Of a stretch of DNA of 64,000 bases, positions 1-64,000 are shown piece after piece. The stretch is taken from NCBI GenBank assembly GCA_949299165.1, contig CASFZJ010000005.1, positions 12,974 to 76,973 on the forward strand, given 5' to 3'. The stretch is from an uncultured bacterium. GTDB lineage: Bacteria > Bacillota_I > Bacilli_A > RFN20 > CAG-826. The notes beneath the pieces were generated by a model. That model was not told the DNA's origin and did no database searches. It worked only from the letters and a program-made list of their open reading frames with translations. Positions within the stretch are counted from its first letter, which is position 1. The number at the start of each line of letters is the position of its first letter. Made by a program: the position numbers and the translations under genes.

Positions 1-44
1 ACCTTGCAAAACTCAATTATTTTTAAGTTTTCACGGAAATTAAA

Positions 45-950
45 TTATTTTTCACGGACACATTTAAGCAAAAATTGCTCTCTATTTTTTATAGCTTCTT
101 GAACAATCGGAGATGAAGAAACACTATCAAAACCATGGTACACACCTTTTATAAAGTGATATTCAACATCACAATTTTTACTAATTAATTTATCTTTTAA
201 AGCTATGCCTTCATCGCGTAAGCAATCAAATTCACAAGTCTCTAAATATATTTTTGGAAAATGAGAATAATCAATATTTTCATTTATATTGAGTTCGTTA
301 TTCCCTAAATAAATATCCCACATCTTTTTATTTGAGATGCTGTTCCATACAGCCGTATTTGTAAAAAGTTTCATCGATTCAGTCTCCATTTTTGGATCAA
401 CAACTGGAAAATAAAGTAAAAGCCCGGCAATATTTTCATATCTTTTATAAGCTAAATCGAGCGCAAGAAAACCACCTGCAGAATCCCCACTAACACAGAT
501 TTTGTACTTATTAATTCGATATTTATCCGCGTTTTCAAAAATATAATCAAACACTTTCAATGTTTCGTTGTTTGGAATTGGATATCTTTTAATTACGCTA
601 TAATCAACAATTACACCGATTAAATTTGCATCCTTTAAAATATTCAAAAAAACATTTAATTGAGCAGGATTAGTTTTATAACAAAAACCACCGCCATGAA
701 GATAAAAATATAATGGCAAGGTTTCTCCATTATACTTTTTTGGATAGACAACAAAAGAATTGTAATTATACTTATCTTTAAGTTTAATTTTCTTAAAATT
801 AGCTTTTTTAAGTTTTAAGAGCAATCCAAGAGATGGCATGAAAATTTTAGCCATTGTTGCCACAAATTTATTAAAAGGCCATTTAATTTTGCCGTAGGCT
901 TTTAATTTCATATGAATTTCGTGATTATCCATAGCAAAATTATAAATCAT
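45..950 (-). CDS. alpha/beta-hydrolase, hormone-sensitive-lipase-type esterase/lipase
   Basis: ORF 45..968. HGGGF oxyanion motif (YLHGGGFCY), GDSAGG nucleophile elbow, later D (CLRDEG) and H (YHGF). The track start at 968 is TTG and the first ATG is at 950. No clear SD, so the start is uncertain. Confidence 0.8.
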   Translation of the reverse strand: MIYNFAMDNHEIHMKLKAYGKIKWPFNKFVATMAKIFMPSLGLLLKLKKANFKKIKLKDKYNYNSFVVYPKKYNGETLPLYFYLHGGGFCYKTNPAQLNVFLNILKDANLIGVIVDYSVIKRYPIPNNETLKVFDYIFENADKYRINKYKICVSGDSAGGFLALDLAYKRYENIAGLLLYFPVVDPKMETESMKLFTNTAVWNSISNKKMWDIYLGNNELNINENIDYSHFPKIYLETCEFDCLRDEGIALKDKLISKNCDVEYHFIKGVYHGFDSVSSSPIVQEAIKNREQFLLKCVREK

Positions 951-996
951 TTTACTTCTAGCAAACAAAATAATTGATATGTATAATTAATTGCAC

Positions 997-1087
997 GGAG
1001 AAATACCCAAGTGGCTGAAGGGGTCAGTTTCGAAAACTGATAGTAGGTTCGCGCCTAGCAGGGGTTCAAATCCCCTTTTCTCCGCCA
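997..1087 (+). tRNA. tRNA-Ser (anticodon CGA), CCA encoded
   Basis: GGAGAAA acceptor stem pairs with TTTCTCC. Anticodon stem TCAGT/ACTGA with loop TTCGAAA (CGA). Long variable arm and GGGGTTCAAATCCCC T-arm. Ends in GCCA. Confidence 0.9.
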
Positions 1088-1116
1088 ATATTTTTGCGAA
1101 TAATTGAAGTTGAAAG

Positions 1117-1139
1117 CGACCAGATATGGTCGTTTTTTT
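1117..1139 (+). terminator. rho-independent terminator after tRNA-Ser
   Basis: CGACCA-gata-TGGTCG hairpin followed by T7. Confidence 0.6.
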
Positions 1140-1215
1140 AAAAATTCGCTACATTTTTTTTCGAATTTAACTATAAGACAATACGATTATTATCGATAAA
1201 TTTTGAATATAACGG

Positions 1216-3495
1216 TTAAAGATCCCTTTTAAAATCATTATAAAAAGATCTATATACAGCATCAGCAATTTGATAATAACCATTAGTTGTTGGGTGAACT
1301 CCATTCGAACCAATTATTTCTGTTTCTTCATTTCTATTATTTACAGGTTTTTCAATAGTTGGCATATTAAAATCAGTATCAAATTGACCAGCAACATCAA
1401 TGTAATTAACGAAATTCTTATATTTGTCTAGATTCGATAATTTTTCTAGGTTTTTATTATAATTCATCGCAGTTACTAGCATTCCATACGCATCGCCATA
1501 AACGCTATTCACGTCATAATTTGATCCCATTCCTCCATTCTGACTTGGCATTTGGAGCCCCATTAATCTGATTTTTGCATCAGGAAAACTTAAATGAATC
1601 GAATCTAACATTTTTTGTGCGTATTTGAAATGACCATCATCTAAGCTAAAATCTGTTTTAAATTTTTCAGTCATACCATTCCAAGTTAACAAAACGTAAA
1701 CATAATCAATATCTTCAAATGAATTATTTTCTACATAAGCTTTAAAATCGATTTTGTTGGTTGATTTATCGAAAAAGGGTGATTCTTCTCCCATAAACTT
1801 CTGCCGTGTCCGCCCAGGATATCCTTCATACCCAACGCTAGGATAGTTTGCGGTAGATTTCGTTCCAATAAAGTTAAGATAATTATTTGAGTCACCAAGT
1901 GGATTTCCACCACTTTCTGAGTACCTACGATACGCTTCATTTACCCATACTCCGCCTGCTGTTAAACTATCTCCAATGCATAGAATATTTTGCATTGAAT
2001 TCTCTTTTAAAGAATCATTAACGATTAGTTTTGTGGTGTCGCTTCCTAAAAGTTTCCCATTATTATCGTATATATTTAATGTTAAATCATATGTACCTAT
2101 CTGAGAAATAGTTGGTTTCCGCTCATAATATCTTGGAAAAACTTTGCCGAATTTTGTCTTAATTTCGATGTAATAATTATAGGGATTTACCGCTTGAATT
2201 ACACCTCTATAAAATAATTGAAAGTTATCATTTACAGCCAAATAATATTCTTCTGGCAAATAAACATTTACTTTATCATTAAGAAGGTCATTCAAATATT
2301 TGGTTGGCACAAACCTCTTTTCAATTACTCCTAATTTCACATAAATATATCTAGAAGGAGAGCCATAAACATCAATAAAGCTTGATAAATTTATTGGTTG
2401 TTTTCCATTTGTGATATACGCTTGCACACTTTGTGGTTCATTTTCAGGAATTTTAGACTCATTTCCGAATTCCGAATACACATCACATAATTGATCGCAA
2501 GCGTATCCAAAATATAGATAATCATTACTATCGTTAATATATTCATTGTCTAAAGTCCAAAAAATTTCCTTCTCCTCAAACGGATTAATTTTAACATTCA
2601 ATAGTTCGCTAGAAATAAGTTCCCCCTCTTTATTTTCTTTTTGTAAATAAACCTTAATTGTATTGATCCCTTTTTCTCTCGCTCTCACTTTGAATGATAA
2701 AGTATTTATTTTTTGTGGGTTTCCGATGCTTCCAGTCCAACCACTAAATGTAGAAGTGGTGTAACTGAAGCTTGGATTATTCAAAGTTTGGCTCTCAACA
2801 ATAAATTCGTCATCTAAAACAAAATAATCAGACAAATATTGTCTTAAATCATTAATAGAAAGACCAATTTCATACCCTGTTTTAATATCATTTAAAACCC
2901 AATACCCATCTTCGCTTATTGAAATTGTCGGTGTTTTGCCGTCTTCACCATTAGCTTTTACGTTAGTATCAGTTTCACCAATCCACCAATTACCGTTTTC
3001 GCCAATATAAGGAGTCAAGCCATCTTTACCATCTAGACCATCCTCACCATCAACCCCATTTTTTAATGAAAACTCAAATGTTGTACCGTCATCAAAAGAA
3101 AGTAGATAGTAATCTAACTCACCTTCAGAATGAGAGTATTCGATTTTTGAAATACCATTTCCGTTAACACCATTTTCACCCGCTTCCCCCTTTTGACCAT
3201 CACTTCCTTTTGAACAGATCCCGGAATCAACTCCGTCAATAAACCAATTTCCATTTTCCCCAATTGAAATTAATGGCGTATGCCCATCAGCACCTGCTTT
3301 TCCCTCAATTCCTTGTTCGCCATCACTAACCGTAAAATTTATGGTTGACCCATCAGAGTAACTAATTTCGTATGTATCAGTTAAACCTTCAGTGCTAACC
3401 AATTTAATATCTGTTACAAATTTTCTGCTTTGAATACCACAAGAGGAAGCTAGTAACATGAAAAATGCAGAAAAGATAAAAACGATTTTTTTCAT
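1216..3495 (-). CDS. lipoprotein with short collagen-like G-X-Y stretches and a C-terminal SGNH/GDSL hydrolase domain
   Basis: ATG at 3495 follows AAAGGAG. Signal peptide plus lipobox MKKIVFIFSAFFMLLASSC. Two repeats of GXY runs (GEQGIEGKAGADG, GVDGEDGLDGKDG), each followed by IGENGNWF/WIG. C-terminal ILCIGDSLTAGG and GVHPT blocks. Confidence 0.8.
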   Translation of the reverse strand: MKKIVFIFSAFFMLLASSCGIQSRKFVTDIKLVSTEGLTDTYEISYSDGSTINFTVSDGEQGIEGKAGADGHTPLISIGENGNWFIDGVDSGICSKGSDGQKGEAGENGVNGNGISKIEYSHSEGELDYYLLSFDDGTTFEFSLKNGVDGEDGLDGKDGLTPYIGENGNWWIGETDTNVKANGEDGKTPTISISEDGYWVLNDIKTGYEIGLSINDLRQYLSDYFVLDDEFIVESQTLNNPSFSYTTSTFSGWTGSIGNPQKINTLSFKVRAREKGINTIKVYLQKENKEGELISSELLNVKINPFEEKEIFWTLDNEYINDSNDYLYFGYACDQLCDVYSEFGNESKIPENEPQSVQAYITNGKQPINLSSFIDVYGSPSRYIYVKLGVIEKRFVPTKYLNDLLNDKVNVYLPEEYYLAVNDNFQLFYRGVIQAVNPYNYYIEIKTKFGKVFPRYYERKPTISQIGTYDLTLNIYDNNGKLLGSDTTKLIVNDSLKENSMQNILCIGDSLTAGGVWVNEAYRRYSESGGNPLGDSNNYLNFIGTKSTANYPSVGYEGYPGRTRQKFMGEESPFFDKSTNKIDFKAYVENNSFEDIDYVYVLLTWNGMTEKFKTDFSLDDGHFKYAQKMLDSIHLSFPDAKIRLMGLQMPSQNGGMGSNYDVNSVYGDAYGMLVTAMNYNKNLEKLSNLDKYKNFVNYIDVAGQFDTDFNMPTIEKPVNNRNEETEIIGSNGVHPTTNGYYQIADAVYRSFYNDFKRDL

Positions 3496-3610
3496 AAGTG
3501 AAACTCCTTTAAAAATATGAAAACCCTGCAAATCTGAACTATTTTATTGATTTTCAATTAAATTTATTTTTATAAACTAATAATACCAAATCTTAAATAT
3601 TTTCGAACAT

Positions 3611-3637
3611 TAAAAAAGTAGCCGTGCCGGCTACTTT
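3611..3637 (-). terminator. rho-independent terminator after nfnB
   Basis: On the minus strand: AAGTAGCCG-gca-CGGCTACTT hairpin followed by a T-run. Confidence 0.7.
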
Positions 3638-3657
3638 GTTTAATTTCCTTAAAATTA

Positions 3658-5073
3658 TTATTTATTGCTCATGATTTCTTCATCGATTGCTTTTGCAGCA
3701 TGTTTTCCTGCACCCATTGCAAGAATAACTGTAGCTGCGCCAGTAACAGCATCACCACCAGCATAAACATGATCTCTTGATGTTAAGCCAGATTCGCCTT
3801 TTGTAATAATACAACCATGTGAATTTGTTTCAAGACCTTCAGTTGTATGTTTGATTAATGGGTTTGGAGTTGTACCAATTGCATCGATAACACAATCAAC
3901 TTCGATTTCTCTAAATTGGCCTGTGCCAACTGGTCTTCTTCTACCACTAGCATCTGGTTCACCAAGTTCCATTTTTTCAACTTTCATCTTAGCAACTAAA
4001 CCAGTTTCTGGGTCACCAATTAATTCAACTGGATTATTTAAGAGTTGGAAGTCGACTCCTTCTTCCATAGCATGTTCAACTTCTTCTTTTCTTGCAGGAA
4101 GTTCTTCAAGACTTCTACGGTAAACAACATAGACGTGTTCTGCGCCAAGTCTTAATGCACATCTTGCAGCATCCATTGCAACGTTACCACCACCGACAAC
4201 TGCAACATTTTTTGCGTGTTCAATTGGTGTATCGCTATCTTCTCTATAAGCTTTCATTAAGTTTGTTCTGGTTAAATATTCATTTGCTGAATAAACACCT
4301 TTTAAGTTTTCGCCAGGAATTCCAAGGAATCTTGGTAAACCTGCACCACTTCCAATGAAAACAGCTTCAAAATGATATTCTTTTAAGAGTTCATCGATAG
4401 TAATAACTCTACCAATGACCATATTTGTTTCAACTTTAACACCTAAAGCTTTTAGACCGTCAACTTCTTTTTGGACGATATCTTTTGGTAATCTGAATTC
4501 AGGAATACCATAAACAAGAACACCGCCAGCTAAGTGTAAAGCTTCAAAAATTGTGACATCATAACCTTTTTTAGCAAGGTCACCTGCACAAGTTAATCCA
4601 GATGGGCCAGAACCAATAATAGCAACTTTATGTCCATTAGGTGTTGGTTTGACAACTTCTCCTTTGAAGTTAGCATTGTGCCAATCAGCAACAAATCTTT
4701 CAAGTCTACCAATAGCGACTGGTTCACTACCTGGTCTTAAACCTCTTGTACATTTCATTTCACATTGTGTTTCTTGTGGACAAACTCTACCACAAACTGC
4801 AGGTAATGAGCTTGATTCTGAAATAATTTCGTAAGCTTTTTCAAAATTGCCTAAAGCAACTTCGTGAATGAAATCTGGAATATTAATATTAACAGGACAA
4901 TGAGCAACACATGGTTTGTTTGGACAACCTAAGCATCTTTTTGCTTCATCAATAGCCATTTCGGCTGTATAACCTTCAGCAACTTCCTTAAAATTATGTG
5001 CTCTAACTTTTGGATCTTGGGAAGGCATTGGATTTTTCTTAGGTGCCATGTTTGGCTTATATTCTTTCCACAT
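3658..5073 (-). CDS. nfnB: NADPH-dependent glutamate-synthase-small-subunit-like oxidoreductase (NfnB/SudA type)
   Basis: N-terminal Cys clusters (CLGCPNKPCVAHCP, CGRVCPQETQCEMKC). Two GxGxxG dinucleotide folds (IIGSGPSGL, VVGGGNVAMD). Paired with a PyrK-like subunit immediately upstream. Confidence 0.75.
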   Translation of the reverse strand: MWKEYKPNMAPKKNPMPSQDPKVRAHNFKEVAEGYTAEMAIDEAKRCLGCPNKPCVAHCPVNINIPDFIHEVALGNFEKAYEIISESSSLPAVCGRVCPQETQCEMKCTRGLRPGSEPVAIGRLERFVADWHNANFKGEVVKPTPNGHKVAIIGSGPSGLTCAGDLAKKGYDVTIFEALHLAGGVLVYGIPEFRLPKDIVQKEVDGLKALGVKVETNMVIGRVITIDELLKEYHFEAVFIGSGAGLPRFLGIPGENLKGVYSANEYLTRTNLMKAYREDSDTPIEHAKNVAVVGGGNVAMDAARCALRLGAEHVYVVYRRSLEELPARKEEVEHAMEEGVDFQLLNNPVELIGDPETGLVAKMKVEKMELGEPDASGRRRPVGTGQFREIEVDCVIDAIGTTPNPLIKHTTEGLETNSHGCIITKGESGLTSRDHVYAGGDAVTGAATVILAMGAGKHAAKAIDEEIMSNK

Positions 5074-5075
5074 AA

Positions 5076-5924
5076 TTATTTAGCCTCCTTTTTGAAAAGA
5101 TTGCATTTTGCTTCATCATAAGCTTTCTTTTCAAATGCTTTGTACATAGTACCTCTTTGCATTGCTTCATCAAAATCAACTTTGTAAGCATCAAAATCAG
5201 GCCCATCAACACAAGCAAATTTTGTTTCGCCACCAACTGTTAATCTACAGCAACCGCACATACCTGTTCCATCAATCATGATTGGGTTCATTGAACAGAC
5301 ACATTCTGGGACGCCGTATTTCTTACAGCAAAGTGTAACGAATTTCATCATAATAACAGGCCCAATACAGATAACTTTGTCGAATTTAACACCTTCTTGT
5401 AACATTTTTTCAAGAGGCACAACAACGTTTCCTTTATTTCCATTACTGCCATCATCTGTCATTTCATAATATTTACCAGGGGCAGCAGCTGAGAATTCAT
5501 CGTGTAAAATTATAAGATCTTTGTTTCTAAAACCAGCAATTGCGGTAACATCTTTTCCTTCATCATGGAAAGCTTTAGCAATTGGGTAAGCAATAGCGGT
5601 TCCAAGACCACCACCAACTACACAAACTCTTTCTCCAGTTAATTCTGTTGGTCTACCAAGAGGTCCAACAAAATCATGTAAGCAATCGCCAACTTCTAAT
5701 TGGTTTAATTTGTAAGTTGATGCACCAACAATTTGGAAAATGATAGTAACTGTGCCTTTTTCTCTATCATAACCACCAACTGTTAAAGGTATTCTTTCCC
5801 CTTTGTCATCAACTCTTAAGATGATAAATTGTCCTGGTTGTGCTTTTTTAGCGACTGCAGGAGCTTCAATTTCGAGTAATGTTTCAGTAGGATTAAATAC
5901 ATGTTTTCTGACAATTTTGTACAT
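5076..5924 (-). CDS. nfnA: PyrK/SudB-like FAD/NAD-binding 2Fe-2S subunit (NfnA type)
   Basis: Ferredoxin-reductase-like fold and C-terminal CGCCRL..CVDGP cluster. 2-nt gap to nfnB. GGAG RBS. Confidence 0.75.
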   Translation of the reverse strand: MYKIVRKHVFNPTETLLEIEAPAVAKKAQPGQFIILRVDDKGERIPLTVGGYDREKGTVTIIFQIVGASTYKLNQLEVGDCLHDFVGPLGRPTELTGERVCVVGGGLGTAIAYPIAKAFHDEGKDVTAIAGFRNKDLIILHDEFSAAAPGKYYEMTDDGSNGNKGNVVVPLEKMLQEGVKFDKVICIGPVIMMKFVTLCCKKYGVPECVCSMNPIMIDGTGMCGCCRLTVGGETKFACVDGPDFDAYKVDFDEAMQRGTMYKAFEKKAYDEAKCNLFKKEAK

Positions 5925-5996
5925 ATCCTTTTTCTCCTTTTACCTATAAAATTATAGTCATTTTGCTAAGCAAAATAAATAACTAGTTATTTATTA

Positions 5997-6248
5997 TTAG
6001 CCTTTTAATCCACGAGCTTGTCTATCCATATCTTCAACGACAATATCGTAAATTTCACCTAAACTTGCACAATATTCAAGGACTTTCCGTGGCTCATTTG
6101 TGTGATAATGAATTTTGATTAAAGTATCATCGCCAACCGCTAATAAACAATCACCTTTAAAGTGTGTGTTAAAATATTCACTAATAACATCTTCACTTAA
6201 ATTTTTACCTTCAATTAATAATTGTGTGTCATATTTAAATTCAACCAT
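5997..6248 (-). CDS. 83-aa stand-alone protein resembling the central segment of DAK2-fusion YloV/FakA
   Basis: GDCLLAVGDDTLIKIHYHTNEPRKVLEY..GEIYDIVVEDMDRQ resembles the GDSLLV..KVH.HT..PG.VL..G.L..I.NM..Q segment of YloV as I recall it. Strong RBS AGGAGGAG 6 nt before the ATG. Confidence 0.55.
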   Translation of the reverse strand: MVEFKYDTQLLIEGKNLSEDVISEYFNTHFKGDCLLAVGDDTLIKIHYHTNEPRKVLEYCASLGEIYDIVVEDMDRQARGLKG

Positions 6249-6297
6249 TTTTCTCCTCCTTAATTGCTAAATTTTATAAAAACACTGCAAAAAGCCA

Positions 6298-6504
6298 CTA
6301 TTTTTCAATTTTTCTTTGTGAATATAAAGAGCAATTTAGTAAAGATACACTATCCATACAAAGATCTTTTAATGCTTCATCGAGATACATTACCATGACC
6401 GTTTCGCTTGATCTTGTTATATTTAAAACTCGTGCAACTTTTTCGTTTCCATCCTTATCTTTTACCAAGATAATGTTTCCTACTTTTATTGACTGTTTTC
6501 CCAT
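6298..6504 (-). CDS. hypothetical small protein (68 aa)
   Basis: ORF only. No SD and no recognised motif. Confidence 0.3.
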   Translation of the reverse strand: MGKQSIKVGNIILVKDKDGNEKVARVLNITRSSETVMVMYLDEALKDLCMDSVSLLNCSLYSQRKIEK

Positions 6505-6570
6505 ATTTAAAATTTTACTACAATAATTTTTTCATTAAATATTAAGTTTACATTTCTCGAGAAAATCATC

Positions 6571-6711
6571 GTTTTTCTATAGGATTTTCCATTTTTTGTA
6601 GAACTTTTAACAAAAACATATACTTTTTTTAATTTTTTCTCAGAATTTTCACTTTTCTCTATGGTTTTTTAAAAATATCTAGACTTTTCTATAATTTTTT
6701 CTAGAAAAATT
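6571..6711. repeat. array of ~20-bp A-run/core/T-run modules (intergenic repeat family)
   Basis: Modules: caaaaacatatacttttttt, aattttttctcagaattttc, acttttctctatggtttttt, aaaaatatctagacttttc. Perfect palindrome TTTTTCTAGAAAAA at 6696..6709. Confidence 0.55.
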
Positions 6712-6740
6712 AAATAGAAAAGAGCCGGAAACCCGGCCCT
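6712..6740 (-). terminator. rho-independent terminator after Fe-ADH gene
   Basis: Minus strand: GCCGG-GTTT-CCGGC hairpin followed by TCTTTTCTATTT. Confidence 0.6.
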
Positions 6741-6769
6741 TAAATTATCAACAAACTATTTGTAAATTA

Positions 6770-7954
6770 TTAGAATTTATATGGTTTATTGTAGTAGCAG
6801 CATTCAAAGAGATCTGCCATCTTTTCATCATCAATTGGGTTTGGGTTAGTTCCAGTACATGCATCACCAACAGCGTTGTGAGCGATTGTGTGGAGTTTTT
6901 CTTTGAATTCTTTTTCATTAACACCAAATTCTTGCATTGAATGAGGAATTGATAATAAAGTATTTAATTCGTGAATTCTGTTGATTAAACCTTGTGTTTG
7001 TTCTCTTGCATCTTCACCTTCAATACCTAAAGATTGAGCGATTTGTGCATATCTTTCGAGAGCTCTCTTGTTATTTGCATTGTATTCAATAACGTGTGGG
7101 AGATACATAGCATTTGCACAACCGTGTGGAATGTGTCCTGTTGAGAATGCAGCGCCTGTCTTGTGTGCCATTGAGTGGACGATACCGAGTAAAGCGTTGG
7201 AGAATGCCATACCCGCTAAACATTGAGCATAGTGCATTTCTTCTCTACCTTTTCCATTAGGATTGTTATATGAATCAACTAAGGAAGTATTAATCATCTT
7301 AATTGCTTTGAGAGCTAATGGATCTGTGAATGGTGTAGCCATTGTTGAAACATAAGCTTCGATAGCATGTGTCATAGCATCCATACCAGTGAAAGCAACT
7401 TGCTTTTGTGGTAAACCTCTGACGATATCTGGATCAACGATAGCGACATCTGGTGTGATTTCGAAATCTGCTAAAGGATATTTAATACCTTTTGCATAGT
7501 CTGTAATGACTGAGAATGCTGTAACTTCTGTAGCTGTACCACTTGTTGATGGGATAGCGCAGAAATGTGCTTTTTCTCTTAAATGTGGGAATGAGAATGG
7601 TGTGCAAAGTGTTTCAAATGTTGTATCTGGGTGTTCATAGAATGCCCACATAGCCTTTGCAGCATCGATTGGTGAACCACCACCGATAGCAACGATCCAA
7701 TCTGGATTGAATTTTCTCATTGCTTCAGCGCCCTTCATAACTGTTTCGATTGATGGATCTGGTTCAACACCTTCGAATGTTTCGACTTCAAATCCAGCTT
7801 CTTTTAAGTAGTTAACTGTTTTGTCTAAGAAGCCGCTTGCTTTCATTGAGTGACCGCCAGTAACAACGATTGCTCTTTTACCTTTTAAATTTTTTAATTC
7901 TGCTAAGGAACCACATCCATAGTAGACATCTCTTGGTAAAGTAAATCTTGACAT
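6770..7954 (-). CDS. iron-containing alcohol dehydrogenase (butanol/lactaldehyde reductase type)
   Basis: GGGSPIDAAK motif and His-rich metal site (HAIEAY, HSMAHK, HGCANA). AGGAGG RBS. Confidence 0.85.
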   Translation of the reverse strand: MSRFTLPRDVYYGCGSLAELKNLKGKRAIVVTGGHSMKASGFLDKTVNYLKEAGFEVETFEGVEPDPSIETVMKGAEAMRKFNPDWIVAIGGGSPIDAAKAMWAFYEHPDTTFETLCTPFSFPHLREKAHFCAIPSTSGTATEVTAFSVITDYAKGIKYPLADFEITPDVAIVDPDIVRGLPQKQVAFTGMDAMTHAIEAYVSTMATPFTDPLALKAIKMINTSLVDSYNNPNGKGREEMHYAQCLAGMAFSNALLGIVHSMAHKTGAAFSTGHIPHGCANAMYLPHVIEYNANNKRALERYAQIAQSLGIEGEDAREQTQGLINRIHELNTLLSIPHSMQEFGVNEKEFKEKLHTIAHNAVGDACTGTNPNPIDDEKMADLFECCYYNKPYKF

Positions 7955-8000
7955 AATATCCTCCTATAAATTACCAATAATTTAACCTTTCGGCTCTATT

Positions 8001-8009
8001 ATTATATCA
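8001..8009 (-). promoter_or_regulatory. candidate extended -10 promoter (TGATATAAT) for the ADH gene
   Basis: The reverse complement of 8001..8009 reads TGATATAAT, about 45 nt upstream of the ATG. Confidence 0.35.
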
Positions 8010-8160
8010 AAGTAAATAAAGTATGTTAACGCAGTTTAAAAAGTAATAAAAGCTGGAATTCTGGTAAAAATTACTATAATTTATATTAAAAATAAAAAAT
8101 TAACAAAGAAATTTATGTTGATTTATATAAAACGATCTTGAATGTAAAAATCACTTACTA

Positions 8161-8946
8161 TTAAACGTTCTTGTTTTTCAAGTTTTTCCCGATAAAAGGA
8201 ACTTCGAAAAAATCTCTAATATTTGTCCTAATTATATAATCAATATAATTTCCTATAGCTAAAGCATAGATATAATAACCCATTGCGTTAGGATGGAATC
8301 CCATTGCATATTTTTGACGCGCTTTTTCATCGTAAATTGGTCCGTAGTGGGTCATATCAATCAAATAAGTAAACGAAAATAGTTTCACAACCTTTTTCAT
8401 TTCTTCACAAACATAATAGGCTAAGTCGTCTTTTTCTTTAGATGTATGATCTATTTGTAATGAAACGAGAAAAATTCGAGCGTCTTTTTCTAAACTTTTA
8501 AGTTTCGAAAGAACTTTCCCCATATAACCAAAATATGTATCTTTATTTTTCAAAGGATCTTCAACATTAATATCTTCAGCGCTTCCAACTCGCTGATTAA
8601 AAACAAACAAATCATTATTGCCTAAATTAACGATATAAGCTTGTTTCTTTTGCCAAAAATTATTCTTATCGGCCCGCGATTCATAAAACTCTTTAAAGCT
8701 CATACCACCTCGTGAATAATTAGAATATTTACTACCTGTTATCTTTTCTAAAATAGCTGGCCAAGAGTACTCATAAAAATCATGGTATGAAATATTCCCA
8801 TTTTCATCTGTTGATTCGAATTCCCCGCTTGATAAGGAGTCGCCGACAACCCCTATTTCTTTAAAAATGTTAGCAAAACCACAGTTTTCTTTAATATTCT
8901 CGAGTGGTTTTTCGTTATTTTTTGTTTCAAAAAATGAAATATCCAT
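8161..8946 (-). CDS. SGNH/GDSL hydrolase (esterase)
   Basis: Blocks VVGDSLSSGE, LGNND and GFHPN. TAATG overlap with the upstream MFS gene. Confidence 0.8.
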   Translation of the reverse strand: MDISFFETKNNEKPLENIKENCGFANIFKEIGVVGDSLSSGEFESTDENGNISYHDFYEYSWPAILEKITGSKYSNYSRGGMSFKEFYESRADKNNFWQKKQAYIVNLGNNDLFVFNQRVGSAEDINVEDPLKNKDTYFGYMGKVLSKLKSLEKDARIFLVSLQIDHTSKEKDDLAYYVCEEMKKVVKLFSFTYLIDMTHYGPIYDEKARQKYAMGFHPNAMGYYIYALAIGNYIDYIIRTNIRDFFEVPFIGKNLKNKNV

Positions 8947-10370
8947 TATTTATTTTCCCCTTTCTTTTTATCCCATTCTAATCCGGTAACTTTAGTTAAA
9001 TCTAATCCTTTAGTTTCTCCTACACATTTAAACATGACAATAACCGCTCCAACTAAGCCAGGTATTGTCAAACACAAATAGAAATATCCAAATGCAGATT
9101 CAGGTATAAGTGGAACAACAATCATCGAAATAATAGAAGCCACGCCACCAATTACTCCATTAAGTAAAGTATTAATAACAGTTATCGAAGATCTAAGATT
9201 CGTTGGTGATGACTCAGAAAACATGATAGATCCAATCGTATCACCAGCTCCCCAATAGCATCCCATAAATCCTCCAATAGCAAAACCAGTAAGAAATGGC
9301 GTCCAAGAAAGCATTGAAGAAGCAATAAATAAGCTATAGCAAACCAAAGATGCACTACCCATTGCTATAATTGTTGTTTTTCTACCAAATTTATCAGAAA
9401 CAAAACCACTTACAAAAGTAGCTAGCGCGTTACCTACAGGATAAAGATATAGTGCATATGTTATTTCTTGTTCACTCATCTCTGCTGATTCAGCCATAAC
9501 CGTGTTATAAGTCGAGGTTGCTAAAGAAGCAAAATAAAAGAAAACGCAAGCAATTATTAACCATCTTAATTGATGATGCTTAAAAGCAAATTTTACACCA
9601 TTAATAATTCCGCCTTGGGCATTATTCAATTTTTCTTCTTTACTTTCTTTTTCTCTAACTTCATATGGAGTTTTTAAATATTTAATTCTGTTTGTTAAAA
9701 ATGTATGCGTTTCTTTAGCACAAACAAGAGCTACAAACGATAATATAAAACCAATAATTGCTGGAACTAAATATACTAAATGCCATCTGGAACTGATGTT
9801 TTGCATTAAAGTTTCTCTTAATAAAGGAATAAGGAGAGTTCCTAAAATGGCAATTGATTTAACTATTGAATAATTTCTTGCTCGGCTTTTTTCATCGCTA
9901 CATTCCAAAATATAAACAGCTTGCATGTCGTGAGAAACCATAAATCCCATTAAGGTTCCGCCTATCATATAAACAACAATTTCTCTAGAAAGATAAACTA
10001 TAAATAGGCCAAGTGCCATACAAAAAGTATTAATTATAAGGAAAGGTTTTCTTCCAAATCGGTCTGCTAAAGGCCTATAAATTACCATCAATAAAGAAAT
10101 AGGATAAGTAATAAAACCTAAAGCCGAAAATATTGAAAGCCCCTCTCCATAACTTAGTCCCATATTATCAACGAAAAACTCATTGACAATATTTGATTGA
10201 AATTGAATCGAAATTGTAGAAGCTATTTCATCAGTAATAAAAACAAGCGACAATATCATAAAAAGATAAATCAAATAAAACTTATTTTCTTTAAATTGAA
10301 ATTGCTTTTCTCTTCTTTTCAATTCTTTTGCTTCTCGTATTTTAATCTTTTCTATTTTTGACGTTTCCAT
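8946..10370 (-). CDS. MFS transporter
   Basis: About 12 TM segments and a DRFGRKP loop motif. Start moved to the ATG at 10370 (GGAGGAAG RBS 6 nt upstream) from the track start at 10397. Confidence 0.8.
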   Translation of the reverse strand: METSKIEKIKIREAKELKRREKQFQFKENKFYLIYLFMILSLVFITDEIASTISIQFQSNIVNEFFVDNMGLSYGEGLSIFSALGFITYPISLLMVIYRPLADRFGRKPFLIINTFCMALGLFIVYLSREIVVYMIGGTLMGFMVSHDMQAVYILECSDEKSRARNYSIVKSIAILGTLLIPLLRETLMQNISSRWHLVYLVPAIIGFILSFVALVCAKETHTFLTNRIKYLKTPYEVREKESKEEKLNNAQGGIINGVKFAFKHHQLRWLIIACVFFYFASLATSTYNTVMAESAEMSEQEITYALYLYPVGNALATFVSGFVSDKFGRKTTIIAMGSASLVCYSLFIASSMLSWTPFLTGFAIGGFMGCYWGAGDTIGSIMFSESSPTNLRSSITVINTLLNGVIGGVASIISMIVVPLIPESAFGYFYLCLTIPGLVGAVIVMFKCVGETKGLDLTKVTGLEWDKKKGENK

Positions 10371-11244
10371 ATTTACTTCCTCCAAATTGAAAATCAAAAA
10401 CCATGAAATTTTTTGTCATATTTTCGTCAATGTTCATTTTTTCTTTTAAATAGTTTAAAACTCCTAAAAAACTTGCAGAACTTGAACATTTTTCTAAAAG
10501 TCCATAACTTAAAATTAATTTATACCAGAAAATATTAAGCACAATTTCATCTGTTGCGAGCGATGTAACCGCATGATTTTTAGTATAAGTAGAGATACTT
10601 TTTTCTCCCATATTTTCACCTAATAAAGTTTCATTATTATCTACTATTATTGTCGCTCTTCGATAAGGAAAGAGTTTCTCGGGATCAGAAATTTTATAAG
10701 AAAAAATAAAAGCGCCATTTAAAACAATGTCTTCAAAAGAAAAAATGTATACTTTAACACCTTTTTTGATTGCTTCACCTAGTTCATCTTTAATCAGATT
10801 GAATTCGCTACTCCATAATGAGAGAGAAATTTCTTTTTTTGCACTTGAAATTAAACTTTTTGCCTTAAATATAAAATTGTCAAATCCTTTGATGTTAAAA
10901 ATTAATTCGCTTTCTTTCTCTTCGATTGATGCATCTTTAAGCTTTTCTTTCGCAACTAATAAATTATATTGATTTGCCTGATTAATTTTCTCAATTAATT
11001 TTTCATAATCTAGCGCTTTATAAACATTATTTTTGGAGGTCGACTTCAAAACAAAGCCTTTATTTACCAATCTTTCTAAAACATCATAAACCAAGGAACG
11101 AGATACACCCGAAAATTTGCTTGTTTCATACCCATTTAACTCGCCATATTTAAGCAAAGTTAAATATACTCTGGATTCATTTAAGGTTAGTCCAATGTTT
11201 GTCAAAAAATCAAAATTTTTAGAAATATTTTCTTCATTCATCAA
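10342..11244 (-). CDS. TrmB-family transcriptional regulator
   Basis: N-terminal winged HTH (ESRVYLTLLKYGELNGYETSKFSGVSRSLVYDVLERLVNKGFV) plus a C-terminal effector-like domain. First gene of the MFS/SGNH operon. Confidence 0.75.
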   Translation of the reverse strand: MMNEENISKNFDFLTNIGLTLNESRVYLTLLKYGELNGYETSKFSGVSRSLVYDVLERLVNKGFVLKSTSKNNVYKALDYEKLIEKINQANQYNLLVAKEKLKDASIEEKESELIFNIKGFDNFIFKAKSLISSAKKEISLSLWSSEFNLIKDELGEAIKKGVKVYIFSFEDIVLNGAFIFSYKISDPEKLFPYRRATIIVDNNETLLGENMGEKSISTYTKNHAVTSLATDEIVLNIFWYKLILSYGLLEKCSSSASFLGVLNYLKEKMNIDENMTKNFMVFDFQFGGSKYGNVKNRKD

Positions 11245-11276
11245 AATTAATTATAAAAACATTATTTTAATTGTCG

Positions 11277-11299
11277 ATAGTGATAATTATTATCACTAT
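11277..11299. promoter_or_regulatory. 23-bp palindrome, candidate operator upstream of the TrmB-family gene
   Basis: ATAGTGATAAT-T-ATTATCACTAT, perfect 11-bp arms, 33-55 nt upstream of the ATG at 11244. Confidence 0.45.
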
Positions 11300-11385
11300 T
11301 AGATTTTTAAAACCGATAATAAAACGAAACTTATATAAATTAAATAAGTAATTTCTTTAAAATTTTATAATAAATATATAAATTT

Positions 11386-12291
11386 TTATAAACCTAAAGG
11401 TTTAACATCGTAGTTAAACAAAGCACAATTAGCTTTGTAAATGTCATGTTCCCCTTTAGAGAGATAATAAGATGTTACAAGTCCTACCATATCATCTTTT
11501 ATAGAAGAATACCCGATTGAATTTATGATTTTATCAAACTCCTGTTCGTTTGCTTTAAGGCCAAGAGCTAAAGCACAACAAATATTTTTAGAAGGAATAT
11601 GTTCTGATGGTGTCATAATTAATTCAAAATCTTCAACTGTAAAGTTGCTCTTTAACGCTAATTCTTCATCAGAAACAGCTTTCTTATTTTGAATTTCACG
11701 AATTGTTTTAATAAATTTTTCGTTTGTTTTAATGTCAACATGATTCCCATTAATATTAGTTTTAAAATTTTTTAACACATATTTAGAAAGTTTTTCTTGT
11801 TCATCTTCACTAATATTTTCTGGAAAATTTTTAAAAAGGATCATATAAATTTTATAGTCGCTATGATCTTTCAAAAATCTTTTAATTTCATCCTCGGCTA
11901 TTTCATAACATTCTCTTAAAGGGTAATTAAATTCACCACTTAATAAAGGAAAAGCTAATGTTTTAAAATTATTTTCAAGTGCAATTTTAAAAACACTTTG
12001 ATAAGTTTTTCTCAAATTTTCTTCTTCGCCATGTTTTCCATTAATATAAATAGGACCAACAGCATGAATAATTGCTTTAGTATTTGTTAAATTAAAACTT
12101 GGTGTAATAACTGCACTTCCAACGTCACAATGTCCAATTTGTTTACACGCATTAGTTAATTCTTTGTCTCCGGCTTTATGAAATATTGCTCTACCTACGC
12201 CTTCAACCATTTTTAAATTAACGTTGCTAGCATTAACAATTGCATCACACTTAGCGTTAACTAAATCTCCTTTTGTAAAATAAAATGGCAT
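11386..12291 (-). CDS. macro-domain (ADP-ribose binding/hydrolase) protein with ~130-aa C-terminal extension
   Basis: AIVNASN, GVGRAIFHKAG and IIHAVGP macro motifs in residues 1-165. C-terminal half is unassigned. Confidence 0.75.
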   Translation of the reverse strand: MPFYFTKGDLVNAKCDAIVNASNVNLKMVEGVGRAIFHKAGDKELTNACKQIGHCDVGSAVITPSFNLTNTKAIIHAVGPIYINGKHGEEENLRKTYQSVFKIALENNFKTLAFPLLSGEFNYPLRECYEIAEDEIKRFLKDHSDYKIYMILFKNFPENISEDEQEKLSKYVLKNFKTNINGNHVDIKTNEKFIKTIREIQNKKAVSDEELALKSNFTVEDFELIMTPSEHIPSKNICCALALGLKANEQEFDKIINSIGYSSIKDDMVGLVTSYYLSKGEHDIYKANCALFNYDVKPLGL

Positions 12292-12366
12292 ACCTCACTC
12301 CTTTAAAGCACAAAAATTATATCATTTACAACATACGGTAGTCACAAAAATTTATAATGTTTTTGT

Positions 12367-12444
12367 ATAAAAAGTACCACTTTTTAACTATTTTCCCTGA
12401 ATATTTTCAAAATTCTCTGGAAATATTACAAAAAACCTAGTTTT
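12367..12444. repeat. intergenic A-run/core/T-run module array
   Basis: Modules: ataaaaagtaccacttttta, ctattttccctgaatatttt, caaaattctctggaaatatt, acaaaaaacctagtttt. Confidence 0.55.
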
Positions 12445-12504
12445 ATTTACTAGATTTATCTTTTTTCCTTGTTATGGTAGACTTTTGAACGTGGAGGGAA
12501 ACTT

Positions 12505-13368
12505 ATGAAAATCGCAATTGTTACTGATGATAATGCTGGATTCTCAAAAGAGGAAATCGAGCAATTAGGTATATATATTATTAGAATGCCAGTTATTGTT
12601 AATGGCGAAACAAAATTTCAAGGAGATGATTTCACTGAAGAAATTTTCTACGATTTAATGGATAAAGACGCGGATATCAAAACATCTCAACCAGCACCTG
12701 GTCAAATGCTTGAAATGTGGGATAACTTATTAAAAGATTATGACCAAGTTATTCAAATTCCAATGAGCAGCGGATTAAGCGAAGAATGCAGCAATGCCAA
12801 ATCGCTTGCTACTTCTTACCCAAACAAAGTTTTCATTGTTGATAATCATAGAATCAGCGTCACTTTAAGAAGATCTGTAATCGATGCAATCAATCTTGTT
12901 AAACAAGGAAAAACAGCTGAAGAAATCGTCAAAATTTTAGAAGAAGAGGCACACAATTCTTCAATTTACTTAATGGTTGATACATTAAAATATCTTAAAA
13001 AAGGCGGAAGAGTCACCCCTGCCGGCGCTGCTTTAGGATCAGCTTTACATATCAAACCAGTTTTAGCAATCTTTGGCCAAAAATTAGACGCATACAAAAA
13101 AGCGCTTGGCGTGAAAAAAGCTAAACAAATTATTATTGATGCAATCAAAAACGATATTGCAACAAAATATAAAGATATTCCATTCGATCAACTCGAATTC
13201 GAAATGGCTTATACACACGATTATGAAGAATGTGTTGAATTTAGAAAAGAATATGCAAAAGCTTTAAACATTAAAGAAGAGAATATTATTCTAAACGCAC
13301 TTTCTTTATCTGTCGCAACACATGTTGGCCCTGGTGTACTAGCTTGTGCAGTTTGTAAAAAGCTTTAA
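12505..13368 (+). CDS. DegV family fatty-acid-binding protein (FakB-like)
   Basis: Typical DegV length and N-terminus (KIAIVTDDNAGFS), TSQP motif. GGAGGG RBS. Confidence 0.85.
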   Translation: MKIAIVTDDNAGFSKEEIEQLGIYIIRMPVIVNGETKFQGDDFTEEIFYDLMDKDADIKTSQPAPGQMLEMWDNLLKDYDQVIQIPMSSGLSEECSNAKSLATSYPNKVFIVDNHRISVTLRRSVIDAINLVKQGKTAEEIVKILEEEAHNSSIYLMVDTLKYLKKGGRVTPAGAALGSALHIKPVLAIFGQKLDAYKKALGVKKAKQIIIDAIKNDIATKYKDIPFDQLEFEMAYTHDYEECVEFRKEYAKALNIKEENIILNALSLSVATHVGPGVLACAVCKKL

Positions 13369-13393
13369 TCAAATCTAATTTTCAACAAAATTT

Positions 13394-13418
13394 ACTCCGA
13401 AAATTTTCGGAGTTTTTT
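13394..13418 (+). terminator. rho-independent terminator after degV-like gene
   Basis: ACTCCGAAAATTTTCGGAGT hairpin followed by T5. Confidence 0.75.
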
Positions 13419-13433
13419 ATTGAAAAAATTAAT

Positions 13434-13546
13434 TTTTGCAGGATTTTTTTCAAAAAATATATACTTTTTTTAAAAAATATAGGAAATATTAAAAATCTTC
13501 AGGAAAAATTGAAAAAACTGTATATTTTTTAAATTTCTTGCACTTT
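13434..13546. repeat. five to six tandem ~20-bp A-run/core/T-run modules in a convergent intergenic gap
   Basis: Modules: tttttgcaggattttttt, caaaaaatatatacttttttt, aaaaaatataggaaatatt, aaaaatcttcaggaaaaatt, gaaaaaactgtatatttttt, aaatttcttgcacttttt. Confidence 0.6.
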
Positions 13547-14353
13547 TTATTGTTTCACAAAATTATCAAGAGCATAAATCACTCCGTTTTCATCAACACT
13601 CTTTGTTATAAATTTTGCTACTTTTTTGCACTCTTCAGATGCATTGCCCATTGCAACTCCATTGAAGTCCTTAATCATCTTTACATCGTTTCCGCTATCA
13701 CCGAATGTATATACGTTTTCTTTTTCAATATTTAAATAATTTCTTAAGAATTCAACCGCATCTGCTTTATCACTATTTTTATTTATAAATTCTAAAAAGT
13801 AAGGCGATGTTCTTAAAACGTTATATTTTTCTTTTTCTGATTCCAAGATATGCTTTTCATCAAAATTTTTACTTCTTTTAGGAAGCGAAGCGATCATAAA
13901 TTTTAAAATATGGTAGTCATCAGGAAGATGATTTTTCCTCAAATCAACTCCCTCGAAATAATCGTTGGCTTTTCTCTCAAATTTAATCCACGCATTATTC
14001 TTAAGATAAGCAATTCTGTGAGTTGTATAGCAATAAATATTGCTTGTTCTATTTTTAAAAATATCATGATGATTATCGACAAAATCGTAATAATCTTTCA
14101 TTTTTAAGCCACTAATATAAAGTTCTTTGCCGGCAATATCAGTCACTAAATTACCATTTGCACATAGGCAAAATTTCAACCCTTTATCTAATTGATTTAA
14201 AATTTGCATTATACCTTTATATGGTCTACCACTAGCGATTGCGATAACATCGCCATTTTTCAAGATTTCATTTAAGCGATTTTTAAGTAAATCATTTAAT
14301 TTAATGTTCCCATTAATTAAAGTTCCATCAACATCAAAAGCAAAAAGTCTCAT
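13547..14353 (-). CDS. Cof-type HAD-IIB phosphatase
   Basis: FAFDVDGTL, ASGRP and GDSGNDVKM motifs. Confidence 0.85.
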   Translation of the reverse strand: MRLFAFDVDGTLINGNIKLNDLLKNRLNEILKNGDVIAIASGRPYKGIMQILNQLDKGLKFCLCANGNLVTDIAGKELYISGLKMKDYYDFVDNHHDIFKNRTSNIYCYTTHRIAYLKNNAWIKFERKANDYFEGVDLRKNHLPDDYHILKFMIASLPKRSKNFDEKHILESEKEKYNVLRTSPYFLEFINKNSDKADAVEFLRNYLNIEKENVYTFGDSGNDVKMIKDFNGVAMGNASEECKKVAKFITKSVDENGVIYALDNFVKQ

Positions 14354-14437
14354 AACGCACTAATTATACAAGATTCTTTAAATTTAAAAATCAAAGTTTA
14401 TCGATTTTCAAGACTAAAATTTGATATATTTTTGTTC

Positions 14438-14443
14438 TATAAT
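14438..14443 (+). promoter_or_regulatory. TATAAT -10 box 9 nt upstream of the YolD-like ATG (possible leaderless mRNA)
   Basis: Perfect TATAAT at 14438..14443, ATG at 14453, and no SD between them. Confidence 0.35.
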
Positions 14444-14452
14444 CTTTACACC

Positions 14453-14782
14453 ATGGCAGATAGAGGTATGAAGAAATGGCTTCCTTTTGCTTCTCTCGTA
14501 GAGCAACAGGAATATCTTGAAAAAATGCTGTATGAAAAATATAAAACAGCACGTCCCTTAGTAAGCATTGAACAAGCCAGGAAAATAGACACAATTTTAA
14601 AATTTTATCCTGATACAGTTTTAAATTTCCGTTTATACATTGACGGATATATGTATAACTATAGAGGCAAAATTTTAAAAATAGATAAAAATAAAAAAAT
14701 CGCCTATTTTGACGATTTTTCTCTACCTATTAAAAATATTATTGATATTGAAGATCCAAATCCATTCGATGATATCTGCTAA
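14453..14782 (+). CDS. YolD-like protein
   Basis: MADRGMKKWLPFASL..EQ N-terminus is typical of YolD-like proteins. The track start at 14432 is a TTG that overlaps the -10 box. Confidence 0.6.
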   Translation: MADRGMKKWLPFASLVEQQEYLEKMLYEKYKTARPLVSIEQARKIDTILKFYPDTVLNFRLYIDGYMYNYRGKILKIDKNKKIAYFDDFSLPIKNIIDIEDPNPFDDIC

Positions 14783-15441
14783 TAACCTCTTTTACTTTCT
14801 CTAATTGCAAAAATTGGATATAAGAAGAAAATCACACTCATTCCAATAGTTACTAATCCTGATAATAAGAAATAAATAAAATATAAGCTATCATAAAGAA
14901 CATCTACTGTTTCAATTAACGAAATAGCACCTATTGCAATATAAGTTCCGCCTTGTCCCAAACCAAAGAGAACCATTAAAGCCCCAATAATCGCCATAAT
15001 TAAATGATTATGTTTACCAATTCTTTTATTTTCTAATACTAAAAGAATGAAATAAACAACCCCCAAAACCATTCCAGAAATAATAATAGAAAATAAGGCA
15101 ATTCCTAAAGAATTAGTAAATAGTGATTCAAGTCCTGTTCTAATTGCAGGAAGAACATAGTTTGAAATAAGTAAAAATATAATTCCAAGTCTTGCTGGTG
15201 CTAATGAATTATTTTCTTTAGCAGTAATAAAATATCTAACTAAATACAAATCAAAGACACAATTAATTGCTAAGAAAATTAAACTTGTAAAGTCATTTCC
15301 AAAACCTACTAGAAATAAATCAAGCGCGAAAGCATAAAGTTCTAGTAAAAGTTGCGCCGAACAAACAATTGCGCCAAGTGTGCCTATATGAAATGAATGA
15401 AATGCTCTTTTTATTTTGTTTTTAATTTTATAAAAATCCAT
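14779..15441 (-). CDS. polytopic membrane protein, unknown function
   Basis: Six to seven hydrophobic segments. Last gene of the glycosidase operon (9-nt gap to lacZ-like). Confidence 0.6.
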   Translation of the reverse strand: MDFYKIKNKIKRAFHSFHIGTLGAIVCSAQLLLELYAFALDLFLVGFGNDFTSLIFLAINCVFDLYLVRYFITAKENNSLAPARLGIIFLLISNYVLPAIRTGLESLFTNSLGIALFSIIISGMVLGVVYFILLVLENKRIGKHNHLIMAIIGALMVLFGLGQGGTYIAIGAISLIETVDVLYDSLYFIYFLLSGLVTIGMSVIFFLYPIFAIRESKRGY

Positions 15442-15450
15442 GGTTAATCC

Positions 15451-18400
15451 TCAGTCAACTTTTTTAATTATAAACTTCAGATTAAATTTTGTCCTTAATT
15501 TTATCTTGTACTTATCGTGGACTGGAGCAAGCCATGAATTGTCTCCGCCAACCCCTCTAGTATTAGAACTTATTGTTACATGAGTATATTTTGGTTTTGG
15601 TAATTCATCTAAATGCGTTGCATTTTCTATTTCAAGATTGCTCCAAGGCAAAACTTTAAATGCAAAAGACTTATCAAGAGCAAAAATTCCAAGTTTTGCT
15701 CCGCTTCTTTTTTTAAGAATTAAGTATCTAGTGAAAAGATGTTGTCCACATTCTTGAGGCTTAGCATAATTTACATATTCCTTGTAAGGATCGGATTCAT
15801 AAATTCCTAATTTTTGACCTTCAAATCTATCAAGATAGTTGTCACCTTCACCTAATCCATAATAAGTAAAACTATCAATAATTTCTGGCACAATAAAGTT
15901 AATTCCGATTTCGCCAGGTGAATGTTGGAAAGCGGAAAGTTTGCCTTTTAAGTTAACTAATAAACTTCCATCTTTCCTAATTTCATACGAAATTTTCACA
16001 CTTTTTGGTAATAAACCATAGAAATATCTGTAAATATATTCAAGTTTTGCAGACTTTTCACAAAATTTACGTGATTTTTTCACGCCAATTTTAGGAATTG
16101 ATAAAACTGATTTATTAACATGCATATAGGTATCGAGTTTGTATCGAGATAATGGATTATCATTATCGGTAGTCGCTCTATAAAAGTTGGGTTTAATATA
16201 ATCTTTTAAAAATTCATCTCCATTAATTTTTATTGAATATAATCCACCATGTAGATCACTAAATCCATTAAAAAGATAAGATGAATTTGTTCCTTTAATT
16301 CCAATATTATATGAATCCTCAATTATTTTAAATTTAGATTTTTGTTCTAGTGGGTAACTTCTTGCAGCAAAATCCAGAGTCGTATTATACAAAAATTCAA
16401 AAAATCCAACTTCATAATCTTTATTAGCAAAATCTGTGTCGTTAGCAAGATTATAAGTAATTCTTATTAAATTTTCTTTACTAGGATCAATGCTTAAATT
16501 ATCAAGTTTTAAAATAAACTCAGCTTGTGGATTAATTAATAAAGTAAATGGTTCAGAATTTTTTAACACACCATTTTCGTAAATTTCGAGTTTAAAATAA
16601 TATCTAGAAGTATCTACAAAACTATTTGTATTAACAATTCTAATTCCGTTTTCTATTCTTTCAAAAGTTATATCTTGATAATAATATTTTGCAGTTTTTA
16701 ATTTTGAAGTTTCACTTCTATCAGCAAGAAGAAGGCCATCGCAAGAAAAAACACCATCGTTTGGCTTATCATCAAAATCTCCGCCATAAAGAATAGATTT
16801 TGTGTTTTTATCGACTAAACCTTGGTCGACAAAATCCCAAATAAATCCCCCTTGATAATTTTCGAATTCATCTCTTAAAGACATATATTCGTAGAAATTA
16901 CCAGTTGAATTGCCCATTGAATGCTCAAACTCACAAAGAATAAATGGTTTATTTCTTTGTTTAGATAGTCTTTTCTTAATTTGTCTTGGCGTTGAATACA
17001 TCGTTGAATCAATATCGCTTACAAAAAAATATTTTCTACTGTTAGAACATCCTTCATAATGAACAAGTCTAGATGGGTCAACTTTTTTGAAATATTTTGA
17101 ACTTTCTTGAAAAACTTTCCCAACATTCGATTCGTTTCCTAAACTCCAAATTATAACTGAAGGATGGTTTTTATATCTCTCGTAAATAGCATTATTTTTT
17201 CTTAAAACTAAATCTAAAAATTCTAGGTGATCTCCAGGTAAAACCTTGCTAAAACCATCTCTTTTTAAGAAATTTCCCCATGTTCCATGAGTTTCAATAT
17301 CAACTTCATCAATTATATAAAAGCCTAATTCATCAGCTAATTCGTAAAAATAACTTTTGTTAGGATAATGAGAAGTTCTTATTGCATTAAAATTATTAGC
17401 TTTCAATAAAAGCAAATCATGCCTTATGATTTCATCGTTTATTGCTCGACCATTTTCCATATCAAACTCGTGGCGATTAACACCTTTAAAGAAAATTTTT
17501 CTACCATTTACTTTGATGATATTTCCATCAATTTCGGTTCTTCTAAAGCCTATTTTGACTTCTGTTTTTTCTACACTTTTATCGTTTTTTAAAAGCTCTA
17601 ATTCAAGAGTGTATAAAGATGGAGTCTCTGCAGTCCATGGAAAAACATTTGAGATGGATTTTTTGATTTTAAATTCTTTACTAGTCAAAGGCAAAATTTC
17701 TTCAAATAAAACCGAATCTTTAAATCTAAAAGTAGATTTAATGAAAGTATTATTAAAATCTCCAGTGGTAGATAAAGTTACATCTAAAACTCCAGTTACA
17801 TTGTCATCTAATAAAGTTGATTTATTATTAATATCAAAAATATGATTAAAAGGGACAAAATTTAGTGATACATCTCTAAATATACCAGAAAATCTCCACA
17901 TATCTTGGTCATTAAACCAAGACATTTTCGAATATTTAAATACCAAAATAGCGATTCTATTTATACCAACTTTTAAGTAATTGGAAAGGTCAAACTCGGT
18001 TGGTGTGTAATTCTTTTCAGAAAATCCTACAAAATTTCCATTTACATAAAGATATAAAGCTGTGTTAAATCCATCAATTTTTAAAATAACTCTTTCGGTG
18101 AGATTATTTTTCATCTCAAGATCTTTAAAATATATGCCACATGGATTGTTTTTTGGGCTTTTAACAAGTTCAACATCTTCAACTCCACTCCATTCGTATT
18201 GTTGATTTACATATTTTGGTTGGCCATAACCTTGTAATTCAAAATGACCTGGCACTTTAATGGAGTCAAATTCTCTAATATCAACATTTGGCAAAAGCAA
18301 AAAACTAATATCTTCACTAAAATTATTAAAATAAACAAATTTCCATTCGCCATTTAAAGAAAACGATACGCTTTTTCCATTTACGTAAGTTCTGTGGTCG

Positions 18401-18474
18401 GAATGATTTTTTATTGTATTAATTTCTGTAATTTCAGGATTATCAAGTAAACTTAAATCGACTAAATTATTCAT
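15451..18474 (-). CDS. lacZ: GH2 beta-galactosidase (LacZ type, 1007 aa)
   Basis: WSLGNES acid/base region, ILCEFEHSMGNS nucleophile region, full five-domain length. Confidence 0.85.
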   Translation of the reverse strand: MNNLVDLSLLDNPEITEINTIKNHSDHRTYVNGKSVSFSLNGEWKFVYFNNFSEDISFLLLPNVDIREFDSIKVPGHFELQGYGQPKYVNQQYEWSGVEDVELVKSPKNNPCGIYFKDLEMKNNLTERVILKIDGFNTALYLYVNGNFVGFSEKNYTPTEFDLSNYLKVGINRIAILVFKYSKMSWFNDQDMWRFSGIFRDVSLNFVPFNHIFDINNKSTLLDDNVTGVLDVTLSTTGDFNNTFIKSTFRFKDSVLFEEILPLTSKEFKIKKSISNVFPWTAETPSLYTLELELLKNDKSVEKTEVKIGFRRTEIDGNIIKVNGRKIFFKGVNRHEFDMENGRAINDEIIRHDLLLLKANNFNAIRTSHYPNKSYFYELADELGFYIIDEVDIETHGTWGNFLKRDGFSKVLPGDHLEFLDLVLRKNNAIYERYKNHPSVIIWSLGNESNVGKVFQESSKYFKKVDPSRLVHYEGCSNSRKYFFVSDIDSTMYSTPRQIKKRLSKQRNKPFILCEFEHSMGNSTGNFYEYMSLRDEFENYQGGFIWDFVDQGLVDKNTKSILYGGDFDDKPNDGVFSCDGLLLADRSETSKLKTAKYYYQDITFERIENGIRIVNTNSFVDTSRYYFKLEIYENGVLKNSEPFTLLINPQAEFILKLDNLSIDPSKENLIRITYNLANDTDFANKDYEVGFFEFLYNTTLDFAARSYPLEQKSKFKIIEDSYNIGIKGTNSSYLFNGFSDLHGGLYSIKINGDEFLKDYIKPNFYRATTDNDNPLSRYKLDTYMHVNKSVLSIPKIGVKKSRKFCEKSAKLEYIYRYFYGLLPKSVKISYEIRKDGSLLVNLKGKLSAFQHSPGEIGINFIVPEIIDSFTYYGLGEGDNYLDRFEGQKLGIYESDPYKEYVNYAKPQECGQHLFTRYLILKKRSGAKLGIFALDKSFAFKVLPWSNLEIENATHLDELPKPKYTHVTISSNTRGVGGDNSWLAPVHDKYKIKLRTKFNLKFIIKKVD

Positions 18475-18476
18475 AT

Positions 18477-20711
18477 TTAAAGTAATTTCTCCCTTTTAAC
18501 TTGGTTTGCTTTACGATTTAGAACTGTTTTGACGACAGTATTCACTTCTTTAATCACAAAAAGCATAGTCATTCCTTCTTTTAAAGGTGCACTTATATTA
18601 ATACCAACCTTCATATAAAAATCACCTTTATAAACATCATTAGTTAAAGAATTAAAATAATATTTATCTGGATTTAAGCCTTTTAATCGAATAAATCTAC
18701 CTTTTGTTTGTTCTCTTTTGAAATTAAAATTAAAAACCAACGCTTCTTTTTTGTCTTTAGTTACGCACATCCAACTTGCAAAGTTTGTTTTATATGGCGA
18801 AGAAAGCACATAATAATCACCTAAAGTTACAATATGATGGAATTGTTTTACTAATTTATTGAATTCAACAATTTGTTTCTTTTCATCGTCGCTCACTTTT
18901 GCTGGATCAAGTTCAAAACCATAAGTTCCAAAAGCTGAAATGATTATTTTATCTTGCATTGAAAGTGAATTTGATGCGCTTACATGAGCTCCAATTGTGG
19001 AAAGAGGATAGAAAACATTTGTCGCAAATTGAATCATTACTCTTGAATAAGGATTTGTTTCATCACTTCCCCAAATTTGTGGAGAATAATAAAGCATACC
19101 TAAATCAAATCTTCCAGCGCCACTAGCACAAGTTTCTAATAGGACATTTGGATATCTCTTTGTAAACATATCTAGTAGCTTGTAGGAGCCTAAAACGAAT
19201 CTGTGAAAAATTTCGCCTTCTTTTTCACGGCCTAAAAAAGATGAATAAATTTCACTAAAATATCTGTTAAAATCCCATTTACAATAATCAATATCATGAT
19301 TGTCAAAAAGATTTTTTAATTGCTCAAAAATATAGTTAATTACTTCGTCGTTTGTTAAATCCATTACCATTTGATGCCTTAACAAAGTTGGATTTTTAGT
19401 GCTATCACAAAGAGCATATTCTGGGTGTTTTCTGAAAATTTCTGAATCTGGAGAAATCATTTCTGGTTCAACCCAAATGCCAAATTTTATGCCGTTTTTA
19501 TGTGAAAAATCGATAACTTCTTTCAAATTTATCTTATTTTGGTTAATTTGCCAATCGCCTAAACTACTATTATCAGCGTTTCTTTTTCCGAACCATCCAT
19601 CATCAAGAACTACTTGTTCGATACCTAAATCCTTTGCATCCATAATTAATTTTTTGATTTTTTCTGTATCAAAATCAAACATAAAAGGTTCCCAAGAATT
19701 AATCAAAATCGGTCTTTCTTTAAGGGCAAATTTTTCTTGTAATAAGTTTTCACGTGTAAAATCGTGCATTGTTTGTGAAGCTTTATTTATACCTTTTGAA
19801 GAATAAATCAATACACATTCAGGAGTTATAAAACTCTCTTTCGCTTTCACTTCATAATGGAAATTCTCATCATTAATTAAAGCTAATAACCTACCTTGAT
19901 CATATTCATCAAGACCAACTTCAAATTTAAAATTTCCGCTATAAACAAGAGCAAACATGTAAACTTCACCAAAGTCATAATTAGCATCTTTTTCTTTAAT
20001 CATGATTGCAGGATTTTGTCTGAATCCTCTTCCGCCATGATTGTCATTAACAACAATTTTGCTATGTCCGATTGGTGTTACTTCAAGTTCTTTATCATCT
20101 CCCCGTTGACCATGTATTGAAACAAGTTCATAGTTTTTATTAACAAAATCCAATTGTAAAGAAGCGAGTCTATCAACATAAATCGATTTTTCTGTTCGAT
20201 TAAATAGTTTAGAAAATCTAACTAATGCTGCTTTTTTTCTAAAAATTGTGTAGTAAAGATTTAAATAAATTTCTTCTTTAATATCTTTCAAAGTAATAAT
20301 TAAAGTTTCGGCTTCACTTCTAGAATGTATTTTAAAATGAGGCAATCCTTCTGGGTCGACTTTTCCATTTATTATTTCATGTGAATAGTATCTAAAATCA
20401 GTTAGTCTTGATTTATCAGTGTGTTCAACTATAGCATAAGCGCCTTTTAAATCACTAGTTAAATTTGAACCAACTTCAAATAAAGAACCTTGCCCGCTAA
20501 AATAATAGGATTCATCACACACCTCTTTTTGCCCATCAAAATAAGCATAGCGTTCAATATATCTTTCATTAACTCTTTCAAGAGTTATATCATCTAATCT
20601 TTCGCCAGAATAAAGATGAATTAAATATCCAAGTTTATTTATATGCAAATAATAAGAATATTCTTCATTTGATAAATTAAAAATCTTTTTACGTGAGTCG
20701 AAACTAATCAT
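18477..20711 (-). CDS. GH36 alpha-galactosidase
   Basis: KWDFNR and CASGAGRFD motifs, 744 aa. Confidence 0.85.
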   Translation of the reverse strand: MISFDSRKKIFNLSNEEYSYYLHINKLGYLIHLYSGERLDDITLERVNERYIERYAYFDGQKEVCDESYYFSGQGSLFEVGSNLTSDLKGAYAIVEHTDKSRLTDFRYYSHEIINGKVDPEGLPHFKIHSRSEAETLIITLKDIKEEIYLNLYYTIFRKKAALVRFSKLFNRTEKSIYVDRLASLQLDFVNKNYELVSIHGQRGDDKELEVTPIGHSKIVVNDNHGGRGFRQNPAIMIKEKDANYDFGEVYMFALVYSGNFKFEVGLDEYDQGRLLALINDENFHYEVKAKESFITPECVLIYSSKGINKASQTMHDFTRENLLQEKFALKERPILINSWEPFMFDFDTEKIKKLIMDAKDLGIEQVVLDDGWFGKRNADNSSLGDWQINQNKINLKEVIDFSHKNGIKFGIWVEPEMISPDSEIFRKHPEYALCDSTKNPTLLRHQMVMDLTNDEVINYIFEQLKNLFDNHDIDYCKWDFNRYFSEIYSSFLGREKEGEIFHRFVLGSYKLLDMFTKRYPNVLLETCASGAGRFDLGMLYYSPQIWGSDETNPYSRVMIQFATNVFYPLSTIGAHVSASNSLSMQDKIIISAFGTYGFELDPAKVSDDEKKQIVEFNKLVKQFHHIVTLGDYYVLSSPYKTNFASWMCVTKDKKEALVFNFNFKREQTKGRFIRLKGLNPDKYYFNSLTNDVYKGDFYMKVGINISAPLKEGMTMLFVIKEVNTVVKTVLNRKANQVKREKLL

Positions 20712-22361
20712 CTAAATTACCTCAAAAATTCCTGCAAAATATGGTGGTAAATTGTTAAAATCTACTTCATTTTCATAGTTAGAAATCAATGTTTTTACGT
20801 TTAAAAGGTTACAATACTTCGCTTTTTTATCAGAAAAATTTAAAACGATCAAATAATTTTTCCCTTCATAATTTCTATAATATGAAACGATGTTTTTATT
20901 AACATATTCATCCTTAAAATCACCAAATCTTAAGACATCGTTGTTATTTCTAAATTTAATTAGCTTTTTATAAAAGTTAAGGATAGAATTAGGATCTTTT
21001 TCTTCGTCTTCCGCATTTATCTTTTTGTATAAATCGTTAACCTTTAACCAGGTCTCATGCCCTTCGTTAAATCCGCCATTTATACTATTTGACCAAGCAA
21101 AAGGAACACGAGCGTGATCTCTATTTATAGTTTCATTAACCATTTTAAAAGCTTTATCTCTACTAAATTTTAAAAGTTTTTGAACAGTTTCGGTTGTGTA
21201 AAGAGCAGCAACATCCTTACAATCTTCATATTTAACGTGCTCATAATTTAGCATTCCAATTTCTTCACCTTGGTAAATAAATGGTGTGCCTTTTAGTGTT
21301 AAAAGAAATAACGCGAGCATTTTTGCGCTTTCTTTATAGTATTTGTCGACGTTTCCATATCTATTTACTGAACGTAATTGGTCATGGTTTTCTAAATATA
21401 ATGCAATCCAAGGAACTATTTTTTGCCGTTTAAAAATTGGTTTAACTAACTTTTTGGTCTTAAATATACCTTTAAAAACTGGTAAAAACGCTTTATCTGC
21501 GTTTGTATGGTCGAATTCAAAGAACATATCGAGGCATCTTTCATTTAAAAAACGATTGCCGACTTCTTTATTTAACTCGCCAGTTTCTCCAACCAGAAAA
21601 GTATCATAATCATCTAAAACTTCCGTTCTAAATCTAGTTAAAATCTTGAACATATTGTCTTGATTTGAATAATATTTAAGACCTTTAAAATATAAAGCTC
21701 TTGTGTGATCATCTTTTAAACTAGATTTCCAAATTTTATTAATGACATCACATCTAAAACCATAGACGCCTTTATCAAGCCAAAATCTTAAAATATCTTC
21801 AACTTCTTTAATGACTTCTTCATTATGATAATTTAAATCGGCTTGAGTGTCGCAAAATAAATGCATGTAATAATAACCAGGTAAAGAATCGACCTTTTTC
21901 CAAGCAGGGCCTGTAAAACAACTTTGCCAATTATTTGGCATTTTTTTATGTGTTTTACCCCTGCCTTCTTTGATAAAGTAATAATCTCTATATTTATTTT
22001 TCTCTGGTTCAATTGCTTTTTTAAACCACTCATGTTCGGTGGATGTATGGTTTATAACTAGATCCATAACAATCTTGATGTCTCTTTCATTAGCTTCGCT
22101 TAAAAGTTCATCAAAATCCTCCATTGTGCCAAATTTTGGGTTGATGTTTTTATAATCGGCAATGTCATAGCCCATGTCGTCCATTGGTGAAACAAAAACA
22201 GGTGAAAGCCAAATAATTCCGATTCCTAAATCTTTTAAATAGTCGAGTTTTGCGGTGATTCCTTTCAAATCACCCCATCCATCATTATTAGAATCATAGA
22301 AACTAGAAGGGTAAATTTGATAGACGACTCTCTTTTTAAATTCATTACTTTGTGTTTTCAT
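20712..22361 (-). CDS. GH13 oligo-1,6-glucosidase / alpha-glucosidase
   Basis: DLVINHTS, GFRCDVI, GE.. and LENHDQ conserved regions. Confidence 0.85.
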   Translation of the reverse strand: MKTQSNEFKKRVVYQIYPSSFYDSNNDGWGDLKGITAKLDYLKDLGIGIIWLSPVFVSPMDDMGYDIADYKNINPKFGTMEDFDELLSEANERDIKIVMDLVINHTSTEHEWFKKAIEPEKNKYRDYYFIKEGRGKTHKKMPNNWQSCFTGPAWKKVDSLPGYYYMHLFCDTQADLNYHNEEVIKEVEDILRFWLDKGVYGFRCDVINKIWKSSLKDDHTRALYFKGLKYYSNQDNMFKILTRFRTEVLDDYDTFLVGETGELNKEVGNRFLNERCLDMFFEFDHTNADKAFLPVFKGIFKTKKLVKPIFKRQKIVPWIALYLENHDQLRSVNRYGNVDKYYKESAKMLALFLLTLKGTPFIYQGEEIGMLNYEHVKYEDCKDVAALYTTETVQKLLKFSRDKAFKMVNETINRDHARVPFAWSNSINGGFNEGHETWLKVNDLYKKINAEDEEKDPNSILNFYKKLIKFRNNNDVLRFGDFKDEYVNKNIVSYYRNYEGKNYLIVLNFSDKKAKYCNLLNVKTLISNYENEVDFNNLPPYFAGIFEVI

Positions 22362-23883
22362 TTTGATGTCTTCTTTCTAATTCTAAAACCATAATTTGAT
22401 GATTTTCTTCGTTAATTTTATAAGTACGTTTAATCCAAATAAAACAAGCTAACATTAGTAGACCAGGGATAATAGTAAATCCGACTTGATAAACACATCT
22501 TTGCCAAAATTCAACATTTTCAACACCTGTTATTTGATTGGCAATATTTCCAACATATTCACCAACTAAAACAGCATCTTCACCAAATTGTCTAATTGCG
22601 TCCATTTCAGCGCCACTTATTTGATTAGAAATTGCATAAAGTGAGCCTCCAAGAAGCGAAGCATACAAAACAACTTGTTGTAATGAACTACCAAGTTTTG
22701 CTGTGAAAGCTCTTAAAGAAAATACTGCACTCTCTCTTCTAACATTAAAATGATACTCATTATATTCAATCGAATCTTGAATCATAATGTATAAGACCAT
22801 GCTTATCAAAGTTTGTGCAAAGAAAACAATAAATCCAACAAAACATAATAATGGGAAAAATGTTACTGGGTTTAAAAATATATAAAGGAATAAAAGTCCA
22901 TAACCAAAAACAGTTACAATTGAAGCCCATGAAAAAATTGTCATTCGATGTAGCTTTAGTTTATTCACTAATAAAGGATAAATTATTTGCCCAAGAATAG
23001 TCGCAACGCCATAAACAACTGTAAATATTAATTGATAAGTGCCTGCTGCTGAATACCCAAAATTAAAATAGAAATAATTTAGACCTAAAGTAACTAAAAT
23101 GCTAGAACCAGTATAATAAAGTAAAATTCCAACAATGGAGCTCCTAACTTGACTATTTTTGACTAAAACTTCGAAAATATCTTTAAATTTCATCTTTTCG
23201 CTACTTTGTTCAACATCATTTGTTCTCTTTTTTTCTTTCATAAAAATAACAAGAATGAGTTGACTAAGGAAATAAAGTAGAGCTGCAATTAACGCGAAAT
23301 ATTTATATGAAATTGTGTAGCCAAAACTAGATGATAATATTGGCACAAGCCCGCCTGCTGTAAAACTACCAATCGAAACAAATATTGATAAAAGCGTTGT
23401 TAAATTCGCTCTTACTTTTTCGTTTTGTGATAAAGAAGGAAGTACGCTCCAAAATGCTATATCATTCATTGTATAGGTAAAATCCCACAAAAAATAAAAT
23501 ACAGCAAACAAAGCAACATATGCCCATCCATGAACATTTGTCCAAAACATCAAGAATGTCACAATGCTACTTAAAAGGGCACCTAAAAATATCCATGGAC
23601 GATATTTTCCCCATTTAAAATGGCATTTTTCAACAATAAATCCCATAATCGGATCGTTGAAACCATCCCAAATTCTTAAAACAATAATTATTACTGTGAT
23701 TGTGCTATACATTGCGATGTAATCACCGCCATCGCCTCCACCAATTCCACAATATTGAGCATACATTAAAAGAAACATGCTCACGAATTGATAGACTAAA
23801 TCTCTGAACATTCCGCTACTACAAAATAACCACTTTGTAAGTTTTGGAACTTTCTCTCCTTCGAATGTCTTATTTTGAAGCAT
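22345..23883 (-). CDS. GPH-family glycoside:cation symporter (MelB/LacS-like)
   Basis: 12 TM with a GPH-like N-terminus (KLTKWLFCSSGMFRDLVYQF). Start moved to the ATG at 23883, behind a GGGGAGG RBS. Confidence 0.8.
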   Translation of the reverse strand: MLQNKTFEGEKVPKLTKWLFCSSGMFRDLVYQFVSMFLLMYAQYCGIGGGDGGDYIAMYSTITVIIIVLRIWDGFNDPIMGFIVEKCHFKWGKYRPWIFLGALLSSIVTFLMFWTNVHGWAYVALFAVFYFLWDFTYTMNDIAFWSVLPSLSQNEKVRANLTTLLSIFVSIGSFTAGGLVPILSSSFGYTISYKYFALIAALLYFLSQLILVIFMKEKKRTNDVEQSSEKMKFKDIFEVLVKNSQVRSSIVGILLYYTGSSILVTLGLNYFYFNFGYSAAGTYQLIFTVVYGVATILGQIIYPLLVNKLKLHRMTIFSWASIVTVFGYGLLFLYIFLNPVTFFPLLCFVGFIVFFAQTLISMVLYIMIQDSIEYNEYHFNVRRESAVFSLRAFTAKLGSSLQQVVLYASLLGGSLYAISNQISGAEMDAIRQFGEDAVLVGEYVGNIANQITGVENVEFWQRCVYQVGFTIIPGLLMLACFIWIKRTYKINEENHQIMVLELERRHQNENTK

Positions 23884-24007
23884 ATTATTAGCCTCCCCTT
23901 TAAAAATCTCTACTAAAATTATACGAGAGATTAAGGCACTAATAAACAAAATAATAAGCAAAAACACACTATTTTAAAGAAAAATTAATTTTCAAATTTG
24001 AACTAAT

Positions 24008-24065
24008 AAATTCCTAGAAAAAATCAAAAAAGTAGCACTTTTTACAAAATTCCCTATATTTTTTT
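24008..24065. repeat. intergenic A-run/core/T-run module array
   Basis: Modules: aaattcctagaaaaaat, caaaaaagtagcacttttta, caaaattccctatattttttt. Confidence 0.55.
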
Positions 24066-24100
24066 ATCTTTATTTTTTATGTTTTTTAAAAAACAAAGAT

Positions 24101-24129
24101 AAAAAAAACGGCCATATTTCAGACCGTTT
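24101..24129 (-). terminator. probable terminator after eno
   Basis: Minus strand: AAACGG..CCGTTT hairpin followed by T8. The stem is short and the loop is about 12 nt. Confidence 0.45.
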
Positions 24130-24149
24130 AATTTACATATTAACAAAAC

Positions 24150-25454
<1,305 letters not shown>

Positions 25455-25482
25455 TTAAATAATCTCCTTTGCGATCTTTAAT

Positions 25483-25510
25483 ATTATAACTTAATTAATT
25501 AAGTGTATAA
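25483..25510 (-). promoter_or_regulatory. candidate sigma-70-type promoter for eno
   Basis: Minus strand: TTATAC, 16-nt spacer, TATAAT, about 30 nt upstream of the ATG. Confidence 0.4.
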
Positions 25511-25530
25511 ACATAAATAAAAATAGAATT

Positions 25531-26013
25531 TTAACTATTCATAAGAGAATTAGGATTGAACTTTAACAGGAAATAATAATCTGGATTGTTTCCTCCTACA
25601 TCTCCATTATTAACAAAACTTTGGGACTTAAATCCGATAGCGTTCAAAAGTCCAATAACATTATCCTTTGTCTTTAAGGTTAAAGATTTTTTGTTAAAAT
25701 CTGCAATTTTTTCGAATAATTCTTTAAATAAAAATTTACCTAATTCAATTTCTTGTCCTTCATTAAAAGATAAATAAACGATTTCATCTTGTTCATTTAA
25801 AACTATAACTCCACATATTTTGTTTTTATCATCGCTTAATAAATAACAAGAAATCCCTTTATAATTTCTAGCTCGATTTGTCGCGAAAACTTTTAAAACA
25901 GTTTTAAATTCACCTGAAAATGAATTTTCGTGAATAAAAACCAAATTATTATGGGAGTTAGCAAACTCTACAACTTCTTCAATGTTATTTTCTTTAATTT
26001 TTGAGACTTTCAT
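25531..26013 (-). CDS. small cytoplasmic protein, possibly GNAT-like
   Basis: 160 aa with weak GNAT-like beta/alpha pattern. No firm motif and no SD (2-nt gap to the upstream gene). Confidence 0.4.
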   Translation of the reverse strand: MKVSKIKENNIEEVVEFANSHNNLVFIHENSFSGEFKTVLKVFATNRARNYKGISCYLLSDDKNKICGVIVLNEQDEIVYLSFNEGQEIELGKFLFKELFEKIADFNKKSLTLKTKDNVIGLLNAIGFKSQSFVNNGDVGGNNPDYYFLLKFNPNSLMNS

Positions 26014-26015
26014 TA

Positions 26016-26633
26016 TTAATTAAGTTTAACGTAAATAGGTTGCATTGTTTTGTAATATGTCTCGTTATTGATAGTGGTTAAATAAGAAGGCATATAATAG
26101 ATGAAAAGTCTAGCATAAGCACGATTCAAACAAATAAATAAAATAGTTAAAAGTACACATGCCAATGCACCAGTTGCAAAATAATATGTAAAACCATAAT
26201 CAATTATAAATGATAATGCTTCAGTGTTTAAAAACTCAATTGCTTCAGGATAAAAATTATTTAAGATAATACCAACAGCAGAAAGAACGAATAAAACGCT
26301 GAAAATTACAAGTAAGATAATGTAAACCACTAACCGTCCATGACCAAATTTATTTGTCTTTTTCTCGTTCATTACATACCATGGAATTTCAATAAGTGTA
26401 TTTCTATATAAATCAAAATTAGATGGATCATATTTAATATTCATTTGGCCTTGTGAATAATAAATGACTTTTCTGCCATCATTTACCTTTTGAATGGTAA
26501 GAGTGGAATATCTTTTAAAGATTCCTTTAAAATCCATTTGGATAGTTCTTTTTCTTTTTGCAGAGTAACTTGCACATTTCAAAATTAAAACTAGAAGGAA
26601 CACAACACCAATTACAATATAAATCCACCACAT
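26016..26633 (-). CDS. membrane protein, unknown function
   Basis: N-terminal TM plus two or three C-terminal TMs. AGAAGAGGG RBS. Confidence 0.55.
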   Translation of the reverse strand: MWWIYIVIGVVFLLVLILKCASYSAKRKRTIQMDFKGIFKRYSTLTIQKVNDGRKVIYYSQGQMNIKYDPSNFDLYRNTLIEIPWYVMNEKKTNKFGHGRLVVYIILLVIFSVLFVLSAVGIILNNFYPEAIEFLNTEALSFIIDYGFTYYFATGALACVLLTILFICLNRAYARLFIYYMPSYLTTINNETYYKTMQPIYVKLN

Positions 26634-26650
26634 ATTTGACCCTCTTCTTT

Positions 26651-26772
26651 CCGAAAATTCCTTACTTTTTTATAAAAAATCCCGCAAATTTTAAATATTT
26701 TCCAGACTTTTTGCAAAAAGTACTACTTTTTTAAAAATTTCCTATATTTCTTATAAAATTATCGCATTTTTT
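26651..26772. repeat. six tandem ~20-bp A-run/core/T-run modules
   Basis: Modules: ccgaaaattccttactttttt, ataaaaaatcccgcaaatttt, aaatattttccagacttttt, gcaaaaagtactactttttt, aaaaatttcctatatttc, ttataaaattatcgcatttttt. Confidence 0.6.
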
Positions 26773-26797
26773 AAAATTCTTAAAAAGTCAATTTTTA

Positions 26798-28144
26798 CTA
26801 TTTTGCTAAAGTTCCTAATGGGTCCCAAGGTGCTAAGACAATTGGCTCTTCCTTTAACGCTTTTAATTCTTTTTCATTTAAATATTTTTTATTTACTACT
26901 GCTTGATAAACATATGAATCAAACCAACTATCAGACATTATGAAATAGCCTTGATTCCCTACATCTTTTCCCCAAGAATTTTCAACCTTCCAACGATTAA
27001 TTTTTCCGTTTTTGATATTAATGCCAGTTAAACACATTGCATGATTCATCGCAGATTCGTGGAAATCGAGCATGTCTTCTTTATCAAATTTAATTTCAAA
27101 ACCAAAAGCGGATTTATAATCAAAACTTAAGTCGTCCCAAAGTCCTGTAGTTCTATCCCTATAATTTGAAACATCACTTCCAAACCAAACAATTTCACCA
27201 TCTTTTAATTGAGAAATAATAAGCTCCTTAAATCTTTCCATAGGTAAATTTAAATGAACAATCTTTTTTCCTTCAATGACATTATTCAAATAATCAATTG
27301 TATAGTTTTTATAAAATGGTTTTCCTTCAGTTGGTGCGTTAACTATTGAAACATAATCATCGATATTTTTAACATACTTATTAAAGAAAGTTTTTGGAGT
27401 AAATCCTTCTTCTAAATGGTATTTTCCATCTTTATCAGTATATTCAAAATCAAATTTAGATGGAGGTTCACCAAAGCAATTTACTAATAAATTATAAATA
27501 AGTTTCATTGTTTCTTTTTTAAGCTCAAGAATCTTATCTAATTTACCTTCTTTATATAATTTCTTTGCTTTTGCAGCAAATTGTCTTGCTAAGGAATTGA
27601 TTAAAATATCAGATTCTCTTGTGCCGCTACTTTGGTAAGTTTCATTCATTACATTTTTTGGAACAACACCATATTTTTTAACTAAGTTTACAAACATATC
27701 CCATTGTCCGCCATCGCAAACACCATTTACTAAAACATGCATTAAGACTCTTTCATCTGGTTCATTAGCAATTAAATCTGCGATTGACGCTAAAAGATAA
27801 TTAGCCTTTTCGAGTTTATCAAAAAAGGCAATGTAATTTTGTGAAAGTTCAAAGTTAACAACTTTTAATTCATGAGCAATTTTTTCTCTTAGAAAGTTGC
27901 AAGCCGCAAAAATCCAGCATCTGCCACTTTGTTTTTGATTACATACTGGTAAAGTTTTAACTTCAATTGAAAAATCATTGATTACATCTTTTTCGTTTTT
28001 GGCATCATAAACAATTTCTGAAATTGGATTTTTTGTCAAAGCATTTTTAATGACTTTATTTTTTGTATCTTTATCGTAATTTACTTTAAATTCTTTTAAG
28101 TCTTTTTGATCGATTTCAAAATTAACAATATTTATATTTTTCAT
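26798..28144 (-). CDS. pepC: aminopeptidase C (bleomycin-hydrolase-type cysteine peptidase)
   Basis: QKQSGRCWIFA active-site Cys region and ENSWG near the C-terminus. Confidence 0.9.
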   Translation of the reverse strand: MKNINIVNFEIDQKDLKEFKVNYDKDTKNKVIKNALTKNPISEIVYDAKNEKDVINDFSIEVKTLPVCNQKQSGRCWIFAACNFLREKIAHELKVVNFELSQNYIAFFDKLEKANYLLASIADLIANEPDERVLMHVLVNGVCDGGQWDMFVNLVKKYGVVPKNVMNETYQSSGTRESDILINSLARQFAAKAKKLYKEGKLDKILELKKETMKLIYNLLVNCFGEPPSKFDFEYTDKDGKYHLEEGFTPKTFFNKYVKNIDDYVSIVNAPTEGKPFYKNYTIDYLNNVIEGKKIVHLNLPMERFKELIISQLKDGEIVWFGSDVSNYRDRTTGLWDDLSFDYKSAFGFEIKFDKEDMLDFHESAMNHAMCLTGINIKNGKINRWKVENSWGKDVGNQGYFIMSDSWFDSYVYQAVVNKKYLNEKELKALKEEPIVLAPWDPLGTLAK

Positions 28145-28153
28145 AAATGCTCC

Positions 28154-29383
28154 TTAAATCGCCCAATCCCCATTTTTAAATATTTGAATTTCTTTTCCAT
28201 CAATTGTTGTGCCGACAATATTTAAATCTTCATTACCAATCATAAAATCAGTATGAACAATTGAATGATTAATTGGTAATTTGTCCATTTCTTCCTTACT
28301 CATCGTCTCATATCCCTTAACAAGATTTTTAAACGAATCGCCAAGCGCCAAATGACAAGCCGCATTTTCATCATATAAAGTCGAGAAGAAAATCGTGTTT
28401 AATTCATTTATTGGAGAATGATAAGCAACTAAAGCGCATTCACCTAAATAACAAGCATTTTCATCAAGTTTAATCATGGCTTTTAATGCTTCCTCGCCTT
28501 TTTCGGCTTTGACTTCAACTACTTTTCCTTCTTCAAATTTTAAAGAAAAGTTTTCAATTAAAATTCCATTGTAATTTAATGGTTTTGTTGAATAGACAAT
28601 TCCGTGAGTTTTAAATTTATTTGGTGAGGTGAAGCACTCTTCGGTTGGAATATTTGGTTGGAAACGAATTCCTTTTGTTTTTGTGTTTTCGCCGCCAGCT
28701 TCCCAAATCACATTTTCTAAAAGTTCAACATATAAATCTGTACCATTTTTACTTGTATAATGTAAAGATTTTAAATGAAGATTATTTAATAAATTCATGT
28801 GATTTACGAGGTTTTTGTCATGAATCTCCCGATTTTTAATCGGGTCTCCTTCAAAAGCTCTACTTGTTTTTAAAATATATTCCCAAAGTTTTTCAACAGC
28901 ATCTTCTTCGTTTAATTCTGGAAAAACGCATTTTGCCCATTTTTTGGAAGGCACGCCTGCAATACACCATTGACATTCATCATCATATTGGTCGCGGTAA
29001 GCTCTAATTTCTTTTCCTTTAATAGAAAGTATTTCGTTCCTTCTTTTTAAATCAATTCCATCAAGCGAATGAGGATTATCGCTATCAATCCAAATTCTAG
29101 CAGGATGATTTTTAATGTTATGCTCATGTCTCGCTTTTTCGATTTCATTTAGATGAGCGATTTTTTCAAATTCAGCATTATTATTAGTCAAAATTCCAAT
29201 TTGGTTATCTTGCCATTGAACATCAACAAAGCTAGCGCCAGCTTTATATAATTCTTCGACAAGAACGCGAACAAATTCGACTGTTTCAAGATTAGCGATT
29301 ATTGTTGCTTCTTGCCCTTTTTGAATATTTGCGCCTACTGTTGCAATTAATTTTGCGTAATTTCTAATTTTATTTTGATCCAT
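28154..29383 (-). CDS. M29-family aminopeptidase (AmpS/PepS type)
   Basis: 409 aa with N-terminal YAKLIATVGANIQKGQ and conserved E/H/D-rich C-terminal half, typical of M29. Confidence 0.8.
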   Translation of the reverse strand: MDQNKIRNYAKLIATVGANIQKGQEATIIANLETVEFVRVLVEELYKAGASFVDVQWQDNQIGILTNNNAEFEKIAHLNEIEKARHEHNIKNHPARIWIDSDNPHSLDGIDLKRRNEILSIKGKEIRAYRDQYDDECQWCIAGVPSKKWAKCVFPELNEEDAVEKLWEYILKTSRAFEGDPIKNREIHDKNLVNHMNLLNNLHLKSLHYTSKNGTDLYVELLENVIWEAGGENTKTKGIRFQPNIPTEECFTSPNKFKTHGIVYSTKPLNYNGILIENFSLKFEEGKVVEVKAEKGEEALKAMIKLDENACYLGECALVAYHSPINELNTIFFSTLYDENAACHLALGDSFKNLVKGYETMSKEEMDKLPINHSIVHTDFMIGNEDLNIVGTTIDGKEIQIFKNGDWAI

Positions 29384-29443
29384 ATTTTTAATTCTTCTTT
29401 CTAATCTATAATATAATAATACGAGAAAGGCGGAATCTCTACT

Positions 29444-30172
29444 ATGTCGAAAAAGTTATTAAGCGAAAAAGATGTTATATCATATAAACGGGTAAAAATT
29501 ATCCAATCTGCACTTCTAATAATTTTTGGAATTGTTTTATGTATTTTTTCTAATTCAGCCGATGTTCAAAATGCACTTGGTTATATTACAGCAAGTATAA
29601 TTTTACTTTATGGTGCTTTAACAATCGGTTTTGGAATGATTTTCGTTAAAGGGATTTTAAGCATTGAAAACGTAACTGGCGCAGCTTTAATTTCGTTAGC
29701 GGTTTTAATATTTGTTAATCCAGAAATTGTTATGGAATATTTAGCGGTCTTTGCTGGCACAATGCTTCTTGTTTTTGCACTTATTTTCATCATTGAAATT
29801 GTAATTGCAATAGTTAGTAAAACTACAAAGAGTGCAATGTTTGTCATCGATATTTTAGCTGCATTTATCTTTTTAATTTTAGGTATATTAACGATTTATT
29901 TCAATTATTCTTCTGAAAGTTCAACCTTAAGAATGATTCTTATTATCTTAATAGGAATCACTTTGATTATCGCTGGAGGCTTATTAATTTTCTATTATGC
30001 GGCCAATCCAAAATTTAAAATCAACCAAAAAGTCATTTATTCTGAAGATGGCGAAAGCAAAATAACAGTTGTCAAAACTAATGTTTATAAATCAAACAAA
30101 AAATCAAAATCGAAAAAAATAACTGAGAATAGCAAGGAAAATGATAAAAACGAGATAGCAGAAGTTAAATAA
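29444..30172 (+). CDS. DUF308/HdeD-like membrane protein with Lys-rich tail
   Basis: Six TM in a repeating pattern, C-terminal KSNKKSKSKK tail. Confidence 0.6.
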   Translation: MSKKLLSEKDVISYKRVKIIQSALLIIFGIVLCIFSNSADVQNALGYITASIILLYGALTIGFGMIFVKGILSIENVTGAALISLAVLIFVNPEIVMEYLAVFAGTMLLVFALIFIIEIVIAIVSKTTKSAMFVIDILAAFIFLILGILTIYFNYSSESSTLRMILIILIGITLIIAGGLLIFYYAANPKFKINQKVIYSEDGESKITVVKTNVYKSNKKSKSKKITENSKENDKNEIAEVK

Positions 30173-31118
30173 CTTTGTTAGCTAAATCGCCATTTAAATA
30201 TGCGTATAAGTTAGAGAAAGCAATTTCAGCTCTCTTTTTCATAGCTTCTTTTGTCATATAGCCAATATGAGGGCTAAGAATTACGTTATTTAATTTTAAA
30301 AGTTCATTATCTTTATTTAATGGTGGCTCAATTGAAAAAACATCGAGTGCCGCTCCTTTAATTCTTTTTTCCTTTAAAGCATTTACCAAAGCCACTTCAT
30401 CAACAATTCCACCACGAGAAGTATTGATTAAATAGGCGTCTTTTTTCATCATTGCAATTTCTTTTTCACCAATTAAATGTTCGCTTTCTTTATTTAATGG
30501 TAAAGTTAAGCACACAAAATCGCTCTTTGACATAATGTCTTTTAAATCAACATACGTTGCGCCTTTTTGAACTAACTCTTTTTTTATAGTTCTGCTATAA
30601 GCTAAAACTCTTAAATTAAAAGCTTGGAGAAGTTCGTTAAGTCTTGCCCCAATTTTTCCTGTACCTATAATGCCAACTACTTTATTATCTAATTCCTCTC
30701 CGAGTAAATTTCCATGAGTTTTACCTTTTCTAGTTTTTATTTCGTTATTTCGTAAATCGCGCAACAAAGAAATAATAAAGGCTAAATTTAGTTCTGCAAC
30801 TGCTTCTGTTGCGTAACCACTACAATTTGAAACTTCAATTTTGTGCTCTTTGCAATAAGTTTGAGGAATATGATCATAGCCTGTAAAAGCAACATCGATA
30901 TATTTTAAATTTAGACATTTTGAAAGAACATCTTCGCTTATTTTTGTGTTATCAACAATTAAAATATCAGCATCTTTTATTCTTTTTAAGATTTCTTCGT
31001 CGTTTTTTGGTGCCTTTAAATAATAAATAAATTCATGACCTAGTGAAGATAAATCTCTTTTGATTCCCTCATAAAGACCTTTATTTATCAACAAATCATT
31101 TAGTAAAACTATTTTCAT
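30165..31118 (-). CDS. D-isomer-specific 2-hydroxyacid dehydrogenase (NAD-binding)
   Basis: GIIGTGKIG Rossmann motif and catalytic R/E/H context (NTSRGG, SPHIGY). ATGA overlap with the upstream gene. Confidence 0.85.
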   Translation of the reverse strand: MKIVLLNDLLINKGLYEGIKRDLSSLGHEFIYYLKAPKNDEEILKRIKDADILIVDNTKISEDVLSKCLNLKYIDVAFTGYDHIPQTYCKEHKIEVSNCSGYATEAVAELNLAFIISLLRDLRNNEIKTRKGKTHGNLLGEELDNKVVGIIGTGKIGARLNELLQAFNLRVLAYSRTIKKELVQKGATYVDLKDIMSKSDFVCLTLPLNKESEHLIGEKEIAMMKKDAYLINTSRGGIVDEVALVNALKEKRIKGAALDVFSIEPPLNKDNELLKLNNVILSPHIGYMTKEAMKKRAEIAFSNLYAYLNGDLANKVI

Positions 31119-31708
31119 TTTTTAATACCTGTTAATTCGATAAATCTAGGTAATTTTTCACACCATTCGCAAAAAACATGCCGTTCTTTTAACTTATGAT
31201 ATCTTCTTTGAAGATACATTGTTTTAAGTTGTTGATAATTAGTAACCATAGTAGCACCAAGGCAAAAACCACATGGAGTTGAAGCAACTAATTCTCTCCA
31301 TTTTGCTTTTTTCTTATCACCATCTTCTTCACCAATTGCGTTATATTCGTCTTTAATACGATTAACAATCGCTAAAACTTCTTTATTTGTGTCAGAAACA
31401 CATTGGTTTTCAATATCAAATTTTAACAAGCAATGCATTGTAGATTGAGAAGAAACATATTCAAAAAAATGATATCTTTGAGCTTGTTTCCACCAATAAA
31501 GTGGGGCAGTAATATCAAATTCAACAACTATGCCTTTTAAATAATTATCGTGTCCTTCGCCTGGATGACAACTTCCAAGTTTTGAAGCTCTCAAATAATC
31601 TTTCTCAGTAACTTCGTTACGGTCAAAAGCCGTTCTCATAGGGTTTCCGCTTGCCTTAACAGCAAATTCAAGTCCATAAACATTAGTTTTTCCGATATTA
31701 AAATCCAT
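31115..31708 (-). CDS. divergent ThyX-fold (Thy1-like) protein, function unknown
   Basis: GHDNYLKGIVVEFDITAPLYWWKQAQRYHFFEYVSSQSTMH aligns by eye to the ThyX core GHE..EH..F.F.I.APIF..RQ..RHR.....SxRY, but RHR is RYH and the distal R is lost. GGAGG RBS lies inside the folD 3' end. Confidence 0.55.
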   Translation of the reverse strand: MDFNIGKTNVYGLEFAVKASGNPMRTAFDRNEVTEKDYLRASKLGSCHPGEGHDNYLKGIVVEFDITAPLYWWKQAQRYHFFEYVSSQSTMHCLLKFDIENQCVSDTNKEVLAIVNRIKDEYNAIGEEDGDKKKAKWRELVASTPCGFCLGATMVTNYQQLKTMYLQRRYHKLKERHVFCEWCEKLPRFIELTGIKK

Positions 31709-32498
31709 TTTCTTTCGCCTCCACTAAATTAATTAAAAGGGCCAGCCTTGTAAGTAAACCAACACCTCCTGGCACTGGAGATTGAAAAGCAACAGGAAGG
31801 TCTTTTTCACAATCACCAGTTAATTTATTTTCTTCATTTCTATTAATTCCAACATCAATTATATAAGCACTCTTCTTATATTCAAATGAGTGATTTAAAA
31901 AACCACTTTTCCCAATAGCAATTACGATTAAATCGGCTTCTTTTACTAATTTTTTCAAAGTATCAATAGGAGTTTTTGAATGTGCTACAGTAACAGTCAT
32001 ATCTTGAGCAAGCAATAATTTTGCCATTGGTTTGCCAACGATATTGCTTCTACCAATAACTAAAGCATTTTTGCCTTTAAAATCATAATTTTGGTCAATT
32101 AAATAAGTTAAAATTCCTTTTGGCGTTGCACTTTCAAAATGTGATAAAGGATTAAAACCATCTAAATCTTTTTTAGGATCAACGGCAATTTTAACTTTTT
32201 CTTCATTGATTCCTTTTGGTAAAGGAAGTTGAACGATAAAACCAGTTACAGAATCATCTTTATTTGTTTCTTCGATTTTTATAAGCAAATCTTTTTCACT
32301 TATGTCGATCGGAAGCTTTTCAAGTTCAACTGTTGCGCCAATTTCATTAATATCCTTAATTTTTCCGTTTACATATGTGCTAGACGCATAATCATCGTTT
32401 ACTTGAATTATTTTTAAAAGAGGTTTTTCAGCCATTATTAAAATTTTGTCTTTTAATTCAGACTTTTTCTTCATGACATATTCTTTAATTGGTAGCAT
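31698..32498 (-). CDS. folD: bifunctional methylene-THF dehydrogenase/methenyl-THF cyclohydrolase
   Basis: VTGFIVQLPLP, GRSNIVGKP and PGGVGLLT motifs. Confidence 0.9.
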   Translation of the reverse strand: MLPIKEYVMKKKSELKDKILIMAEKPLLKIIQVNDDYASSTYVNGKIKDINEIGATVELEKLPIDISEKDLLIKIEETNKDDSVTGFIVQLPLPKGINEEKVKIAVDPKKDLDGFNPLSHFESATPKGILTYLIDQNYDFKGKNALVIGRSNIVGKPMAKLLLAQDMTVTVAHSKTPIDTLKKLVKEADLIVIAIGKSGFLNHSFEYKKSAYIIDVGINRNEENKLTGDCEKDLPVAFQSPVPGGVGLLTRLALLINLVEAKENGF

Positions 32499-32558
32499 CG
32501 ATATGTCCCCCTAGTCTATTCGACTGAAATAAGTTCAGTCAAAAACAAAATTATGAAA

Positions 32559-32876
32559 TTAAGCAATTAAAGTTGATTGAAGAACGGAAATTAATGCTTG
32601 AGCTGCTTCAGCTGCTTCTTCTGTTGTTTCGCCATCTGCTGCAGGAGCTGCAGTTAATGATGTAGAGAGTAAAGCTAAAAATAAGAATACGATTCCGAAT
32701 CCAAGGGTTAAATAAGAAACAATTTTTTCACTGCCTCTTTCTTTTGTCTTAACAAAAACATTAAGGCCACCACCTGTAATAGCGCCAGAAGCACCTTCAG
32801 ATTTACCACCTTGTAATAAGCCAAGAACAATAACAATAAAAGCTATTACCCAGAATATATAATCATACCATTGCAT
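32559..32876 (-). CDS. secG: preprotein translocase subunit SecG with Ala/Glu-rich tail
   Basis: Two TM with a GLLQGGKSEG loop. GGAGG RBS. Confidence 0.8.
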   Translation of the reverse strand: MQWYDYIFWVIAFIVIVLGLLQGGKSEGASGAITGGGLNVFVKTKERGSEKIVSYLTLGFGIVFLFLALLSTSLTAAPAADGETTEEAAEAAQALISVLQSTLIA

Positions 32877-32896
32877 TAAAGTTTTCCTCCAAACAA

Positions 32897-32922
32897 TGTA
32901 TATATGTTAAAACATATATACA
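32897..32922. promoter_or_regulatory. 12-bp-arm inverted repeat just upstream of the secG SD
   Basis: TGTATATATGTT-aa-AACATATATACA, perfect arms, ending 6 nt upstream of the SD. Confidence 0.4.
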
Positions 32923-33018
32923 AAAATTACAATAAACGTTATTTTTTAATTTTCATCAAGTTTTATCAATTACTCTAACCTTCATTTCTAAGAAAAAATT
33001 AATAATTTCTTGTAAATT

Positions 33019-33076
33019 TAAATTCCTATATTTGTCTTATTTTAGAAAAAATAATTGAGATTTGCAGGGTTTTTTA
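33019..33076. repeat. intergenic repeat words (TTCCTATATTT word plus CCCTGCAAATCT word)
   Basis: aaattcctatatttg at 33019. gagatttgcagggtttttt at 33057..33076, abutting the uvrB stop codon. Confidence 0.5.
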
Positions 33077-35050
33077 CAATTCTGCTTTTAATTCAAACAT
33101 AATATCTCTGAGTTTGATAGCTTTTTCAAAGTCAAATTCTTTGGAAGCTTTATACATTTCTTTTTCTATTTCTTTAATTTTTCTTTGTAGCTCTTTTTTA
33201 GTTAATTTTGCTTTTGAGTTAATTACCTCTTCAGCTTCAGACTCAGTATTGTGAATTGGGGCGGTAATTGGTTTAACTATCGTTGTTGGAATAATTCCGT
33301 TTTCATCATTGTATTTAAATTGAATTTCTCTTCTTCTGTTTGTTTCATCTATACATTCTTGCATCGATTTTGTAATTGTATCAGCATACATGATAGCTTT
33401 TCCATTAACGTTTCTTGCAGCTCTCCCAACAACTTGAATTAAGCTTCGCGTGCTTCTTAAAAATCCTTCTTTATCAGCATCCAAAATTGCTATTAAACTA
33501 ACTTCAGGAATATCTAAGCCTTCCCTTAAAAGATTAATACCAACTAAAACATCATATTTACCTTTTCTTAATTGATAAATAATCTCGCTTCTTTCTAAAG
33601 TTTTGCATTCACTATGTAAATAAACTGTTTTTATATCTCTTTCTTTGAGATATGCAGTTAAATCTTCAGCTGTTTTAATAGTTAAAGTGACAACCATTAC
33701 TCTTTCGTGCTTTGCGATTCTATCTTTAATCTCGCTAATTAGATCATCAATTTGCCCAAGAGTTGGTCTAACTTCTATTTCTGGATCTAAAAGTCCTGTT
33801 GGACGGATAATTTGTTCAACGAATTCACCATTAGTTTTTCCGAGTTCATAATCTCCTGGTGTCGCACTAGTGCAAATAACTTGATTAATTTCGCCTTCGA
33901 ATTCTTCAAAATTCAAAGGTCGATTATCTAATGCGCTTGGAAGTCTGAAACCATATTCAACAAGAGTAACTTTTCTTGAGTGATCGCCGTTATACATTCC
34001 CCTAACTTGTGGGAAAGAAACATGACTTTCATCAACGATAAGTAAATAATCTTTTGGAAAGTAATCCATTAAGCAAAAAGGTTTTTGACCTGGTTTACGA
34101 TTATCTATATGTCTAGAATAGTTTTCAATACCATTACAAATTCCAAATTCTTCAAGTGCGGCAACATCTTGCTTTGTACGCATCTCAATTCTTTCTTTTT
34201 CAAGTGGCTTACCTTCTTTTTCAAAATATTCAATTCTTTCAGCAAGTTCAGCCATGATAGATTTACAAGCACGCAATATATTTTCTCTTGTTGCAGCATG
34301 ATCATAAGCCGGAAATAAATCATAATAATGATATTTTTCGATAATTTCACCAGTTAAATAGTTGCATTTAGCAATTGTTTCAACTTCATCACCAAAGCAA
34401 TCAATTCGAATGTACCAATCATCACTATTGACTGGCATGATATCTATTAAGTCGCCATGAACTCTAAATCTGCCTGGACTTAATTCGATATCGTTTCTTT
34501 TGTATTGAGAATTTAAAAGCTTATTAAAAAACTCTTTTCGATTAATTTCTTCACCAACTCTAACATCAAATACAAGTTTTTTATATTCATCTGGGTCGGT
34601 TAAACCATAAATTGAAGCAACCGAAGCAACAACAATAGTATCTCTTCTACTTACGATGGAGTTAATCGAACTAACTCTCATCATTTCAATCTCTTCATTC
34701 ATTAAAGCGGACTTATCAATGTAAGTGTCTGTTGAAGGAATGTAAGCTTCAGGTTGATAAAAATCGAAGTTCGAGACGAAATATTCAACACGATTTTCAG
34801 GAAACAATTCTTTCATTTCAGCATAAAGTTGGCCAGCCAGAGTTTTATTATGAACCAAAATCAAAGTTGGTTTTTGAACTTTTTCAATGACATTAGCCAT
34901 AGTAAAAGTTTTACCAGTTCCGGTCGCACCCATTAATACTTGATATTTTTTTCCTGCTTCGATGCCTGAAACCAACTCTTTAATTGCGTTAGGTTGATCA
35001 CCTGTTGGTCTATATTCACTATGAATTTTAAATAATTTATTCTCGTTCAT
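33074..35050 (-). CDS. uvrB: excinuclease ABC subunit B
   Basis: GATGTGKTFT Walker A, DESH box, C-terminal UVR domain. Confidence 0.97.
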   Translation of the reverse strand: MNENKLFKIHSEYRPTGDQPNAIKELVSGIEAGKKYQVLMGATGTGKTFTMANVIEKVQKPTLILVHNKTLAGQLYAEMKELFPENRVEYFVSNFDFYQPEAYIPSTDTYIDKSALMNEEIEMMRVSSINSIVSRRDTIVVASVASIYGLTDPDEYKKLVFDVRVGEEINRKEFFNKLLNSQYKRNDIELSPGRFRVHGDLIDIMPVNSDDWYIRIDCFGDEVETIAKCNYLTGEIIEKYHYYDLFPAYDHAATRENILRACKSIMAELAERIEYFEKEGKPLEKERIEMRTKQDVAALEEFGICNGIENYSRHIDNRKPGQKPFCLMDYFPKDYLLIVDESHVSFPQVRGMYNGDHSRKVTLVEYGFRLPSALDNRPLNFEEFEGEINQVICTSATPGDYELGKTNGEFVEQIIRPTGLLDPEIEVRPTLGQIDDLISEIKDRIAKHERVMVVTLTIKTAEDLTAYLKERDIKTVYLHSECKTLERSEIIYQLRKGKYDVLVGINLLREGLDIPEVSLIAILDADKEGFLRSTRSLIQVVGRAARNVNGKAIMYADTITKSMQECIDETNRRREIQFKYNDENGIIPTTIVKPITAPIHNTESEAEEVINSKAKLTKKELQRKIKEIEKEMYKASKEFDFEKAIKLRDIMFELKAEL

Positions 35051-36113
35051 TATTTTCGTCTGACTTATTATCTTTTTTCTTTGCTTTTTTTAAGAAAGTT
35101 CCAATTTGTTTAATTTCTTTTGCAGAACTTACCCCAATTGATTCAAATCCTTCTCCACCAGTAAATAGAGTTTGATAGAAAGTACAGAATGCTTTTGGAT
35201 CAATTTTAGCAATTCCATTTCTAACTTTATTGTAATCTCTTCTTGAGAATACGATTCTAATCATAGTTTTTTCTTCGTTAGAGTAAGCGCCTTTTACATT
35301 TAAGATAGTCGCGCTTCTATCTAATTCATTAATTGAAAAATCTTTAATTTCTTCAACTTTATCGGAAACAATATCAACACAATAAGCACTAGTTTGTCCT
35401 GTGTAAATAATTTCAACCATAAGGGAACAAATGAAAGCCGAAATAATACCAACTAATCCGCCAATTAAAGATTTAGTATCACCACTTGATAAATCAACAA
35501 TAATACCAATAAGAACAATTCCTCCATCAAATAAGAAAAAAGGAACCGATTCTTTAACACCTAAATATTTACTAGTGATTAACGTCAAAATATCAACACC
35601 GCCAGTTGATCCGCCACCATGAAAAGTTATAGAACAGCCAACACCAACAAGCATTCCGCCAAGAAGACCAATAACTAATAAAAAGCCAGCATTGACCATA
35701 TCAATGTTTGCCAAATTGGTAATTATTCCATTTTCTAAGATAAAAGGTATATCGCTTTCCCCAAGCAAAACATCTAAAAACATAGGCAAAAGTGGAGTTC
35801 TTGAAAATATCGATAAGAAAATTGGATAAAAAATAGTTGAGATTAGCGATGATATTGTAAATTTAAAGCCTAAAAGTATTAAACCCAGAACAAATAAAGC
35901 CCAGTTTAAAATATAACTCATGATATCTGGAGCAATAAAATCAGCAGTAAGAATTGTTATACCGCTAACTCCGCCGCTAATAATAGAAAAAGGAATCAAA
36001 AAGAAAGCGTTCCCGACACTAACAACAAAAGTTCCAAGTAAAACCAAAACCAAACTTCTGATGTTTCGTTTTAAATTTTCTTTCTGGAAATAATTTTTAA
36101 TAATGTTAGGCAC
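35037..36113 (-). CDS. YitT-family membrane protein (DUF2179 C-terminal domain)
   Basis: Repeated GGVSG/GGSTGG membrane motifs plus a soluble C-terminal domain. Overlaps both neighbouring genes. Confidence 0.8.
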
Positions 36114-37216
36114 TCTTTTTCGCCTCCTCTTTTAAATAAGCAAAGATAAATCCTTCGATATTTCCGTCCATTACCTTACTAATTTGTGTATCTTCATAAT
36201 TAGTTCTATTGTCTTTAACTAAAGTATATGGACAGAAAACATAACTTCTAATTTGTGAGCCCCATTCAATATTTTTTTGCTCACCAACTATACCTTTTAA
36301 TTTATTCTTTCTCTCTTCTTCTTGTCTAGCGAAAAGTTGAGATTTTAACATATTCATTGCAAGTTCTCTGTTTTTAAGTTGAGTTCTTTCGACTTGGCAC
36401 GAAACAACAATTCCGGTTGGAATGTGAGTAATTCTGACCGCGGTTTCAACTTTATTAACGTTTTGACCACCTGCTCCGCCAGATCTATAAGTATCAATCT
36501 TTAAATCGGCTGGGTTTATTTCGACTTTTACTGAATCATCAAATTGAGGAATAACGTTTACACTAGCAAAACTTGTGTGTCTTCTTGCATTTGCATCAAA
36601 AGGAGATATTCTTACAAGTCTATGAACACCTTTTTCACCTTTTAACATTCCATAAGCGTATTTTCCTTCAACTAATAAAGTAACACTTTTAACGCCAGCT
36701 TCTTCACCAGGAAGAAAATCTAAAATTTTATATGAATAATTTTGAATTTCACAAAATCTTTCATACATTCTTAAAAGCATATTTGCCCAATCGCAAGCTT
36801 CCGTGCCCCCAGCACCTGGATGAATTTGAATTATACAATCTAAATTGTCGTATTCCCCACTAAAAAGAATTAAAGTGTTAAGTTCGTCTAAATCTTTTTT
36901 AAGATCATTAAAAGAAGAAACAACTAAATCGGCCATTTCTTCATCATTAACATCTAGGGTCTCGGCTAATTCATTTATATCTTTTATGTTTTTAGCCAAT
37001 TTATTATATAAATCGATTTTATATATAATATCGTTTTTTTCATCGATTATTTTAGATGCTTCTCTTTGATTGTCCCAAAAATGTTCATCTAAAGATAAAT
37101 TTTCTAATTCTTCAACTTTTTTTGATAATTTAGGCAAGTCAAAGAGAACTACCGAGCTGTTCAATTTGCTCAGTAGCCTCTTTTAATTCGTTTTTTAATT
37201 CGTAGAGATCAATCAT
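36106..37216 (-). CDS. prfB: peptide chain release factor 2, needs a programmed +1 frameshift
   Basis: ORF0 is ATG(37216) [28 protein letters not shown]. Shifting +1 at CTT TGA C continues [12 protein letters not shown]... into the 352-aa ORF, which carries SPF and GGQ motifs. Confidence 0.92.
37138..37144 (-). other. prfB +1 frameshift site CTTTGAC
   Basis: Reverse complement of gtcaaag. In-frame TGA at codon 26. Confidence 0.9.
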
Positions 37217-37222
37217 AATTTC

Positions 37223-39820
37223 CTAATTTGTGTGAATATCTTCGTATTTATGATCAACAGCAGCTTTAGCGTTTTTATCAATATCGGAGATATTTAATTC
37301 TTTTGCTTGTTCTTCTTTAGCAACGACCTTCATTTCGACTTTCTTTTCTTCATTTTTGTCTTCTTCAGGTCCGTGGACAGCATTTTGTGCATCAGTCTTT
37401 ACGGCATAAGTTTCTTTATCATCAACTTTCTTTTGAACTTTAACATTTAAGAGATTTAAAACAACTTCAAGTGAGATTGTTTCAAGCATTTCTCTAAACA
37501 TTGCCCAACCTTCGTTAACATAATCTTGAAGAGGGTTTATTTGTCCATAGCTTCTTAATGAAACTGATTCTCTAAATCTAGACATATTATCAATTTGTTG
37601 TGTCCAGTTACGGTCAATGCAACGTAATGTAATTTGTCTTTCGATTTGATCGGCAGTTTCTTTATCCCGTTCTCTTCTTCTAATTTTATAAGCGTTTGCT
37701 AAAACTTCGCCAATATCTTCACCAGCCTCATCAGGAGAAGCTTCATCATACAAATCAAAATTAATAGAATTTTCACTTAAGAATCTTGGAACAGCTAATT
37801 CAAATAACTTTTTAGCACTTACAGTTCTGTTGCTTTGTTCGTCAAAGACACTTCTTTTACATAAGGCAACACCACAATCTTTAAATGTATCTGTAAGCAA
37901 ATCATTAATGTCACTTGCGTAAATAATTTGATCACGTTTTGCATACATAATTTGTCTTTGTTTACTTAAAACATCATCATAATCAAGTAAATTTTTACGA
38001 ACATCAAAGTTTTGGCCTTCGATACGTTTTTGTGCGCTTGTAATTGCAGTGCTTAATAATCTACTTTCAATTGCTTCATCGCCATAATTTGCGAATGATT
38101 TTCTTAAATTATCGCTAGCAAATCTAACCATAAGTTCGTCATCAAGAGAGACATAGAATCTTGAAAAACCAGGATCACCTTGTCTTCCACTACGACCTCT
38201 TAATTGGTTATCAATACGTCTTGATTCATGTCTTTCGAGACCAAAAACGCATAATCCACCAAGAGATCTTGTCTCTTCAGTAAGTTTAATATCGGTACCT
38301 CTACCAGCCATATTTGTGGCAAGAGTGATACGATTCTTTTCACCTGCATGAGAAATAATTTCAGCTTCACGTGCGTGATTTTTAGCGTTTAACATTTCAT
38401 ATCTTAAACCAGCTTCATCTAAATATTTCGCGACCTCTTCAGATGCTTCAACACTAGGTGTACCAATAAGAATTGGTTGTCCTTTTTCGTGTCTTTCCTT
38501 AACTTCCTTTACTAGAGCTTTAATTTTTGCTTGTTTTGTAGCAAATATGTAATCAATTTCATCTTTTCTGATGACTGGTCTATTTGGAGGAATACAAACA
38601 ACTTTCATGTTGTAAATTTTTCTAAATTCCTCTTCCTCCGTTTTTGCTGTACCTGTCATACCAGCCATTTTCTTAAATAATCTGAAGAAGTTTTGATACG
38701 TAATTGTCGCAAGAGTAACGGTTTCTTCCTTAATTTTTACGCCTTCTTTAGCTTGAATTGCTTGTTGTAAACCATCACTATATTCTCTTCCCTTTAAAAC
38801 ACGGCCAGTGAATTGGTCGATAAGTTGAATTGTATTATCTTGGTCGACTAAATATTCAACATCACGTGTCATGATATAGTTAGCTTTTAAAGCTTGATGG
38901 ATTCTATGTACTAAATCTTGATATTGAGGTGCATATAAGTTAGCAATTCCAAACATTTTTTCGGCTTTATCAACGCCTTTATCGGTTAATGAACAAGATT
39001 TTGTCTTAATATCGACAACAAAATCTCCGTCCGGAACATAATCTGGGTGTTTTCTTTTGTAATCTTCATCAACATCAGTAGAACGTCTTAACGTTTTAAC
39101 AAATCTATCAGCAATTTGATATTGAGACATTGAAGCTTTAGCACCACCAGAAATAATAAGAGGCGTTCTAGACTCATCAATTAAAACACTATCAGCTTCA
39201 TCAACAATACAATAATTGAGTCCCCTTAAGACTCTTTGTTGTTTACTTGGTGCCATATTATCTCTTAAGTAATCAAATCCTAGTTCGGAGTTGATTGTAT
39301 AAGTAACGTCGCATAAATGAGCTTTCTGTTTTTCCTGTGTCGTTAAGCTATGTAAGTTGACACCGACAGTTAATCCTAACCAACGATAAATTTGACCCAT
39401 TTCATTTGCGTCTCTTTGCGCTAAGTATTCGTTGACAGTAACAACGTAAACTCCCTTTCCTTCAAGAGCGTTGAGATAAACTGGCATAGTTGCAGTTAAA
39501 GTTTTACCTTCACCGGTTTTCATTTCAGCAACATCGCCATCATTTAAAACAAGACCACCAATAACTTGGCATTCAAATGGGTATAAATTTAAGACACGTC
39601 TTGCAGTCTCTCTAACAACAGCAAAAGCTTCAGTTTTAATGTCTTCAAGTGTTTGTCCGTTTTTAAGTCTTTCTCTGAATTCGTTTGTTTTAGCTCTCAA
39701 TTGGTCATCGCTTAAAGCCTTCATTTGTTCAGCTAAACTCATGACCTTTTTAGCTTCTTTAACATACTTTTTTAAAATGTGTTGATCTACTCTAAAAATC
39801 TTTTCAATAATATTTCCCAT
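37223..39820 (-). CDS. secA: preprotein translocase ATPase SecA
   Basis: MKTGEGKTLT Walker A, VDEADSVLIDE motif, 865 aa. No C-terminal zinc finger. Confidence 0.97.
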   Translation of the reverse strand: MGNIIEKIFRVDQHILKKYVKEAKKVMSLAEQMKALSDDQLRAKTNEFRERLKNGQTLEDIKTEAFAVVRETARRVLNLYPFECQVIGGLVLNDGDVAEMKTGEGKTLTATMPVYLNALEGKGVYVVTVNEYLAQRDANEMGQIYRWLGLTVGVNLHSLTTQEKQKAHLCDVTYTINSELGFDYLRDNMAPSKQQRVLRGLNYCIVDEADSVLIDESRTPLIISGGAKASMSQYQIADRFVKTLRRSTDVDEDYKRKHPDYVPDGDFVVDIKTKSCSLTDKGVDKAEKMFGIANLYAPQYQDLVHRIHQALKANYIMTRDVEYLVDQDNTIQLIDQFTGRVLKGREYSDGLQQAIQAKEGVKIKEETVTLATITYQNFFRLFKKMAGMTGTAKTEEEEFRKIYNMKVVCIPPNRPVIRKDEIDYIFATKQAKIKALVKEVKERHEKGQPILIGTPSVEASEEVAKYLDEAGLRYEMLNAKNHAREAEIISHAGEKNRITLATNMAGRGTDIKLTEETRSLGGLCVFGLERHESRRIDNQLRGRSGRQGDPGFSRFYVSLDDELMVRFASDNLRKSFANYGDEAIESRLLSTAITSAQKRIEGQNFDVRKNLLDYDDVLSKQRQIMYAKRDQIIYASDINDLLTDTFKDCGVALCKRSVFDEQSNRTVSAKKLFELAVPRFLSENSINFDLYDEASPDEAGEDIGEVLANAYKIRRRERDKETADQIERQITLRCIDRNWTQQIDNMSRFRESVSLRSYGQINPLQDYVNEGWAMFREMLETISLEVVLNLLNVKVQKKVDDKETYAVKTDAQNAVHGPEEDKNEEKKVEMKVVAKEEQAKELNISDIDKNAKAAVDHKYEDIHTN

Positions 39821-39971
39821 ACTTAAATCCTACGCATTTAAAGATTTTAACATTATATATAATGTTATGAAAGAAAATAAATCTTATAAATTTGCTTAAA
39901 ATATTGGCAAAATTTAATAATAAATTACTGATTTTTGAATTTTGCATTATTTGGAAATCGCAAGTTATTTT

Positions 39972-39999
39972 CAAAAACCCTGCAAAACTCCACTTTTTT
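39972..39999. repeat. copy of the AAAAACCCTGCAAA word abutting the comFC stop codon
   Basis: caaaaaccctgcaaaactccactttttt. Confidence 0.5.
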
Positions 40000-40729
40000 A
40001 GATAATTTCTAATTCTCTACCATTAGAATTTCTTGCTAATTCTGTTTTTTCTTCTTCACTAAACACTCTTTTTGCAATTACTAAAATTTTAATTTTTTTA
40101 GGATTTAATTCCTTTAGTAACTTAAGACAAGATTTTAATGTTGAGCCCGTTGTACAAATATCGTCAACTAATAAAAGATTTTTTCCTTCTAGATTAGGAA
40201 GGTCTTCTTTAAACTTGATGTATTTATAAATTTCTTTTCGAGCAAAATAAGATTGATCGGATTGTTTAATTGGTTCTGTTTTCAAAAAAATGTCGTGTAT
40301 TGTTAAGCCCAAGCACTGAAACATGAAAATTACATGATTTCCCATCTTTTCAACGTTGTGCGATGGAGCAACAACAATTTCGTAGTTGTGATAAAGAAAT
40401 CTTAATTCATTCACAAAAGGACCGACAAAAATATTATTTAATTCAAAATCTCCACAACCTTTATATTGATATATTCTCTCTTTGGTGACGCCATCATATT
40501 CATAAAGTGATAAAGCTTCTATATCGTCAATTTGAAATTCAATAAATTCTGGATGCATTTCGTTTAAACACGAATAACAGATTGCGCCTTCATTTAAAAT
40601 TGAGTGATATGAGCCGTCTTTAATTTCTTTAAAACAAACTTTACAAACTTTTGTTGGCGTCTTGAATTGTGGCTCTTGCTTCAACCATTTCTTCAGTTTT
40701 TCTTTGGCCGATAAAAATAACTTCTCCAT
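39998..40729 (-). CDS. comFC: ComF-family phosphoribosyltransferase-like competence protein
   Basis: N-terminal CKVC..CYSC Cys pairs and the PRTase motif LLLVDDICTTGST. Start at 40729 (GGAG RBS) overlaps comFA by 89 nt. Confidence 0.8.
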   Translation of the reverse strand: MEKLFLSAKEKLKKWLKQEPQFKTPTKVCKVCFKEIKDGSYHSILNEGAICYSCLNEMHPEFIEFQIDDIEALSLYEYDGVTKERIYQYKGCGDFELNNIFVGPFVNELRFLYHNYEIVVAPSHNVEKMGNHVIFMFQCLGLTIHDIFLKTEPIKQSDQSYFARKEIYKYIKFKEDLPNLEGKNLLLVDDICTTGSTLKSCLKLLKELNPKKIKILVIAKRVFSEEEKTELARNSNGRELEII

Positions 40730-41783
40730 CTGTAGCTCCGATTTTTCTTCCTACTCTTCCTGCAATTTGAATCAAGGCTTCTTTTGTGTAAATAAAAGAA
40801 GAAGAATTAAACACAATAACTTGTAAATTCTTAAGAGTTATACCTCTTTCTAACACTGACGTGGTAACTAAATATCTATATTCATTATCCCTAAATTTTT
40901 GTATAGATTGTGCCCTATCTTTTCTTTTAGAATGCACTAAATACCCTTGTTTTGCGAAAATTTTTAGCAAAATGTAGAGATTTTCACACTCTTCAATAGT
41001 TGGAACAAACACAAGCAAAGGAAAATCATTTTCATTTAATATTTTCCTAACTTTATAAATTAAGTAGAGATAACAAATTATTTTTGGTGCAACAAACAAA
41101 CTTGGTTCTGGTATCTTTTTGCCATGATATCTTTTAAAGAGCGTAACTACTTTATTGTTTCCTTTTTTATACTCTCCTAACAACTCATCCGAAGGAGTAG
41201 CTGACATTATAATGTAATTTCCTTTAACACTTCTTTTAAAGAAAGCGTTTAATACAAAATTATCTTTAAAAGGGAACGCGTCAATTTCATCTAAAATTAA
41301 TAAATCAAAATAATCTTTATAACGATAAAGTTGATGTGTTGTTAAACAAATTATGTCGCCATTTAAATCGCTCGTATGGCCTCCATAAAGCGAAATCACT
41401 TTATAACCTTTAAAGGCACTTTTTAATCTTTCGGATAGCTCAATTACGACATCTCGTCTTGGAATTCCAAATCCAACACGCCCGCCATTTTTTAAAACAA
41501 ATTCAATTGTTTGATAAACGAGCTCGGTTTTTCCTGCACCGCATACAGCATAAATTAATGTATTTTCTTTGTTGCGGTAATTTTTAAAAACTTCGTCGCT
41601 TACTCTTTTTTGGTCTTCACTTAATTCGTAATTAATTTCAAGATGTCCAAAAGAATTTAAAAAGATTTCGTTTTTCGCTTCTTCACCAATAAAAGATATG
41701 CATCGCCTACAATACGTTTCGCCTTTATAATTAACACCAAAATATTTTGGGTCCTCGTTACCACATAAAGGACACTTCGTAAT
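40641..41783 (-). CDS. comFA: ComFA-like DEAD/DEAH-box helicase, apparent ATT start
   Basis: The frame is open for 128 codons upstream of the track GVG-type start (GTG at 41399). That stretch encodes the 4-Cys finger (KCPLCG..YCRRC) and Walker A (CGAGKTE), with no in-frame ATG/GTG/TTG. AAAGGAGG lies 8 nt upstream of ATT at 41783. DEID box and GRVGR motif lie downstream. Confidence 0.75.
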   Translation of the reverse strand: MTKCPLCGNEDPKYFGVNYKGETYCRRCISFIGEEAKNEIFLNSFGHLEINYELSEDQKRVSDEVFKNYRNKENTLIYAVCGAGKTELVYQTIEFVLKNGGRVGFGIPRRDVVIELSERLKSAFKGYKVISLYGGHTSDLNGDIICLTTHQLYRYKDYFDLLILDEIDAFPFKDNFVLNAFFKRSVKGNYIIMSATPSDELLGEYKKGNNKVVTLFKRYHGKKIPEPSLFVAPKIICYLYLIYKVRKILNENDFPLLVFVPTIEECENLYILLKIFAKQGYLVHSKRKDRAQSIQKFRDNEYRYLVTTSVLERGITLKNLQVIVFNSSSFIYTKEALIQIAGRVGRKIGATDGEVIFIGQRKTEEMVEARATIQDANKSL

Positions 41784-41791
41784 TTTAAAAA

Positions 41792-41817
41792 CCTCCTTTC
41801 ACTTAATACGAAGGAGG
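41792..41817 (-). promoter_or_regulatory. SD-sequestering hairpin in the comFA leader
   Basis: mRNA sense: CCUCCUU-cguauuaaguga-AAGGAGG. The 3' arm is the comFA SD. Two flanking G-U pairs can extend the stem. Confidence 0.5.
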
Positions 41818-41919
41818 CCAATTCGAAAAATGTTAAAAATTTTTTAAACTTTTTTTGAAAAATTTTTTTACAAATCTAATTTTTACGATAATTATCGCAT
41901 TTTTTCATTTAAAAATTTT

Positions 41920-42360
41920 TTAAAAATTTTCGTAATTTTTTATGGTATCCACTCGAACTTGGTGCCTACCGCCTTCAAATGGAGAAGTTAAAAATATATC
42001 AACTCTTCTAATTACGTCCTTTAAATCCATATAAAGCGCACCAAACGATATCATATTGGCATCGTTGTGCCCTCTTAATAATTTTGCGACAGTGTCATTG
42101 TATCCAATACCACATCTCACACCTTTGACTTTATTAGCTGCAATTGCAACGCCTTCACCACTACTACAAATTAAAACACCAAAATCCGCATTTTTATTAG
42201 CAACATCTTCAGCGGTTTTAAGCGCAAATTCTGCATAATTACAAGAATCTAAAGAATTTGTTCCTCTATCTATTACTTGATAACCTTTTTCGATTAAATG
42301 TTTTTTAATTTCTTCTTTATATTCGTATCCGCCGTGATCACTAGCTATAGAAATTGTCAT
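41920..42360 (-). CDS. rpiB: ribose-5-phosphate isomerase B
   Basis: RpiB/LacAB family: IASDHGG and CSSGEGVAIAANK motifs. Confidence 0.9.
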   Translation of the reverse strand: MTISIASDHGGYEYKEEIKKHLIEKGYQVIDRGTNSLDSCNYAEFALKTAEDVANKNADFGVLICSSGEGVAIAANKVKGVRCGIGYNDTVAKLLRGHNDANMISFGALYMDLKDVIRRVDIFLTSPFEGGRHQVRVDTIKNYENF

Positions 42361-42959
42361 TTTATTATTTCCTCCACTTCTTCAAGACTTATAGGTCCTT
42401 TTCTTATTAAAGTTATTTTACCACTATCTATTTTAAAAATTGATGAAGGTGTTCCATTATAACATTCGCCTTCAACAACTCCATCAATTGAGTCATGAAA
42501 ATATTCGATTACTTCGTTATCATTTTTTGCTGGAGGAAACGATGAAATATTTGCACTTGGCACAAGTAAAGGCTCACCGACCTCTTTTATCATATTAATT
42601 ACGAAATCATCATCTGGAATTCTTACACCAACAAAACCAGTACCTAAATCAACAAAATGCGGCACATCCGTTTTTGTTTTTAAAATTAAAGTAATAGGAC
42701 CTGGCATAAAATGATTAATTATCATTTCGGTTTTTTCGTCAATTTCAACGAATTTTTCAAAATCTTCAATTTTTGAACACATCAAAGTGAAGGGTTTGTC
42801 ATTTGGTCTATTTTTAACTTTAACTAACTTTTCATAATTTTCTTCTGAACTTGCTTTTATACCTAAGCCAAAAACGGTTTCAGTTGGAAAAGCGAGAAGA
42901 CCATTATTCTTTAAAATTTCAGCGCATTTTGATATATCTTTTTTAGTTAATTTGATCAT
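42357..42959 (-). CDS. tsaC: L-threonylcarbamoyladenylate synthase (YrdC/Sua5 domain)
   Basis: FPTETVFGLG, KNRPNDKPF and SANISS motifs. Confidence 0.85.
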   Translation of the reverse strand: MIKLTKKDISKCAEILKNNGLLAFPTETVFGLGIKASSEENYEKLVKVKNRPNDKPFTLMCSKIEDFEKFVEIDEKTEMIINHFMPGPITLILKTKTDVPHFVDLGTGFVGVRIPDDDFVINMIKEVGEPLLVPSANISSFPPAKNDNEVIEYFHDSIDGVVEGECYNGTPSSIFKIDSGKITLIRKGPISLEEVEEIIK

Positions 42960-43815
42960 ATTTATATCCTTTTAAAATGAACAAAAATCTAGTTAATCCA
43001 TAAATATCTTTTAAAAACATATATTTTTTATCGCTTGGAAAATATTCTTCGACGAGTTCTGTTAATTGATGTTCTTGGTCATAATTAATTTCAAAAGCCA
43101 TCATAAATTTATCGTTCATAAATTTTCGGTAGTTTTGAAAAACATCTCGATAGAAAGCAACCCCATCTTCTGAATAAATAGCGTTCATCGGTTCGTTTTT
43201 CTTCACTTTTTCTTCAATATCTTCTTTGTTTTGAACATATGGTGGATTTGAAATAAAAACATCAAACTTAACACCTAATTCGATGAAAGGTTTCGTTTTA
43301 TCTCCACACAAAAAGTTAATGTCCAAATTTAAATTTTTGGAATTTTGAGAAGCAACTTCTAAAGCATCTTGAGAAATATCGCTACCATAAATTTGTGAAT
43401 CTTTAAAACTATTTTTCATAAAAAGAGCGATACAACCAGAACCTGTGCACATATCTCCGATGGCCTTGTGCTCTAATTCTAATTTTTCAATAAAATACCT
43501 TGTTTTAGTTACAAGCTCTTCAGTTTCTACTCGAGGTATTAAAACTCTTTGATCTACGTAAATATCTAAATCGACAAATGGGGCAGAATTCAAAATATAT
43601 TGAATTGGTTCACCGTTAAATAATCTTTCTTTTAATTCATTAAAAAAGTTGAGATTTGCAAGGTTTTTGTCGAAATTTAGTATTAAATTAGTATAATTCT
43701 GGTAGTTATTTACCTTCTCAATAAGCAGAAAAATCTCGTTATCACTAATCTCTAAATTTTTATTTTTTACCTCTTCTTTTGTTTTGAAAAATATTTCTCG
43801 ATTAGTTAATTCCAT
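42943..43815 (-). CDS. prmC: release-factor glutamine N5-methyltransferase
   Basis: DMCTGSG SAM motif and ISNPPYV. Sits immediately downstream of prfA. Confidence 0.9.
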   Translation of the reverse strand: MELTNREIFFKTKEEVKNKNLEISDNEIFLLIEKVNNYQNYTNLILNFDKNLANLNFFNELKERLFNGEPIQYILNSAPFVDLDIYVDQRVLIPRVETEELVTKTRYFIEKLELEHKAIGDMCTGSGCIALFMKNSFKDSQIYGSDISQDALEVASQNSKNLNLDINFLCGDKTKPFIELGVKFDVFISNPPYVQNKEDIEEKVKKNEPMNAIYSEDGVAFYRDVFQNYRKFMNDKFMMAFEINYDQEHQLTELVEEYFPSDKKYMFLKDIYGLTRFLFILKGYKYDQIN

Positions 43816-44887
43816 TTTGATTTCCAGCTATTTTTTGTTGTTGATCATAGTTAATTAAAGCATCAACAATTGAATCTAAATCGCCATTAATAACTCTATC
43901 AAGTTGTTGAATAGTAAACCCAATTCTATGGTCAGTAACTCTATTTTGTGGATAGTTATATGTTCTGATTTTTTCGTTTCTGTCACCACTACCAATCTTA
44001 CTTCTGTATTGAGCTTCAGTTTTAGCTTTCTTTTCTTCTTCAAGTTGAGCTAATTTAGAAGCTAACATTTGCATACAGATTTCGTGGTTTTGAATTTGTG
44101 ATTTCTCTGTTTGACAAGAAACAACAATACCACTAGGAATATGTGTAATTCTTACAGCCGATTCAGTTTTGTTGACGTTTTGGCCACCTGCACCTTGAGA
44201 TCTATAACGATCAACTTTTAAATCCGCAGGATTAATATTAACTTCGTGTGCTTCAACTTGAGGCATAACAACAACTGTTGCAGTTGATGTGTGAATTCTG
44301 CCGTTTGCTTCAGTCTTTGGAACTCTTTGTACTCTATGAACACCACTTTCAAACTTCAATCTAGAATAAGCGTCATCGCCACTAACAACAAACGAAACAT
44401 AAGAATATCCGCCAACTCCAGTAGGAGATTCGTCTAAAATTTTAACGTGCCAACCTTTATTTTCACAGTATCTAACATACATTCGAAATAAGTCACCAGC
44501 AAAAATATTTGCTTCATCGCCACCAACGGCACCTTTAATTTCAAAAATGATATCTTTTCCATCGTTTGGATCTTTTGGTAATAAAAGAATTCGCAATTCT
44601 TCTTCGACTGTTTCAATTAAAGATTCGTTCTTTTTTAACTCTTCCTTACCCATTTGAGCTATTTCTGGATCCTTATCATTGCACATTAAAAGAGCATCAT
44701 TTTTATTTTGTTCTGCAAAACAGAATTCATGATATTTATCAACAATAGGTTCAAGTTGGCTTCTTTCTTTGCTTAACTTCTTGAAAAGATTCATATCAGA
44801 GGAAGTTTCTGGTTGTAATAATAAATCATCTATTTCTGCTAATCTTTTTTCGCTTGTATTAAGTCTATCTCTCATGCTTTTATCCAT
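43802..44887 (-). CDS. prfA: peptide chain release factor 1
   Basis: GGQ ([11 protein letters not shown]) and the RVPKTE..GRIHTS region. Start set to the second ATG (44887), 8 nt after GGAGG. Confidence 0.95.
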   Translation of the reverse strand: MDKSMRDRLNTSEKRLAEIDDLLLQPETSSDMNLFKKLSKERSQLEPIVDKYHEFCFAEQNKNDALLMCNDKDPEIAQMGKEELKKNESLIETVEEELRILLLPKDPNDGKDIIFEIKGAVGGDEANIFAGDLFRMYVRYCENKGWHVKILDESPTGVGGYSYVSFVVSGDDAYSRLKFESGVHRVQRVPKTEANGRIHTSTATVVVMPQVEAHEVNINPADLKVDRYRSQGAGGQNVNKTESAVRITHIPSGIVVSCQTEKSQIQNHEICMQMLASKLAQLEEEKKAKTEAQYRSKIGSGDRNEKIRTYNYPQNRVTDHRIGFTIQQLDRVINGDLDSIVDALINYDQQQKIAGNQNGIN

Positions 44888-44986
44888 TTTCATTTCCTCC
44901 TCAATTCAAAAAATTATACAAAAAAAGTGTTAATAATTAAATAACTAGTTAAAAAGCTAAAAAGTAAAAATTTCTTGAAAAAAATT

Positions 44987-45055
44987 AAAAAATCCCGGGA
45001 ATTTTTAAAAAAATTATTTCTTTTTTCTATTCCAACAAAAACCGTGAAAACTTTT
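44987..45055. repeat. intergenic A-run/core/T-run modules in the prfA/dnaX divergent region
   Basis: Modules: aaaaaatcccgggaattttt, aaaaaaattatttcttttttc, caaaaaccgtgaaaactttt. Confidence 0.45.
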
Positions 45056-45148
45056 ACCTTTCTTTTCACAAATAATTATTACATAAAACACTAATGTTTG
45101 AATTTTTAAAACTCGATTTAATGTGTATAATTAATAAGGTATTAATTC

Positions 45149-46840
45149 ATGTCTTATTTAGCACTTTATCGAAAATATAGAAGCAAAAATTTTGACGAAC
45201 TTGTTGGTCAAGAGGCAATAAAAAGAACTTTGGAGAACTCTTTAAAAATCCAAAAAATTTCACACGCTTATCTTTTTAGCGGACCAAGGGGTACTGGCAA
45301 AACTAGCGTTGCACGACTTTTTGCAAAAGCTTTAAATTGCGAAAAAGGTATAGGACATATTTGCAACGACTGTCCAAGTTGTAACGCAATTAATGAAGGC
45401 TCTCATCCTGATGTTATTGAAATTGATGCTGCAAGTAATAGCGGCGTTGATGAAGTTAGAGAACTAATTGAAAAAGTCAAATACGCCCCAATTCAAAGTA
45501 GATATAAAATCTATATTATTGATGAAGTTCATATGATGACAAATAGTGCTTTTAACGCACTTTTAAAAACACTTGAAGAACCACCAAGTTATGTAGTTTT
45601 TATTCTTTGCACTACCGAACCTTATAAACTTTTGCCAACAATTTTAAGTAGATGTCAAAGATATGAATTTAAGAAAATCACAGATTCAGAATTAAAAAAG
45701 CTAATTGTTCGTGTTTTAAGTGAAGAAAATATCACCGCAACAAATGATGCAATCAATTTAATTGTTGAATTAGCAAATGGCGGAGCAAGAGACTCTTTAT
45801 CAATTCTTGATCAAGTTATCTCGTATGCTGGTTCAAATATCGAAGAAAGTGATGTTATTAAAATGTTTGGACTTGTTTCAAGCCAAGATAAAATTCGTTT
45901 ATTAGAAGATATAAAAGAAAAAAATACTTTAAAAGTTTTGAAATCATTTGATGAAATGATCCAAAAAAACACTGATTTATCTAGATTAGTTAATGAATTA
46001 TTAAATCTTTTAAAAGATTCCTTGGTTTATTTAAAAACTCGAGATAAAAACTTAATCACATCTTCAAAAGAAGACGACGCAAAAGAAATCATGCTCAAGT
46101 TCGAAGAAAGCGAATTAATGAATTACATCGAACAACTTTTAAAATGTCAAAACGAATTTAAAACAACTTCCGATCCAAATTTCTTATTTGAAATTTATTT
46201 GTTGAAATTACTTGGTTTAGAAAGCACAACTTCCACTCAGGTTGATGCAACTAAAGAAGTCGTTAAGGAAGTAAGAGCACAAGAAAACGTAATGCAAAAA
46301 CCTGTCGAAATTTCAGAAAAGCCTGCAAATCTCAACTCTTTTGTTGAAAAACCTATCGAAATTAAAAAAGAAGAACCACAAGTTGATATTAAACTTAAAC
46401 CTTCTACTACTGAATTTGCACCTCTTTCTATTGATGGAGATATTAGACAAATCACAATAGATGAACTCATCAAGTTAACGATAATTTCTAACAAAGACGA
46501 AAGAAAAGTACTTACAAACAGATGGTTGGCACTAGAGCAATTAATTAATGATCCTCACGAAGGGCCTTACGCTTCTTTACTACTAGATTCCAAACCATAT
46601 ATTGTTACAAATTCTAACTTAATTCTTATTTGCGACTATAAAAACACCGCGAAAAAGATAAACATCATCTCTAACCAAGAAGGTTTAAACAAACTTGTTA
46701 AAAAACTACTTGGTCGAAAAGTTTGTTTATATGCTCTAAATAGAGATGAATCAACCGAATTAATTAAAAAATATCGTAATCTTCAAGAGTTAAATCACTT
46801 GCCAAAGAAAAGCGATATAGAAGATACAAAATTATTTTAA
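45149..46840 (+). CDS. dnaX: DNA polymerase III subunit gamma/tau
   Basis: GPRGTGKTS Walker A, Zn module CNDCPSCNAI, DEVHM, SRCQ. Confidence 0.95.
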   Translation: MSYLALYRKYRSKNFDELVGQEAIKRTLENSLKIQKISHAYLFSGPRGTGKTSVARLFAKALNCEKGIGHICNDCPSCNAINEGSHPDVIEIDAASNSGVDEVRELIEKVKYAPIQSRYKIYIIDEVHMMTNSAFNALLKTLEEPPSYVVFILCTTEPYKLLPTILSRCQRYEFKKITDSELKKLIVRVLSEENITATNDAINLIVELANGGARDSLSILDQVISYAGSNIEESDVIKMFGLVSSQDKIRLLEDIKEKNTLKVLKSFDEMIQKNTDLSRLVNELLNLLKDSLVYLKTRDKNLITSSKEDDAKEIMLKFEESELMNYIEQLLKCQNEFKTTSDPNFLFEIYLLKLLGLESTTSTQVDATKEVVKEVRAQENVMQKPVEISEKPANLNSFVEKPIEIKKEEPQVDIKLKPSTTEFAPLSIDGDIRQITIDELIKLTIISNKDERKVLTNRWLALEQLINDPHEGPYASLLLDSKPYIVTNSNLILICDYKNTAKKINIISNQEGLNKLVKKLLGRKVCLYALNRDESTELIKKYRNLQELNHLPKKSDIEDTKLF

Positions 46841-46859
46841 AAGAGAGGGAAATATTTAT

Positions 46860-47165
46860 ATGAACATGCAACAAATGGTCCAAGCAATGCAAAAATTGCA
46901 AAGACAATATGAAAAAGAACATAAACTTTTAGAAGAAAAGGAATTCACTAACACTGCTAATGGTGCTGTCACTGTTACCATGAAAGGCAACCTCGACATA
47001 GTTAGTATCGAAATTCTTGATGATGATTTATTAAAAGAAAAAGAAGATTTAGTCGAAATGATTAAACTCGCCTATAACGGATGTAAAGAACAAATTAATG
47101 ATGCTGAAGAAGCATTAGCTGATAAATTCCAACAAGCTAATCGTAAAGGAGGCTTTCCTTTTTAA
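46860..47165 (+). CDS. ybaB: YbaB/EbfC nucleoid-associated protein
   Basis: 101 aa in the conserved dnaX-ybaB-recR position. MQ..MQKLQ N-terminus. Confidence 0.9.
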   Translation: MNMQQMVQAMQKLQRQYEKEHKLLEEKEFTNTANGAVTVTMKGNLDIVSIEILDDDLLKEKEDLVEMIKLAYNGCKEQINDAEEALADKFQQANRKGGFPF

Positions 47166-47761
47166 TGAAGGATTTAAAAGTCGTTGATAAATTAGCTGAT
47201 TCATTTTCTCAATTTCCATCAATTGGTACAAAAACTGCTGAAAGAATGGCATATGCTCTTTTAGATATGCCTCAAGATGAGGTTGAAAACCTTTTAAAAA
47301 ACATCAAAGAAGCAAAAAGTAAAATTCATCCTTGTCCAATCTGTGGCATTTTAACTGATGAGGAATATTGTTCAATCTGCATAGATCCTGATAGAAATCA
47401 CGAAGAATGTATTGTTGTTGCCCTTTCAAAAGATGTATTGCCTTTTGAAAAAATAGGCACATATAACGGCACATATCATGTTTTAGGTGGTTTAATTAAT
47501 CCAAGCAAAAACGTCGGACCTGAAAATTTAAAGATTGAAGAACTTGTTAATCGAATTGAAAAAGAAGGAATTAAAGAGTTAATTATTGCAACAAACGCCA
47601 CTCCAGAAGGCGAAATCACTGCTCTTTATATTTCAAAAATTGTTTCTGATAAAAATATTAAAATTACACGTTTAGCCTATGGCATGCCTATTGGAGCTTC
47701 ATTTGATTACATTGACTCACTCACACTAGAAAAGGCTCTTAAAGGACGCACTAAAATTTAA
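47165..47761 (+). CDS. recR: recombination protein RecR
   Basis: HhH N-terminus, C4 finger CPICG..CSIC, Toprim domain. Confidence 0.95.
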   Translation: MKDLKVVDKLADSFSQFPSIGTKTAERMAYALLDMPQDEVENLLKNIKEAKSKIHPCPICGILTDEEYCSICIDPDRNHEECIVVALSKDVLPFEKIGTYNGTYHVLGGLINPSKNVGPENLKIEELVNRIEKEGIKELIIATNATPEGEITALYISKIVSDKNIKITRLAYGMPIGASFDYIDSLTLEKALKGRTKI

Positions 47762-47771
47762 GGAGAAAACT

Positions 47772-48398
47772 ATGTTTATTACTTTTGAAGGACCTGATGG
47801 AAGCGGAAAATCCACAATTATTAAAAAAGTTTATGAAAAATTAGTCAGCGAAGGCTACGACATAGTTTTAACTAGAGAGCCAGGCGGCACTCCTATCGCT
47901 GAAAAAATTAGAAATATTATTTTAGATAACGACAACCAGGAACTTGATGCTCGTAGCGAAGCACTTTTATATGCTGCTAGCCGTAGACAACATCTTGTTG
48001 AAAAAATCTGGCCAGCACTAAAAGAAGGAAAAATCGTATTATGCGATCGTTTTATTGATTCAAGTATTGCTTATCAAGGGGGCGGAAGAAATATTGGCGT
48101 TACAAACGTATTAAACGTTAATCTTTTCGCAACTGAAAACACCTATCCAGATTTAACAATCTTTTTTGATGTCTCTCCTGAAGTAGGCCTGGCAAGAGTA
48201 AACCACGATAAAAAAAGAGTTGCTGACCGACTTGATAATGAAAATGAAAATTTCCACGATAAAGTTTACGAAACTTTTAAAGAAATCGTGGAAAATAATC
48301 CAGATAGAATTGTAAGTATCGATGCTTCAAAATCAATTGATGAAGTTTTTAATACAACTTATAAAATTATCAAAGAAAAATTAAATGGATTACGTTAA
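47772..48398 (+). CDS. tmk: thymidylate kinase
   Basis: FITFEGPDGSGKST P-loop and DRF motif. Confidence 0.95.
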   Translation: MFITFEGPDGSGKSTIIKKVYEKLVSEGYDIVLTREPGGTPIAEKIRNIILDNDNQELDARSEALLYAASRRQHLVEKIWPALKEGKIVLCDRFIDSSIAYQGGGRNIGVTNVLNVNLFATENTYPDLTIFFDVSPEVGLARVNHDKKRVADRLDNENENFHDKVYETFKEIVENNPDRIVSIDASKSIDEVFNTTYKIIKEKLNGLR

Positions 48399-49356
48399 TT
48401 ACTTAAAAACATATCAAGAAATTCCATATAAAGTTTTTGAAAATGCTTTTAAGCATCATAAAATTTTTCATGCCTATCTTTTGGTTGGTGAAAAAGGCAC
48501 ACCACTTTTAAATATTGCAAAATTTTTAGCAGCGAGCATTATCGACCCTGAAAGTTCGCCTTTTGCAAATCAAGATTCTTTAATAACAAAAAGAATTTTT
48601 GATGAAAATTATGTAGATTTGCGAATTTTTGATACAAAAACAAGACAAATTAAAATTAATGAAATTAGAGAATTAGAAACTGCTTTTTCAAAAACTGGCA
48701 CTGAAAAATTTTCAAAAAAAGTTTACATTATTAACTTAGTTGAAAATCTTTCACTCGACGCAACTAATGCTTTACTTAAATTCTTAGAAGAGCCTTTAGA
48801 AGACACATATGCTTTTTTGACGACTGGAAACGATAAAAGAATTCTTCCAACTATTTTAAGTAGAGTCCAAACAGTTCATTTCACTTTGCTTCCTCAATCT
48901 GATTTGATCGAGCAAGCAAAAATGCTTGGAGTTGAAGATAAAAAAGCTGAAATTTTATCTTTTTACTTTAATGACCCAGATTTAATTAAAGAAAACGAAA
49001 ACAATCAAAATTTATTAAAAGTCATAAATCTTGGCGAAAATTTATTGGGATTTGCTGATATGTATTCGTTTCTTTTAAACTTTTTGCTCAATAATGTCTT
49101 TAAATCTATAAAAGACAAAACTGAATATCGCCAATTTTATGATTTATTAATTATATTTTTTAAAGAAGCAATAAAGATTAAATACAAAGAGCAAACAGTC
49201 CTAAAAAAATATGATAAAATACTAAATAAGTTAGTTAATTTAAACGAAATTGAAGATAAGGTTATTCTTTTAATGAATGCTCGTAACGAAATTAATTCAA
49301 ATCTTAATCTTCAATTATTAACTTACTCTACTTTAGAACAAATTTTTGGTAACTAA
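48385..49356 (+). CDS. holB: DNA polymerase III delta' subunit
   Basis: AAA+-like fold with a degenerate P-loop, SRVQ motif, position after tmk. Confidence 0.85.
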   Translation: MDYVNYLKTYQEIPYKVFENAFKHHKIFHAYLLVGEKGTPLLNIAKFLAASIIDPESSPFANQDSLITKRIFDENYVDLRIFDTKTRQIKINEIRELETAFSKTGTEKFSKKVYIINLVENLSLDATNALLKFLEEPLEDTYAFLTTGNDKRILPTILSRVQTVHFTLLPQSDLIEQAKMLGVEDKKAEILSFYFNDPDLIKENENNQNLLKVINLGENLLGFADMYSFLLNFLLNNVFKSIKDKTEYRQFYDLLIIFFKEAIKIKYKEQTVLKKYDKILNKLVNLNEIEDKVILLMNARNEINSNLNLQLLTYSTLEQIFGN

Positions 49357-49357
49357 G

Positions 49358-50218
49358 ATGAATTATTGTATAAGCGTTAAATTTGAAGACACAAGAAAAG
49401 CATATTTTTTTCAAACCGATGACGAAACAATCGATGTTGGCTCTTTTGTTGTTGTTGAAACTGTCGTCGGACTTGAACTCGGTAAAGTTGTCGCACCTAA
49501 AAAAGATCTTTCAACATTTAATTTTGATAAAGAAATTAAACCAATTATTAGAAAAGCGACAAAAAAGGATCTTTTAACCTACAAAAATAACAAAGCTTCA
49601 GCTAAACAAGCCGCTGAAATTTTCGAAAAATATACTAAAGAATTAAATTTAGACATGAAACTTGTCAAAACTGAATACACTTTAGACCACGAAAAAATCT
49701 TATTTACCTATTTCAGTGAAGCCCGTATCGATTTTAGAGAACTTTTAAAACGACTTGCTTCAATTTTGAAATGTAGAATTGAATTAAGACAAATCGTGGC
49801 ACGCGAAAGAGCAATGCTCGTTGGTGGATATGGCGTTTGCGGATTGCCACTTTGCTGCACTTATATGTATTCAAACCAAGAAGGAATTTCTTTAAATAAA
49901 GCAAAAAACCAAATGTTAACTATTAATATTCCTAAATTAAGTGGAGTTTGCGGAAAACTAATGTGCTGCTTAAAATATGAAGATGACTATTACACTGAAG
50001 AAAAGAAACAATTTCCACCAATCAACACTACTTTTAAATACAATGGCATTGAACTAAAGGTAAGCAGTTACAATGTTTTAAATAAAGTAATTAAATGCGT
50101 TGGCGAAGATGTTGTCGAGTTCTTACCACTTGAAGAAGTCAAAAAATATGTAAAACAAAGTGGAAAATTCCCACAAAAGAAACAAATTCCACCAAAACAA
50201 ACAAATAAAAATGGCTAA
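49358..50218 (+). CDS. PSP1-domain protein (YaaT/RicT-like)
   Basis: PSP1 C-terminal domain with Cys cluster GLPLCC..GVCGKLMCCLKYE. ATG at 49358 preferred over the TTG at 49346. Confidence 0.85.
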   Translation: MNYCISVKFEDTRKAYFFQTDDETIDVGSFVVVETVVGLELGKVVAPKKDLSTFNFDKEIKPIIRKATKKDLLTYKNNKASAKQAAEIFEKYTKELNLDMKLVKTEYTLDHEKILFTYFSEARIDFRELLKRLASILKCRIELRQIVARERAMLVGGYGVCGLPLCCTYMYSNQEGISLNKAKNQMLTINIPKLSGVCGKLMCCLKYEDDYYTEEKKQFPPINTTFKYNGIELKVSSYNVLNKVIKCVGEDVVEFLPLEEVKKYVKQSGKFPQKKQIPPKQTNKNG

Positions 50219-51026
50219 TACTCTATATTTAGTTCCTTCACCTATTGGCAATTTGAGTGAGGTTTCGCCTCGAATTAAAGAAATTTTAAATTCTGTTTCT
50301 TTTGTCGCATGCGAAGATACAAGAAATACTCAAAAATTACTGGCACTTTTAAATATTTCTAAGCCATGTATTTCTTGCCACGAACATAACGAAATGTCTG
50401 AAAGCCAAATTATTATAAAAAGAATTTTAAATGGTGAAGATTGTGCATATTTAAGCGATGCTGGTTTCCCTTGTATTAGCGATCCAGGATTTTTGTTAAC
50501 GAAAGAATGTATAAAAAACGATATAAAAATAGTTCCAATAAGCGGACCAAACGCGGCACTTTTAGCTCTTGTTGGGAGTGGATTAGACACCACTCATTTT
50601 ATGTTCTATGGTTTTCTCGACTCAAAAATTTCAAAAAAAGAGTCGGAAATTGCTGGGTTTTTGAATTATAAATACACAATTATACTTTATGAAGCCCCTC
50701 ATAGAATTAACGAAACTTTATCATCTTTATATAAAATTTTAGGCAACCGAAAAATCGTTATCGCTAGAGAATTAACAAAAATGTATGAAGAATTTATTCG
50801 CTCAGATTTAAAAACTTTATGTGAAGAAAAACGCGAATATAAAGGTGAGTTAGTTCTTGTTTTAGAAGGAAAAAAAGAAGAAACTAAAGAAATAGATGAA
50901 GGAATTCTTGAAAAAGCTAAAGCACTTGAAAAAATGGGTTGTTCCAAAAAAGAAATTTCTTCTATTATTTCTTCGCTTTTTAACATCAACAAAAATAAAA
51001 TATATAAAGAATTAATAAAAGATTAG
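50211..51026 (+). CDS. rsmI: 16S rRNA (cytidine1402-2'-O)-methyltransferase
   Basis: MANTLYLVPSPIGNL N-terminus and CEDTR motif. ATG at 50211 preferred over the track start at 50160. Confidence 0.9.
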   Translation: MANTLYLVPSPIGNLSEVSPRIKEILNSVSFVACEDTRNTQKLLALLNISKPCISCHEHNEMSESQIIIKRILNGEDCAYLSDAGFPCISDPGFLLTKECIKNDIKIVPISGPNAALLALVGSGLDTTHFMFYGFLDSKISKKESEIAGFLNYKYTIILYEAPHRINETLSSLYKILGNRKIVIARELTKMYEEFIRSDLKTLCEEKREYKGELVLVLEGKKEETKEIDEGILEKAKALEKMGCSKKEISSIISSLFNINKNKIYKELIKD

Positions 51027-54000
51027 TTTAAATCTTCGATTTCACGATTAAATCCTTTGATGATATCTTCATCAATTTTTAATACTTCTCGATCAAAAGT
51101 ATATAGTCCATTATATTCTTTTTCGCAATCATTTAGTTGAGTATATATGATTCCAAAAAGTTCATTATTTTTAGCTAAATTTATAGCATTTTTGTAAAAA
51201 TTCCCATATTTTTTTGTTAAATCTTCTTTTGAAAAAGCAGGAGATTGAGTAAATTGACCTTTGAATAATGCGTGGTCTTGAAGTTTTAAATTAATTCCAC
51301 CGCATTCGCTTAAAATGTAAGGTTTATTTTCTTTTTTGTCTTTTCTTTTTGATTTTGATAACAAATAAGCATGAATTGAATATAAATCTCTTTTTTTATT
51401 TAAATACCATCCGCTTGTAGTGTCATAAATTTTGAATTTATCATAACTTTTAGCGAGTTCATAAATTTTATCAGGTTCAAATTCGCCCCAACCTTCGTTA
51501 AAAAGTGTGTAGCAAATGACTGAAGGATGGTTGTATAAATTTGAAATTATTTCTTTTAATTCATATAAATACATTTTTTTACTTTTTTCATCTTTCCTGC
51601 CGTTTCCTTTTTCGCTCATAAATTTAGAGTTATTTAAAAAAGGAAAAACGCGAGGTAAAACTACCGAAAAGAAATTATATTTATATCCACCATTTGGAAT
51701 GTCTTGAATAACGAGCATTCCAAGTTTATCACATAAATAATAAAAATAATCCATTTCTACTTTGACATGCATTCTGATTGTGTTAAATCCAAGATTTTTA
51801 ACATTTATAATATCGTTTTCATAATCTTTATAAGATGATGGAGTTAATGAATTTGGATAATAGTATCCTTGGTCTAAAACGCCATTCAAAATTACCTTTT
51901 TATTATTCAAAAACACTGCAGAAACGCCATCTTTTTCTTTAACTTCGATTTTTCTAAAGCCAAAATAACTTTCTACTGCATCTTCTAAATATGTAATTTT
52001 AACATCATATAAATAAGGATTTTTGTATGTCCAAGAAATAGGTTTTTCTAAAACTATAAAATCCTCTTTATTGGTTTTAATTAGATATTCTTTGCCTTCA
52101 ATAATGACTTTTGCTTCTCTAATTTTTCGACTTTTAGTTCTAATAAAAATTCCGACTTTTTTCTCATCATAATATACATTAAATTTTACATATTTAATGT
52201 AATCTAAAGGCACTTCTTCTAACCAAACATTTTTGTAAATTCCACTACTTGAAGAATAATAACAAGTTTGTGGATTTAAGGTTTGTTTGCCTCTTGAAAA
52301 ATATGATGAATCAGTAAAATCTTTTACTTTGACAACAACATTATTTTCTTCTTTTATAAAAGATGTGATATCAACGCTTGCTTTAGTATAACCAGATTCA
52401 TGATAAGTTACAAAATTACCATTTAACAAAAGATCAAAAACTTGGTCAGTTCCGTCAAGATGTAAAATATATCTTTTGTCTTTTGAAAAATTTTCAATTT
52501 TTAGTTTTCTTTCATAAATTAATATATTTTGAGGAGAAATAAGTTTGTTTACTCCGGAAAATGGCGCTTCAACTGAATAAGGCACAAGAACTTTTCCATC
52601 GTAAATTGTTTCGCTTTCTTCAAGAATTTTTAGATTCCACTCTCCGTTTAAGTTAATGAAAGACTTTCTTTTAAGATTTGGGCGAGGATATTCTTCAAAT
52701 GGAACATCGTTTTCTTTTCTTGTAATCTTTTCTTTATTTTGTTCTAAATTTGCAATTAAATGTCCGTTATTAATATCGACTTTTTTTGTATTTTTAAATA
52801 CAAAATATAGTGGAATTAACGTTAATAAAAGGATAATCAATGCGACTAAATAGCCATAATTTGAAGGTAATGGATTATTAACGCCAAATTGATCTTGATA
52901 AATTTCGCCATATGCATTATTTAATGCGCTTCCAATAAAAGGACCAATGCACATTGGTAAAGCAACAACGAAGATCATTCTTATTCCCATGAATATTCCT
53001 TCTTTTCCTTTAGGAATATAGGTTCTAAGTAAGGAATTTAGAATTGCAGGAAAACTTACATAACCTAAAATCATGATGAGTCCACTTATTGCAGTATAAA
53101 GTATTCTTCCAATTTCGTTTTCAATAAATGGACAGAAAAACATCATAAATAAGCCAAGCGCAGTAATAGATAAAGTAGGCAAAAGCATTTTTGTTTTACC
53201 TTTTTTATCTGCTCTAAAACCAATGAAAACGCTCAAAACTGAGCCGACTAGTAAAGCAATTGCCATAACTATTGCAAAAGGAGTTAAAAACGAATCACCT
53301 GTATTTGAGATATTGCAAGTTCTCTCAACATAAATCATTAAGTAAGGAAAATAAACTTGAACTGAGACATTAAAGATAAAATAAGTTATTAAAACTATAT
53401 ATAAAAGTTTGTTTTCTTTAATAACTTTTGGTTTAAAACCTTCAATTAAAAGCGAAAAATATGGCTCTTTTTTCTTTTCTTCATTCTTTTCTTTTGGTAG
53501 TAAAAATATAGAAACAATTCCAACTACAAGGACGATTGCACCTACTATATAAAAGAATAAGTCCCATCTATTTCCGCTTGCATCAGTTGTTAATCCATTA
53601 AGCCCAACAAAAATAATTAGCATTGCTGCAAGAGGGAGAACACCTAAAACTCCTTCAACCTTAGCCCTATTTGCATCGTCAATATTTTTGGTTACATACG
53701 AATTAAATGCAGCATCATTCCCTGTTGAACCAAAAAACGTCATTATACAATCGATAACAATTACTAAAATTGCCGCAGTTACGGCACTCATTTGAATAGG
53801 CACGAGTTCAACAGCACCGGTAACATTTAGTAAACCAAAAGAAGCTGTTGAAACGCCCCACAAAATATAACCGACTGAAATAAATATTTTTCTTTTTCTT
53901 AATTTATCACTTAAACCACCCATAAAAAGCGTAGTAAGTGTCGCAGTTATAGCACTTAAAGCGGTTGTTACTGCAATAAGTGTGTTGTAATCAAATTTTT

Positions 54001-54154
54001 CAGCTTCAGGCGCAGAAAAATTCAAATAAGCAATATAGGTGTTTAAATACATATTCTCAATTGACCAAGCAAATTGTCCCGCAAGGCCAATTAAGATAAT
54101 AATTAACCACATTTCCCAACCAATTTTATTGGTTGATTTCTTCGCTTGTTCCAT
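51023..54154 (-). CDS. fusion protein: 12-TM MFS-type transporter (N) plus GH2 glycoside hydrolase (C)
   Basis: Residues ~20-465 hold 12 hydrophobic segments and a GGLSDKLRKRK loop. Residues ~494-1054 are GH2-like (EYPRPNLKR..LNGEWN sugar-binding domain, LFNEGWGEF acid/base, ILSECGG nucleophile). Single uninterrupted ORF. ATG at 54154 preferred over TTG at 54187. Confidence 0.8.
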   Translation of the reverse strand: MEQAKKSTNKIGWEMWLIIILIGLAGQFAWSIENMYLNTYIAYLNFSAPEAEKFDYNTLIAVTTALSAITATLTTLFMGGLSDKLRKRKIFISVGYILWGVSTASFGLLNVTGAVELVPIQMSAVTAAILVIVIDCIMTFFGSTGNDAAFNSYVTKNIDDANRAKVEGVLGVLPLAAMLIIFVGLNGLTTDASGNRWDLFFYIVGAIVLVVGIVSIFLLPKEKNEEKKKEPYFSLLIEGFKPKVIKENKLLYIVLITYFIFNVSVQVYFPYLMIYVERTCNISNTGDSFLTPFAIVMAIALLVGSVLSVFIGFRADKKGKTKMLLPTLSITALGLFMMFFCPFIENEIGRILYTAISGLIMILGYVSFPAILNSLLRTYIPKGKEGIFMGIRMIFVVALPMCIGPFIGSALNNAYGEIYQDQFGVNNPLPSNYGYLVALIILLLTLIPLYFVFKNTKKVDINNGHLIANLEQNKEKITRKENDVPFEEYPRPNLKRKSFINLNGEWNLKILEESETIYDGKVLVPYSVEAPFSGVNKLISPQNILIYERKLKIENFSKDKRYILHLDGTDQVFDLLLNGNFVTYHESGYTKASVDITSFIKEENNVVVKVKDFTDSSYFSRGKQTLNPQTCYYSSSSGIYKNVWLEEVPLDYIKYVKFNVYYDEKKVGIFIRTKSRKIREAKVIIEGKEYLIKTNKEDFIVLEKPISWTYKNPYLYDVKITYLEDAVESYFGFRKIEVKEKDGVSAVFLNNKKVILNGVLDQGYYYPNSLTPSSYKDYENDIINVKNLGFNTIRMHVKVEMDYFYYLCDKLGMLVIQDIPNGGYKYNFFSVVLPRVFPFLNNSKFMSEKGNGRKDEKSKKMYLYELKEIISNLYNHPSVICYTLFNEGWGEFEPDKIYELAKSYDKFKIYDTTSGWYLNKKRDLYSIHAYLLSKSKRKDKKENKPYILSECGGINLKLQDHALFKGQFTQSPAFSKEDLTKKYGNFYKNAINLAKNNELFGIIYTQLNDCEKEYNGLYTFDREVLKIDEDIIKGFNREIEDLN

Positions 54155-54506
54155 TATTTTCGCTTCTTTCGTTATCTTGTTTTTCAAAAGGTGTTAAACC
54201 AATTACATCACTAACTTTTATTGAAAAAGCAATTCCGCTACCCTTGGTTTCGAGTCCTGCTTGTTTATAAATATTCAACATAACTTTGTCTTTAATTTCT
54301 TCATCAACAAGAATAAAAACAATTTCTTTTTCAGGTTGGATAACGATTCCAAAAAATGTCCCAAGTTCTTTGTTTCCTGTTCCATGAGCAACAAAAGTTG
54401 TGCCGCCTCTTGCTCCGCATTCTTTAGCTGCATCCATTACTACTCCAGTATAACCTTGATTAACGATAACAATTATTAATTCATAATTCTTTTGACTTAC
54501 TTCCAT
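54126..54506 (-). CDS. PII-like signal-transduction protein (short T-loop), copy B
   Basis: beta-alpha-beta-beta-alpha-beta pattern aligns by eye to GlnB (ELIIVIV.., GGTTFVAHGTG, KEIVFILV, GSGIAFSIKV). GGAGAG RBS lies inside the upstream gene. Confidence 0.65.
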   Translation of the reverse strand: MEVSQKNYELIIVIVNQGYTGVVMDAAKECGARGGTTFVAHGTGNKELGTFFGIVIQPEKEIVFILVDEEIKDKVMLNIYKQAGLETKGSGIAFSIKVSDVIGLTPFEKQDNERSENNGTSEEINQ

Positions 54507-54927
54507 CGTTATCTCTCCTTTTACTTTCTCTTACATTAGCTAAATATTTATAAACTAAAACCCCTGCAACTGAATCAATATCCATGCAAAAGCTTATTCC
54601 TTTATATTTTTTATTAAGTGAAAAACGTTCTTCTATAATCTTTTTTAAATTATCTAAGTCGGTAATTTTAACTAATGATAAAACAATGTCTTTCTTGGTT
54701 TCACCAATACCTAAAATATCATAAATTTCTTTAGTGGCTGTCCCTGTTCCATAAATATTAAAAGAAGCGCTCACCCCATTTTTTTCAAAAATTCGAGTAA
54801 AATAATCACCTTGACCACGATCAACAATAATAACCATTACTTTTAGTTTTGTTACTTCAAACTCTTTATCGTAATGTGCGCTTCCTTCTTTTCTTTGCTC
54901 AATTTCTTTTTTCTTCTTAAAAAACAT
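54481..54927 (-). CDS. PII-like signal-transduction protein, copy A (Lys-rich N-terminal extension)
   Basis: LKVMVIIVDRGQGDYFTRIFEKNGVSASFNIYGTGTA..KDIVLSLV..GISFCMDIDSV shows the same fold pattern as copy B. Confidence 0.6.
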   Translation of the reverse strand: MFFKKKKEIEQRKEGSAHYDKEFEVTKLKVMVIIVDRGQGDYFTRIFEKNGVSASFNIYGTGTATKEIYDILGIGETKKDIVLSLVKITDLDNLKKIIEERFSLNKKYKGISFCMDIDSVAGVLVYKYLANVRESKRRDNDGSKSKEL

Positions 54928-54935
54928 AAGACCAC

Positions 54936-56474
54936 CTACATGTGAATGATTTGTGCATCATTAGTTTCACGAACTTGTTTTTGAACAAGTTTATATCTTA
55001 ATTTAAGTTTAATTGTTGATTGCAAACCTAAAGCTTGAATACAAATAACTGGCATCGCACTAATTAAACCAATGACGCCAAAACCACTATTTTCTCCACC
55101 AATTGAAGCAATACCCATAATAAAAGGTAAAACAAAACAAGAAGACATCGTTCCACTTGCAACTCCACCAGAGTCAAATGCAATAGCAGTATAAATATCA
55201 GGTACAGCAAAAGATAAAGAAATACTTAGCAAATAAAGCGGAACATAATAATAAACAATTGAAAAATTGCCATATAACTCGCGAATTACTTCTAAGACGA
55301 TTGCCCCGGCAACGCCAAGACATAAAGTTATTAACATTTTTGTTTTAGAAATTGTTCCACCACTTACTTCTTCCACTTGTTGATTAAGAATGTGAACACC
55401 AGGTTCAACAAGAACAACAGCACAGCCAATTACAATCGCCAAAATAATAAGTAAATAATTATATTGACCGCCAAAGTCGGGATTACCCAAATTGTTTCCT
55501 AAAGAATAGCCAACCGGAATGAGTCCAAATTTAGCAGCAATTAAGAATATAGATAAGCCAAAATAGGTATAAACAAAGCCTAAATCGATTTTCAAAAGCT
55601 CTTTTTTAGGAAGTTTAATAAATATAAATTGATAAACCTGGAAAAATACAAACAAAGGCAAAATAGCTATCAAAACTTCTAAACATGTATGAGATAACAC
55701 TTCTACAAAAGGTGTATCCAAACTAACACTATTTTTTAGCGATGATAAATCGGTTGTCGAATTTACAATAAGTAAAAGAATCATTGTGGTGATTAATGGA
55801 CCAATTGAGCAAATTCCGGTTACACCGAAAGAGTCGCTTGAAGAATTTTTACCACCTCTAACAGATGCAACGCCAGCCCCAAAAGTTAACAAAAATGGAA
55901 CAGTGACAGGTCCTGTTGTAACCCCACCCGAGTCAAAAGCTATAGAAATAATACTTTCTCCGCTTTTTCCGTCGAGCAAACAACCCAAAGCAAAAACAAT
56001 AAAATAGAAAAATATAAGCCAAATTTTTAAATTTTGTTGAAAAATAATCCTTAATAACCCGACGACAAGAAATATTCCAACCCCTACACCAATACAAATT
56101 TTTAGAATCCATGGATTAATAACATCTTGGAGTAAATCGCTTAAAACGGTTAAATCGGGTTCAGCAATTGTGATCATTAATCCTAAGAAAAATGCAATAA
56201 CAACCATAAAAACAATGGCTTGTTTTTGCGTAATATTTGCACCAATATATTGACCAACTTTACTCATCGAAATATCGCTTCCAAAAGAAAATAAGGCCAT
56301 ACCTAAAATAAGGAAAATTAAGCATATTAAAAATATGATTAACATGTGGGTTGAAATTGTTTCTGAAGGCATTAAATCAGAAAACTGCAATCCAAAAATA
56401 ATCACTACAATTAATGCAATAGGTACAACACTTATTGCAGCTTCAACCAACTTTTGTAAAGCTTGCTTAAACAT
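54936..56474 (-). CDS. internally duplicated polytopic membrane protein (DUF1538-like, two fused repeats)
   Basis: Two homologous halves: IAEPDLTVL ... AFDSGGVTTGPVTVPFLLTFGAGVAS and LVEPGVHIL ... AFDSGGVASGTMSSCFVLPFIMGIAS. About 12-14 TM. The family name is from memory. Confidence 0.6.
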   Translation of the reverse strand: MFKQALQKLVEAAISVVPIALIVVIIFGLQFSDLMPSETISTHMLIIFLICLIFLILGMALFSFGSDISMSKVGQYIGANITQKQAIVFMVVIAFFLGLMITIAEPDLTVLSDLLQDVINPWILKICIGVGVGIFLVVGLLRIIFQQNLKIWLIFFYFIVFALGCLLDGKSGESIISIAFDSGGVTTGPVTVPFLLTFGAGVASVRGGKNSSSDSFGVTGICSIGPLITTMILLLIVNSTTDLSSLKNSVSLDTPFVEVLSHTCLEVLIAILPLFVFFQVYQFIFIKLPKKELLKIDLGFVYTYFGLSIFLIAAKFGLIPVGYSLGNNLGNPDFGGQYNYLLIILAIVIGCAVVLVEPGVHILNQQVEEVSGGTISKTKMLITLCLGVAGAIVLEVIRELYGNFSIVYYYVPLYLLSISLSFAVPDIYTAIAFDSGGVASGTMSSCFVLPFIMGIASIGGENSGFGVIGLISAMPVICIQALGLQSTIKLKLRYKLVQKQVRETNDAQIIHM

Positions 56475-56543
56475 GTTTCTATTATAAAATAAAAATCATT
56501 TTTTTAATATATTTTTTGAAATTATTTTTAGATAATTTTTCTT

Positions 56544-56631
56544 AAAAACCTTGCAAAACCCCAATATTTTCAAAATTTCCTGTGAATTTTGAAAAAAGTG
56601 GTACTTTTTTTAAATTTTCTTGGGAAATTTT
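56544..56631. repeat. intergenic array: CCTTGCAAAACCCC word plus three ~20-bp A-run/core/T-run modules
   Basis: Words: aaaaaccttgcaaaaccccaat, caaaatttcctgtgaatttt, gaaaaaagtggtacttttttt, aaattttcttgggaaatttt. Confidence 0.6.
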
Positions 56632-56637
56632 CAAAAT

Positions 56638-57591
56638 TTACTTAGTTTTTTTCATCAAATCATTAAATTCGTTTGGCATTTTTGCCACTAATTTATAAAC
56701 TTTTCCAGTAATTGGATTTTTAATATCGAGTTCGTAAGCATGTAAACAAAGTCTATTTATTGGATTTTCGGGTTCTCCATATTTATCATCACCTAAGATA
56801 AAGTGACCAAGCCCTCCCAGAGTTACTCTAATTTGATTCTTTCTGCCAGTAAAAATTTCTACATTGAGTAATGAATATTTCTCGTTTTCTTTAACAACCT
56901 TATATTGAGTTATGCATCTTTGAGCTTTTTTGTCTTTTGAATTTGTTATGTACATTAAATTCAAAGCGTTCATTCTTAAATAATTTACAATACGTTTCTC
57001 TTTTTCTTCCATGTTTCCTTCAACTATGGCGTAATATCCTCTTTTAGTAACTAAGTCATTCCAATTGTTTTGCAATTCATCTTTTATTTTTTCGTTTTTA
57101 GCAAATATTAAAACGCCACTAGTTTCCTTATCTATTCTATGCACTACAAAAATACGAGAATGTTTATCTTTTGCTTGCATATAGTCCATCACCATTCTAT
57201 AAGCCGTGGACGATTTTTCTTTATCGCTTGCAACACTTAATAATCCATAAGGTTTATTGATTGCAATGATATCCCTATCCTCATAAATAATTGGTAAATC
57301 TTTTCTAGCTTTTTTCCTAATTGGTTTTTTAGAAATTATTAACGAATCACCTTTAGAGAGCATAAAATTGAATTGACTAACAGGCGCTCCATCAATAGCA
57401 ATTAAATGATGCGACAATAAATTTTTCGCATTATTACGCGAAAATTTAAGTTCTTCAATTAAATATGCTAAAAGTTCACACTCTCTTTTTACAGTGTACT
57501 CTTTTATATCTAACTCTTTTTTTGATTGATAATCTTCAATCTTTTTGCCTTTTGATCTGCTTTTTAAATTTTCTTTATAGTTCTTATTCAT
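56638..57591 (-). CDS. RluA-family pseudouridine synthase with S4 domain
   Basis: HRIDKETSGVLIFAK catalytic motif and an N-terminal S4-like region. Confidence 0.85.
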   Translation of the reverse strand: MNKNYKENLKSRSKGKKIEDYQSKKELDIKEYTVKRECELLAYLIEELKFSRNNAKNLLSHHLIAIDGAPVSQFNFMLSKGDSLIISKKPIRKKARKDLPIIYEDRDIIAINKPYGLLSVASDKEKSSTAYRMVMDYMQAKDKHSRIFVVHRIDKETSGVLIFAKNEKIKDELQNNWNDLVTKRGYYAIVEGNMEEKEKRIVNYLRMNALNLMYITNSKDKKAQRCITQYKVVKENEKYSLLNVEIFTGRKNQIRVTLGGLGHFILGDDKYGEPENPINRLCLHAYELDIKNPITGKVYKLVAKMPNEFNDLMKKTK

Positions 57592-59209
57592 CTTCTTTTT
57601 TTAATTTAATTGCTGCTTTGATAAATCCTAAAAATAATGGATGTGGTTTTAGTGGTCTAGATAAGAATTCTGGATGGAATTGACATGCGATAAAAAATGG
57701 ATGTTTTTTTAACTCAATGATTTCACACAAATTAGTTTGTGGATTAATGCCACTAAATACTAAATTTCCATCGCTAAAAATTTCTTTATATTTATTATTG
57801 AATTCGTATCTATGTCTATGGCGTTCTTTAATTAATTCTTGGCCGTAAAGTTCATAAGTTTTTGTGCCTTTTTCAAGTTTACATTCATACTCGCCAAGTC
57901 TCATTGTGCCACCGAGTTTTATACCTTTATATTGATCAGGGAGATAATCGATAATGTTATTTTTACAATTTTCTTCAAATTCAGTTGAATTTGCATCTTC
58001 AAGCTTTAGAACATCCCTTGCGTATTCAATCAAACTAAGTTGCATACCTAAGCAAAGACCTAAATATGGAATATGGTTTTCTCTAGCAAAGCGAATTGCA
58101 CAAATTTTCCCTTCGGTCCCTCTTTTTCCAAATCCACCAGGGACAATAATCCCTTGAACATTACCTAAATATTCTTCAACGTTTTCTGTAGTTAAATTAT
58201 CGCTATTTATCCATTCAATTTCGATTTTTCTATCAGTTGCGTAGCCCGCATATTTCAAAGATTCAACAACCGAAATATAAGCATCATGTAAAGAGACATA
58301 TTTTCCAACTAACGCAACTTTTACAGTTTTCTTTAATCGTTTAATTTTTTCAATTAATTTAATCCAGTCAGCCATATCAGCATTATCTGCACAATTTAAT
58401 TTCATATGATTCACAATTAAATCGTCTAAATGCTGTTTTTGTAAATTTAAAGCAACTTCATAAATAATTGGAACGTCTTTTACAGAGATGACCGCTTCAT
58501 CGCTTAAATTGCAGAACAACGCAACTTTCCTTTTAGATTCAATATCAATATTAGTTTCACATCTTAAAAGCAATGCATCAGGTTGAATTCCTAAACCAGT
58601 TAATTCTTTGACACTATGTTGAGTTGGCTTAGTCTTGATTTCACCAGTAGTTTTTAAATAAGGAACCAAGGTGTTATGAACAAAAAATGTATTTTCGTAT
58701 CCAAGTTCTCTTCTTAATTGTCTAATCGCTTCCAAAAATGGTTGAGATTCAATGTCGCCAACCGTTCCTCCGATTTCAACAATACAAACATCAGTATCAC
58801 TTTTTGCATTGAAAGCTTCATATAATCTATTTTTAATTTCGTTAGTGATGTGAGGAATAATTTGAATTGTAGCGCCTAAAAAAGCTCCTTTTCTCTCTTT
58901 TTCTAAAACAGTGCTATAAACTTTTCCGCTTGTAACACTACTTTCTTTGGTCAAAGAAGTATTAATTATTCTTTCATAATGGCCCAAATCAAGATCTGTT
59001 TCAGCACCATCTTTTGTGACAAAAACTTCACCGTGTTGATAAGGTGACATCGTACCTGGATCAATATTTAAATATGGGTCTAATTTCATTGAAAAAATAT
59101 TTAGCCCTCTTCTTTTTAATAGTCTTCCAATACATGCGGCACTTATACCTTTACCTAAACTAGAAACAACGCCACCTGTAACAAAGATAAATTTCATTTG
59201 CTTATCCAT
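57584..59209 (-). CDS. pyrG: CTP synthase
   Basis: KFIFVTGGVVSSLGKG and the GATase GLCLGMQ motif. Start set to the ATG at 59209 (GAGGGTGA RBS). The track start at 59221 is TTG. Confidence 0.95.
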   Translation of the reverse strand: MDKQMKFIFVTGGVVSSLGKGISAACIGRLLKRRGLNIFSMKLDPYLNIDPGTMSPYQHGEVFVTKDGAETDLDLGHYERIINTSLTKESSVTSGKVYSTVLEKERKGAFLGATIQIIPHITNEIKNRLYEAFNAKSDTDVCIVEIGGTVGDIESQPFLEAIRQLRRELGYENTFFVHNTLVPYLKTTGEIKTKPTQHSVKELTGLGIQPDALLLRCETNIDIESKRKVALFCNLSDEAVISVKDVPIIYEVALNLQKQHLDDLIVNHMKLNCADNADMADWIKLIEKIKRLKKTVKVALVGKYVSLHDAYISVVESLKYAGYATDRKIEIEWINSDNLTTENVEEYLGNVQGIIVPGGFGKRGTEGKICAIRFARENHIPYLGLCLGMQLSLIEYARDVLKLEDANSTEFEENCKNNIIDYLPDQYKGIKLGGTMRLGEYECKLEKGTKTYELYGQELIKERHRHRYEFNNKYKEIFSDGNLVFSGINPQTNLCEIIELKKHPFFIACQFHPEFLSRPLKPHPLFLGFIKAAIKLKKEDE

Positions 59210-59302
59210 AATCACCCTCAACTAAAAATTAAAATATATAAAAAAGGTCGCCCTTAATATTTTATTGATATTTATTTAATTAATCTACAATAAATGCAAT
59301 AA

Positions 59303-59403
59303 ATAAAAAGTAGTATTTTTAGCAAAATTTCCTAGGAATTTTGTTGAAAAGTACTACTTTTTTAAATATTTCTAGTATTTTTTACAAAAATATATACTTT
59401 TTT
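59303..59403. repeat. five tandem ~20-bp A-run/core/T-run modules
   Basis: Modules: ataaaaagtagtattttt, agcaaaatttcctaggaatttt, gttgaaaagtactactttttt, aaatatttctagtatttttt, acaaaaatatatacttttttt. Confidence 0.6.
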
Positions 59404-59405
59404 AC

Positions 59406-60374
59406 TTATTTACTTAAATAATCCATTGCAAGGCAGGCACAACCAATGATTCCTGCATCGTTTTTAAGTGAAGCGGTTTTAATTTCGACTTTTGGTGTGT
59501 GACTATATCCATAATGTGCTTTTTCACAATATGCTATGATTTTGTCAATTAAATAGTCACCTTGATTAGAAATTCCACCACCAATTAAAATGATTTGAGG
59601 TCTGAAAATATTACAGAAATTTAAAATACCTTCACTTAAATATTTTACATAAGTATCAATAACTTTAATTGCGGTTTCATCACCTTTTTTGGCGCATTCA
59701 AAACTCGTAAGTCCACTGACATTTTCTAAGTTGTGTGAACAATAATCCCACATGATAGAGTTTTTATTATTGATCATTTCTTTCTTTGTTAATTCAAGTA
59801 ACGCGCTTGCGCTAGCATAGGTTTCAAAACAACCTCTTCTGCCACATCCACATTCATGTCCATCAACAACAATTACAGAATGTCCAAGTTCGGTACCTTT
59901 TCCATCGATTCCTTCAAAAAGTTTATTATCAATAACAACTCCTCCACCGATTCCTGTGCCTAAGGTTAATAAGACAGCATCTTTATATCCTTTAGCTGCA
60001 CCAAATCTAACTTCAGCAAGAGCAGCAACATTTGCATCATTTGATAAAAAGACAGGTAATTCTAAATCTTTTAAATAATCCTTTAATGGAACATCTTCAA
60101 CGTGTAAGTTACATGCATATGCAATTTCTCCTTTTGTTGTATTAACAACTCCAGGAATTCCAAAAGCAATAGCTAATGGTTTTAAGTCATGACTCTTAGC
60201 ATAATCAATCATTTCGACCATTAATTCTTTAGTATCTTTAAGTAAAGCTTCAGCTCCGCCACTAACACTATTAGTCTTTTTGCTATTTTTATAAATTATT
60301 TCGCCGTTTTCAGTGACTAATCCAGCCTTAATCGACATACCACCAACGTCAACACCAATATATACATTTTCCAT
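59406..60374 (-). CDS. glk: ROK-family glucokinase
   Basis: GVDVGGMSIKAG, and the ROK zinc motif HECGCGRRGCFE. ATG at 60374, behind a GGAG RBS. Confidence 0.85.
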   Translation of the reverse strand: MENVYIGVDVGGMSIKAGLVTENGEIIYKNSKKTNSVSGGAEALLKDTKELMVEMIDYAKSHDLKPLAIAFGIPGVVNTTKGEIAYACNLHVEDVPLKDYLKDLELPVFLSNDANVAALAEVRFGAAKGYKDAVLLTLGTGIGGGVVIDNKLFEGIDGKGTELGHSVIVVDGHECGCGRRGCFETYASASALLELTKKEMINNKNSIMWDYCSHNLENVSGLTSFECAKKGDETAIKVIDTYVKYLSEGILNFCNIFRPQIILIGGGISNQGDYLIDKIIAYCEKAHYGYSHTPKVEIKTASLKNDAGIIGCACLAMDYLSK

Positions 60375-60710
60375 AGAAAAATATCTCCTTAAAATTATTT
60401 TACAAACTGAGTTTTCTAATTTCAAAAACTTGTTATAAATTTTGTGAAAAAAACAGCACAGAAATCGGTAAACAAATAGGTAAACAATAGTTTAATAAAA
60501 AGAAACAAACAGTCATAAGTTTGTACATATGTAATTTTTTTGAATTACTTATGTTGTTTTCATTATCTTTTTTCATTAAAAATTTTTAAATTTAAGTTAG
60601 GTTTTGCGCTGTTTTTCTTATTTATATACCAAATTAAACCAAATTAAACAATATTAAATTTTTGTTTTTCAAAAATTTATGCTATTAATATTTTAAATTA
60701 GGGGAAAATT

Positions 60711-62030
60711 ATGAAAAAAATAAACTTACACGAAAAACTTTATTCACGACGAATTCATAAACCAAACAGTTTCCTTTATTGGTTTTTTTATTCGTTATGT
60801 AAACTAGTGTATAAGAAAAAATATGGGATGCGACGGACCATTCAAGATGATCCAAGAAAAGAAAATGGGCCGGTTGTTGTTATTGCAAATCACGCTTCAA
60901 GAAATGATTTTCTTTTTGCAGCAATGCCTCTCTATCCGATGAAATTTAATTTTTTAGCAGCCTATAATGAATTTTTTAGAATCAACTTAGCTTTCCTTTT
61001 TAGAATTATGCAACTTATTCCAAAAAGACAATTTTATGCTGATTCATATTCAACTTTTGAAATTATTAGACTTGTTAAACAACTTAAAGCGAATGTTGTT
61101 TTTTATCCAGAAGGATTGTCATCGGTGCATGGCGCAAATCAACCATCTGCTCTTGGCACTGGAAAGCTTTTAAAATTCTTAAAAGTTCCTGTTTATTCTG
61201 TTGTTACTTCTGGTGCTTATCTAATCCAACCAAAATATAAATTTTGGAAAAAAGAAAGATATGCTCACACCGAAACAATTATCAAGAAAGTTTTTGACCC
61301 AGAAGATTTAAAGAAATTATCAATTGAAGAAATCGAAGAAAAAGTAGATGAAACTATTTATAACGACGATTATGAATGGGCAAAAAATAATCATGTTGTT
61401 TACAAAGAAAACGGCGAAGGAATTGCTGAAGATTTAGAAACTCTTCTTTATAAATGCCCAAAATGCGGAGAAGAGTTTAAGATGGAGACAAAAGGCAATA
61501 TTATTCGTTGTTCTCATTGTGGAAATGAAGCTTATATAAATAACGATTACACTATTCATCCAAAAGATGAAACATGTCGAATTCCTACAACTCAAAAGAA
61601 ACGGTTCGACTATCAACGAATTAAAGTTAGAGAAGAAATCACTAATAATCCTGATTTTGAATTTAGTGTTGATTGTGAATTAGGAATTATGCCAAAAGAT
61701 CATTTCCTATCTAGCCGTAAAACAGCTGATATTGTTGGAAAAGGCGCCATTACTTTATCACGTAAAAATGGTTTTTCTTATAAAGGAACAATGAATAATA
61801 AACCTTATGAAATGCATATATCAAATCACGACTTATATACATTCGTAATGTGCTATAACGCCAATATTATCCACTTCTTCTATGGTGGTGAATTAAGACA
61901 ATTTACATTTAAAACCAAAGGTATGCCTTCAAAAGTAATGTTAATCCAAAATGAATTGCATCGAATTGATGGCGGACCTTGGAAAATGTTAAAAGGCTTT
62001 AAATACGATGAAAACGAGTGCTTTAAATAA
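60711..62030 (+). CDS. lysophospholipid (PlsC-type) acyltransferase with zinc-ribbon-containing C-terminal extension
   Basis: HX4D motif (NHASRND), EGLSS block, CPKCG..CSHCG ribbon. GGGGAAAA RBS. Confidence 0.75.
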   Translation: MKKINLHEKLYSRRIHKPNSFLYWFFYSLCKLVYKKKYGMRRTIQDDPRKENGPVVVIANHASRNDFLFAAMPLYPMKFNFLAAYNEFFRINLAFLFRIMQLIPKRQFYADSYSTFEIIRLVKQLKANVVFYPEGLSSVHGANQPSALGTGKLLKFLKVPVYSVVTSGAYLIQPKYKFWKKERYAHTETIIKKVFDPEDLKKLSIEEIEEKVDETIYNDDYEWAKNNHVVYKENGEGIAEDLETLLYKCPKCGEEFKMETKGNIIRCSHCGNEAYINNDYTIHPKDETCRIPTTQKKRFDYQRIKVREEITNNPDFEFSVDCELGIMPKDHFLSSRKTADIVGKGAITLSRKNGFSYKGTMNNKPYEMHISNHDLYTFVMCYNANIIHFFYGGELRQFTFKTKGMPSKVMLIQNELHRIDGGPWKMLKGFKYDENECFK

Positions 62031-62041
62031 AGCTCTCTTTT

Positions 62042-62878
62042 TTAACCTAAAGTAAAATCTAAAACCATCATCAAAACAAAACCAATTAAAAACGCCATTA
62101 ATCCAAAATGATTCTTTTGGTCTGTTCCAATGGCGGTAGGCACAAGATCCTCAATTGTTACATAAATCATGCAGCCAGCCGCAAACGATAGAGCCCAAGG
62201 CATTAAAAGTTCAATAAAGTAAGTTGCTATGACACCTAAAATAGCAAATATTGGTTCAACCGCTCCTGTTGCAACACCATAGCCAAAAGCTTTGTTTGTT
62301 GATTTTAACTCGTCTTTAAAAGGCAAAGAAACAACAGTTCCTTCAGGAATATTTTGAATTGCCATTCCAACACTTAGTATTAAAGCTGGAGACATCGCTG
62401 TCCAAATATCAACTTCGTTTCCTGTTAAACCAGCTAATGCAACACCAAAAATGACTCCGGTGGATAGTCCTTCAGGTATATTATGAATTAAAACAGCTAA
62501 GAACATTTTTTGCGTTTTATTTAAAGAACTAACTTTTATTCCTTCTTCATAATTCCCTTGACAATGAATATGGTCAACCAAATGATCAATCAATAAAAGA
62601 AGTCCAATACCTAAAGCAAAACCAATAACAACCACCAAAATATTTGGCATATAATCGGTTTGATATTCGGTTGCAGGTAAAATAAGTCCAAATACGGAGG
62701 TCGAAAACATAACCCCGGCCGCAAATCCATTAAAAACTTTTTCAAGGTTTGGGCTTTTTCCTTTGTCTTTGAAAAAATAAACAAAAGCACTACCTAAAGT
62801 TGTACCAACAAAAGGAATTAATAAGCCAATAACAGTAATCAAAATACTCATAGCGGCTTGATTATATATCTTTTTCAA
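62042..62878 (-). CDS. ZIP-family divalent metal transporter (ZupT-like)
   Basis: Eight TM and duplicated HNIPEG/QNIPEG motifs. Confidence 0.85.
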   Translation of the reverse strand: MKKIYNQAAMSILITVIGLLIPFVGTTLGSAFVYFFKDKGKSPNLEKVFNGFAAGVMFSTSVFGLILPATEYQTDYMPNILVVVIGFALGIGLLLLIDHLVDHIHCQGNYEEGIKVSSLNKTQKMFLAVLIHNIPEGLSTGVIFGVALAGLTGNEVDIWTAMSPALILSVGMAIQNIPEGTVVSLPFKDELKSTNKAFGYGVATGAVEPIFAILGVIATYFIELLMPWALSFAAGCMIYVTIEDLVPTAIGTDQKNHFGLMAFLIGFVLMMVLDFTLG

Positions 62879-62918
62879 AAAGATGTAAATTTACAAAAAT
62901 AATTTTAAATTAAATTTA

Positions 62919-62940
62919 ATTGGGGTTTTGCGAGGTTTTT
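62919..62940. repeat. reverse-orientation copy of the CCTYGCAAAACCCCAAT word
   Basis: attggggttttgcgaggttttt. Its reverse complement matches 56544..56565 at nearly every position. Confidence 0.55.
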
Positions 62941-62996
62941 AATTAATTTAGTAGTTTTTTAGTACTAAAAATTAACTAAATTTTTACTTTTTTCTA

Positions 62997-63455
62997 CTAA
63001 TTAATTTTCTTTAGCAATCCTACATTTCCGACAATTTCTTCAAATCCATTTTTTAAATAAAAATTGTAAGCGTCAAAAGATTTGACTGTATCAAGCAAAA
63101 TATATGAAATATTTAATTCTTTTATTTTTATAGACAACAATTCCATAAACAAAGAACCGAGACCTCTTTTTTTGATAATCTATATCAATACAAAACTCAT
63201 CGATTCTTAACTGAGTTCCTTAATAAAAATGCATGACTCTTCCTAAAGCTATTCCTACTAGAACATCTTTACTTCCCTCGTTAATGAATAAGCCAAAAGA
63301 AAGAGATTTTTTTGATCTATCAAATCATGAATATATAAATTAAGCTGCTTTTTATCACTCCGATCATCAAACCAAGGCGCTGAAGAAAATGTGCGATAAA
63401 AGACATCTTTTATTTCTTCAAAATTTTCTTTGTTATTTAATATTTTTATTTTCAT
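62997..63455 (-). pseudogene. decayed GNAT acetyltransferase gene
   Basis: Reading needs two frameshifts, both at A7 runs (plus-strand T7 at 63307..63313 and 63167..63173). There is also an in-frame TAA at 63220..63222. The repaired reading gives the GNAT motif A: QKKRGLGSLFMELL. Confidence 0.7.
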
Positions 63456-63458
63456 AAA

Positions 63459-64000
63459 CTATTTTATACTATTTATACTTTCTTTAAGAAATGCTTTCAC
63501 TTTATCCAAATCGCTTGAAGTTAAAATAGGTAAAATTTCTTTGATTTCATCTTCTTCCTTGTTCCACCATTTAAATTTTAGCAACAAGTCTATCATTTCA
63601 TCATCAAAACGGAATTTTATAACTCTAGCTGGGTTCCCAACCGCTATTGCATAAGGTGGAATATCTTTTGCAACAACAGAATAAGCTCCAATTATTGCTC
63701 CATCGCCAATGTGAACACCAGGCATAATAACTGCATTATGACCAATCCATACATCGTTACCAACAACCGTATCGCCTTTATGTGGCAATTCATCAATATG
63801 CGGTGTAGAACATTTTCTCCAGTCTTCATTCATGATATTAAACGGATAAGTTGTTATGGAGTTCATTCGATGATTCGCCGCTCCCATTATAAAAGTTGCT
63901 CCTTCAGCAATGCTTACAAAATTACCAATTATTAATTTTTCACCGAAAAATTCATAGTTAAATAAAACATTTTTCTTTTCAAAATCAAGCGGATTAGAAT
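63459..64000 (-). CDS. hexapeptide-repeat xenobiotic O-acetyltransferase (Vat/CatB-like), 5' end outside the window
   Basis: [39 protein letters not shown] left-handed beta-helix repeats, GNPARVI. The frame stays open upstream of the track Met through position 64000. Confidence 0.8.

Follow-up and report, generated by a model that had tools for sequence, protein, structure and literature searches.

Gene X, which encodes a 197-aa protein in a 64,000-nucleotide stretch of DNA from an uncultured gut bacterium (hereafter the window), is likely to specify an undescribed ThyX-fold, probably flavin-dependent thymidylate synthase characterized by a new conserved signature. Most likely, X is the sole thymidylate synthase of this gut bacterium and, in many gut Bacilli and phages, has taken the place of ThyA. 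In the textbook view established since 2002, there are two thymidylate synthase families, ThyA and ThyX, and genomes in which both are missing are read as thymidine auxotrophs. The X family is large, unannotated and very divergent within the ThyX fold, and no description of it was found in our literature searches.

The features of the locus, all on the minus strand, are the following (window positions):

30165..31118, minus strand: D-2-hydroxyacid dehydrogenase, 317 aa (PF02826 and PF00389), with an ATGA overlap with X; a lineage-specific downstream passenger
31115..31708, minus strand: gene X, ThyX-fold protein, 197 aa, the proposed thymidylate synthase of the genome (open reading frame read from the sequence)
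31181..31243, minus strand: codons of X residues 156-176 (T-N-Y-x-Q-L-K-T-x-Y-x-Q-R-x-x-H-K-L-x-E-W), the equivalent of the ThyX N...R...H...E helix (hhalign and conservation)
31433..31480, minus strand: codons of X residues 77-92 (Q-R-Y-H...S-S-Q-S-T-M-H), the signature replacing RHR-x7-S-x-R-Y (conservation in 90 members)
31547..31561, minus strand: codons of G50-E-G-H53-D54, the G-x-G-H-D motif of the X family, paired by hhalign with the ThyX G-H
31698..31708, minus strand: 11-nt overlap of the folD stop codon and X start codon regions (read directly in the sequence)
31698..32498, minus strand: folD, methylene-THF dehydrogenase / methenyl-THF cyclohydrolase (PF00763 and PF02882), the conserved partner upstream of X
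31718..31722, minus strand: GGAGG ribosome-binding site of X within the folD 3' end, 9 nt before the ATG (read in the sequence)

The ATG of X (31708-31706) lies inside folD, whose TAA occupies 31700-31698, and its TGA shares ATGA (31118-31115) with the ATG of the dehydrogenase. The 197-aa open reading frame after folD, the 11-nt overlap, the GGAGG and the ATGA described in the earlier note were all confirmed in the sequence, and the two X strings quoted there are exact (residues 77-92 as listed above, and residues 156-171, T-N-Y-Q-Q-L-K-T-M-Y-L-Q-R-R-Y-H). Beyond folD, the neighbours of X are secG, uvrB and peptidase genes, and a promoter scan around folD yielded a score no better than that of shuffled sequence.

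The AlphaFold (AF2) model of X (pLDDT 96.6) is unambiguously a ThyX fold, which bears out, for a predicted structure, the assignment made by eye in the earlier note. The best Foldseek matches in the PDB were all ThyX or PolB (probability 1.0, TM 0.62-0.72), and VIA-align superposed the model on ThyX with Z 14.2 (rmsd 2.6-2.8 A, 175-180 of the 197 residues aligned), the first unrelated fold following at Z 4.5. Measured against the ThyX reference (Pfam PF02511, EC 2.1.1.148; T. maritima TM0449, H. pylori and M. tuberculosis structures), the likeness extends over the whole X protein (Z 13.5-14.2), and the identity of X to the ThyX and PolB structures is 13-18%. In contrast to this shared fold, X goes undetected by Pfam Thy1, NCBIfam and PDB profile searches. 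Pfam, which had been put forward as a check of the fold, returned no match at E<=1, Thy1 (PF02511) included, NCBIfam returned none (ThyX/Thy1 TIGR02170 included), and PDB sequence searches with the single X protein, a 63-sequence profile or the family member P0233 found no ThyX. Against a cut-off of 24.8 bits, the Thy1 model scored P0233 at 21.5 bits and the Turicibacter copy (P0272) at 15.2 bits, matches that are colinear and weak, and the other eight X-family members scanned alongside at E<=10 gave no Thy1 match. Using hhalign, comparison of the X family with the ThyX of seven relatives produced a match of just 26 columns (E 0.06), and larger alignments produced one over 168 columns (E 0.0057), which is still weak.

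As known for ThyX, X is predicted to form a homotetramer. Four copies modelled together reached an ipSAE of 0.86, compared to 0.00 in the best of three controls; among proteins of solved structure, this mark is attained by 20 of 30 that are pairs of one chain and by 1 of 23 that are single chains. At least 97% of contacts were common to the runs, partner pLDDT was at least 85, and one copy contacts each of the other three. Conserved X residues (78, 80, 83-90, 92, 163 and 166-167) are located at the predicted subunit interfaces. Since ThyX tetramers have already been solved, this pass may only reflect the likeness of X to ThyX.

The ThyX motif RHR-x7-S (then x-R-Y), visible in the ThyX of relatives and of M. 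tuberculosis, is absent from X, which reads R78-Y79-H80 ... S86-S87-Q88-S89-T90-M91-H92; family-wide, RHR-x7-S-x-R-Y is changed to Q-R-Y-[HK]...S-S-x-S-x-M-H. The observation that RHR becomes R-Y-H and that no Arg stands at the S-x-R position therefore holds, and the replacement is conserved across the X family. Among 90 diverse members, conservation is 84/90 for G52 and 87/90 for H53, and in the replacement signature 87 for R78, 90 for Y79, 87 for S87, 90 for S89, 85 for M91 and 86 for H92. In the late helix, the corresponding counts are 84 for N157, 86 for Y158 and 89 each for Q167, R168 and H171; position 176 is Trp in 87 of the 90 and Arg in the window's copy. No locus has an interrupted X reading frame. 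Among 86 related loci, X shows higher identity than FolD wherever both were scored. Judged from these sequences, the motif has not decayed but has given way to a new signature that is nearly invariant. Relatives of X number 2,334 (E<=0.001) in a set of 90%-identity clusters and 2,299 in one of 50%-identity representatives; the family is present in both bacteria and phages, being widespread in the latter. X matches phrog_6721 end to end (E 1.2e-51, PHROGs), which represents the phage side of the same family, is annotated as 'unknown function' and is recorded without bacterial chromosomal context or ThyA replacement.

The remaining conserved positions can be related to ThyX, using X conservation from the 90 members and ThyX numbering from the M. 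tuberculosis alignment. Hhalign pairs P145..R168 of X with the P-N...N...R block of ThyX, and the G-H, N157, R168, H171 and E175 align colinearly with conserved ThyX positions. Around R78-Y79-H80 the register is ambiguous, as G-H and the first Arg are spaced by 25 in X but by 26 in the M. tuberculosis and C. glutamicum ThyX, and hhalign places the Q-R-Y of X on the ThyX S-Q-R-Y instead of RHR. Of the residues contacting dUMP and FAD in ThyX, X keeps R78 and R168 only; several others have no equivalent in X, namely the RHR motif's second Arg, the S-x-R-Y segment and an Arg located four positions ahead of the conserved Pro. Because this residue set is kept in part only, the nucleotide and flavin clamp of X must differ from that of ThyX.

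Unlike ThyX, X displays a fixed folD linkage. In 85 of 86 related loci, which are close relatives of the window's X drawn from a narrower alignment, folD lies immediately upstream of X in the same orientation, in agreement with the tight linkage proposed previously. The order dCMP deaminase, folD, X occurs in 12 loci, some of which adjoin nrdD and nrdG, and in the two Erysipelotrichaceae genomes examined (Bulleidia sp. zg-1006, G225; and G119) X follows fhs, an unknown gene and mnmG. A distant phage copy is preceded by NrdD, NrdG-like and dUTPase, and in a second distant phage copy NrdD and NrdG-like are found, with X followed by a 62-aa open reading frame and dUTPase; the contigs of P0122, P0127, P0134 and P0148 are too short for gene context. 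The folD/X/2-hydroxyacid dehydrogenase triad to which the earlier note had drawn attention is not conserved, as the dehydrogenase follows X in 14 of the 86 loci, and we therefore rejected it as a functional partner. It matched no NCBIfam equivalog at cut-off, the best scores being 219.6 bits for PGDH and 216.2 bits for glyoxylate reductase.

The genome of the window (98.4% complete) was searched for ThyA (PF00303), ThyX and DHFR, and none was found, which bears on the earlier note's question whether thyA or a canonical thyX is present elsewhere in it. The genome carries SHMT, Tmk, FAD synthetase and cytidine/dCMP-deaminase-family genes. It also carries a thymidine kinase, through which dTMP could be obtained by salvage. 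Within the own genus X is present in 22 of 24 genomes, and the sole genome that is more than 90% complete and has no X (G009) has ThyA. In the sister families of the order, 16 genomes contain ThyA in nine cases, ThyX in seven and X in none. A census of four families (101 genomes, each at least 96% complete and related to one another, hence not independent samples) yielded 53 genomes with X only, 43 with ThyA only, four with both and one with neither. Three genera (g20, g30 and Turicibacter, g72) each include both X-only and ThyA-only genomes, three of the four sampled Turicibacter genomes being X-only. Across the four families X and ThyA are thus almost perfectly mutually exclusive and replace each other within genera. 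Canonical ThyX was found in none of the 80 genomes tested. A search with the window's FolD found no counterpart in the genome with neither gene (G333), and lineages without a thymidylate synthase occur elsewhere in the class. ThyA-bearing relatives retain the folD locus, from which X is absent, and three X-carrying phages have neither ThyA nor ThyX.

The ThyA and DHFR pair (thyA-folA) apparently fulfils the same cellular role as X, although the ThyA fold is unrelated. All 26 ThyA genomes tested encode DHFR, whereas only 11 of the 53 X-only genomes do (42 without), and within the own family none of 30 X-only genomes does. Because thyA lies next to folA in relatives, this pattern partly reflects one gain or loss event and is not independent evidence. 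Exclusion of ThyA, frequent absence of DHFR and occurrence in both bacteria and phages are traits that X shares with ThyX.

These results are consistent with a model built by analogy to ThyX, in which an X homotetramer with active sites at its subunit interfaces would bind FAD and use dUMP and methylene-THF as substrates in a reductive reaction. Indirect support for such an activity comes from the linkage of X to folD, dCMP deaminase and dUTPase and from the FAD synthetase of the genome. The methylene of 5,10-methylene-tetrahydrofolate would be passed to the reduced flavin and on to C5 of dUMP, with FolD and SHMT maintaining the methylene-THF supply and with dUMP provided by dCMP deaminase in bacteria and by dUTPase in phages. 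The products would be dTMP and tetrahydrofolate; as tetrahydrofolate rather than dihydrofolate would be released, DHFR would be dispensable. A further, rather speculative proposal is that X constitutes a third sequence class, in which Tyr79, Ser87, Ser89, Met91, His92, Tyr158 and His171 substitute for the Arg/Ser clamp in a nucleotide and flavin site rebuilt on the ThyX scaffold, so that its mechanism of substrate activation or its reductant would be unlike those of ThyA and ThyX and its inhibitor sensitivity different.

The earlier note had argued for a substrate other than dUMP or for a non-catalytic role, both of which are disfavoured by the absence of ThyA and ThyX, the exclusion of ThyA, the linkage to dCMP deaminase and dUTPase and the near-invariance of the signature. 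With regard to the substrate, X might act as a one-carbon transferase on another pyrimidine (UMP or dCMP), or in hydroxymethylation or nucleic-acid modification, with thymidylate supplied by thymidine kinase salvage. The changed nucleotide-binding signature (R-Y-H for RHR, no Arg at S-x-R) and the thymidine kinase of the genome are in line with this, as are the many phages that carry the family, given that phages often modify pyrimidines, and the existence of ThyX-fold enzymes with relaxed specificity, PolB being among the structural matches (Z 13.3). PolB (PDB 4P5A/4P5B; Z 12.4-13.3), the UMP/dUMP methylase of polyoxin biosynthesis, is such a ThyX-fold enzyme with altered substrate handling. 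It is, however, a recognisable ThyX paralogue within an antibiotic gene cluster, and its hosts retain a housekeeping thymidylate synthase (PMC5954106). X is not found in a nucleoside-antibiotic cluster of this type beside a housekeeping enzyme, but is the sole thymidylate synthase candidate of its genomes and occurs in core nucleotide and folate contexts. Another substrate would leave unexplained why ThyA is excluded in four families with only one of 101 genomes having neither gene, why the folD locus lacks X precisely in those genomes that have thyA-folA, and why X repeatedly adjoins the dUMP producers dCMP deaminase and dUTPase; we consider it unlikely.

Synthesis of dTMP by X through chemistry other than that of ThyX, with another reductant, another mode of flavin binding or no flavin, is suggested by the differing flavin and dUMP clamp residues, by the lack of a counterpart in the ThyX motif for the invariant Y79, S87, S89, M91, H92, Y158, Q167 and H171, and by a sequence relation to Thy1 that stays below threshold. 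This appears improbable in view of the ThyX-like overall fold and predicted tetramer, the alignment of G-H, N157, R168, H171 and E175 with conserved ThyX positions, and the ability of most X-only genomes to dispense with DHFR, as expected of a reductive, THF-releasing reaction of the ThyX type. A reading of X as a ThyX relic that has decayed and lost catalysis, or as a protein with a regulatory or binding role, is very improbable: the canonical motif is lost and the window's copy carries W176R, but more than 2,000 sequence clusters contain the replacement motif in nearly invariant form, X has higher identity than FolD wherever both were scored in the 86 loci, its reading frame is uninterrupted in every locus, and its conserved residues fall on the predicted interfaces where the active sites of ThyX lie. 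The earlier note had also held that X would be an ordinary if divergent ThyX if it were the only thymidylate synthase and complemented thyA; it is the former part that the genomic data indicate.

Overall, X is apparently the sole thymidylate synthase of the uncultured 'Mollicutes'/Onthovivens-like lineage of the window, of many Erysipelotrichaceae (including Bulleidia) and of three of the four Turicibacter genomes sampled. The proposal is directly testable in cultured strains and in E. coli, and for enzymology X would be a naturally occurring ThyX scaffold whose hallmark RHR and S-x-R residues are replaced. Recognising X would put right the metabolic reconstructions of gut microbes and the predictions of their auxotrophies, and would explain the missing DHFR of X-only genomes, and thereby predict the response of these genomes' hosts to antifolates and fluoropyrimidines.

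The 197-aa open reading frame that follows folD, hereafter X, belongs to a tightly packed group of three minus-strand genes, listed here in window order with a plus-strand neighbour:

29444-30172, plus strand: multi-pass membrane protein, 242 aa, no Pfam match
30165-31118, minus strand: D-2-hydroxyacid dehydrogenase, 317 aa, Pfam-confirmed
31115-31708, minus strand: X, 197-aa ORF
31698-32498, minus strand: folD, Pfam-confirmed

The start codon of X lies inside folD (11-nt overlap) with a GGAGG 9 nt before it, and an ATGA overlap joins its stop to the dehydrogenase start. The membrane-protein gene is convergent with the dehydrogenase gene, their 3' ends overlapping by 8 nt (30165-30172). X gave no Pfam match at E ≤ 1 and no NCBIfam match; in PHROGs it matched phrog_6721, a phage protein family of unknown function, over its full length (E 1.2e-51).

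Using 63 homologues as input, an AlphaFold2 model of X with a mean pLDDT of 96.6 was obtained, for which the top Foldseek PDB matches were only chains of ThyX and of PolB, its paralogue of polyoxin biosynthesis (probability 1.0, TM 0.62-0.72, identity 13-18%). Similarly, VIA-align superposed 175-180 of the 197 residues on the ThyX of H. pylori, T. thermophilus and T. maritima (Z 14.2, rmsd 2.6-2.8 Å), the best unrelated fold reaching Z 4.5; the ThyX fold proposed in the earlier note is thus borne out on the predicted model. The link at sequence level is weak and colinear, as indicated by hhalign of 90 X against 31 ThyX sequences (E 0.0057, 168 columns) and by Thy1 bit scores of 21.5 for the homologue P0233 and 15.2 for the Turicibacter copy, both below the cut-off of 24.8. 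Four copies of X are predicted to assemble (ipSAE 0.86; three controls, at best 0.00). Among proteins solved as one-chain pairs, 20 of 30 reached that mark, compared with 1 of 23 among those solved as single chains. Contacts agree to at least 97% between runs, partner pLDDT is at least 85, and the scored copy touches all three others, with conserved motif residues at those contacts. Since ThyX tetramers are already in the PDB, this prediction indicates likeness rather than proof of assembly.

Residues were mapped from X to ThyX by hhalign alignments, and the M. tuberculosis ThyX numbering was taken from a separate alignment (H69, R95-H96-R97, S105, R107-Y108, R172, P176, N188, R199, H203, E207). 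X keeps the G-H histidine (H53), the Pro (P145), the Asn (N157), the distal Arg (R168), the His and Glu that follow it (H171, E175), and one Arg, R78, at or beside the RHR site, the register near R78-Y79-H80 being ambiguous. In contrast, X lacks an equivalent of the S-x-R-Y segment, of the second RHR Arg and of the Arg that ThyX has four positions ahead of the Pro. The altered motif reported previously is therefore confirmed, and both strings quoted for it are exact. Conservation was counted over 90 diverse members of the family: G52 (84/90), H53 (87/90), R78 (87/90), Y79 (90/90), S87 (87/90), S89 (90/90), M91 (85/90), H92 (86/90), P145 (89/90), G147 (87/90), N157 (84/90), Y158 (86/90), Q167 (89/90), R168 (89/90) and H171 (89/90). 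The replacement residues are near-invariant; the signature is conserved in its own right and not a broken ThyX motif. Codon 176 of X (31181-31183, minus strand) encodes Arg (CGG) here versus Trp (TGG) in 87 of the 90, and the same exchange recurs with differing flanks in 4 of 121 close homologues (P0001, P0004, P0011, P0082). Arg176 may be a polymorphism that the protein tolerates, may stem from a T-to-C change arising more than once, or may be an assembly error.

Relatives of X amount to 2,334 in 90%-identity clusters and 2,299 in 50%-identity representatives, and neither a named protein nor a Pfam domain was found among the 2,334. Cellular copies in Turicibacter, Bulleidia sp. zg-1006 and an Erysipelotrichaceae MAG are publicly named 'hypothetical protein', the sole named exception among cellular members being a divergent Longicatena copy, automatically termed 'Thymidylate synthase complementing protein' in UniRef. 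Six metagenomic homologues (P0124, P0154, P0184, P0192, P0202, P0245) are longer (396-468 aa) and carry an in-frame insert that has an HNH_3 domain and, in many cases, an AP2 domain as well; that of P0124 spans ~250 aa after X residue 36. No intein (Hint) domain was found in them by Pfam, and the insert looks like a homing-endonuclease insertion, as occur in essential phage nucleotide-metabolism genes.

The CAG-826 genome carrying X (1.43 Mb, 98.4% complete) yielded no ThyA, ThyX or DHFR. SHMT, thymidylate kinase, FAD synthetase and five genes of the cytidine/dCMP-deaminase family are present, as is thymidine kinase. Within a first set of 41 relatives, X was found in 22 of 24 same-genus genomes and in none of 16 sister-family genomes, which encode ThyA (9/16) or ThyX (7/16). 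G009, the only same-genus genome above 90% completeness without X, has ThyA, with folA directly after thyA (L015:4881-6222). A transposase-like ORF, IS110-like by eye (L015:122-1372), lies ~3.5 kb upstream of thyA in the same locus, which hints at horizontal acquisition of the pair. Two same-genus genomes with 4-6% contamination, G016 and G022, hold X plus canonical ThyX, and G016 has a second, weak X-like match within a 355-aa open frame (C112:30376-31002); these additional copies could be prophage or contamination.

A survey of 400 genomes drawn from the phylum, each at least 90% complete, located X in four families.

Distribution of X and ThyA in the four families (genomes: X only; ThyA only; both; neither)
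Own family, this genome included (42): 30; 10; 1; 1
Erysipelotrichaceae-like (48): 19; 26; 3; 0
Turicibacter (4): 3; 1; 0; 0
Fourth family (7): 1; 6; 0; 0
Total (101): 53; 43; 4; 1

Three genera mix X-only and ThyA-only genomes, namely g20 (X 6, ThyA 5), g30 (1, 2) and Turicibacter (g72; 3, 1), so that replacement has occurred repeatedly; relatives bearing ThyA keep an intact folD locus from which X is absent. Canonical ThyX was found in none of the 80 tested genomes of the 101. The one genome with neither gene, G333 (own family, 96% complete, ~0.9 Mb), also gave no match for ThyX, DHFR or, with the window FolD as query, FolD, and seems to have lost its folate-dependent route to dTMP entirely.

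This distribution speaks against the inference preferred in the earlier note, namely a substrate other than dUMP or a non-catalytic role. That X acts on another pyrimidine while dTMP comes from salvage, for which the genome holds a thymidine kinase, is unlikely, and a non-catalytic relic, suggested by the lost ThyX residues, is highly improbable. Those same losses bear on a further reading, in which X makes dTMP by chemistry departing from ThyX; with the G-H histidine, distal Arg and other ThyX positions kept, we consider this quite unlikely. DHFR was detected in 26 of 26 ThyA genomes tested and in 11 of 53 X-only genomes (own family, 0/30), a pattern that would follow from X yielding tetrahydrofolate and not dihydrofolate, as ThyX does; as thyA adjoins folA and the two are gained or lost as a pair, this correlation is partly non-independent evidence.

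The gene neighbourhood was compared across 86 loci of closely related gut MAGs, whose titles name uncultured Bacilli, 'Mollicutes', Candidatus Onthovivens or similar organisms. The coupling to folD holds, folD being directly upstream of X on the same strand in 85 of 86. The proposed triad with the dehydrogenase is not conserved: that gene follows X in only 14 loci, less commonly than a directly downstream M29 aminopeptidase gene (27/86). In 12 loci the order is dCMP deaminase, folD, X, some adjoining nrdD, a TrxB-like gene and nrdG. In relatives, the anaerobic (class III) ribonucleotide reductase NrdD has a C-terminal glutaredoxin domain (L058:40-1698, plus) and is followed by a thioredoxin-reductase-like flavoprotein (L058:1698-2600, plus) and convergent NrdG (L058:2597-3280, minus), suggesting that this enzyme draws on thiol-based reduction. 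The two Erysipelotrichaceae genomes compared, G225 (Bulleidia sp. zg-1006) and G119, show in this order formate-THF ligase, an unknown 289-aa gene, mnmG, X and the next gene. The conserved, unnamed protein of ~290-300 aa between ligase and mnmG (L127:1536-2405, plus; L131:6396-7295, minus) has no Pfam match in either genome and may be another unannotated folate/one-carbon gene. Distant phage copies (36-46% identity) lie in deoxynucleotide modules, one with NrdD, NrdG-like, dUTPase, X and, further on, DNA polymerase A, another with NrdD, NrdG-like and, further on, X, a 62-aa ORF and dUTPase. X also lies in replication/recombination regions of Fusobacterium phage Fnu1, C. perfringens phage XP41-N3 and C. 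difficile phage phiCD211, and neither ThyA nor ThyX was found in these three. In these contexts X is associated time and again with dUMP suppliers and folate one-carbon enzymes, through gene arrangements that are independent of one another.

We found no published description of the family, although papers beyond the searched literature may exist; reviews still recognise two families of thymidylate synthase, besides paralogues of the PolB type (PMC5954106). Taken together, these results make it likely that X is a ThyX-fold thymidylate synthase with a remodelled active-site signature, probably flavin-dependent and probably using methylene-THF.

Follow-up and report, generated by a model that had tools for sequence, protein, structure and literature searches.

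A conserved operon pairing a DUF1538 membrane protein with two PII-fold proteins, a candidate PII-gated ion transport system

Introduction

Few signalling proteins are as widespread as those of the PII family. To our knowledge, mechanistic understanding of their transporter targets is confined to a few, chiefly AmtB, SbtA and NrtABCD, and the PII-gated transporters known to us carry nitrogen or carbon nutrients, not alkali cations. In the window analysed here (the whole stretch of DNA, 64,000 nt), a gene for a duplicated DUF1538 membrane protein is followed by genes for two small proteins of PII type and by a gene that fuses a sugar importer-like domain to a glycoside hydrolase-like one (MFS-GH2). 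What does the membrane protein carry, do the small proteins gate it, and does the MFS-GH2 neighbour belong to the system?

Organization of the locus

All four open reading frames are read on the minus strand, and coordinates are positions in the window. In reading order, the DUF1538 gene (54936-56474, 512 aa) is followed by the genes for PII-A (54481-54927, 148 aa) and PII-B (54126-54506, 126 aa), and then by MFS-GH2. The longest ORF of the latter spans 51023-54187 (1054 aa from the longest start); from the conserved start ATG 54154, the gene (51023..54154) encodes Pfam MFS_1 and the N, central and C domains of GH2. The tight packing described in the first-pass annotation is read directly from the sequence: 8 nt separate the DUF1538 gene from PII-A, and PII-A and PII-B overlap by 26 nt, with the ribosome-binding site of PII-B within PII-A. 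PII-B also overlaps the MFS-GH2 start, by 29 nt when the conserved ATG is used. The Shine-Dalgarno sequence of PII-B, AAGGAGAG (54513-54520, minus strand), lies inside the PII-A coding sequence, which fits translational coupling of the two PII genes.

The 163-nt intergenic region upstream of the module (56475..56637, minus strand) is presumed to contain a putative promoter. TATAAT occurs there at 56481-56486, 6 nt before the ATG of the DUF1538 gene, together with three repeats of the ATTTTGAAAAT type. No Shine-Dalgarno sequence was found in these 163 nt, and the module's upstream region had no Rfam riboswitch match.

A duplicated membrane protein distantly related to UmpAB

The membrane protein matches Pfam DUF1538 (PF07556) in two stretches with 352.9 bits (gathering cutoff 22.6; E=6e-106), and its halves are 27% identical (E=3e-15), which bears out the tandem duplication proposed earlier. 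Pfam detected only DUF1538 in this protein, and no Amt or SbtA homology. Repeat 1 (aa 1-245; 55740..56474, minus strand) is the UmpA-like half, with the best stretch to the NCBIfam UmpA model at aa 8-233. Repeat 2 (aa 256-512; 54939..55709, minus strand) is the UmpB-like half, with the best UmpB stretch at aa 263-480; it is 33% identical to a Methylocystis UmpB-like protein and terminates in a Lys/Arg-rich tail that is predicted to be cytoplasmic.

Each repeat carries an EP motif and an FDSGG motif, all encoded on the minus strand. In repeat 1 these are AEPD (aa 104-107; 56154..56165), with A104, E105 and P106 invariant, and FDSGGVTTG (aa 180-188; 55911..55937), with D181 invariant. Their counterparts in repeat 2 are VEPG (aa 356-359; 55398..55409), in which E357 and P358 are invariant and remain so in split alphaproteobacterial homologues, and FDSGGVASG (aa 433-441; 55152..55178), with D434 invariant. 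All four motifs listed in the first-pass annotation are present, but the spacing of the first signature needs correction, as three residues rather than two separate (A/V)EP from (V/I)L.

In the AF2 model (pLDDT 85.4, pTM 0.85), helix breaks coincide with all four motifs, so the four invariant carboxylates (E105, D181, E357 and D434) are placed at such breaks. The predicted topology comprises 14 TM segments, arranged as two inverted 7-TM repeats with both termini inside (N-in/C-in), and positive-inside counts over 68 sequences give K+R of 15.8 inside versus 1.9 outside. Together, the model and these counts support the pseudo-symmetric architecture that had been anticipated. Modelled carboxylates at helix breaks within inverted repeats have the architecture of an ion-coupled alternating-access carrier, and the DUF1538 protein is predicted to be a secondary transporter. 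No PDB relative was found for it by sequence or by fold comparison; in Foldseek, the model gave no match at E<=0.001, and its TM-score against SbtA (7egl_A) was 0.14-0.18. DUF1538 would be a family of transporters whose structure is predicted with confidence but which has no solved relative.

The earlier statement that no DUF1538 substrate has been established is outdated in general, although the case that overturns it is only distantly related to the window protein. A study of 2017 reported that UmpAB, a split DUF1538 pair of Halomonas zhaodongensis, acts as a Na+(Li+,K+)/H+ antiporter (PMC5484666). This assignment comes from one study that used heterologous (KNabc) complementation and everted vesicles, and antiport was obtained in E. 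coli from a clone with only the two membrane genes and no PII gene (PMC5484666). The NCBIfam equivalog models NF041627 and NF041628 describe UmpA and UmpB as Na,Li,K/H+ antiporter subunits; the window protein falls below both cutoffs, with 125.3 and 131.7 bits versus 490 and 500. It resembles UmpAB in belonging to PF07556 and in having two homologous halves of ~7 TM, the N-terminal one UmpA-like and the C-terminal one UmpB-like, and it shares the EP and D-SGG motifs with split alphaproteobacterial homologues. It differs in that its halves are fused in one 512-aa chain and in scoring ~130 bits against cutoffs of ~500. DUF1538 has also been listed among cation-transport features of pH adaptation, a weak and correlative indication (PMC13255231). 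Not every DUF1538 protein should be named "Na+/H+ antiporter UmpAB".

Two paralogous PII-fold proteins

PII-B scores 31.4 bits against Pfam P-II (PF00543; cutoff 25), and at E<=1 its profile matches 36 PDB structures of PII proteins, led by the NifI-type chain 9p1x_H (E=8.9e-7) with GlnB/GlnK next. Judged by its sequence, PII-B is a P-II family member of a distinct subfamily, with the motifs GARGGT (aa 31-36), HGTGN (41-45), QPEKE (57-61) and GSGIAF (89-94) ahead of an acidic C-terminal tail.

PII-A had no Pfam match and no PDB sequence match. It is 23% identical to PII-B in pairwise alignment (E=7e-7), and hhalign of the two family profiles gives a probability of 98.6% (E=7.6e-16). The PII-A family numbers 1571 representatives. 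The AF2 model of PII-A (pLDDT 69.5) has a core of two beta-alpha-beta units (b-a-b-b-a-b). Among its Foldseek matches, the 50 best listed are all PII or PII-like, with 18 at E<=0.001 and a top probability of 1.00; they include PstA (the best), GlnK/GlnK1, SbtB, PotN and CPII. Because profile comparison and predicted fold agree, we consider PII-A a predicted divergent PII-fold paralogue. The view that both small proteins have a PII fold and are paralogous is thereby upheld, by Pfam for PII-B and by profile comparison and Foldseek for PII-A. In PII-A, the N-terminus (aa 1-24) is Lys-rich and disordered, a conserved GTGTA motif at aa 60-64 comes with a short helix in place of the T-loop, and an additional conserved helix near the C-terminus (aa 120-140) includes YKYL.

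The T-loops had been described as short, which is true to a limited degree: by a proxy count, that of PII-B has 13 residues versus 19 in GlnB, only ~6 fewer, and NifI1 has 15. The ligand site departs more clearly from the canonical one. The PROSITE-type patterns for the B-loop (G[DY]G[KR][IV][FW]) and for the Tyr51 motif of the T-loop (Y[KR]G[AS][AE]Y) were matched by 0 of 120 PII-B and 0 of 20 PII-A relatives, whereas both canonical fragments used as B-loop controls did match. Since the B-loop signature is absent and the canonical basic C-terminal residues are not aligned in the PII-B profile comparison, adenine-nucleotide sensing is not assured. Among the PII-B relatives, GA.GGT is found in 115/120 and G.G[IV][AIV]F in 110/120, and an invariant lysine aligns with K58; these glycine-rich loops and the lysine suggest a retained binding pocket. 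A PII subfamily that lacks the canonical nucleotide loop raises the question of what PII-A and PII-B sense, and not every such small protein should be labelled "nitrogen regulatory protein P-II".

Conservation of the three-gene module

A gene-neighbourhood census of DUF1538/PII pairs, as proposed in the first-pass annotation, gave a consistent picture. The order DUF1538, A-type PII, B-type PII occurs in 77 of 80 species-level GTDB genomes; two of the other three loci run into contig ends, and the order in the third (L024) is not settled. Across 80 metagenome loci, PII domains lie directly downstream wherever there is room. A single B-type PII accompanies each of the 19 split, UmpAB-type loci with room, and in each of the 51 complete fused loci an A-type PII domain is followed by a B-type one. 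The A and B domains often form one tandem gene (as in P0140, P0141 and roughly one in three of the 150 best PII-A relatives); a transporter::PII-A fusion was seen once (P0271) and resembles stop-codon read-through. The module is also present in Fibrobacter and in a Clostridiales MAG, and annotated genomes follow the same pattern: Methylocystis and Chelativorans each have a split DUF1538 pair with a single P-II, and Peptoclostridium has a fused transporter with a tandem P-II. A PII gene after DUF1538 is thus near-invariable across phyla in the loci examined, and the genomic rule is one PII for split transporters and an A+B pair for fused ones. In this respect too the loci differ from UmpAB as published, since PMC5484666 mentions no PII gene, whereas sampled split loci have one and the fused type two.

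No other neighbour gene was conserved in the loci surveyed, and in 63 of 78 loci no gene in the same direction follows within 60 nt. The three genes are best explained as an operon that stands on its own and is widely conserved. The earlier suggestion of a dedicated regulator-transporter system is strongly supported by this essentially obligatory linkage across phyla, and because the linkage is one-to-one and the transporter and PII architectures co-vary (split with one, fused with two), the system appears to be a closed one with two parties. Many uncultured gut Clostridia and Bacilli with small genomes carry the module, which therefore probably has a core role in ion or pH homeostasis.

PII proteins typically have several targets (reviewed in bioRxiv 10.1101/2023.08.10.552651 and 10.1101/2025.09.09.675011), and AmtB-bound GlnK controls DraG. 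By this precedent, the DUF1538 protein could be mainly a sensor or anchor (a transceptor) that recruits the PII pair on an ion or solute cue, leaving PII to control other cytoplasmic targets, and the PII-A-specific elements, its N-terminal tail and its C-terminal helix, might be where such partners interact. We regard this as improbable, given that no second conserved gene lies nearby, that operon linkage is strict and the architectures co-vary, and that UmpAB alone transports ions (PMC5484666). It is more improbable still that the PII-fold proteins are obligatory structural subunits for assembly or stability instead of ligand-responsive regulators. The near-100% co-occurrence and the loss of canonical ligand-site residues would suit such a role, but antiport by the two UmpAB membrane genes alone in E. 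coli (PMC5484666) and the putative pocket of PII-B speak against it.

The MFS-GH2 neighbour

The linkage to a sugar importer/hydrolase, remarked on as unusual in the first-pass annotation, is not a feature of the system. The full MFS-GH2 gene lies downstream of the module in 2 of 80 species, the closest relatives (L006 and L007), whereas more distant syntenic relatives have rsmI directly after PII-B. Because rsmI adjoins PII-B there, MFS-GH2 is seen to be a recent single-gene insertion; it is lineage-specific, lies between PII-B and rsmI and is outside the conserved module, although probably co-transcribed with it.

A working partnership, with PII gating the sugar importer/hydrolase or DUF1538 ion cycling energising sugar uptake, therefore strikes us as very unlikely. 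In the window, L006 and L007 the overlapping frames do imply that the genes are transcribed together and coupled in translation, a GH2 gene alone follows the module in L051, and in Fibrobacter a large membrane-enzyme fusion (MFS-like plus spermine synthase-like) occupies this place. These cases are outweighed by the rarity of the full gene, by rsmI standing directly after PII-B in syntenic relatives and by the many loci without a co-directional downstream gene.

Transported substrate and proposed mechanism

We think it probable, if some way from certain, that the products of the operon are a DUF1538/UmpAB-family secondary transporter and a dedicated cytoplasmic PII pair that gates cation/proton-type transport. 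PII-A and PII-B would join in one hetero-oligomer, as NifI1 and NifI2 do, with a non-canonical site for a small ligand in the cytoplasm. The ligand sensed there would most likely be an adenine nucleotide or a second messenger, and would report energy or ion status. The complex could then dock on the cytoplasmic face of the transporter and open or plug it, in the manner of GlnK-AmtB and SbtB-SbtA. By distant homology to UmpAB, the transporter would most likely exchange monovalent cations against protons (Na+/K+/Li+ : H+). MFS-GH2, inserted downstream of PII-B in recent ancestry, would ride on the same transcript outside the mechanism.

The substrate is the weakest step because the UmpAB homology is distant, and neither a riboswitch nor a conserved neighbour gave a clue to it in the loci surveyed. 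The well-studied PII-transporter pairs all serve nitrogen or carbon (AmtB and SbtA, and also the PII-regulated nitrate transporter NrtABCD and PotN). The DUF1538 protein could likewise move something other than alkali cations, either an anion or a solute containing carbon or nitrogen, with bicarbonate, ammonium, organic acids and polyamines as examples; the Na+/H+ activity of UmpAB would then be a side activity or specific to its subfamily. The low UmpA/UmpB scores of the window protein would allow this, and the glycine-rich unwound FDSGG segments could accommodate anions no less than cations. We nevertheless judge it unlikely, because cation/proton antiport is all that experiments have shown for the family (PMC5484666), four invariant membrane carboxylates suit cation or proton binding, the fold is unrelated to SbtA, and the surveyed loci have no link between the module and carbon- or nitrogen-assimilation genes.

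Cation/proton exchange thus remains our preferred reading. More tentatively, and with slightly less than even confidence, we propose that DUF1538 with PII-A/PII-B constitutes a third major widespread class of PII-gated transporter, with an unsolved fold, a second heteromeric PII complex and a non-canonical ligand site. If so, energy or second-messenger status would directly gate cation/proton exchange in many gut Firmicutes and in other bacteria. The module offers a directly testable new case of PII-transporter targeting.

Comparison with known PII systems

PotN is encoded with a transporter operon. This PII-like protein of a Firmicute, Lentilactobacillus (PDB 7o4x), is among the fold matches of PII-A, and PstA (PstA/DarA), likewise a PII-like protein of Firmicutes, is the top one. 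Neither has a sequence-level relationship to PII-A, and the partner here is a different type of transporter.

In the valve-plug model of GlnK-AmtB and SbtB-SbtA (bioRxiv 10.1101/2023.08.10.552651), a PII protein plugs the transporter encoded alongside it. The module resembles these systems in that a PII-fold gene adjoins a transporter gene, a pairing that is very strongly conserved, and in that the predicted PII-A fold matches GlnK1 and SbtB. However, the DUF1538 transporter is unrelated in sequence and fold to Amt or SbtA, there are two paralogous PII proteins here versus one there, with a shorter T-loop, and the window PII proteins lack the canonical B-loop signature and the Tyr51 modification motif.

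The closest parallel for the PII pair itself is NifI1/NifI2, a heterotrimer that inhibits methanogen nitrogenase (PDB 9p1x) and is stated to be the only heteromeric PII complex known (bioRxiv 10.1101/2025.09.09.675011). Both systems have two adjacent paralogous PII genes, which co-occur strictly in the module; NifI supplies the precedent for an asymmetric heteromer, and the PII-B profile finds its best PDB sequence match in a NifI chain of 105 aa whose T-loop is short. The proposed target here is a membrane transporter and not nitrogenase, and no nif genes were found in the window neighbourhood or in any surveyed locus. NifI proteins retain the canonical GDG[KR]IF loop, whereas PII-A and PII-B do not, and the A-B tandem fusions imply a 1:1 stoichiometry in contrast to the 2:1 of NifI1:NifI2. 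PII-A/PII-B may be a second heteromeric PII complex after NifI1,2.

Conservation of the transporter-PII linkage

On the minus strand of the window, a DUF1538 membrane protein of 512 aa (54936-56474) is encoded together with two small PII-fold proteins, PII-A (148 aa, 54481-54927) and PII-B (126 aa, 54126-54506). This copy is an ordinary member of a widespread module, and its sole local peculiarity is an inserted gene encoding an MFS-GH2 fusion protein. Proteins of the fused DUF1538 form, about 510 aa in length, are very abundant, making up at least 7,993 clusters at 90% identity, and the linkage between transporter and PII genes is essentially obligatory. A species census, in which one genome per GTDB species was scanned and the small-protein genes were found with HMMs for PII-A and PII-B, yielded 80 loci, mostly from uncultured gut Clostridia and Bacilli. 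An A-type and then a B-type gene lie directly 3' of the DUF1538 gene in 77 of these 80 loci; two of the three exceptions are contig ends, and in the third (L024) no A gene was detected in a space sufficient for one. The same trio also occurs in Fibrobacter. Culturable organisms that carry the module include Paraclostridium bifermentans, Peptoclostridium acidaminophilum, Christensenella and Fibrobacter, and a natural A-B tandem protein is exemplified by WP_025436965 of Peptoclostridium. Annotated plasmid and chromid records from Methylocystis and Chelativorans include a split DUF1538 pair followed by one 'P-II family nitrogen regulator', and an annotated record from Peptoclostridium has a fused DUF1538 gene followed by a 222-aa tandem PII.

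Metagenomes were scanned with a split-type seed and analyzed independently of reading frame. In each of the 19 split loci whose downstream sequence is long enough, one B-type PII lies 2-40 nt past the second DUF1538 gene, and the 51 complete fused loci all encode an A domain followed by a B domain, mostly within one gene encoding 215-240 aa. Thus, the architectures co-vary, a rule drawn from loci L092-L171 and L089-L091: a split transporter occurs with one PII, and a fused transporter with A plus B, either as separate genes or as one tandem gene. A library-wide profile search with PII-A recovered 1,571 representatives; among the 150 best of these, about one-third have A and B in tandem. Such frequent fusions constitute Rosetta-stone evidence that A and B may act in one complex. 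Because the single PII of complete split loci scores far higher on the B model (~82-104 bits) than on the A model (18-38 bits), the sequences suggest that the B type is ancestral and the A type a derived duplicate.

The membrane protein

The internal duplication of the membrane protein proposed in the first-pass annotation is borne out by two matches to Pfam DUF1538 (PF07556, E=6e-106) and by the similarity of the two halves to one another (27% identity, E=3e-15). In NCBIfam, the N-terminal half aligns to UmpA and the C-terminal half to UmpB, the split DUF1538 pair reported to form a Na,Li,K/H+ antiporter in Halomonas zhaodongensis. UmpAB was characterized in 2017 by E. coli KNabc complementation and everted-vesicle assays (PMC5484666), so the description of DUF1538 as an uncharacterized family no longer wholly holds. 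The membrane protein of the window, which scores 125-132 bits, below the equivalog cutoffs of 490-500, is only a distant relative of UmpAB.

The AlphaFold2 model of the transporter, built with 68 homologues, is confident (pLDDT 85.4, pTM 0.85). Its helices are broken exactly at AEPD (104-107), FDSGG (180-188), VEPG (356-359) and FDSGG (433-441). The invariant carboxylates are E105, D181, E357 and D434; those of the second half, E357 and D434, are likewise kept in split alphaproteobacterial homologues. Because lysine and arginine number 15.8 on the proposed cytoplasmic loops versus 1.9 outside (68 sequences, assuming a 14-TM model with both termini inside), the two 7-TM repeats are mutually inverted, as in alternating-access carriers. 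A PDB sequence search with the transporter found no solved relative, nor did a Foldseek search with the model, in which the best TM scores were about 0.15-0.2 and no match reached E<=0.001. MATE, Na+-PPase, CLC and SbtA were considered as fold relatives and rejected, all having TM scores of 0.2 or below (0.14 for SbtA).

Three longer homologues (P0050, P0087 and P0113, 603-628 aa) were considered as transporter-PII fusions and rejected, the extra length consisting only of N-terminal extensions. In the representative library, the duplicated DUF1538 region of one 654-aa protein (P0271) does not end at the usual C-terminal ...QVIHF but leads on into an entire PII-A domain. The junction looks like stop-codon loss or read-through with a translated spacer, as opposed to a designed fusion, and this protein is weak evidence for a transporter-PII-A fusion.

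The PII-A and PII-B proteins

The two small proteins had been described as paralogues with a PII fold, and both parts of this description are supported. They share 23% identity in pairwise alignment (E=7e-7), and their family profiles match with an hhalign probability of 98.6% (E=7.6e-16). PII-B exceeds the Pfam P-II cutoff (31.4 versus 25 bits), and the best PDB match of its family profile is 9p1x_H, a NifI chain of the methanogen nitrogenase-PII supercomplex (E=8.9e-7), with GlnB and GlnK next. For PII-A there is no Pfam match and no PDB sequence match; its assignment comes from hhalign and from Foldseek. The PII-A model has a double beta-alpha-beta core, and all of the top 50 Foldseek matches are PII or PII-like proteins (PstA, GlnK1, SbtB, PotN, CPII and others) with probability 1.00. 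The N-terminus of PII-A is disordered and basic, a short helix surrounds an invariant GTGTA at the T-loop position, and a conserved additional helix is present at the C-terminus.

Of the short T-loops noted previously, that of PII-B is only ~6 residues shorter than the loop of GlnB. Neither the canonical B-loop signature G[DY]G[KR][IV][FW], a pattern that matches two canonical PII sequences used as a control, nor the Tyr51 motif was found in any of 120 PII-B or 20 PII-A relatives. PII-B relatives have motifs of their own, GA.GGT (115/120), G.G[IV][AIV]F (110/120) and PEKE (115/120), and the PEKE lysine aligns with K58 of canonical PII.

Gene layout and local DNA

The genes for the membrane protein, PII-A, PII-B and MFS-GH2 form a series of four minus-strand ORFs with no real intergenic gap. 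The DNA bears out the first annotation. An 8-nt spacer, in which an RBS-like GGTGG is present, separates the TAG of the membrane gene from PII-A, the PII-A and PII-B frames share 26 nt, the PII-B RBS AAGGAGAG lies within PII-A, 7 nt 5' of the PII-B ATG, and the MFS-GH2 gene starts within the 3' end of PII-B. From its longest start, MFS-GH2 spans 51023-54187 (1054 aa). Comparison with the window's two closest relatives, L006 and L007, places the conserved start at ATG 54154, giving a 29-nt overlap with PII-B.

Between the membrane gene and the rluD-like gene upstream of it lies an AT-rich intergenic region of 163 nt. A perfect TATAAT occurs 6 nt 5' of the DUF1538 ATG, without a Shine-Dalgarno sequence (56475-56486); possibly the mRNA is leaderless, or the hexamer may be due to chance in a genome of 30% GC. 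Farther upstream (56566-56651) are three direct and inverted copies of a ATTTTGAAAAT-type motif (minus-strand reading). These repeats were not found in the equivalent region of L006 or L007, and could be an operator or merely AT-rich sequence. A perfect 8-bp hairpin, CAACCAAT-AAA-ATTGGTTG, lies across the PII-B stop codon (54117-54135), 17 nt past the ATG of MFS-GH2. It was ruled out as a terminator because no T-run follows it on the coding strand, and it may modulate translational coupling. A weaker form, GCCAA-TAAA-GTTGGC, is present in L006, and the hairpin is absent in L007. No riboswitch was identified upstream of the module when the window region and 12 diverse loci were scanned against Rfam; a glycine riboswitch in L014 is unrelated, being on the opposite strand, upstream of the module and near a Na:alanine symporter gene.

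The MFS-GH2 gene and the genomic neighbourhood

From the conserved start (51023-54154, minus strand), the MFS-GH2 gene encodes MFS_1 and the GH2 N-terminal, central and TIM-barrel domains in one chain. The first-pass annotation had linked the module to a sugar importer/hydrolase, a link that does not extend beyond the closest relatives. A full-length MFS-GH2 occurs 3' of the module only in L006 (8264-11470, 84% identity) and L007 (8289-11468, 82% identity); L037 has a GH2 that is unrelated. Because rsmI directly follows PII-B, on the opposite strand, in the syntenic and more distant L001, L011 and L012, and follows MFS-GH2 in the window, L006 and L007, MFS-GH2 is a single gene inserted recently, outside the conserved unit and probably transcribed together with the module.

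The domain fusion is unusual in itself, and its complete form was observed in no locus other than those of the window, L006 and L007. In Candidatus Onthovivens, a gene for GH2 alone (584 aa, L051:8431-10185) occupies the same position, suggesting either that the fusion arose recently or that the MFS part was lost. In Fibrobacter sp. UBA4309, of a phylum unrelated to that of the window, a second large membrane-enzyme fusion lies directly downstream of the module: a 970-aa protein, 2 nt after PII-B, with a weak MFS-like membrane region and a spermine/spermidine synthase domain (L086:5378-8290).

Among 78 loci surveyed, we found no conserved neighbour besides the PII genes and no functional theme. 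The commonest families are a generic ABC ATPase (15/78) and an aldose epimerase (11/78), and other frequent neighbours are aminotransferase, Na:Ala symporter, MatE, IspDF and Mur ligase. In 63 of the 78 loci there is no co-directional gene within 60 nt downstream. In the window, the flanks of the module (49346-51026, 56638-60425) are syntenic with those in L001, from a Bacilli MAG with a DUF1538 identity of only 51%: ROK kinase, CTP synthase and RluD upstream, and on the downstream side, encoded on the opposite strand, rsmI and PSP1, a series that continues in L001 with holB, tmk, recR, ybaB and dnaX. Therefore, the module occupies a stable housekeeping neighbourhood in the window lineage.

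Proposed function and comparison with known systems

We hypothesize that PII-A and PII-B form a hetero-oligomer that would sense a small ligand, dock on the cytoplasmic face of the transporter and gate it. Gating by PII docking has been proposed for GlnK-AmtB and SbtB-SbtA (bioRxiv 10.1101/2023.08.10.552651), and we consider the model for this module, taken as a whole, reasonably probable. A regulatory role for the PII proteins is more likely than a structural one within the transporter, because UmpAB, cloned as two membrane genes alone, worked without a PII gene (PMC5484666). Homology makes a monovalent cation exchanged for protons our best guess at the substrate, albeit a tentative one. A machine-learning study in which DUF1538 appears among the features of pH adaptation (PMC13255231) lends it weak support; no riboswitch or neighbour gene corroborating it was found in the window and the loci surveyed.

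Searches in the open literature retrieved the paper describing UmpAB and others that cite it, and none linking DUF1538 to PII proteins; matches concerning Borrelia BB0017 and Methanococcus RB-TnSeq were unrelated. The module is alike in logic to the known PII-transporter pairs, but its transporter is of another family and fold, its PII proteins are two in number (paralogous, or fused in tandem), and the ligand site differs.

Follow-up and report, generated by a model that had tools for sequence, protein, structure and literature searches.

Background

Among the described systems, intrinsic transcription terminators and the REP/BIME elements of enterobacteria stand closest to the intergenic repeats treated here. 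Bidirectional intrinsic terminators are laid out as an A-run, a palindrome and a T-run. REP elements are 35-40 bp long and GC-rich, and REP/BIME are short imperfect intergenic palindromes, lineage-specific and found in varying order and orientation with other motifs; some copies can act as terminators or 3' stabilisers. In inverted pairs of the Neisseria DUS and the Haemophilus USS, a short shared word forms the stem of many terminator-like hairpins, and Firmicutes are not known to take up DNA sequence-specifically. Among protein sites, the 15-bp CodY box AATTTTCWGAAAATT, the UP element (an A/T-tract pair at a fixed -38 to -59 of a promoter) and the site of the EbfC/YbaB family come into question, the Borrelia member of the latter binding the broken palindrome GTnAC (PMC2665219). 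At the mutational level, polymerase template switching between short inverted repeats leads to arm homogenisation and spacer inversion (PMC8604942, PMC8794818), which is a mechanism and not a functional class.

Here we describe an uncultured gut Bacilli lineage near Candidatus Onthovivens, whose inter-operon spacers hold a clade-specific mosaic vocabulary of tiny AT-rich inverted-repeat units. As the original prediction proposed, it is a modular family and not one simple repeat. However, the accompanying view that its architecture belongs to no described class is not sustained, for the A-run / palindrome / T-run layout is that of bidirectional intrinsic terminators, and mosaics of short palindromic units resemble REP/BIME; the family is a clade variant, tiny and AT-only, of known terminator/REP-BIME-like intergenic palindromes, and no new class. 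Compared with REP, the units are shorter (about 20 bp) and about 85% A+T; they are extragenic and mosaic as known from about 90 kb of genome, and their cores turn over at a near-neutral rate.

The window and the loci compared

The window, that is, the whole stretch of 64,000 nucleotides analysed, has about 30% GC (23% in the spacers), uses the bacterial code 11 and has strong Shine-Dalgarno sites, with genes mostly on the minus strand. A reading of the words as archaeal TATA/oligo-T signals was dropped, since the genes of the window are bacterial and carry Shine-Dalgarno sequences. The flagged gap, 59303-59403, whose sequence reads as originally quoted, lies between two genes:

57584-59209, minus strand: pyrG
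59406-60374, minus strand: ROK-family kinase gene

Beyond pyrG follow a pseudouridine synthase gene and then a DUF1538 gene. The nearest PyrG relatives are uncultured gut 'Bacilli/Mollicutes' MAGs near Candidatus Onthovivens, with 96% identity in L006 (one species representative), 88-90% in the congeners L002-L005 and lower values in the others; metagenome contigs scanned for PyrG gave none nearer than 89% identity. The clade was sampled at 12 further loci from strains and sister species, obtained by exact-protein look-ups and from members of the ROK 90% cluster (95.6-100% identical), whose contigs also added about 16 kb past both window ends; about 90 kb were seen in total.

Anatomy of the units

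The units follow one plan of about 20 bp, in which a run of A4-7 is followed by a core of 7-11 bp with 1-2 G:C pairs and by a run of T4-7; neighbouring units abut, and thus T-runs meet A-runs. Unit A has perfect 7-nt arms around a 3-nt centre, the B units read AAAATTTC-loop-GAAATTTT, their centres being 2-4 nt long, the C unit is a near-palindrome, and the D word TTCCTATATTT is non-palindromic. Taken singly, they fold but weakly: as plus-strand RNA a single A unit has a dG of -0.5 to -4.4 kcal/mol, a single B unit 0 to -4.2 kcal/mol, and C and D about 0, so that single units span 0 to -4.4 kcal/mol versus -10 to -14 kcal/mol for the GC-stem terminators of this genome. Moreover the U-run of a single unit is consumed within the stem, which leaves no terminator hairpin for the unit alone. 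At a higher level, blocks of several units, 60-70 nt long, are common to different gaps.

Recurrence of the words

The most regular word, AAAAGT-N3-ACTTTT, occurs exactly five times in the window (12370, 24028, 26716, 56594 and 59347), always between genes, just where the original prediction had placed it, except that a sixth proposed copy, at 59306, carries one mismatch; with at most one mismatch there are 8 matches versus 2.5 +/- 1.4 in shuffles. Likewise AAAAATATATACTTTTT is exact at 13453 and 59386, while its third reported site, 6612, has one mismatch, and with at most two mismatches it gives 7 matches where 0.7 are expected by chance. The two remaining words were found as reported, TTCCTATATTT at 24050, 26739 and 33023 with an inverted copy at 13475, and an exact 16-mer at 26757 and 41890.

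That the pattern exceeds an AT-rich background, as had been proposed, is borne out by Markov, shuffle and composition-matched-genome tests. In the family-wise test, the top G/C-containing palindrome with 6-nt arms has a count of 5; for the same class, 300 third-order Markov simulations reach at most 2, and 300 fifth-order ones at most 4. There are 34 14-mers common to more than one gap, versus 9.2 +/- 4.4 by chance, and the 3.9 kb of spacer hold 15 copies of AAAAAGTA/TACTTTTT, the 60 kb of coding DNA 10. For short inverted repeats of the hairpin type, the spacers exceed Markov simulations 2-3.5 times. The best control is given by other genomes with the same intergenic GC, for which the densities are as follows:

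AAAAAGTA: window 3.0/kb; rest of clade 2.6/kb; relatives 0.12-0.78/kb
Full A unit: window 1.0/kb; rest of clade 0.58/kb; relatives 0-0.02/kb
AAATTTCC: window 0.8/kb; rest of clade 0.93/kb; relatives 0-0.08/kb
TATAGGAA: window 0.6/kb; rest of clade 0.35/kb; relatives 0-0.04/kb

Overall the words are 5-25 times as dense as in composition-matched relatives. They are found in all 12 clade loci examined and, as had been expected of a genuine family, they recur outside the window, in the ssrA-upstream gap (L287 4945-5420); they are restricted to the host clade (ROK protein at least 95.6% identical), and congeners with 88-90% identical PyrG are without them. Recurrence in at least ten gaps had been claimed, a number reached only under a lenient definition, with 8 gaps being clear. 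One gap named as free of the pattern, 7955-8160, does contain AAAAAGTA at 8038, inside a hairpin. Nor is the tetramer CTAG, which had been singled out as usually avoided in bacteria, anomalous here, since this genome does not avoid it, with 94 copies observed versus 94.4 expected; in the gaps the figures are 11 and 5.5. Against the covariance models of Rfam 15, tRNA-Ser alone passes, and no gap gives a match at E <= 1. A tandem repeat array was rejected, as TRF reports only 13472-13517 (period 20, 2.3 copies, 69% matches), and CodY boxes were rejected too, for matches to the box with at most 3 mismatches number 45 versus 37.5 +/- 6 in shuffles; the B units resemble that box as AT-rich palindromes around TTC..GAA, with a spacing that differs and varies. 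A phage origin, or signals shared with phages, was set aside because chance matches in AT-rich phages dominated the search with unit A.

Some of the pattern is nevertheless ordinary. The generic A-run..T-run unit reaches 5-8.6/kb here and 1.5-6.5/kb in other AT-rich Bacilli, and being only about twice as dense as in these relatives, it marks part of the pattern as background. This commonness speaks for a rather improbable explanation by which the units are functionless spacer DNA, where quasi-palindromes arise easily at 23% GC, template switching perfects them, and words are inherited or copied by chance; the negligible folding energy of single units agrees with it as well. However, identical arms at separate loci are found far above the Markov expectation and are missing from composition-matched relatives, which such an account would not predict.

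The flagged gap and the probable ROK terminator

The flagged gap and its surroundings hold the following features:

59250-59264, minus strand: pyrG promoter -10 (TAAAAT) with its conserved GGGC start, lying downstream of the units and kept from the window as far as L007
59298-59364, minus strand: composite A-B-A' hairpin with the U-rich tail UUUUUAUUUAU, terminator-like on both strands
59303-59321: unit A' (ATAAAAAGTAGTATTTTTA), which departs from AAAAGT-N3-ACTTTT by one mismatch and is the inverted counterpart of unit A, with a core invariant in the clade
59323-59343: unit B (CAAAATTTCCTAGGAATTTTG), near-perfect 20-bp palindrome, tip of the composite hairpin
59345-59364: unit A (TGAAAAGTACTACTTTTTTA), invariant clade-wide
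59365-59404: units B' (AAATATTTCTAGTATTTTTT) and C (ACAAAAATATATACTTTTTT), which separate the ROK stop codon from the hairpin

In the direction of the genes the order is thus the ROK stop, C, B', A, B, A', TTTTTATTTATT, the pyrG promoter -10 TAAAAT and the GGGC start. As A and A' are inverted copies of each other, A-B-A' folds as one long hairpin, which starts 51 nt downstream of the ROK stop codon, counted from its first base, and has a predicted dG of -8.3 kcal/mol without the U-run, UUUUUAUUUAU then following, and of -12.7 to -15.5 kcal/mol with its flanks. By the measure that excludes the U-run, canonical terminators of the genome have -6.3 to -11.9 kcal/mol. On the minus strand, 59298-59364 is therefore predicted to be a hairpin with a U-tract, just as in intrinsic terminators, to which it is also alike in its place near the stop codon, its U-run end and its energy range, whereas its stem is almost purely A:U and long (about 48 nt). 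The terminator consensus scan called none in this gap.

The position is shared with relatives. In all lineages examined from L002 to L007, one dominant hairpin with a U-run ends 44-99 nt past the beginning of the ROK stop codon. The relatives at 88-90% have the stem GCCTGCA/TGCAGGC, and in L002 the tail is nearly identical too. Since this GC-stemmed ROK terminator of the relatives stands at the same position, the flagged modules are its positional replacement, and as they fold into a hairpin which replaces an ordinary terminator, they are best viewed as a local variant of known terminator-like repeats. Across the clade the arms and cores of A and A' are invariant, while the hairpin loop and the internal loops vary; the centre of unit B differs among lineages (CCTAGG / CCTTGGG) with its arms retained, and the cores of B' and C, each of about 0 kcal/mol alone, differ as well. 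Its position, energy, tail and orthology make it most likely that ROK transcription stops at the composite hairpin, before the promoter of pyrG is reached.

Such an ordinary role had been named as an outcome that would dissolve the repeat family. In this gap the words do coincide with a terminator-like element, but across the family they do not. In fact AAAAAGTA occurs at 3.9/kb in co-directional and 3.7/kb in divergent gaps, and A-run..T-run units at 9.0/kb and 8.1/kb; being as dense in divergent as in co-directional gaps, the words cannot have termination as their common denominator. In contrast to intrinsic terminators, the single units are too weak, their arms are reused between loci, and they are not depleted in divergent gaps.

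Other arrays and neighbouring elements

Further arrays and elements in the window are as follows:

6611-6712: array of about 5 units beyond the canonical terminator of Fe-ADH (about 6725-6745), the fastest-evolving array
12367-12428: array A / B / B in a divergent (promoter-promoter) gap
13451-13531: array C / D (inverted) / B / C (inverted), filling a convergent gap, where its C arms pair into a long hairpin
24006-24066: array TTCC-word / A / TTCCCTATATTT, with the A core inverted in the sister lineage (GTGCTAC <-> GTAGCAC)
24066-24105: AT-only hairpin (-12.6 / -15.4 kcal/mol) adjoining the canonical enolase terminator (24106-24129)
26692-26753: array TTCC-word / A / TTCCTATATTT, overlapping a promoter-like TTGCAA-17-TAAAAT (minus strand, 26716-26688)
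44986-45007: single B unit (AAAAAATCCCGGGAATTTTT) in the divergent prfA/dnaX gap
56545-56571, plus strand: E motif (AAAACCTTGCAAAACCCCAATATTTTC), abutting the following array
56571-56632: array B-A-B after the rluD-like gene, collinear with 59323-59384

The collinearity of the last array with the flagged gap, as first proposed, is well founded: the two are 77% identical over 64 aligned columns, while shuffles give 52 +/- 3% with a maximum of 63%; block homology between gaps amounts to 77% across 62-69 nt. The common order of a TTCC word, an A unit and a second TTCC word stands only in part, since the array at 12367 opens with the A unit and lacks a preceding TTCC word. Two arrays sit past good canonical terminators. 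The gap of the rluD-like gene resembles the flagged gap in behaviour, though less clearly: L004 and L007 have ordinary terminators there, where the window has B-A-B hairpins of -7.4 to -10.6 kcal/mol before U-runs. Compared with the sister lineage, 64% of the core positions and 76% of the run positions of this array are conserved, and RNAalifold on 56571-56632 gives a weak consensus fold (-6.6 kcal/mol) with almost no covariation.

The E motif is a 28-nt genus-wide word distinct from the clade-specific units. As with DUS/USS, one short word of the family serves again and again as the stem of terminator-like hairpins, and the E motif is a second word which also occurs unpaired and within genes, but it is paired solely in the ROK terminator of near relatives, and the reading as a general hairpin arm was rejected for that reason; the words of the family are, for their part, much less dense than DUS/USS. 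Its spacings, compared by eye, fit neither a sigma-54 nor a sigma-B promoter, and a search against phages returned nothing, or chance matches in GC-richer contigs.

Several of these arrays lie near promoters, which brings in a quite improbable reading of the units as promoter-upstream elements, with T-run/A-run junctions as UP-element-like alpha-CTD sites or with -35/-10-like hexamers. For example, AAAAAAGTA fits the consensus AAAAAARNR, which Estrem et al. reportedly gave in 1999 for the proximal UP subsite, arrays occupy -40 to -160 of the pyrG, ssrA and 26016-gene promoters, and the runs are conserved; moreover, a B-type unit serves as the spacer of TTGCAA-17-TAAAAT, and L289 has TTTAAA-17-TAAAAT at the orthologous place of gap 56475-56637. 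However, while some units lie where UP elements do, the arrays also reach -160, and one fills a convergent gap, where no promoter is needed. Promoter-like sites are not enriched over shuffles (48 vs 49.8 and 79 vs 91), so that sigma-70-like promoter clusters were rejected; neither the distance nor the orientation of AAAAAGTA to -35 hexamers is fixed, and in relatives the words are missing beside the same genes and promoters. With words in divergent, co-directional and convergent gaps alike, neither 'terminator' nor 'promoter element' fits every site.

The same even distribution, together with the lack of strand bias, favours another reading, which we regard as unlikely though the foremost of the rivals: the units would be bound by a dimeric DNA-binding protein, abundant and specific to the clade, that is either nucleoid-associated or a global regulator. 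The protein would read a palindrome of fixed spacing (AAAAGT-N3-ACTTTT, possibly TTYCC..GGRAA) within the narrow minor groove of A/T runs, and an array period of about 20 bp would place several dimers on one helix face. The arm sequence and the 3-nt spacing are indeed constant at 5-6 loci with the central triplet free, the A/T runs are better conserved than the cores, a weak spacing signal exists at 20/40/60 nt, and a YbaB/EbfC-family protein is encoded at 46860-47165. Yet one of the two arms is missing from half of the A units in the sister lineage, the half-site spacing of B units ranges from 2 to 4 nt, ill-suited to a rigid dimer, and at least 3 unrelated core types would call for several proteins. 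As for YbaB, it is universal but relatives are without the words, and the GT-N3-AC of the recurrent palindrome differs from GT-N1-AC (PMC2665219); a candidate clade-specific regulator was not seen in about 90 kb. A curved-DNA reading was rejected by reasoning, as TnAn junctions about 20 bp apart should mostly cancel their bends.

Evolution of the units

Compared with sister lineages, the A/T runs in arrays are 90.7% identical and the cores 71.1%, about the level of third codon positions (mostly 67-71%); spacer positions that belong to neither class reach 83%. When the window is set against L006, arrays are 72-89% identical, third codon positions 67-72% and 4-fold sites 53-55%. The extremes are far apart: the cores of 6560-6720 are 51% identical versus 91% at the third codon positions of the neighbouring gene, while the gap 26634-26797 is 94.5% identical to the sister lineage versus 69% at flanking third codon positions. 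Conservation so well above neutral points to a sequence-specific role in the latter gap, for example as a promoter or operator.

For the account of functionless spacer DNA, these data cut both ways. Core turnover near the third-codon-position rate, the fast cores of 6560-6720 and cores inverted between lineages are what it would expect; on the other hand, arrays are better conserved than 4-fold sites, A and A' are invariant in the clade, and the gap 26634-26797 hardly changes. At 24066-24105, moreover, both arms of the AT-only hairpin have changed between lineages in a compensatory way, which speaks for hairpin selection in an AT-only stem.

The inversions of cores deserve attention. The orthologous core at 24026 reads GTGCTAC in one lineage and GTAGCAC in the other, and the ssrA-upstream core reads AAAAAGTAATATTTTTT or AAAAAAATATTACTTTTTT, both pairs being exact reverse complements, and L292 has the symmetric AAAAAAGTAGTACTTTTTT at the latter place. 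Core inversion at two loci and a symmetrised variant at one are just what quasi-palindrome template switching produces (PMC8604942, PMC8794818), and such exact inversions explain most of the 'shuffled orientation'. In unit A, whose arms are a perfect inverted repeat, orientation depends on 3 central bases only. Thus the original prediction that word order and orientation are shuffled between loci was right as to modularity, whereas the orientation comes mostly from inversion of cores, orthologous units being exact reverse complements. On the other hand, local template switching leaves unexplained why AAAAAGT/ACTTTTT arms are used at 5-6 separate loci; the same arms at separate loci and the shared blocks of 60-70 nt require past inter-locus copying or sequence-specific selection.

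A comparison of related strains had also been suggested, to see whether modules are gained or lost as units. No unit-sized or block-sized indels were found among the 12 clade loci, and gap lengths equal those in relatives without units. This bears on a further reading, by which a miniature mobile element (a MITE or a RAYT-driven REP) invaded the clade ancestor and which we hold to be the least probable of all. The confinement of the family to the clade, the blocks common to several gaps, the palindromic structure and the GTAG in some A units would suit it, but there is neither presence/absence variation nor any lengthening of the gaps, and terminal repeats with target duplications were not found. 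Repeat searches including TRF give loose similarity only, and the window with its flanks, about 90 kb, holds housekeeping genes only; no transposase, Y1 or RAYT (Y1 / IS200-like) gene was found there.

A model for the family and its meaning

Taken together, we tentatively prefer the reading that these are terminator-like/REP-BIME-like intergenic palindromes reshaped by template switching, with A'-B-A as the ROK terminator, an account which stands ahead of its rivals and is still quite open to revision. The A-run and the T-run would be the arms of a quasi-palindrome, in which the runs stay and the cores turn over, and template switching during replication at these inverted repeats may invert or symmetrise the cores. 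A lone unit is probably too weak to matter much as RNA. However, two like units placed on either side of a third would pair into a long AU-rich hairpin flanked by an A-run and a U-run, which is a putative bidirectional intrinsic terminator, and the flagged A'-B-A (59303-59364), situated between the ROK stop codon and the promoter of pyrG, would be such a hairpin. The remaining units may be spare or decaying members of a REP/BIME-like repeat family, of which a few were perhaps drawn into promoter regions.

A more speculative account, which we find improbable, is that the clade gained a sequence-specific partner, which could be a hairpin-recognising enzyme or else a protein, dimeric and DNA-binding or of the nucleoid, with arrays that insulate neighbouring transcription units and form a layered punctuation with the older E motif. 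Under it, AAAAGT-N3-ACTTTT and TTYCC..GGRAA would be genome-wide landing sites, in arrays phased at about 20 bp, of a reduced gut Bacilli genome.

The significance of these results is modest and mainly for the specialist. In a very AT-rich uncultured gut lineage, terminator-like hairpins appear to have been rebuilt from almost pure A:T, and terminator finders that are based on GC would miss them. Moreover, these intergenic inverted repeats give clean natural cases from bacteria in which spacers are inverted and palindromes perfected, and with them a caution, for 3-base loops flipping between perfect arms can mimic a 'shuffled module orientation'. If the words were indeed landing sites of a protein, this lineage would become a simple model of intergenic punctuation.

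A genus-wide 28-nt motif

Separate from the clade-specific repeat units of about 20 bp, a well conserved 28-nt word, here called the E motif and reading A5-SCYTGCAAAWCYYMAMYWTTTT, is scattered in the window over spacers and a few genes, and copies are found in relatives as well.

Copies of the E motif in the window and in relatives (single numbers are positions)
1-27, + strand, E motif
3520-3547, + strand, E motif
6279-6306, + strand, E motif
26676-26703, + strand, E motif
39974-40001, + strand, E motif
56545-56571, + strand, E motif
46317-46346, + strand, E motif within dnaX
13447, - strand, E motif
33073, - strand, E motif
62939, - strand, E motif
43667, - strand, E motif within a methyltransferase gene
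L002 8571, L003 8660 and L005 4113, E motif in congeners
L007 7745, E motif in a further relative

The motif is common to the whole genus and extends beyond the clade alone, its density in spacers being 0.5-1/kb in the genus versus about 0.1/kb in distant relatives. Mostly it has no pairing partner, an inverted one being found only in the ROK terminator of loci L002, L004, L206 and L213, and a TAAAAT-like hexamer often lies about 11 nt before it.

Palindromes and hairpins

At 62960-62990, adjoining an inverted E motif and placed between the words AGTAG and CTACT, lies TTTTTAGTACTAAAAA, a perfect 16-bp palindrome where the runs are reversed into the order T-run, core, A-run. The gene for a TrmB-family regulator (about 10342-11244) has another perfect palindrome upstream of it, TAGTGATAATAATTATCACTA at 11300-11330, which looks like an operator and has no relation to the repeat family. 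Immediately beyond the canonical terminator of the enolase gene, an AT-only hairpin is found at 24066-24105 (-12.6 / -15.4 kcal/mol), the arms of which carry several compensatory changes relative to the sister lineage (ATCTTTG..AAAGAT versus GTTGATA..TATCAAC).

Unusual and decaying genes

In one long ORF at 51023-54187 (- strand), an MFS transporter domain (residues 52-416) is fused with domains of glycoside hydrolase family 2 (503-964), and in every lineage of the clade this fusion is predicted as one gene, about 1043 aa long. Within 40641-41919, a 520-nt "gap" that itself looks coding comes after a Helicase_C ORF, and a gene with a phosphoribosyltransferase domain (39998-40729) adjoins this region; together they look like a frameshifted comFA-like gene next to a comFC-like gene. 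Where the window has a coding-looking remnant at 62879-63458, sister lineages carry an acetyltransferase ORF of 152 aa that is still intact (L295, 6935-7393), and in some strains the adjoining hexapeptide-transferase gene is split as well; the two form a short stretch of decaying genes, and its state varies from strain to strain.

Start regions of pyrG and the DUF1538 gene

The pyrG leader opens with TAAAAT-ATTAA-GGGC (59250-59264, - strand), which is conserved from the window to L007. An initial GGGC is the hallmark of CTP-sensitive control by reiterative transcription in Bacillus subtilis pyrG. The hairpin downstream in the window's leader is tiny, namely AAGG-GCGA-CCTT, followed by T6. For the DUF1538 gene (54936-56474, - strand), TATAAT lies six bases upstream of the ATG and no Shine-Dalgarno sequence is present at the start (56475-56495, - strand); this layout, which is kept in relatives, suggests that the mRNA is leaderless.
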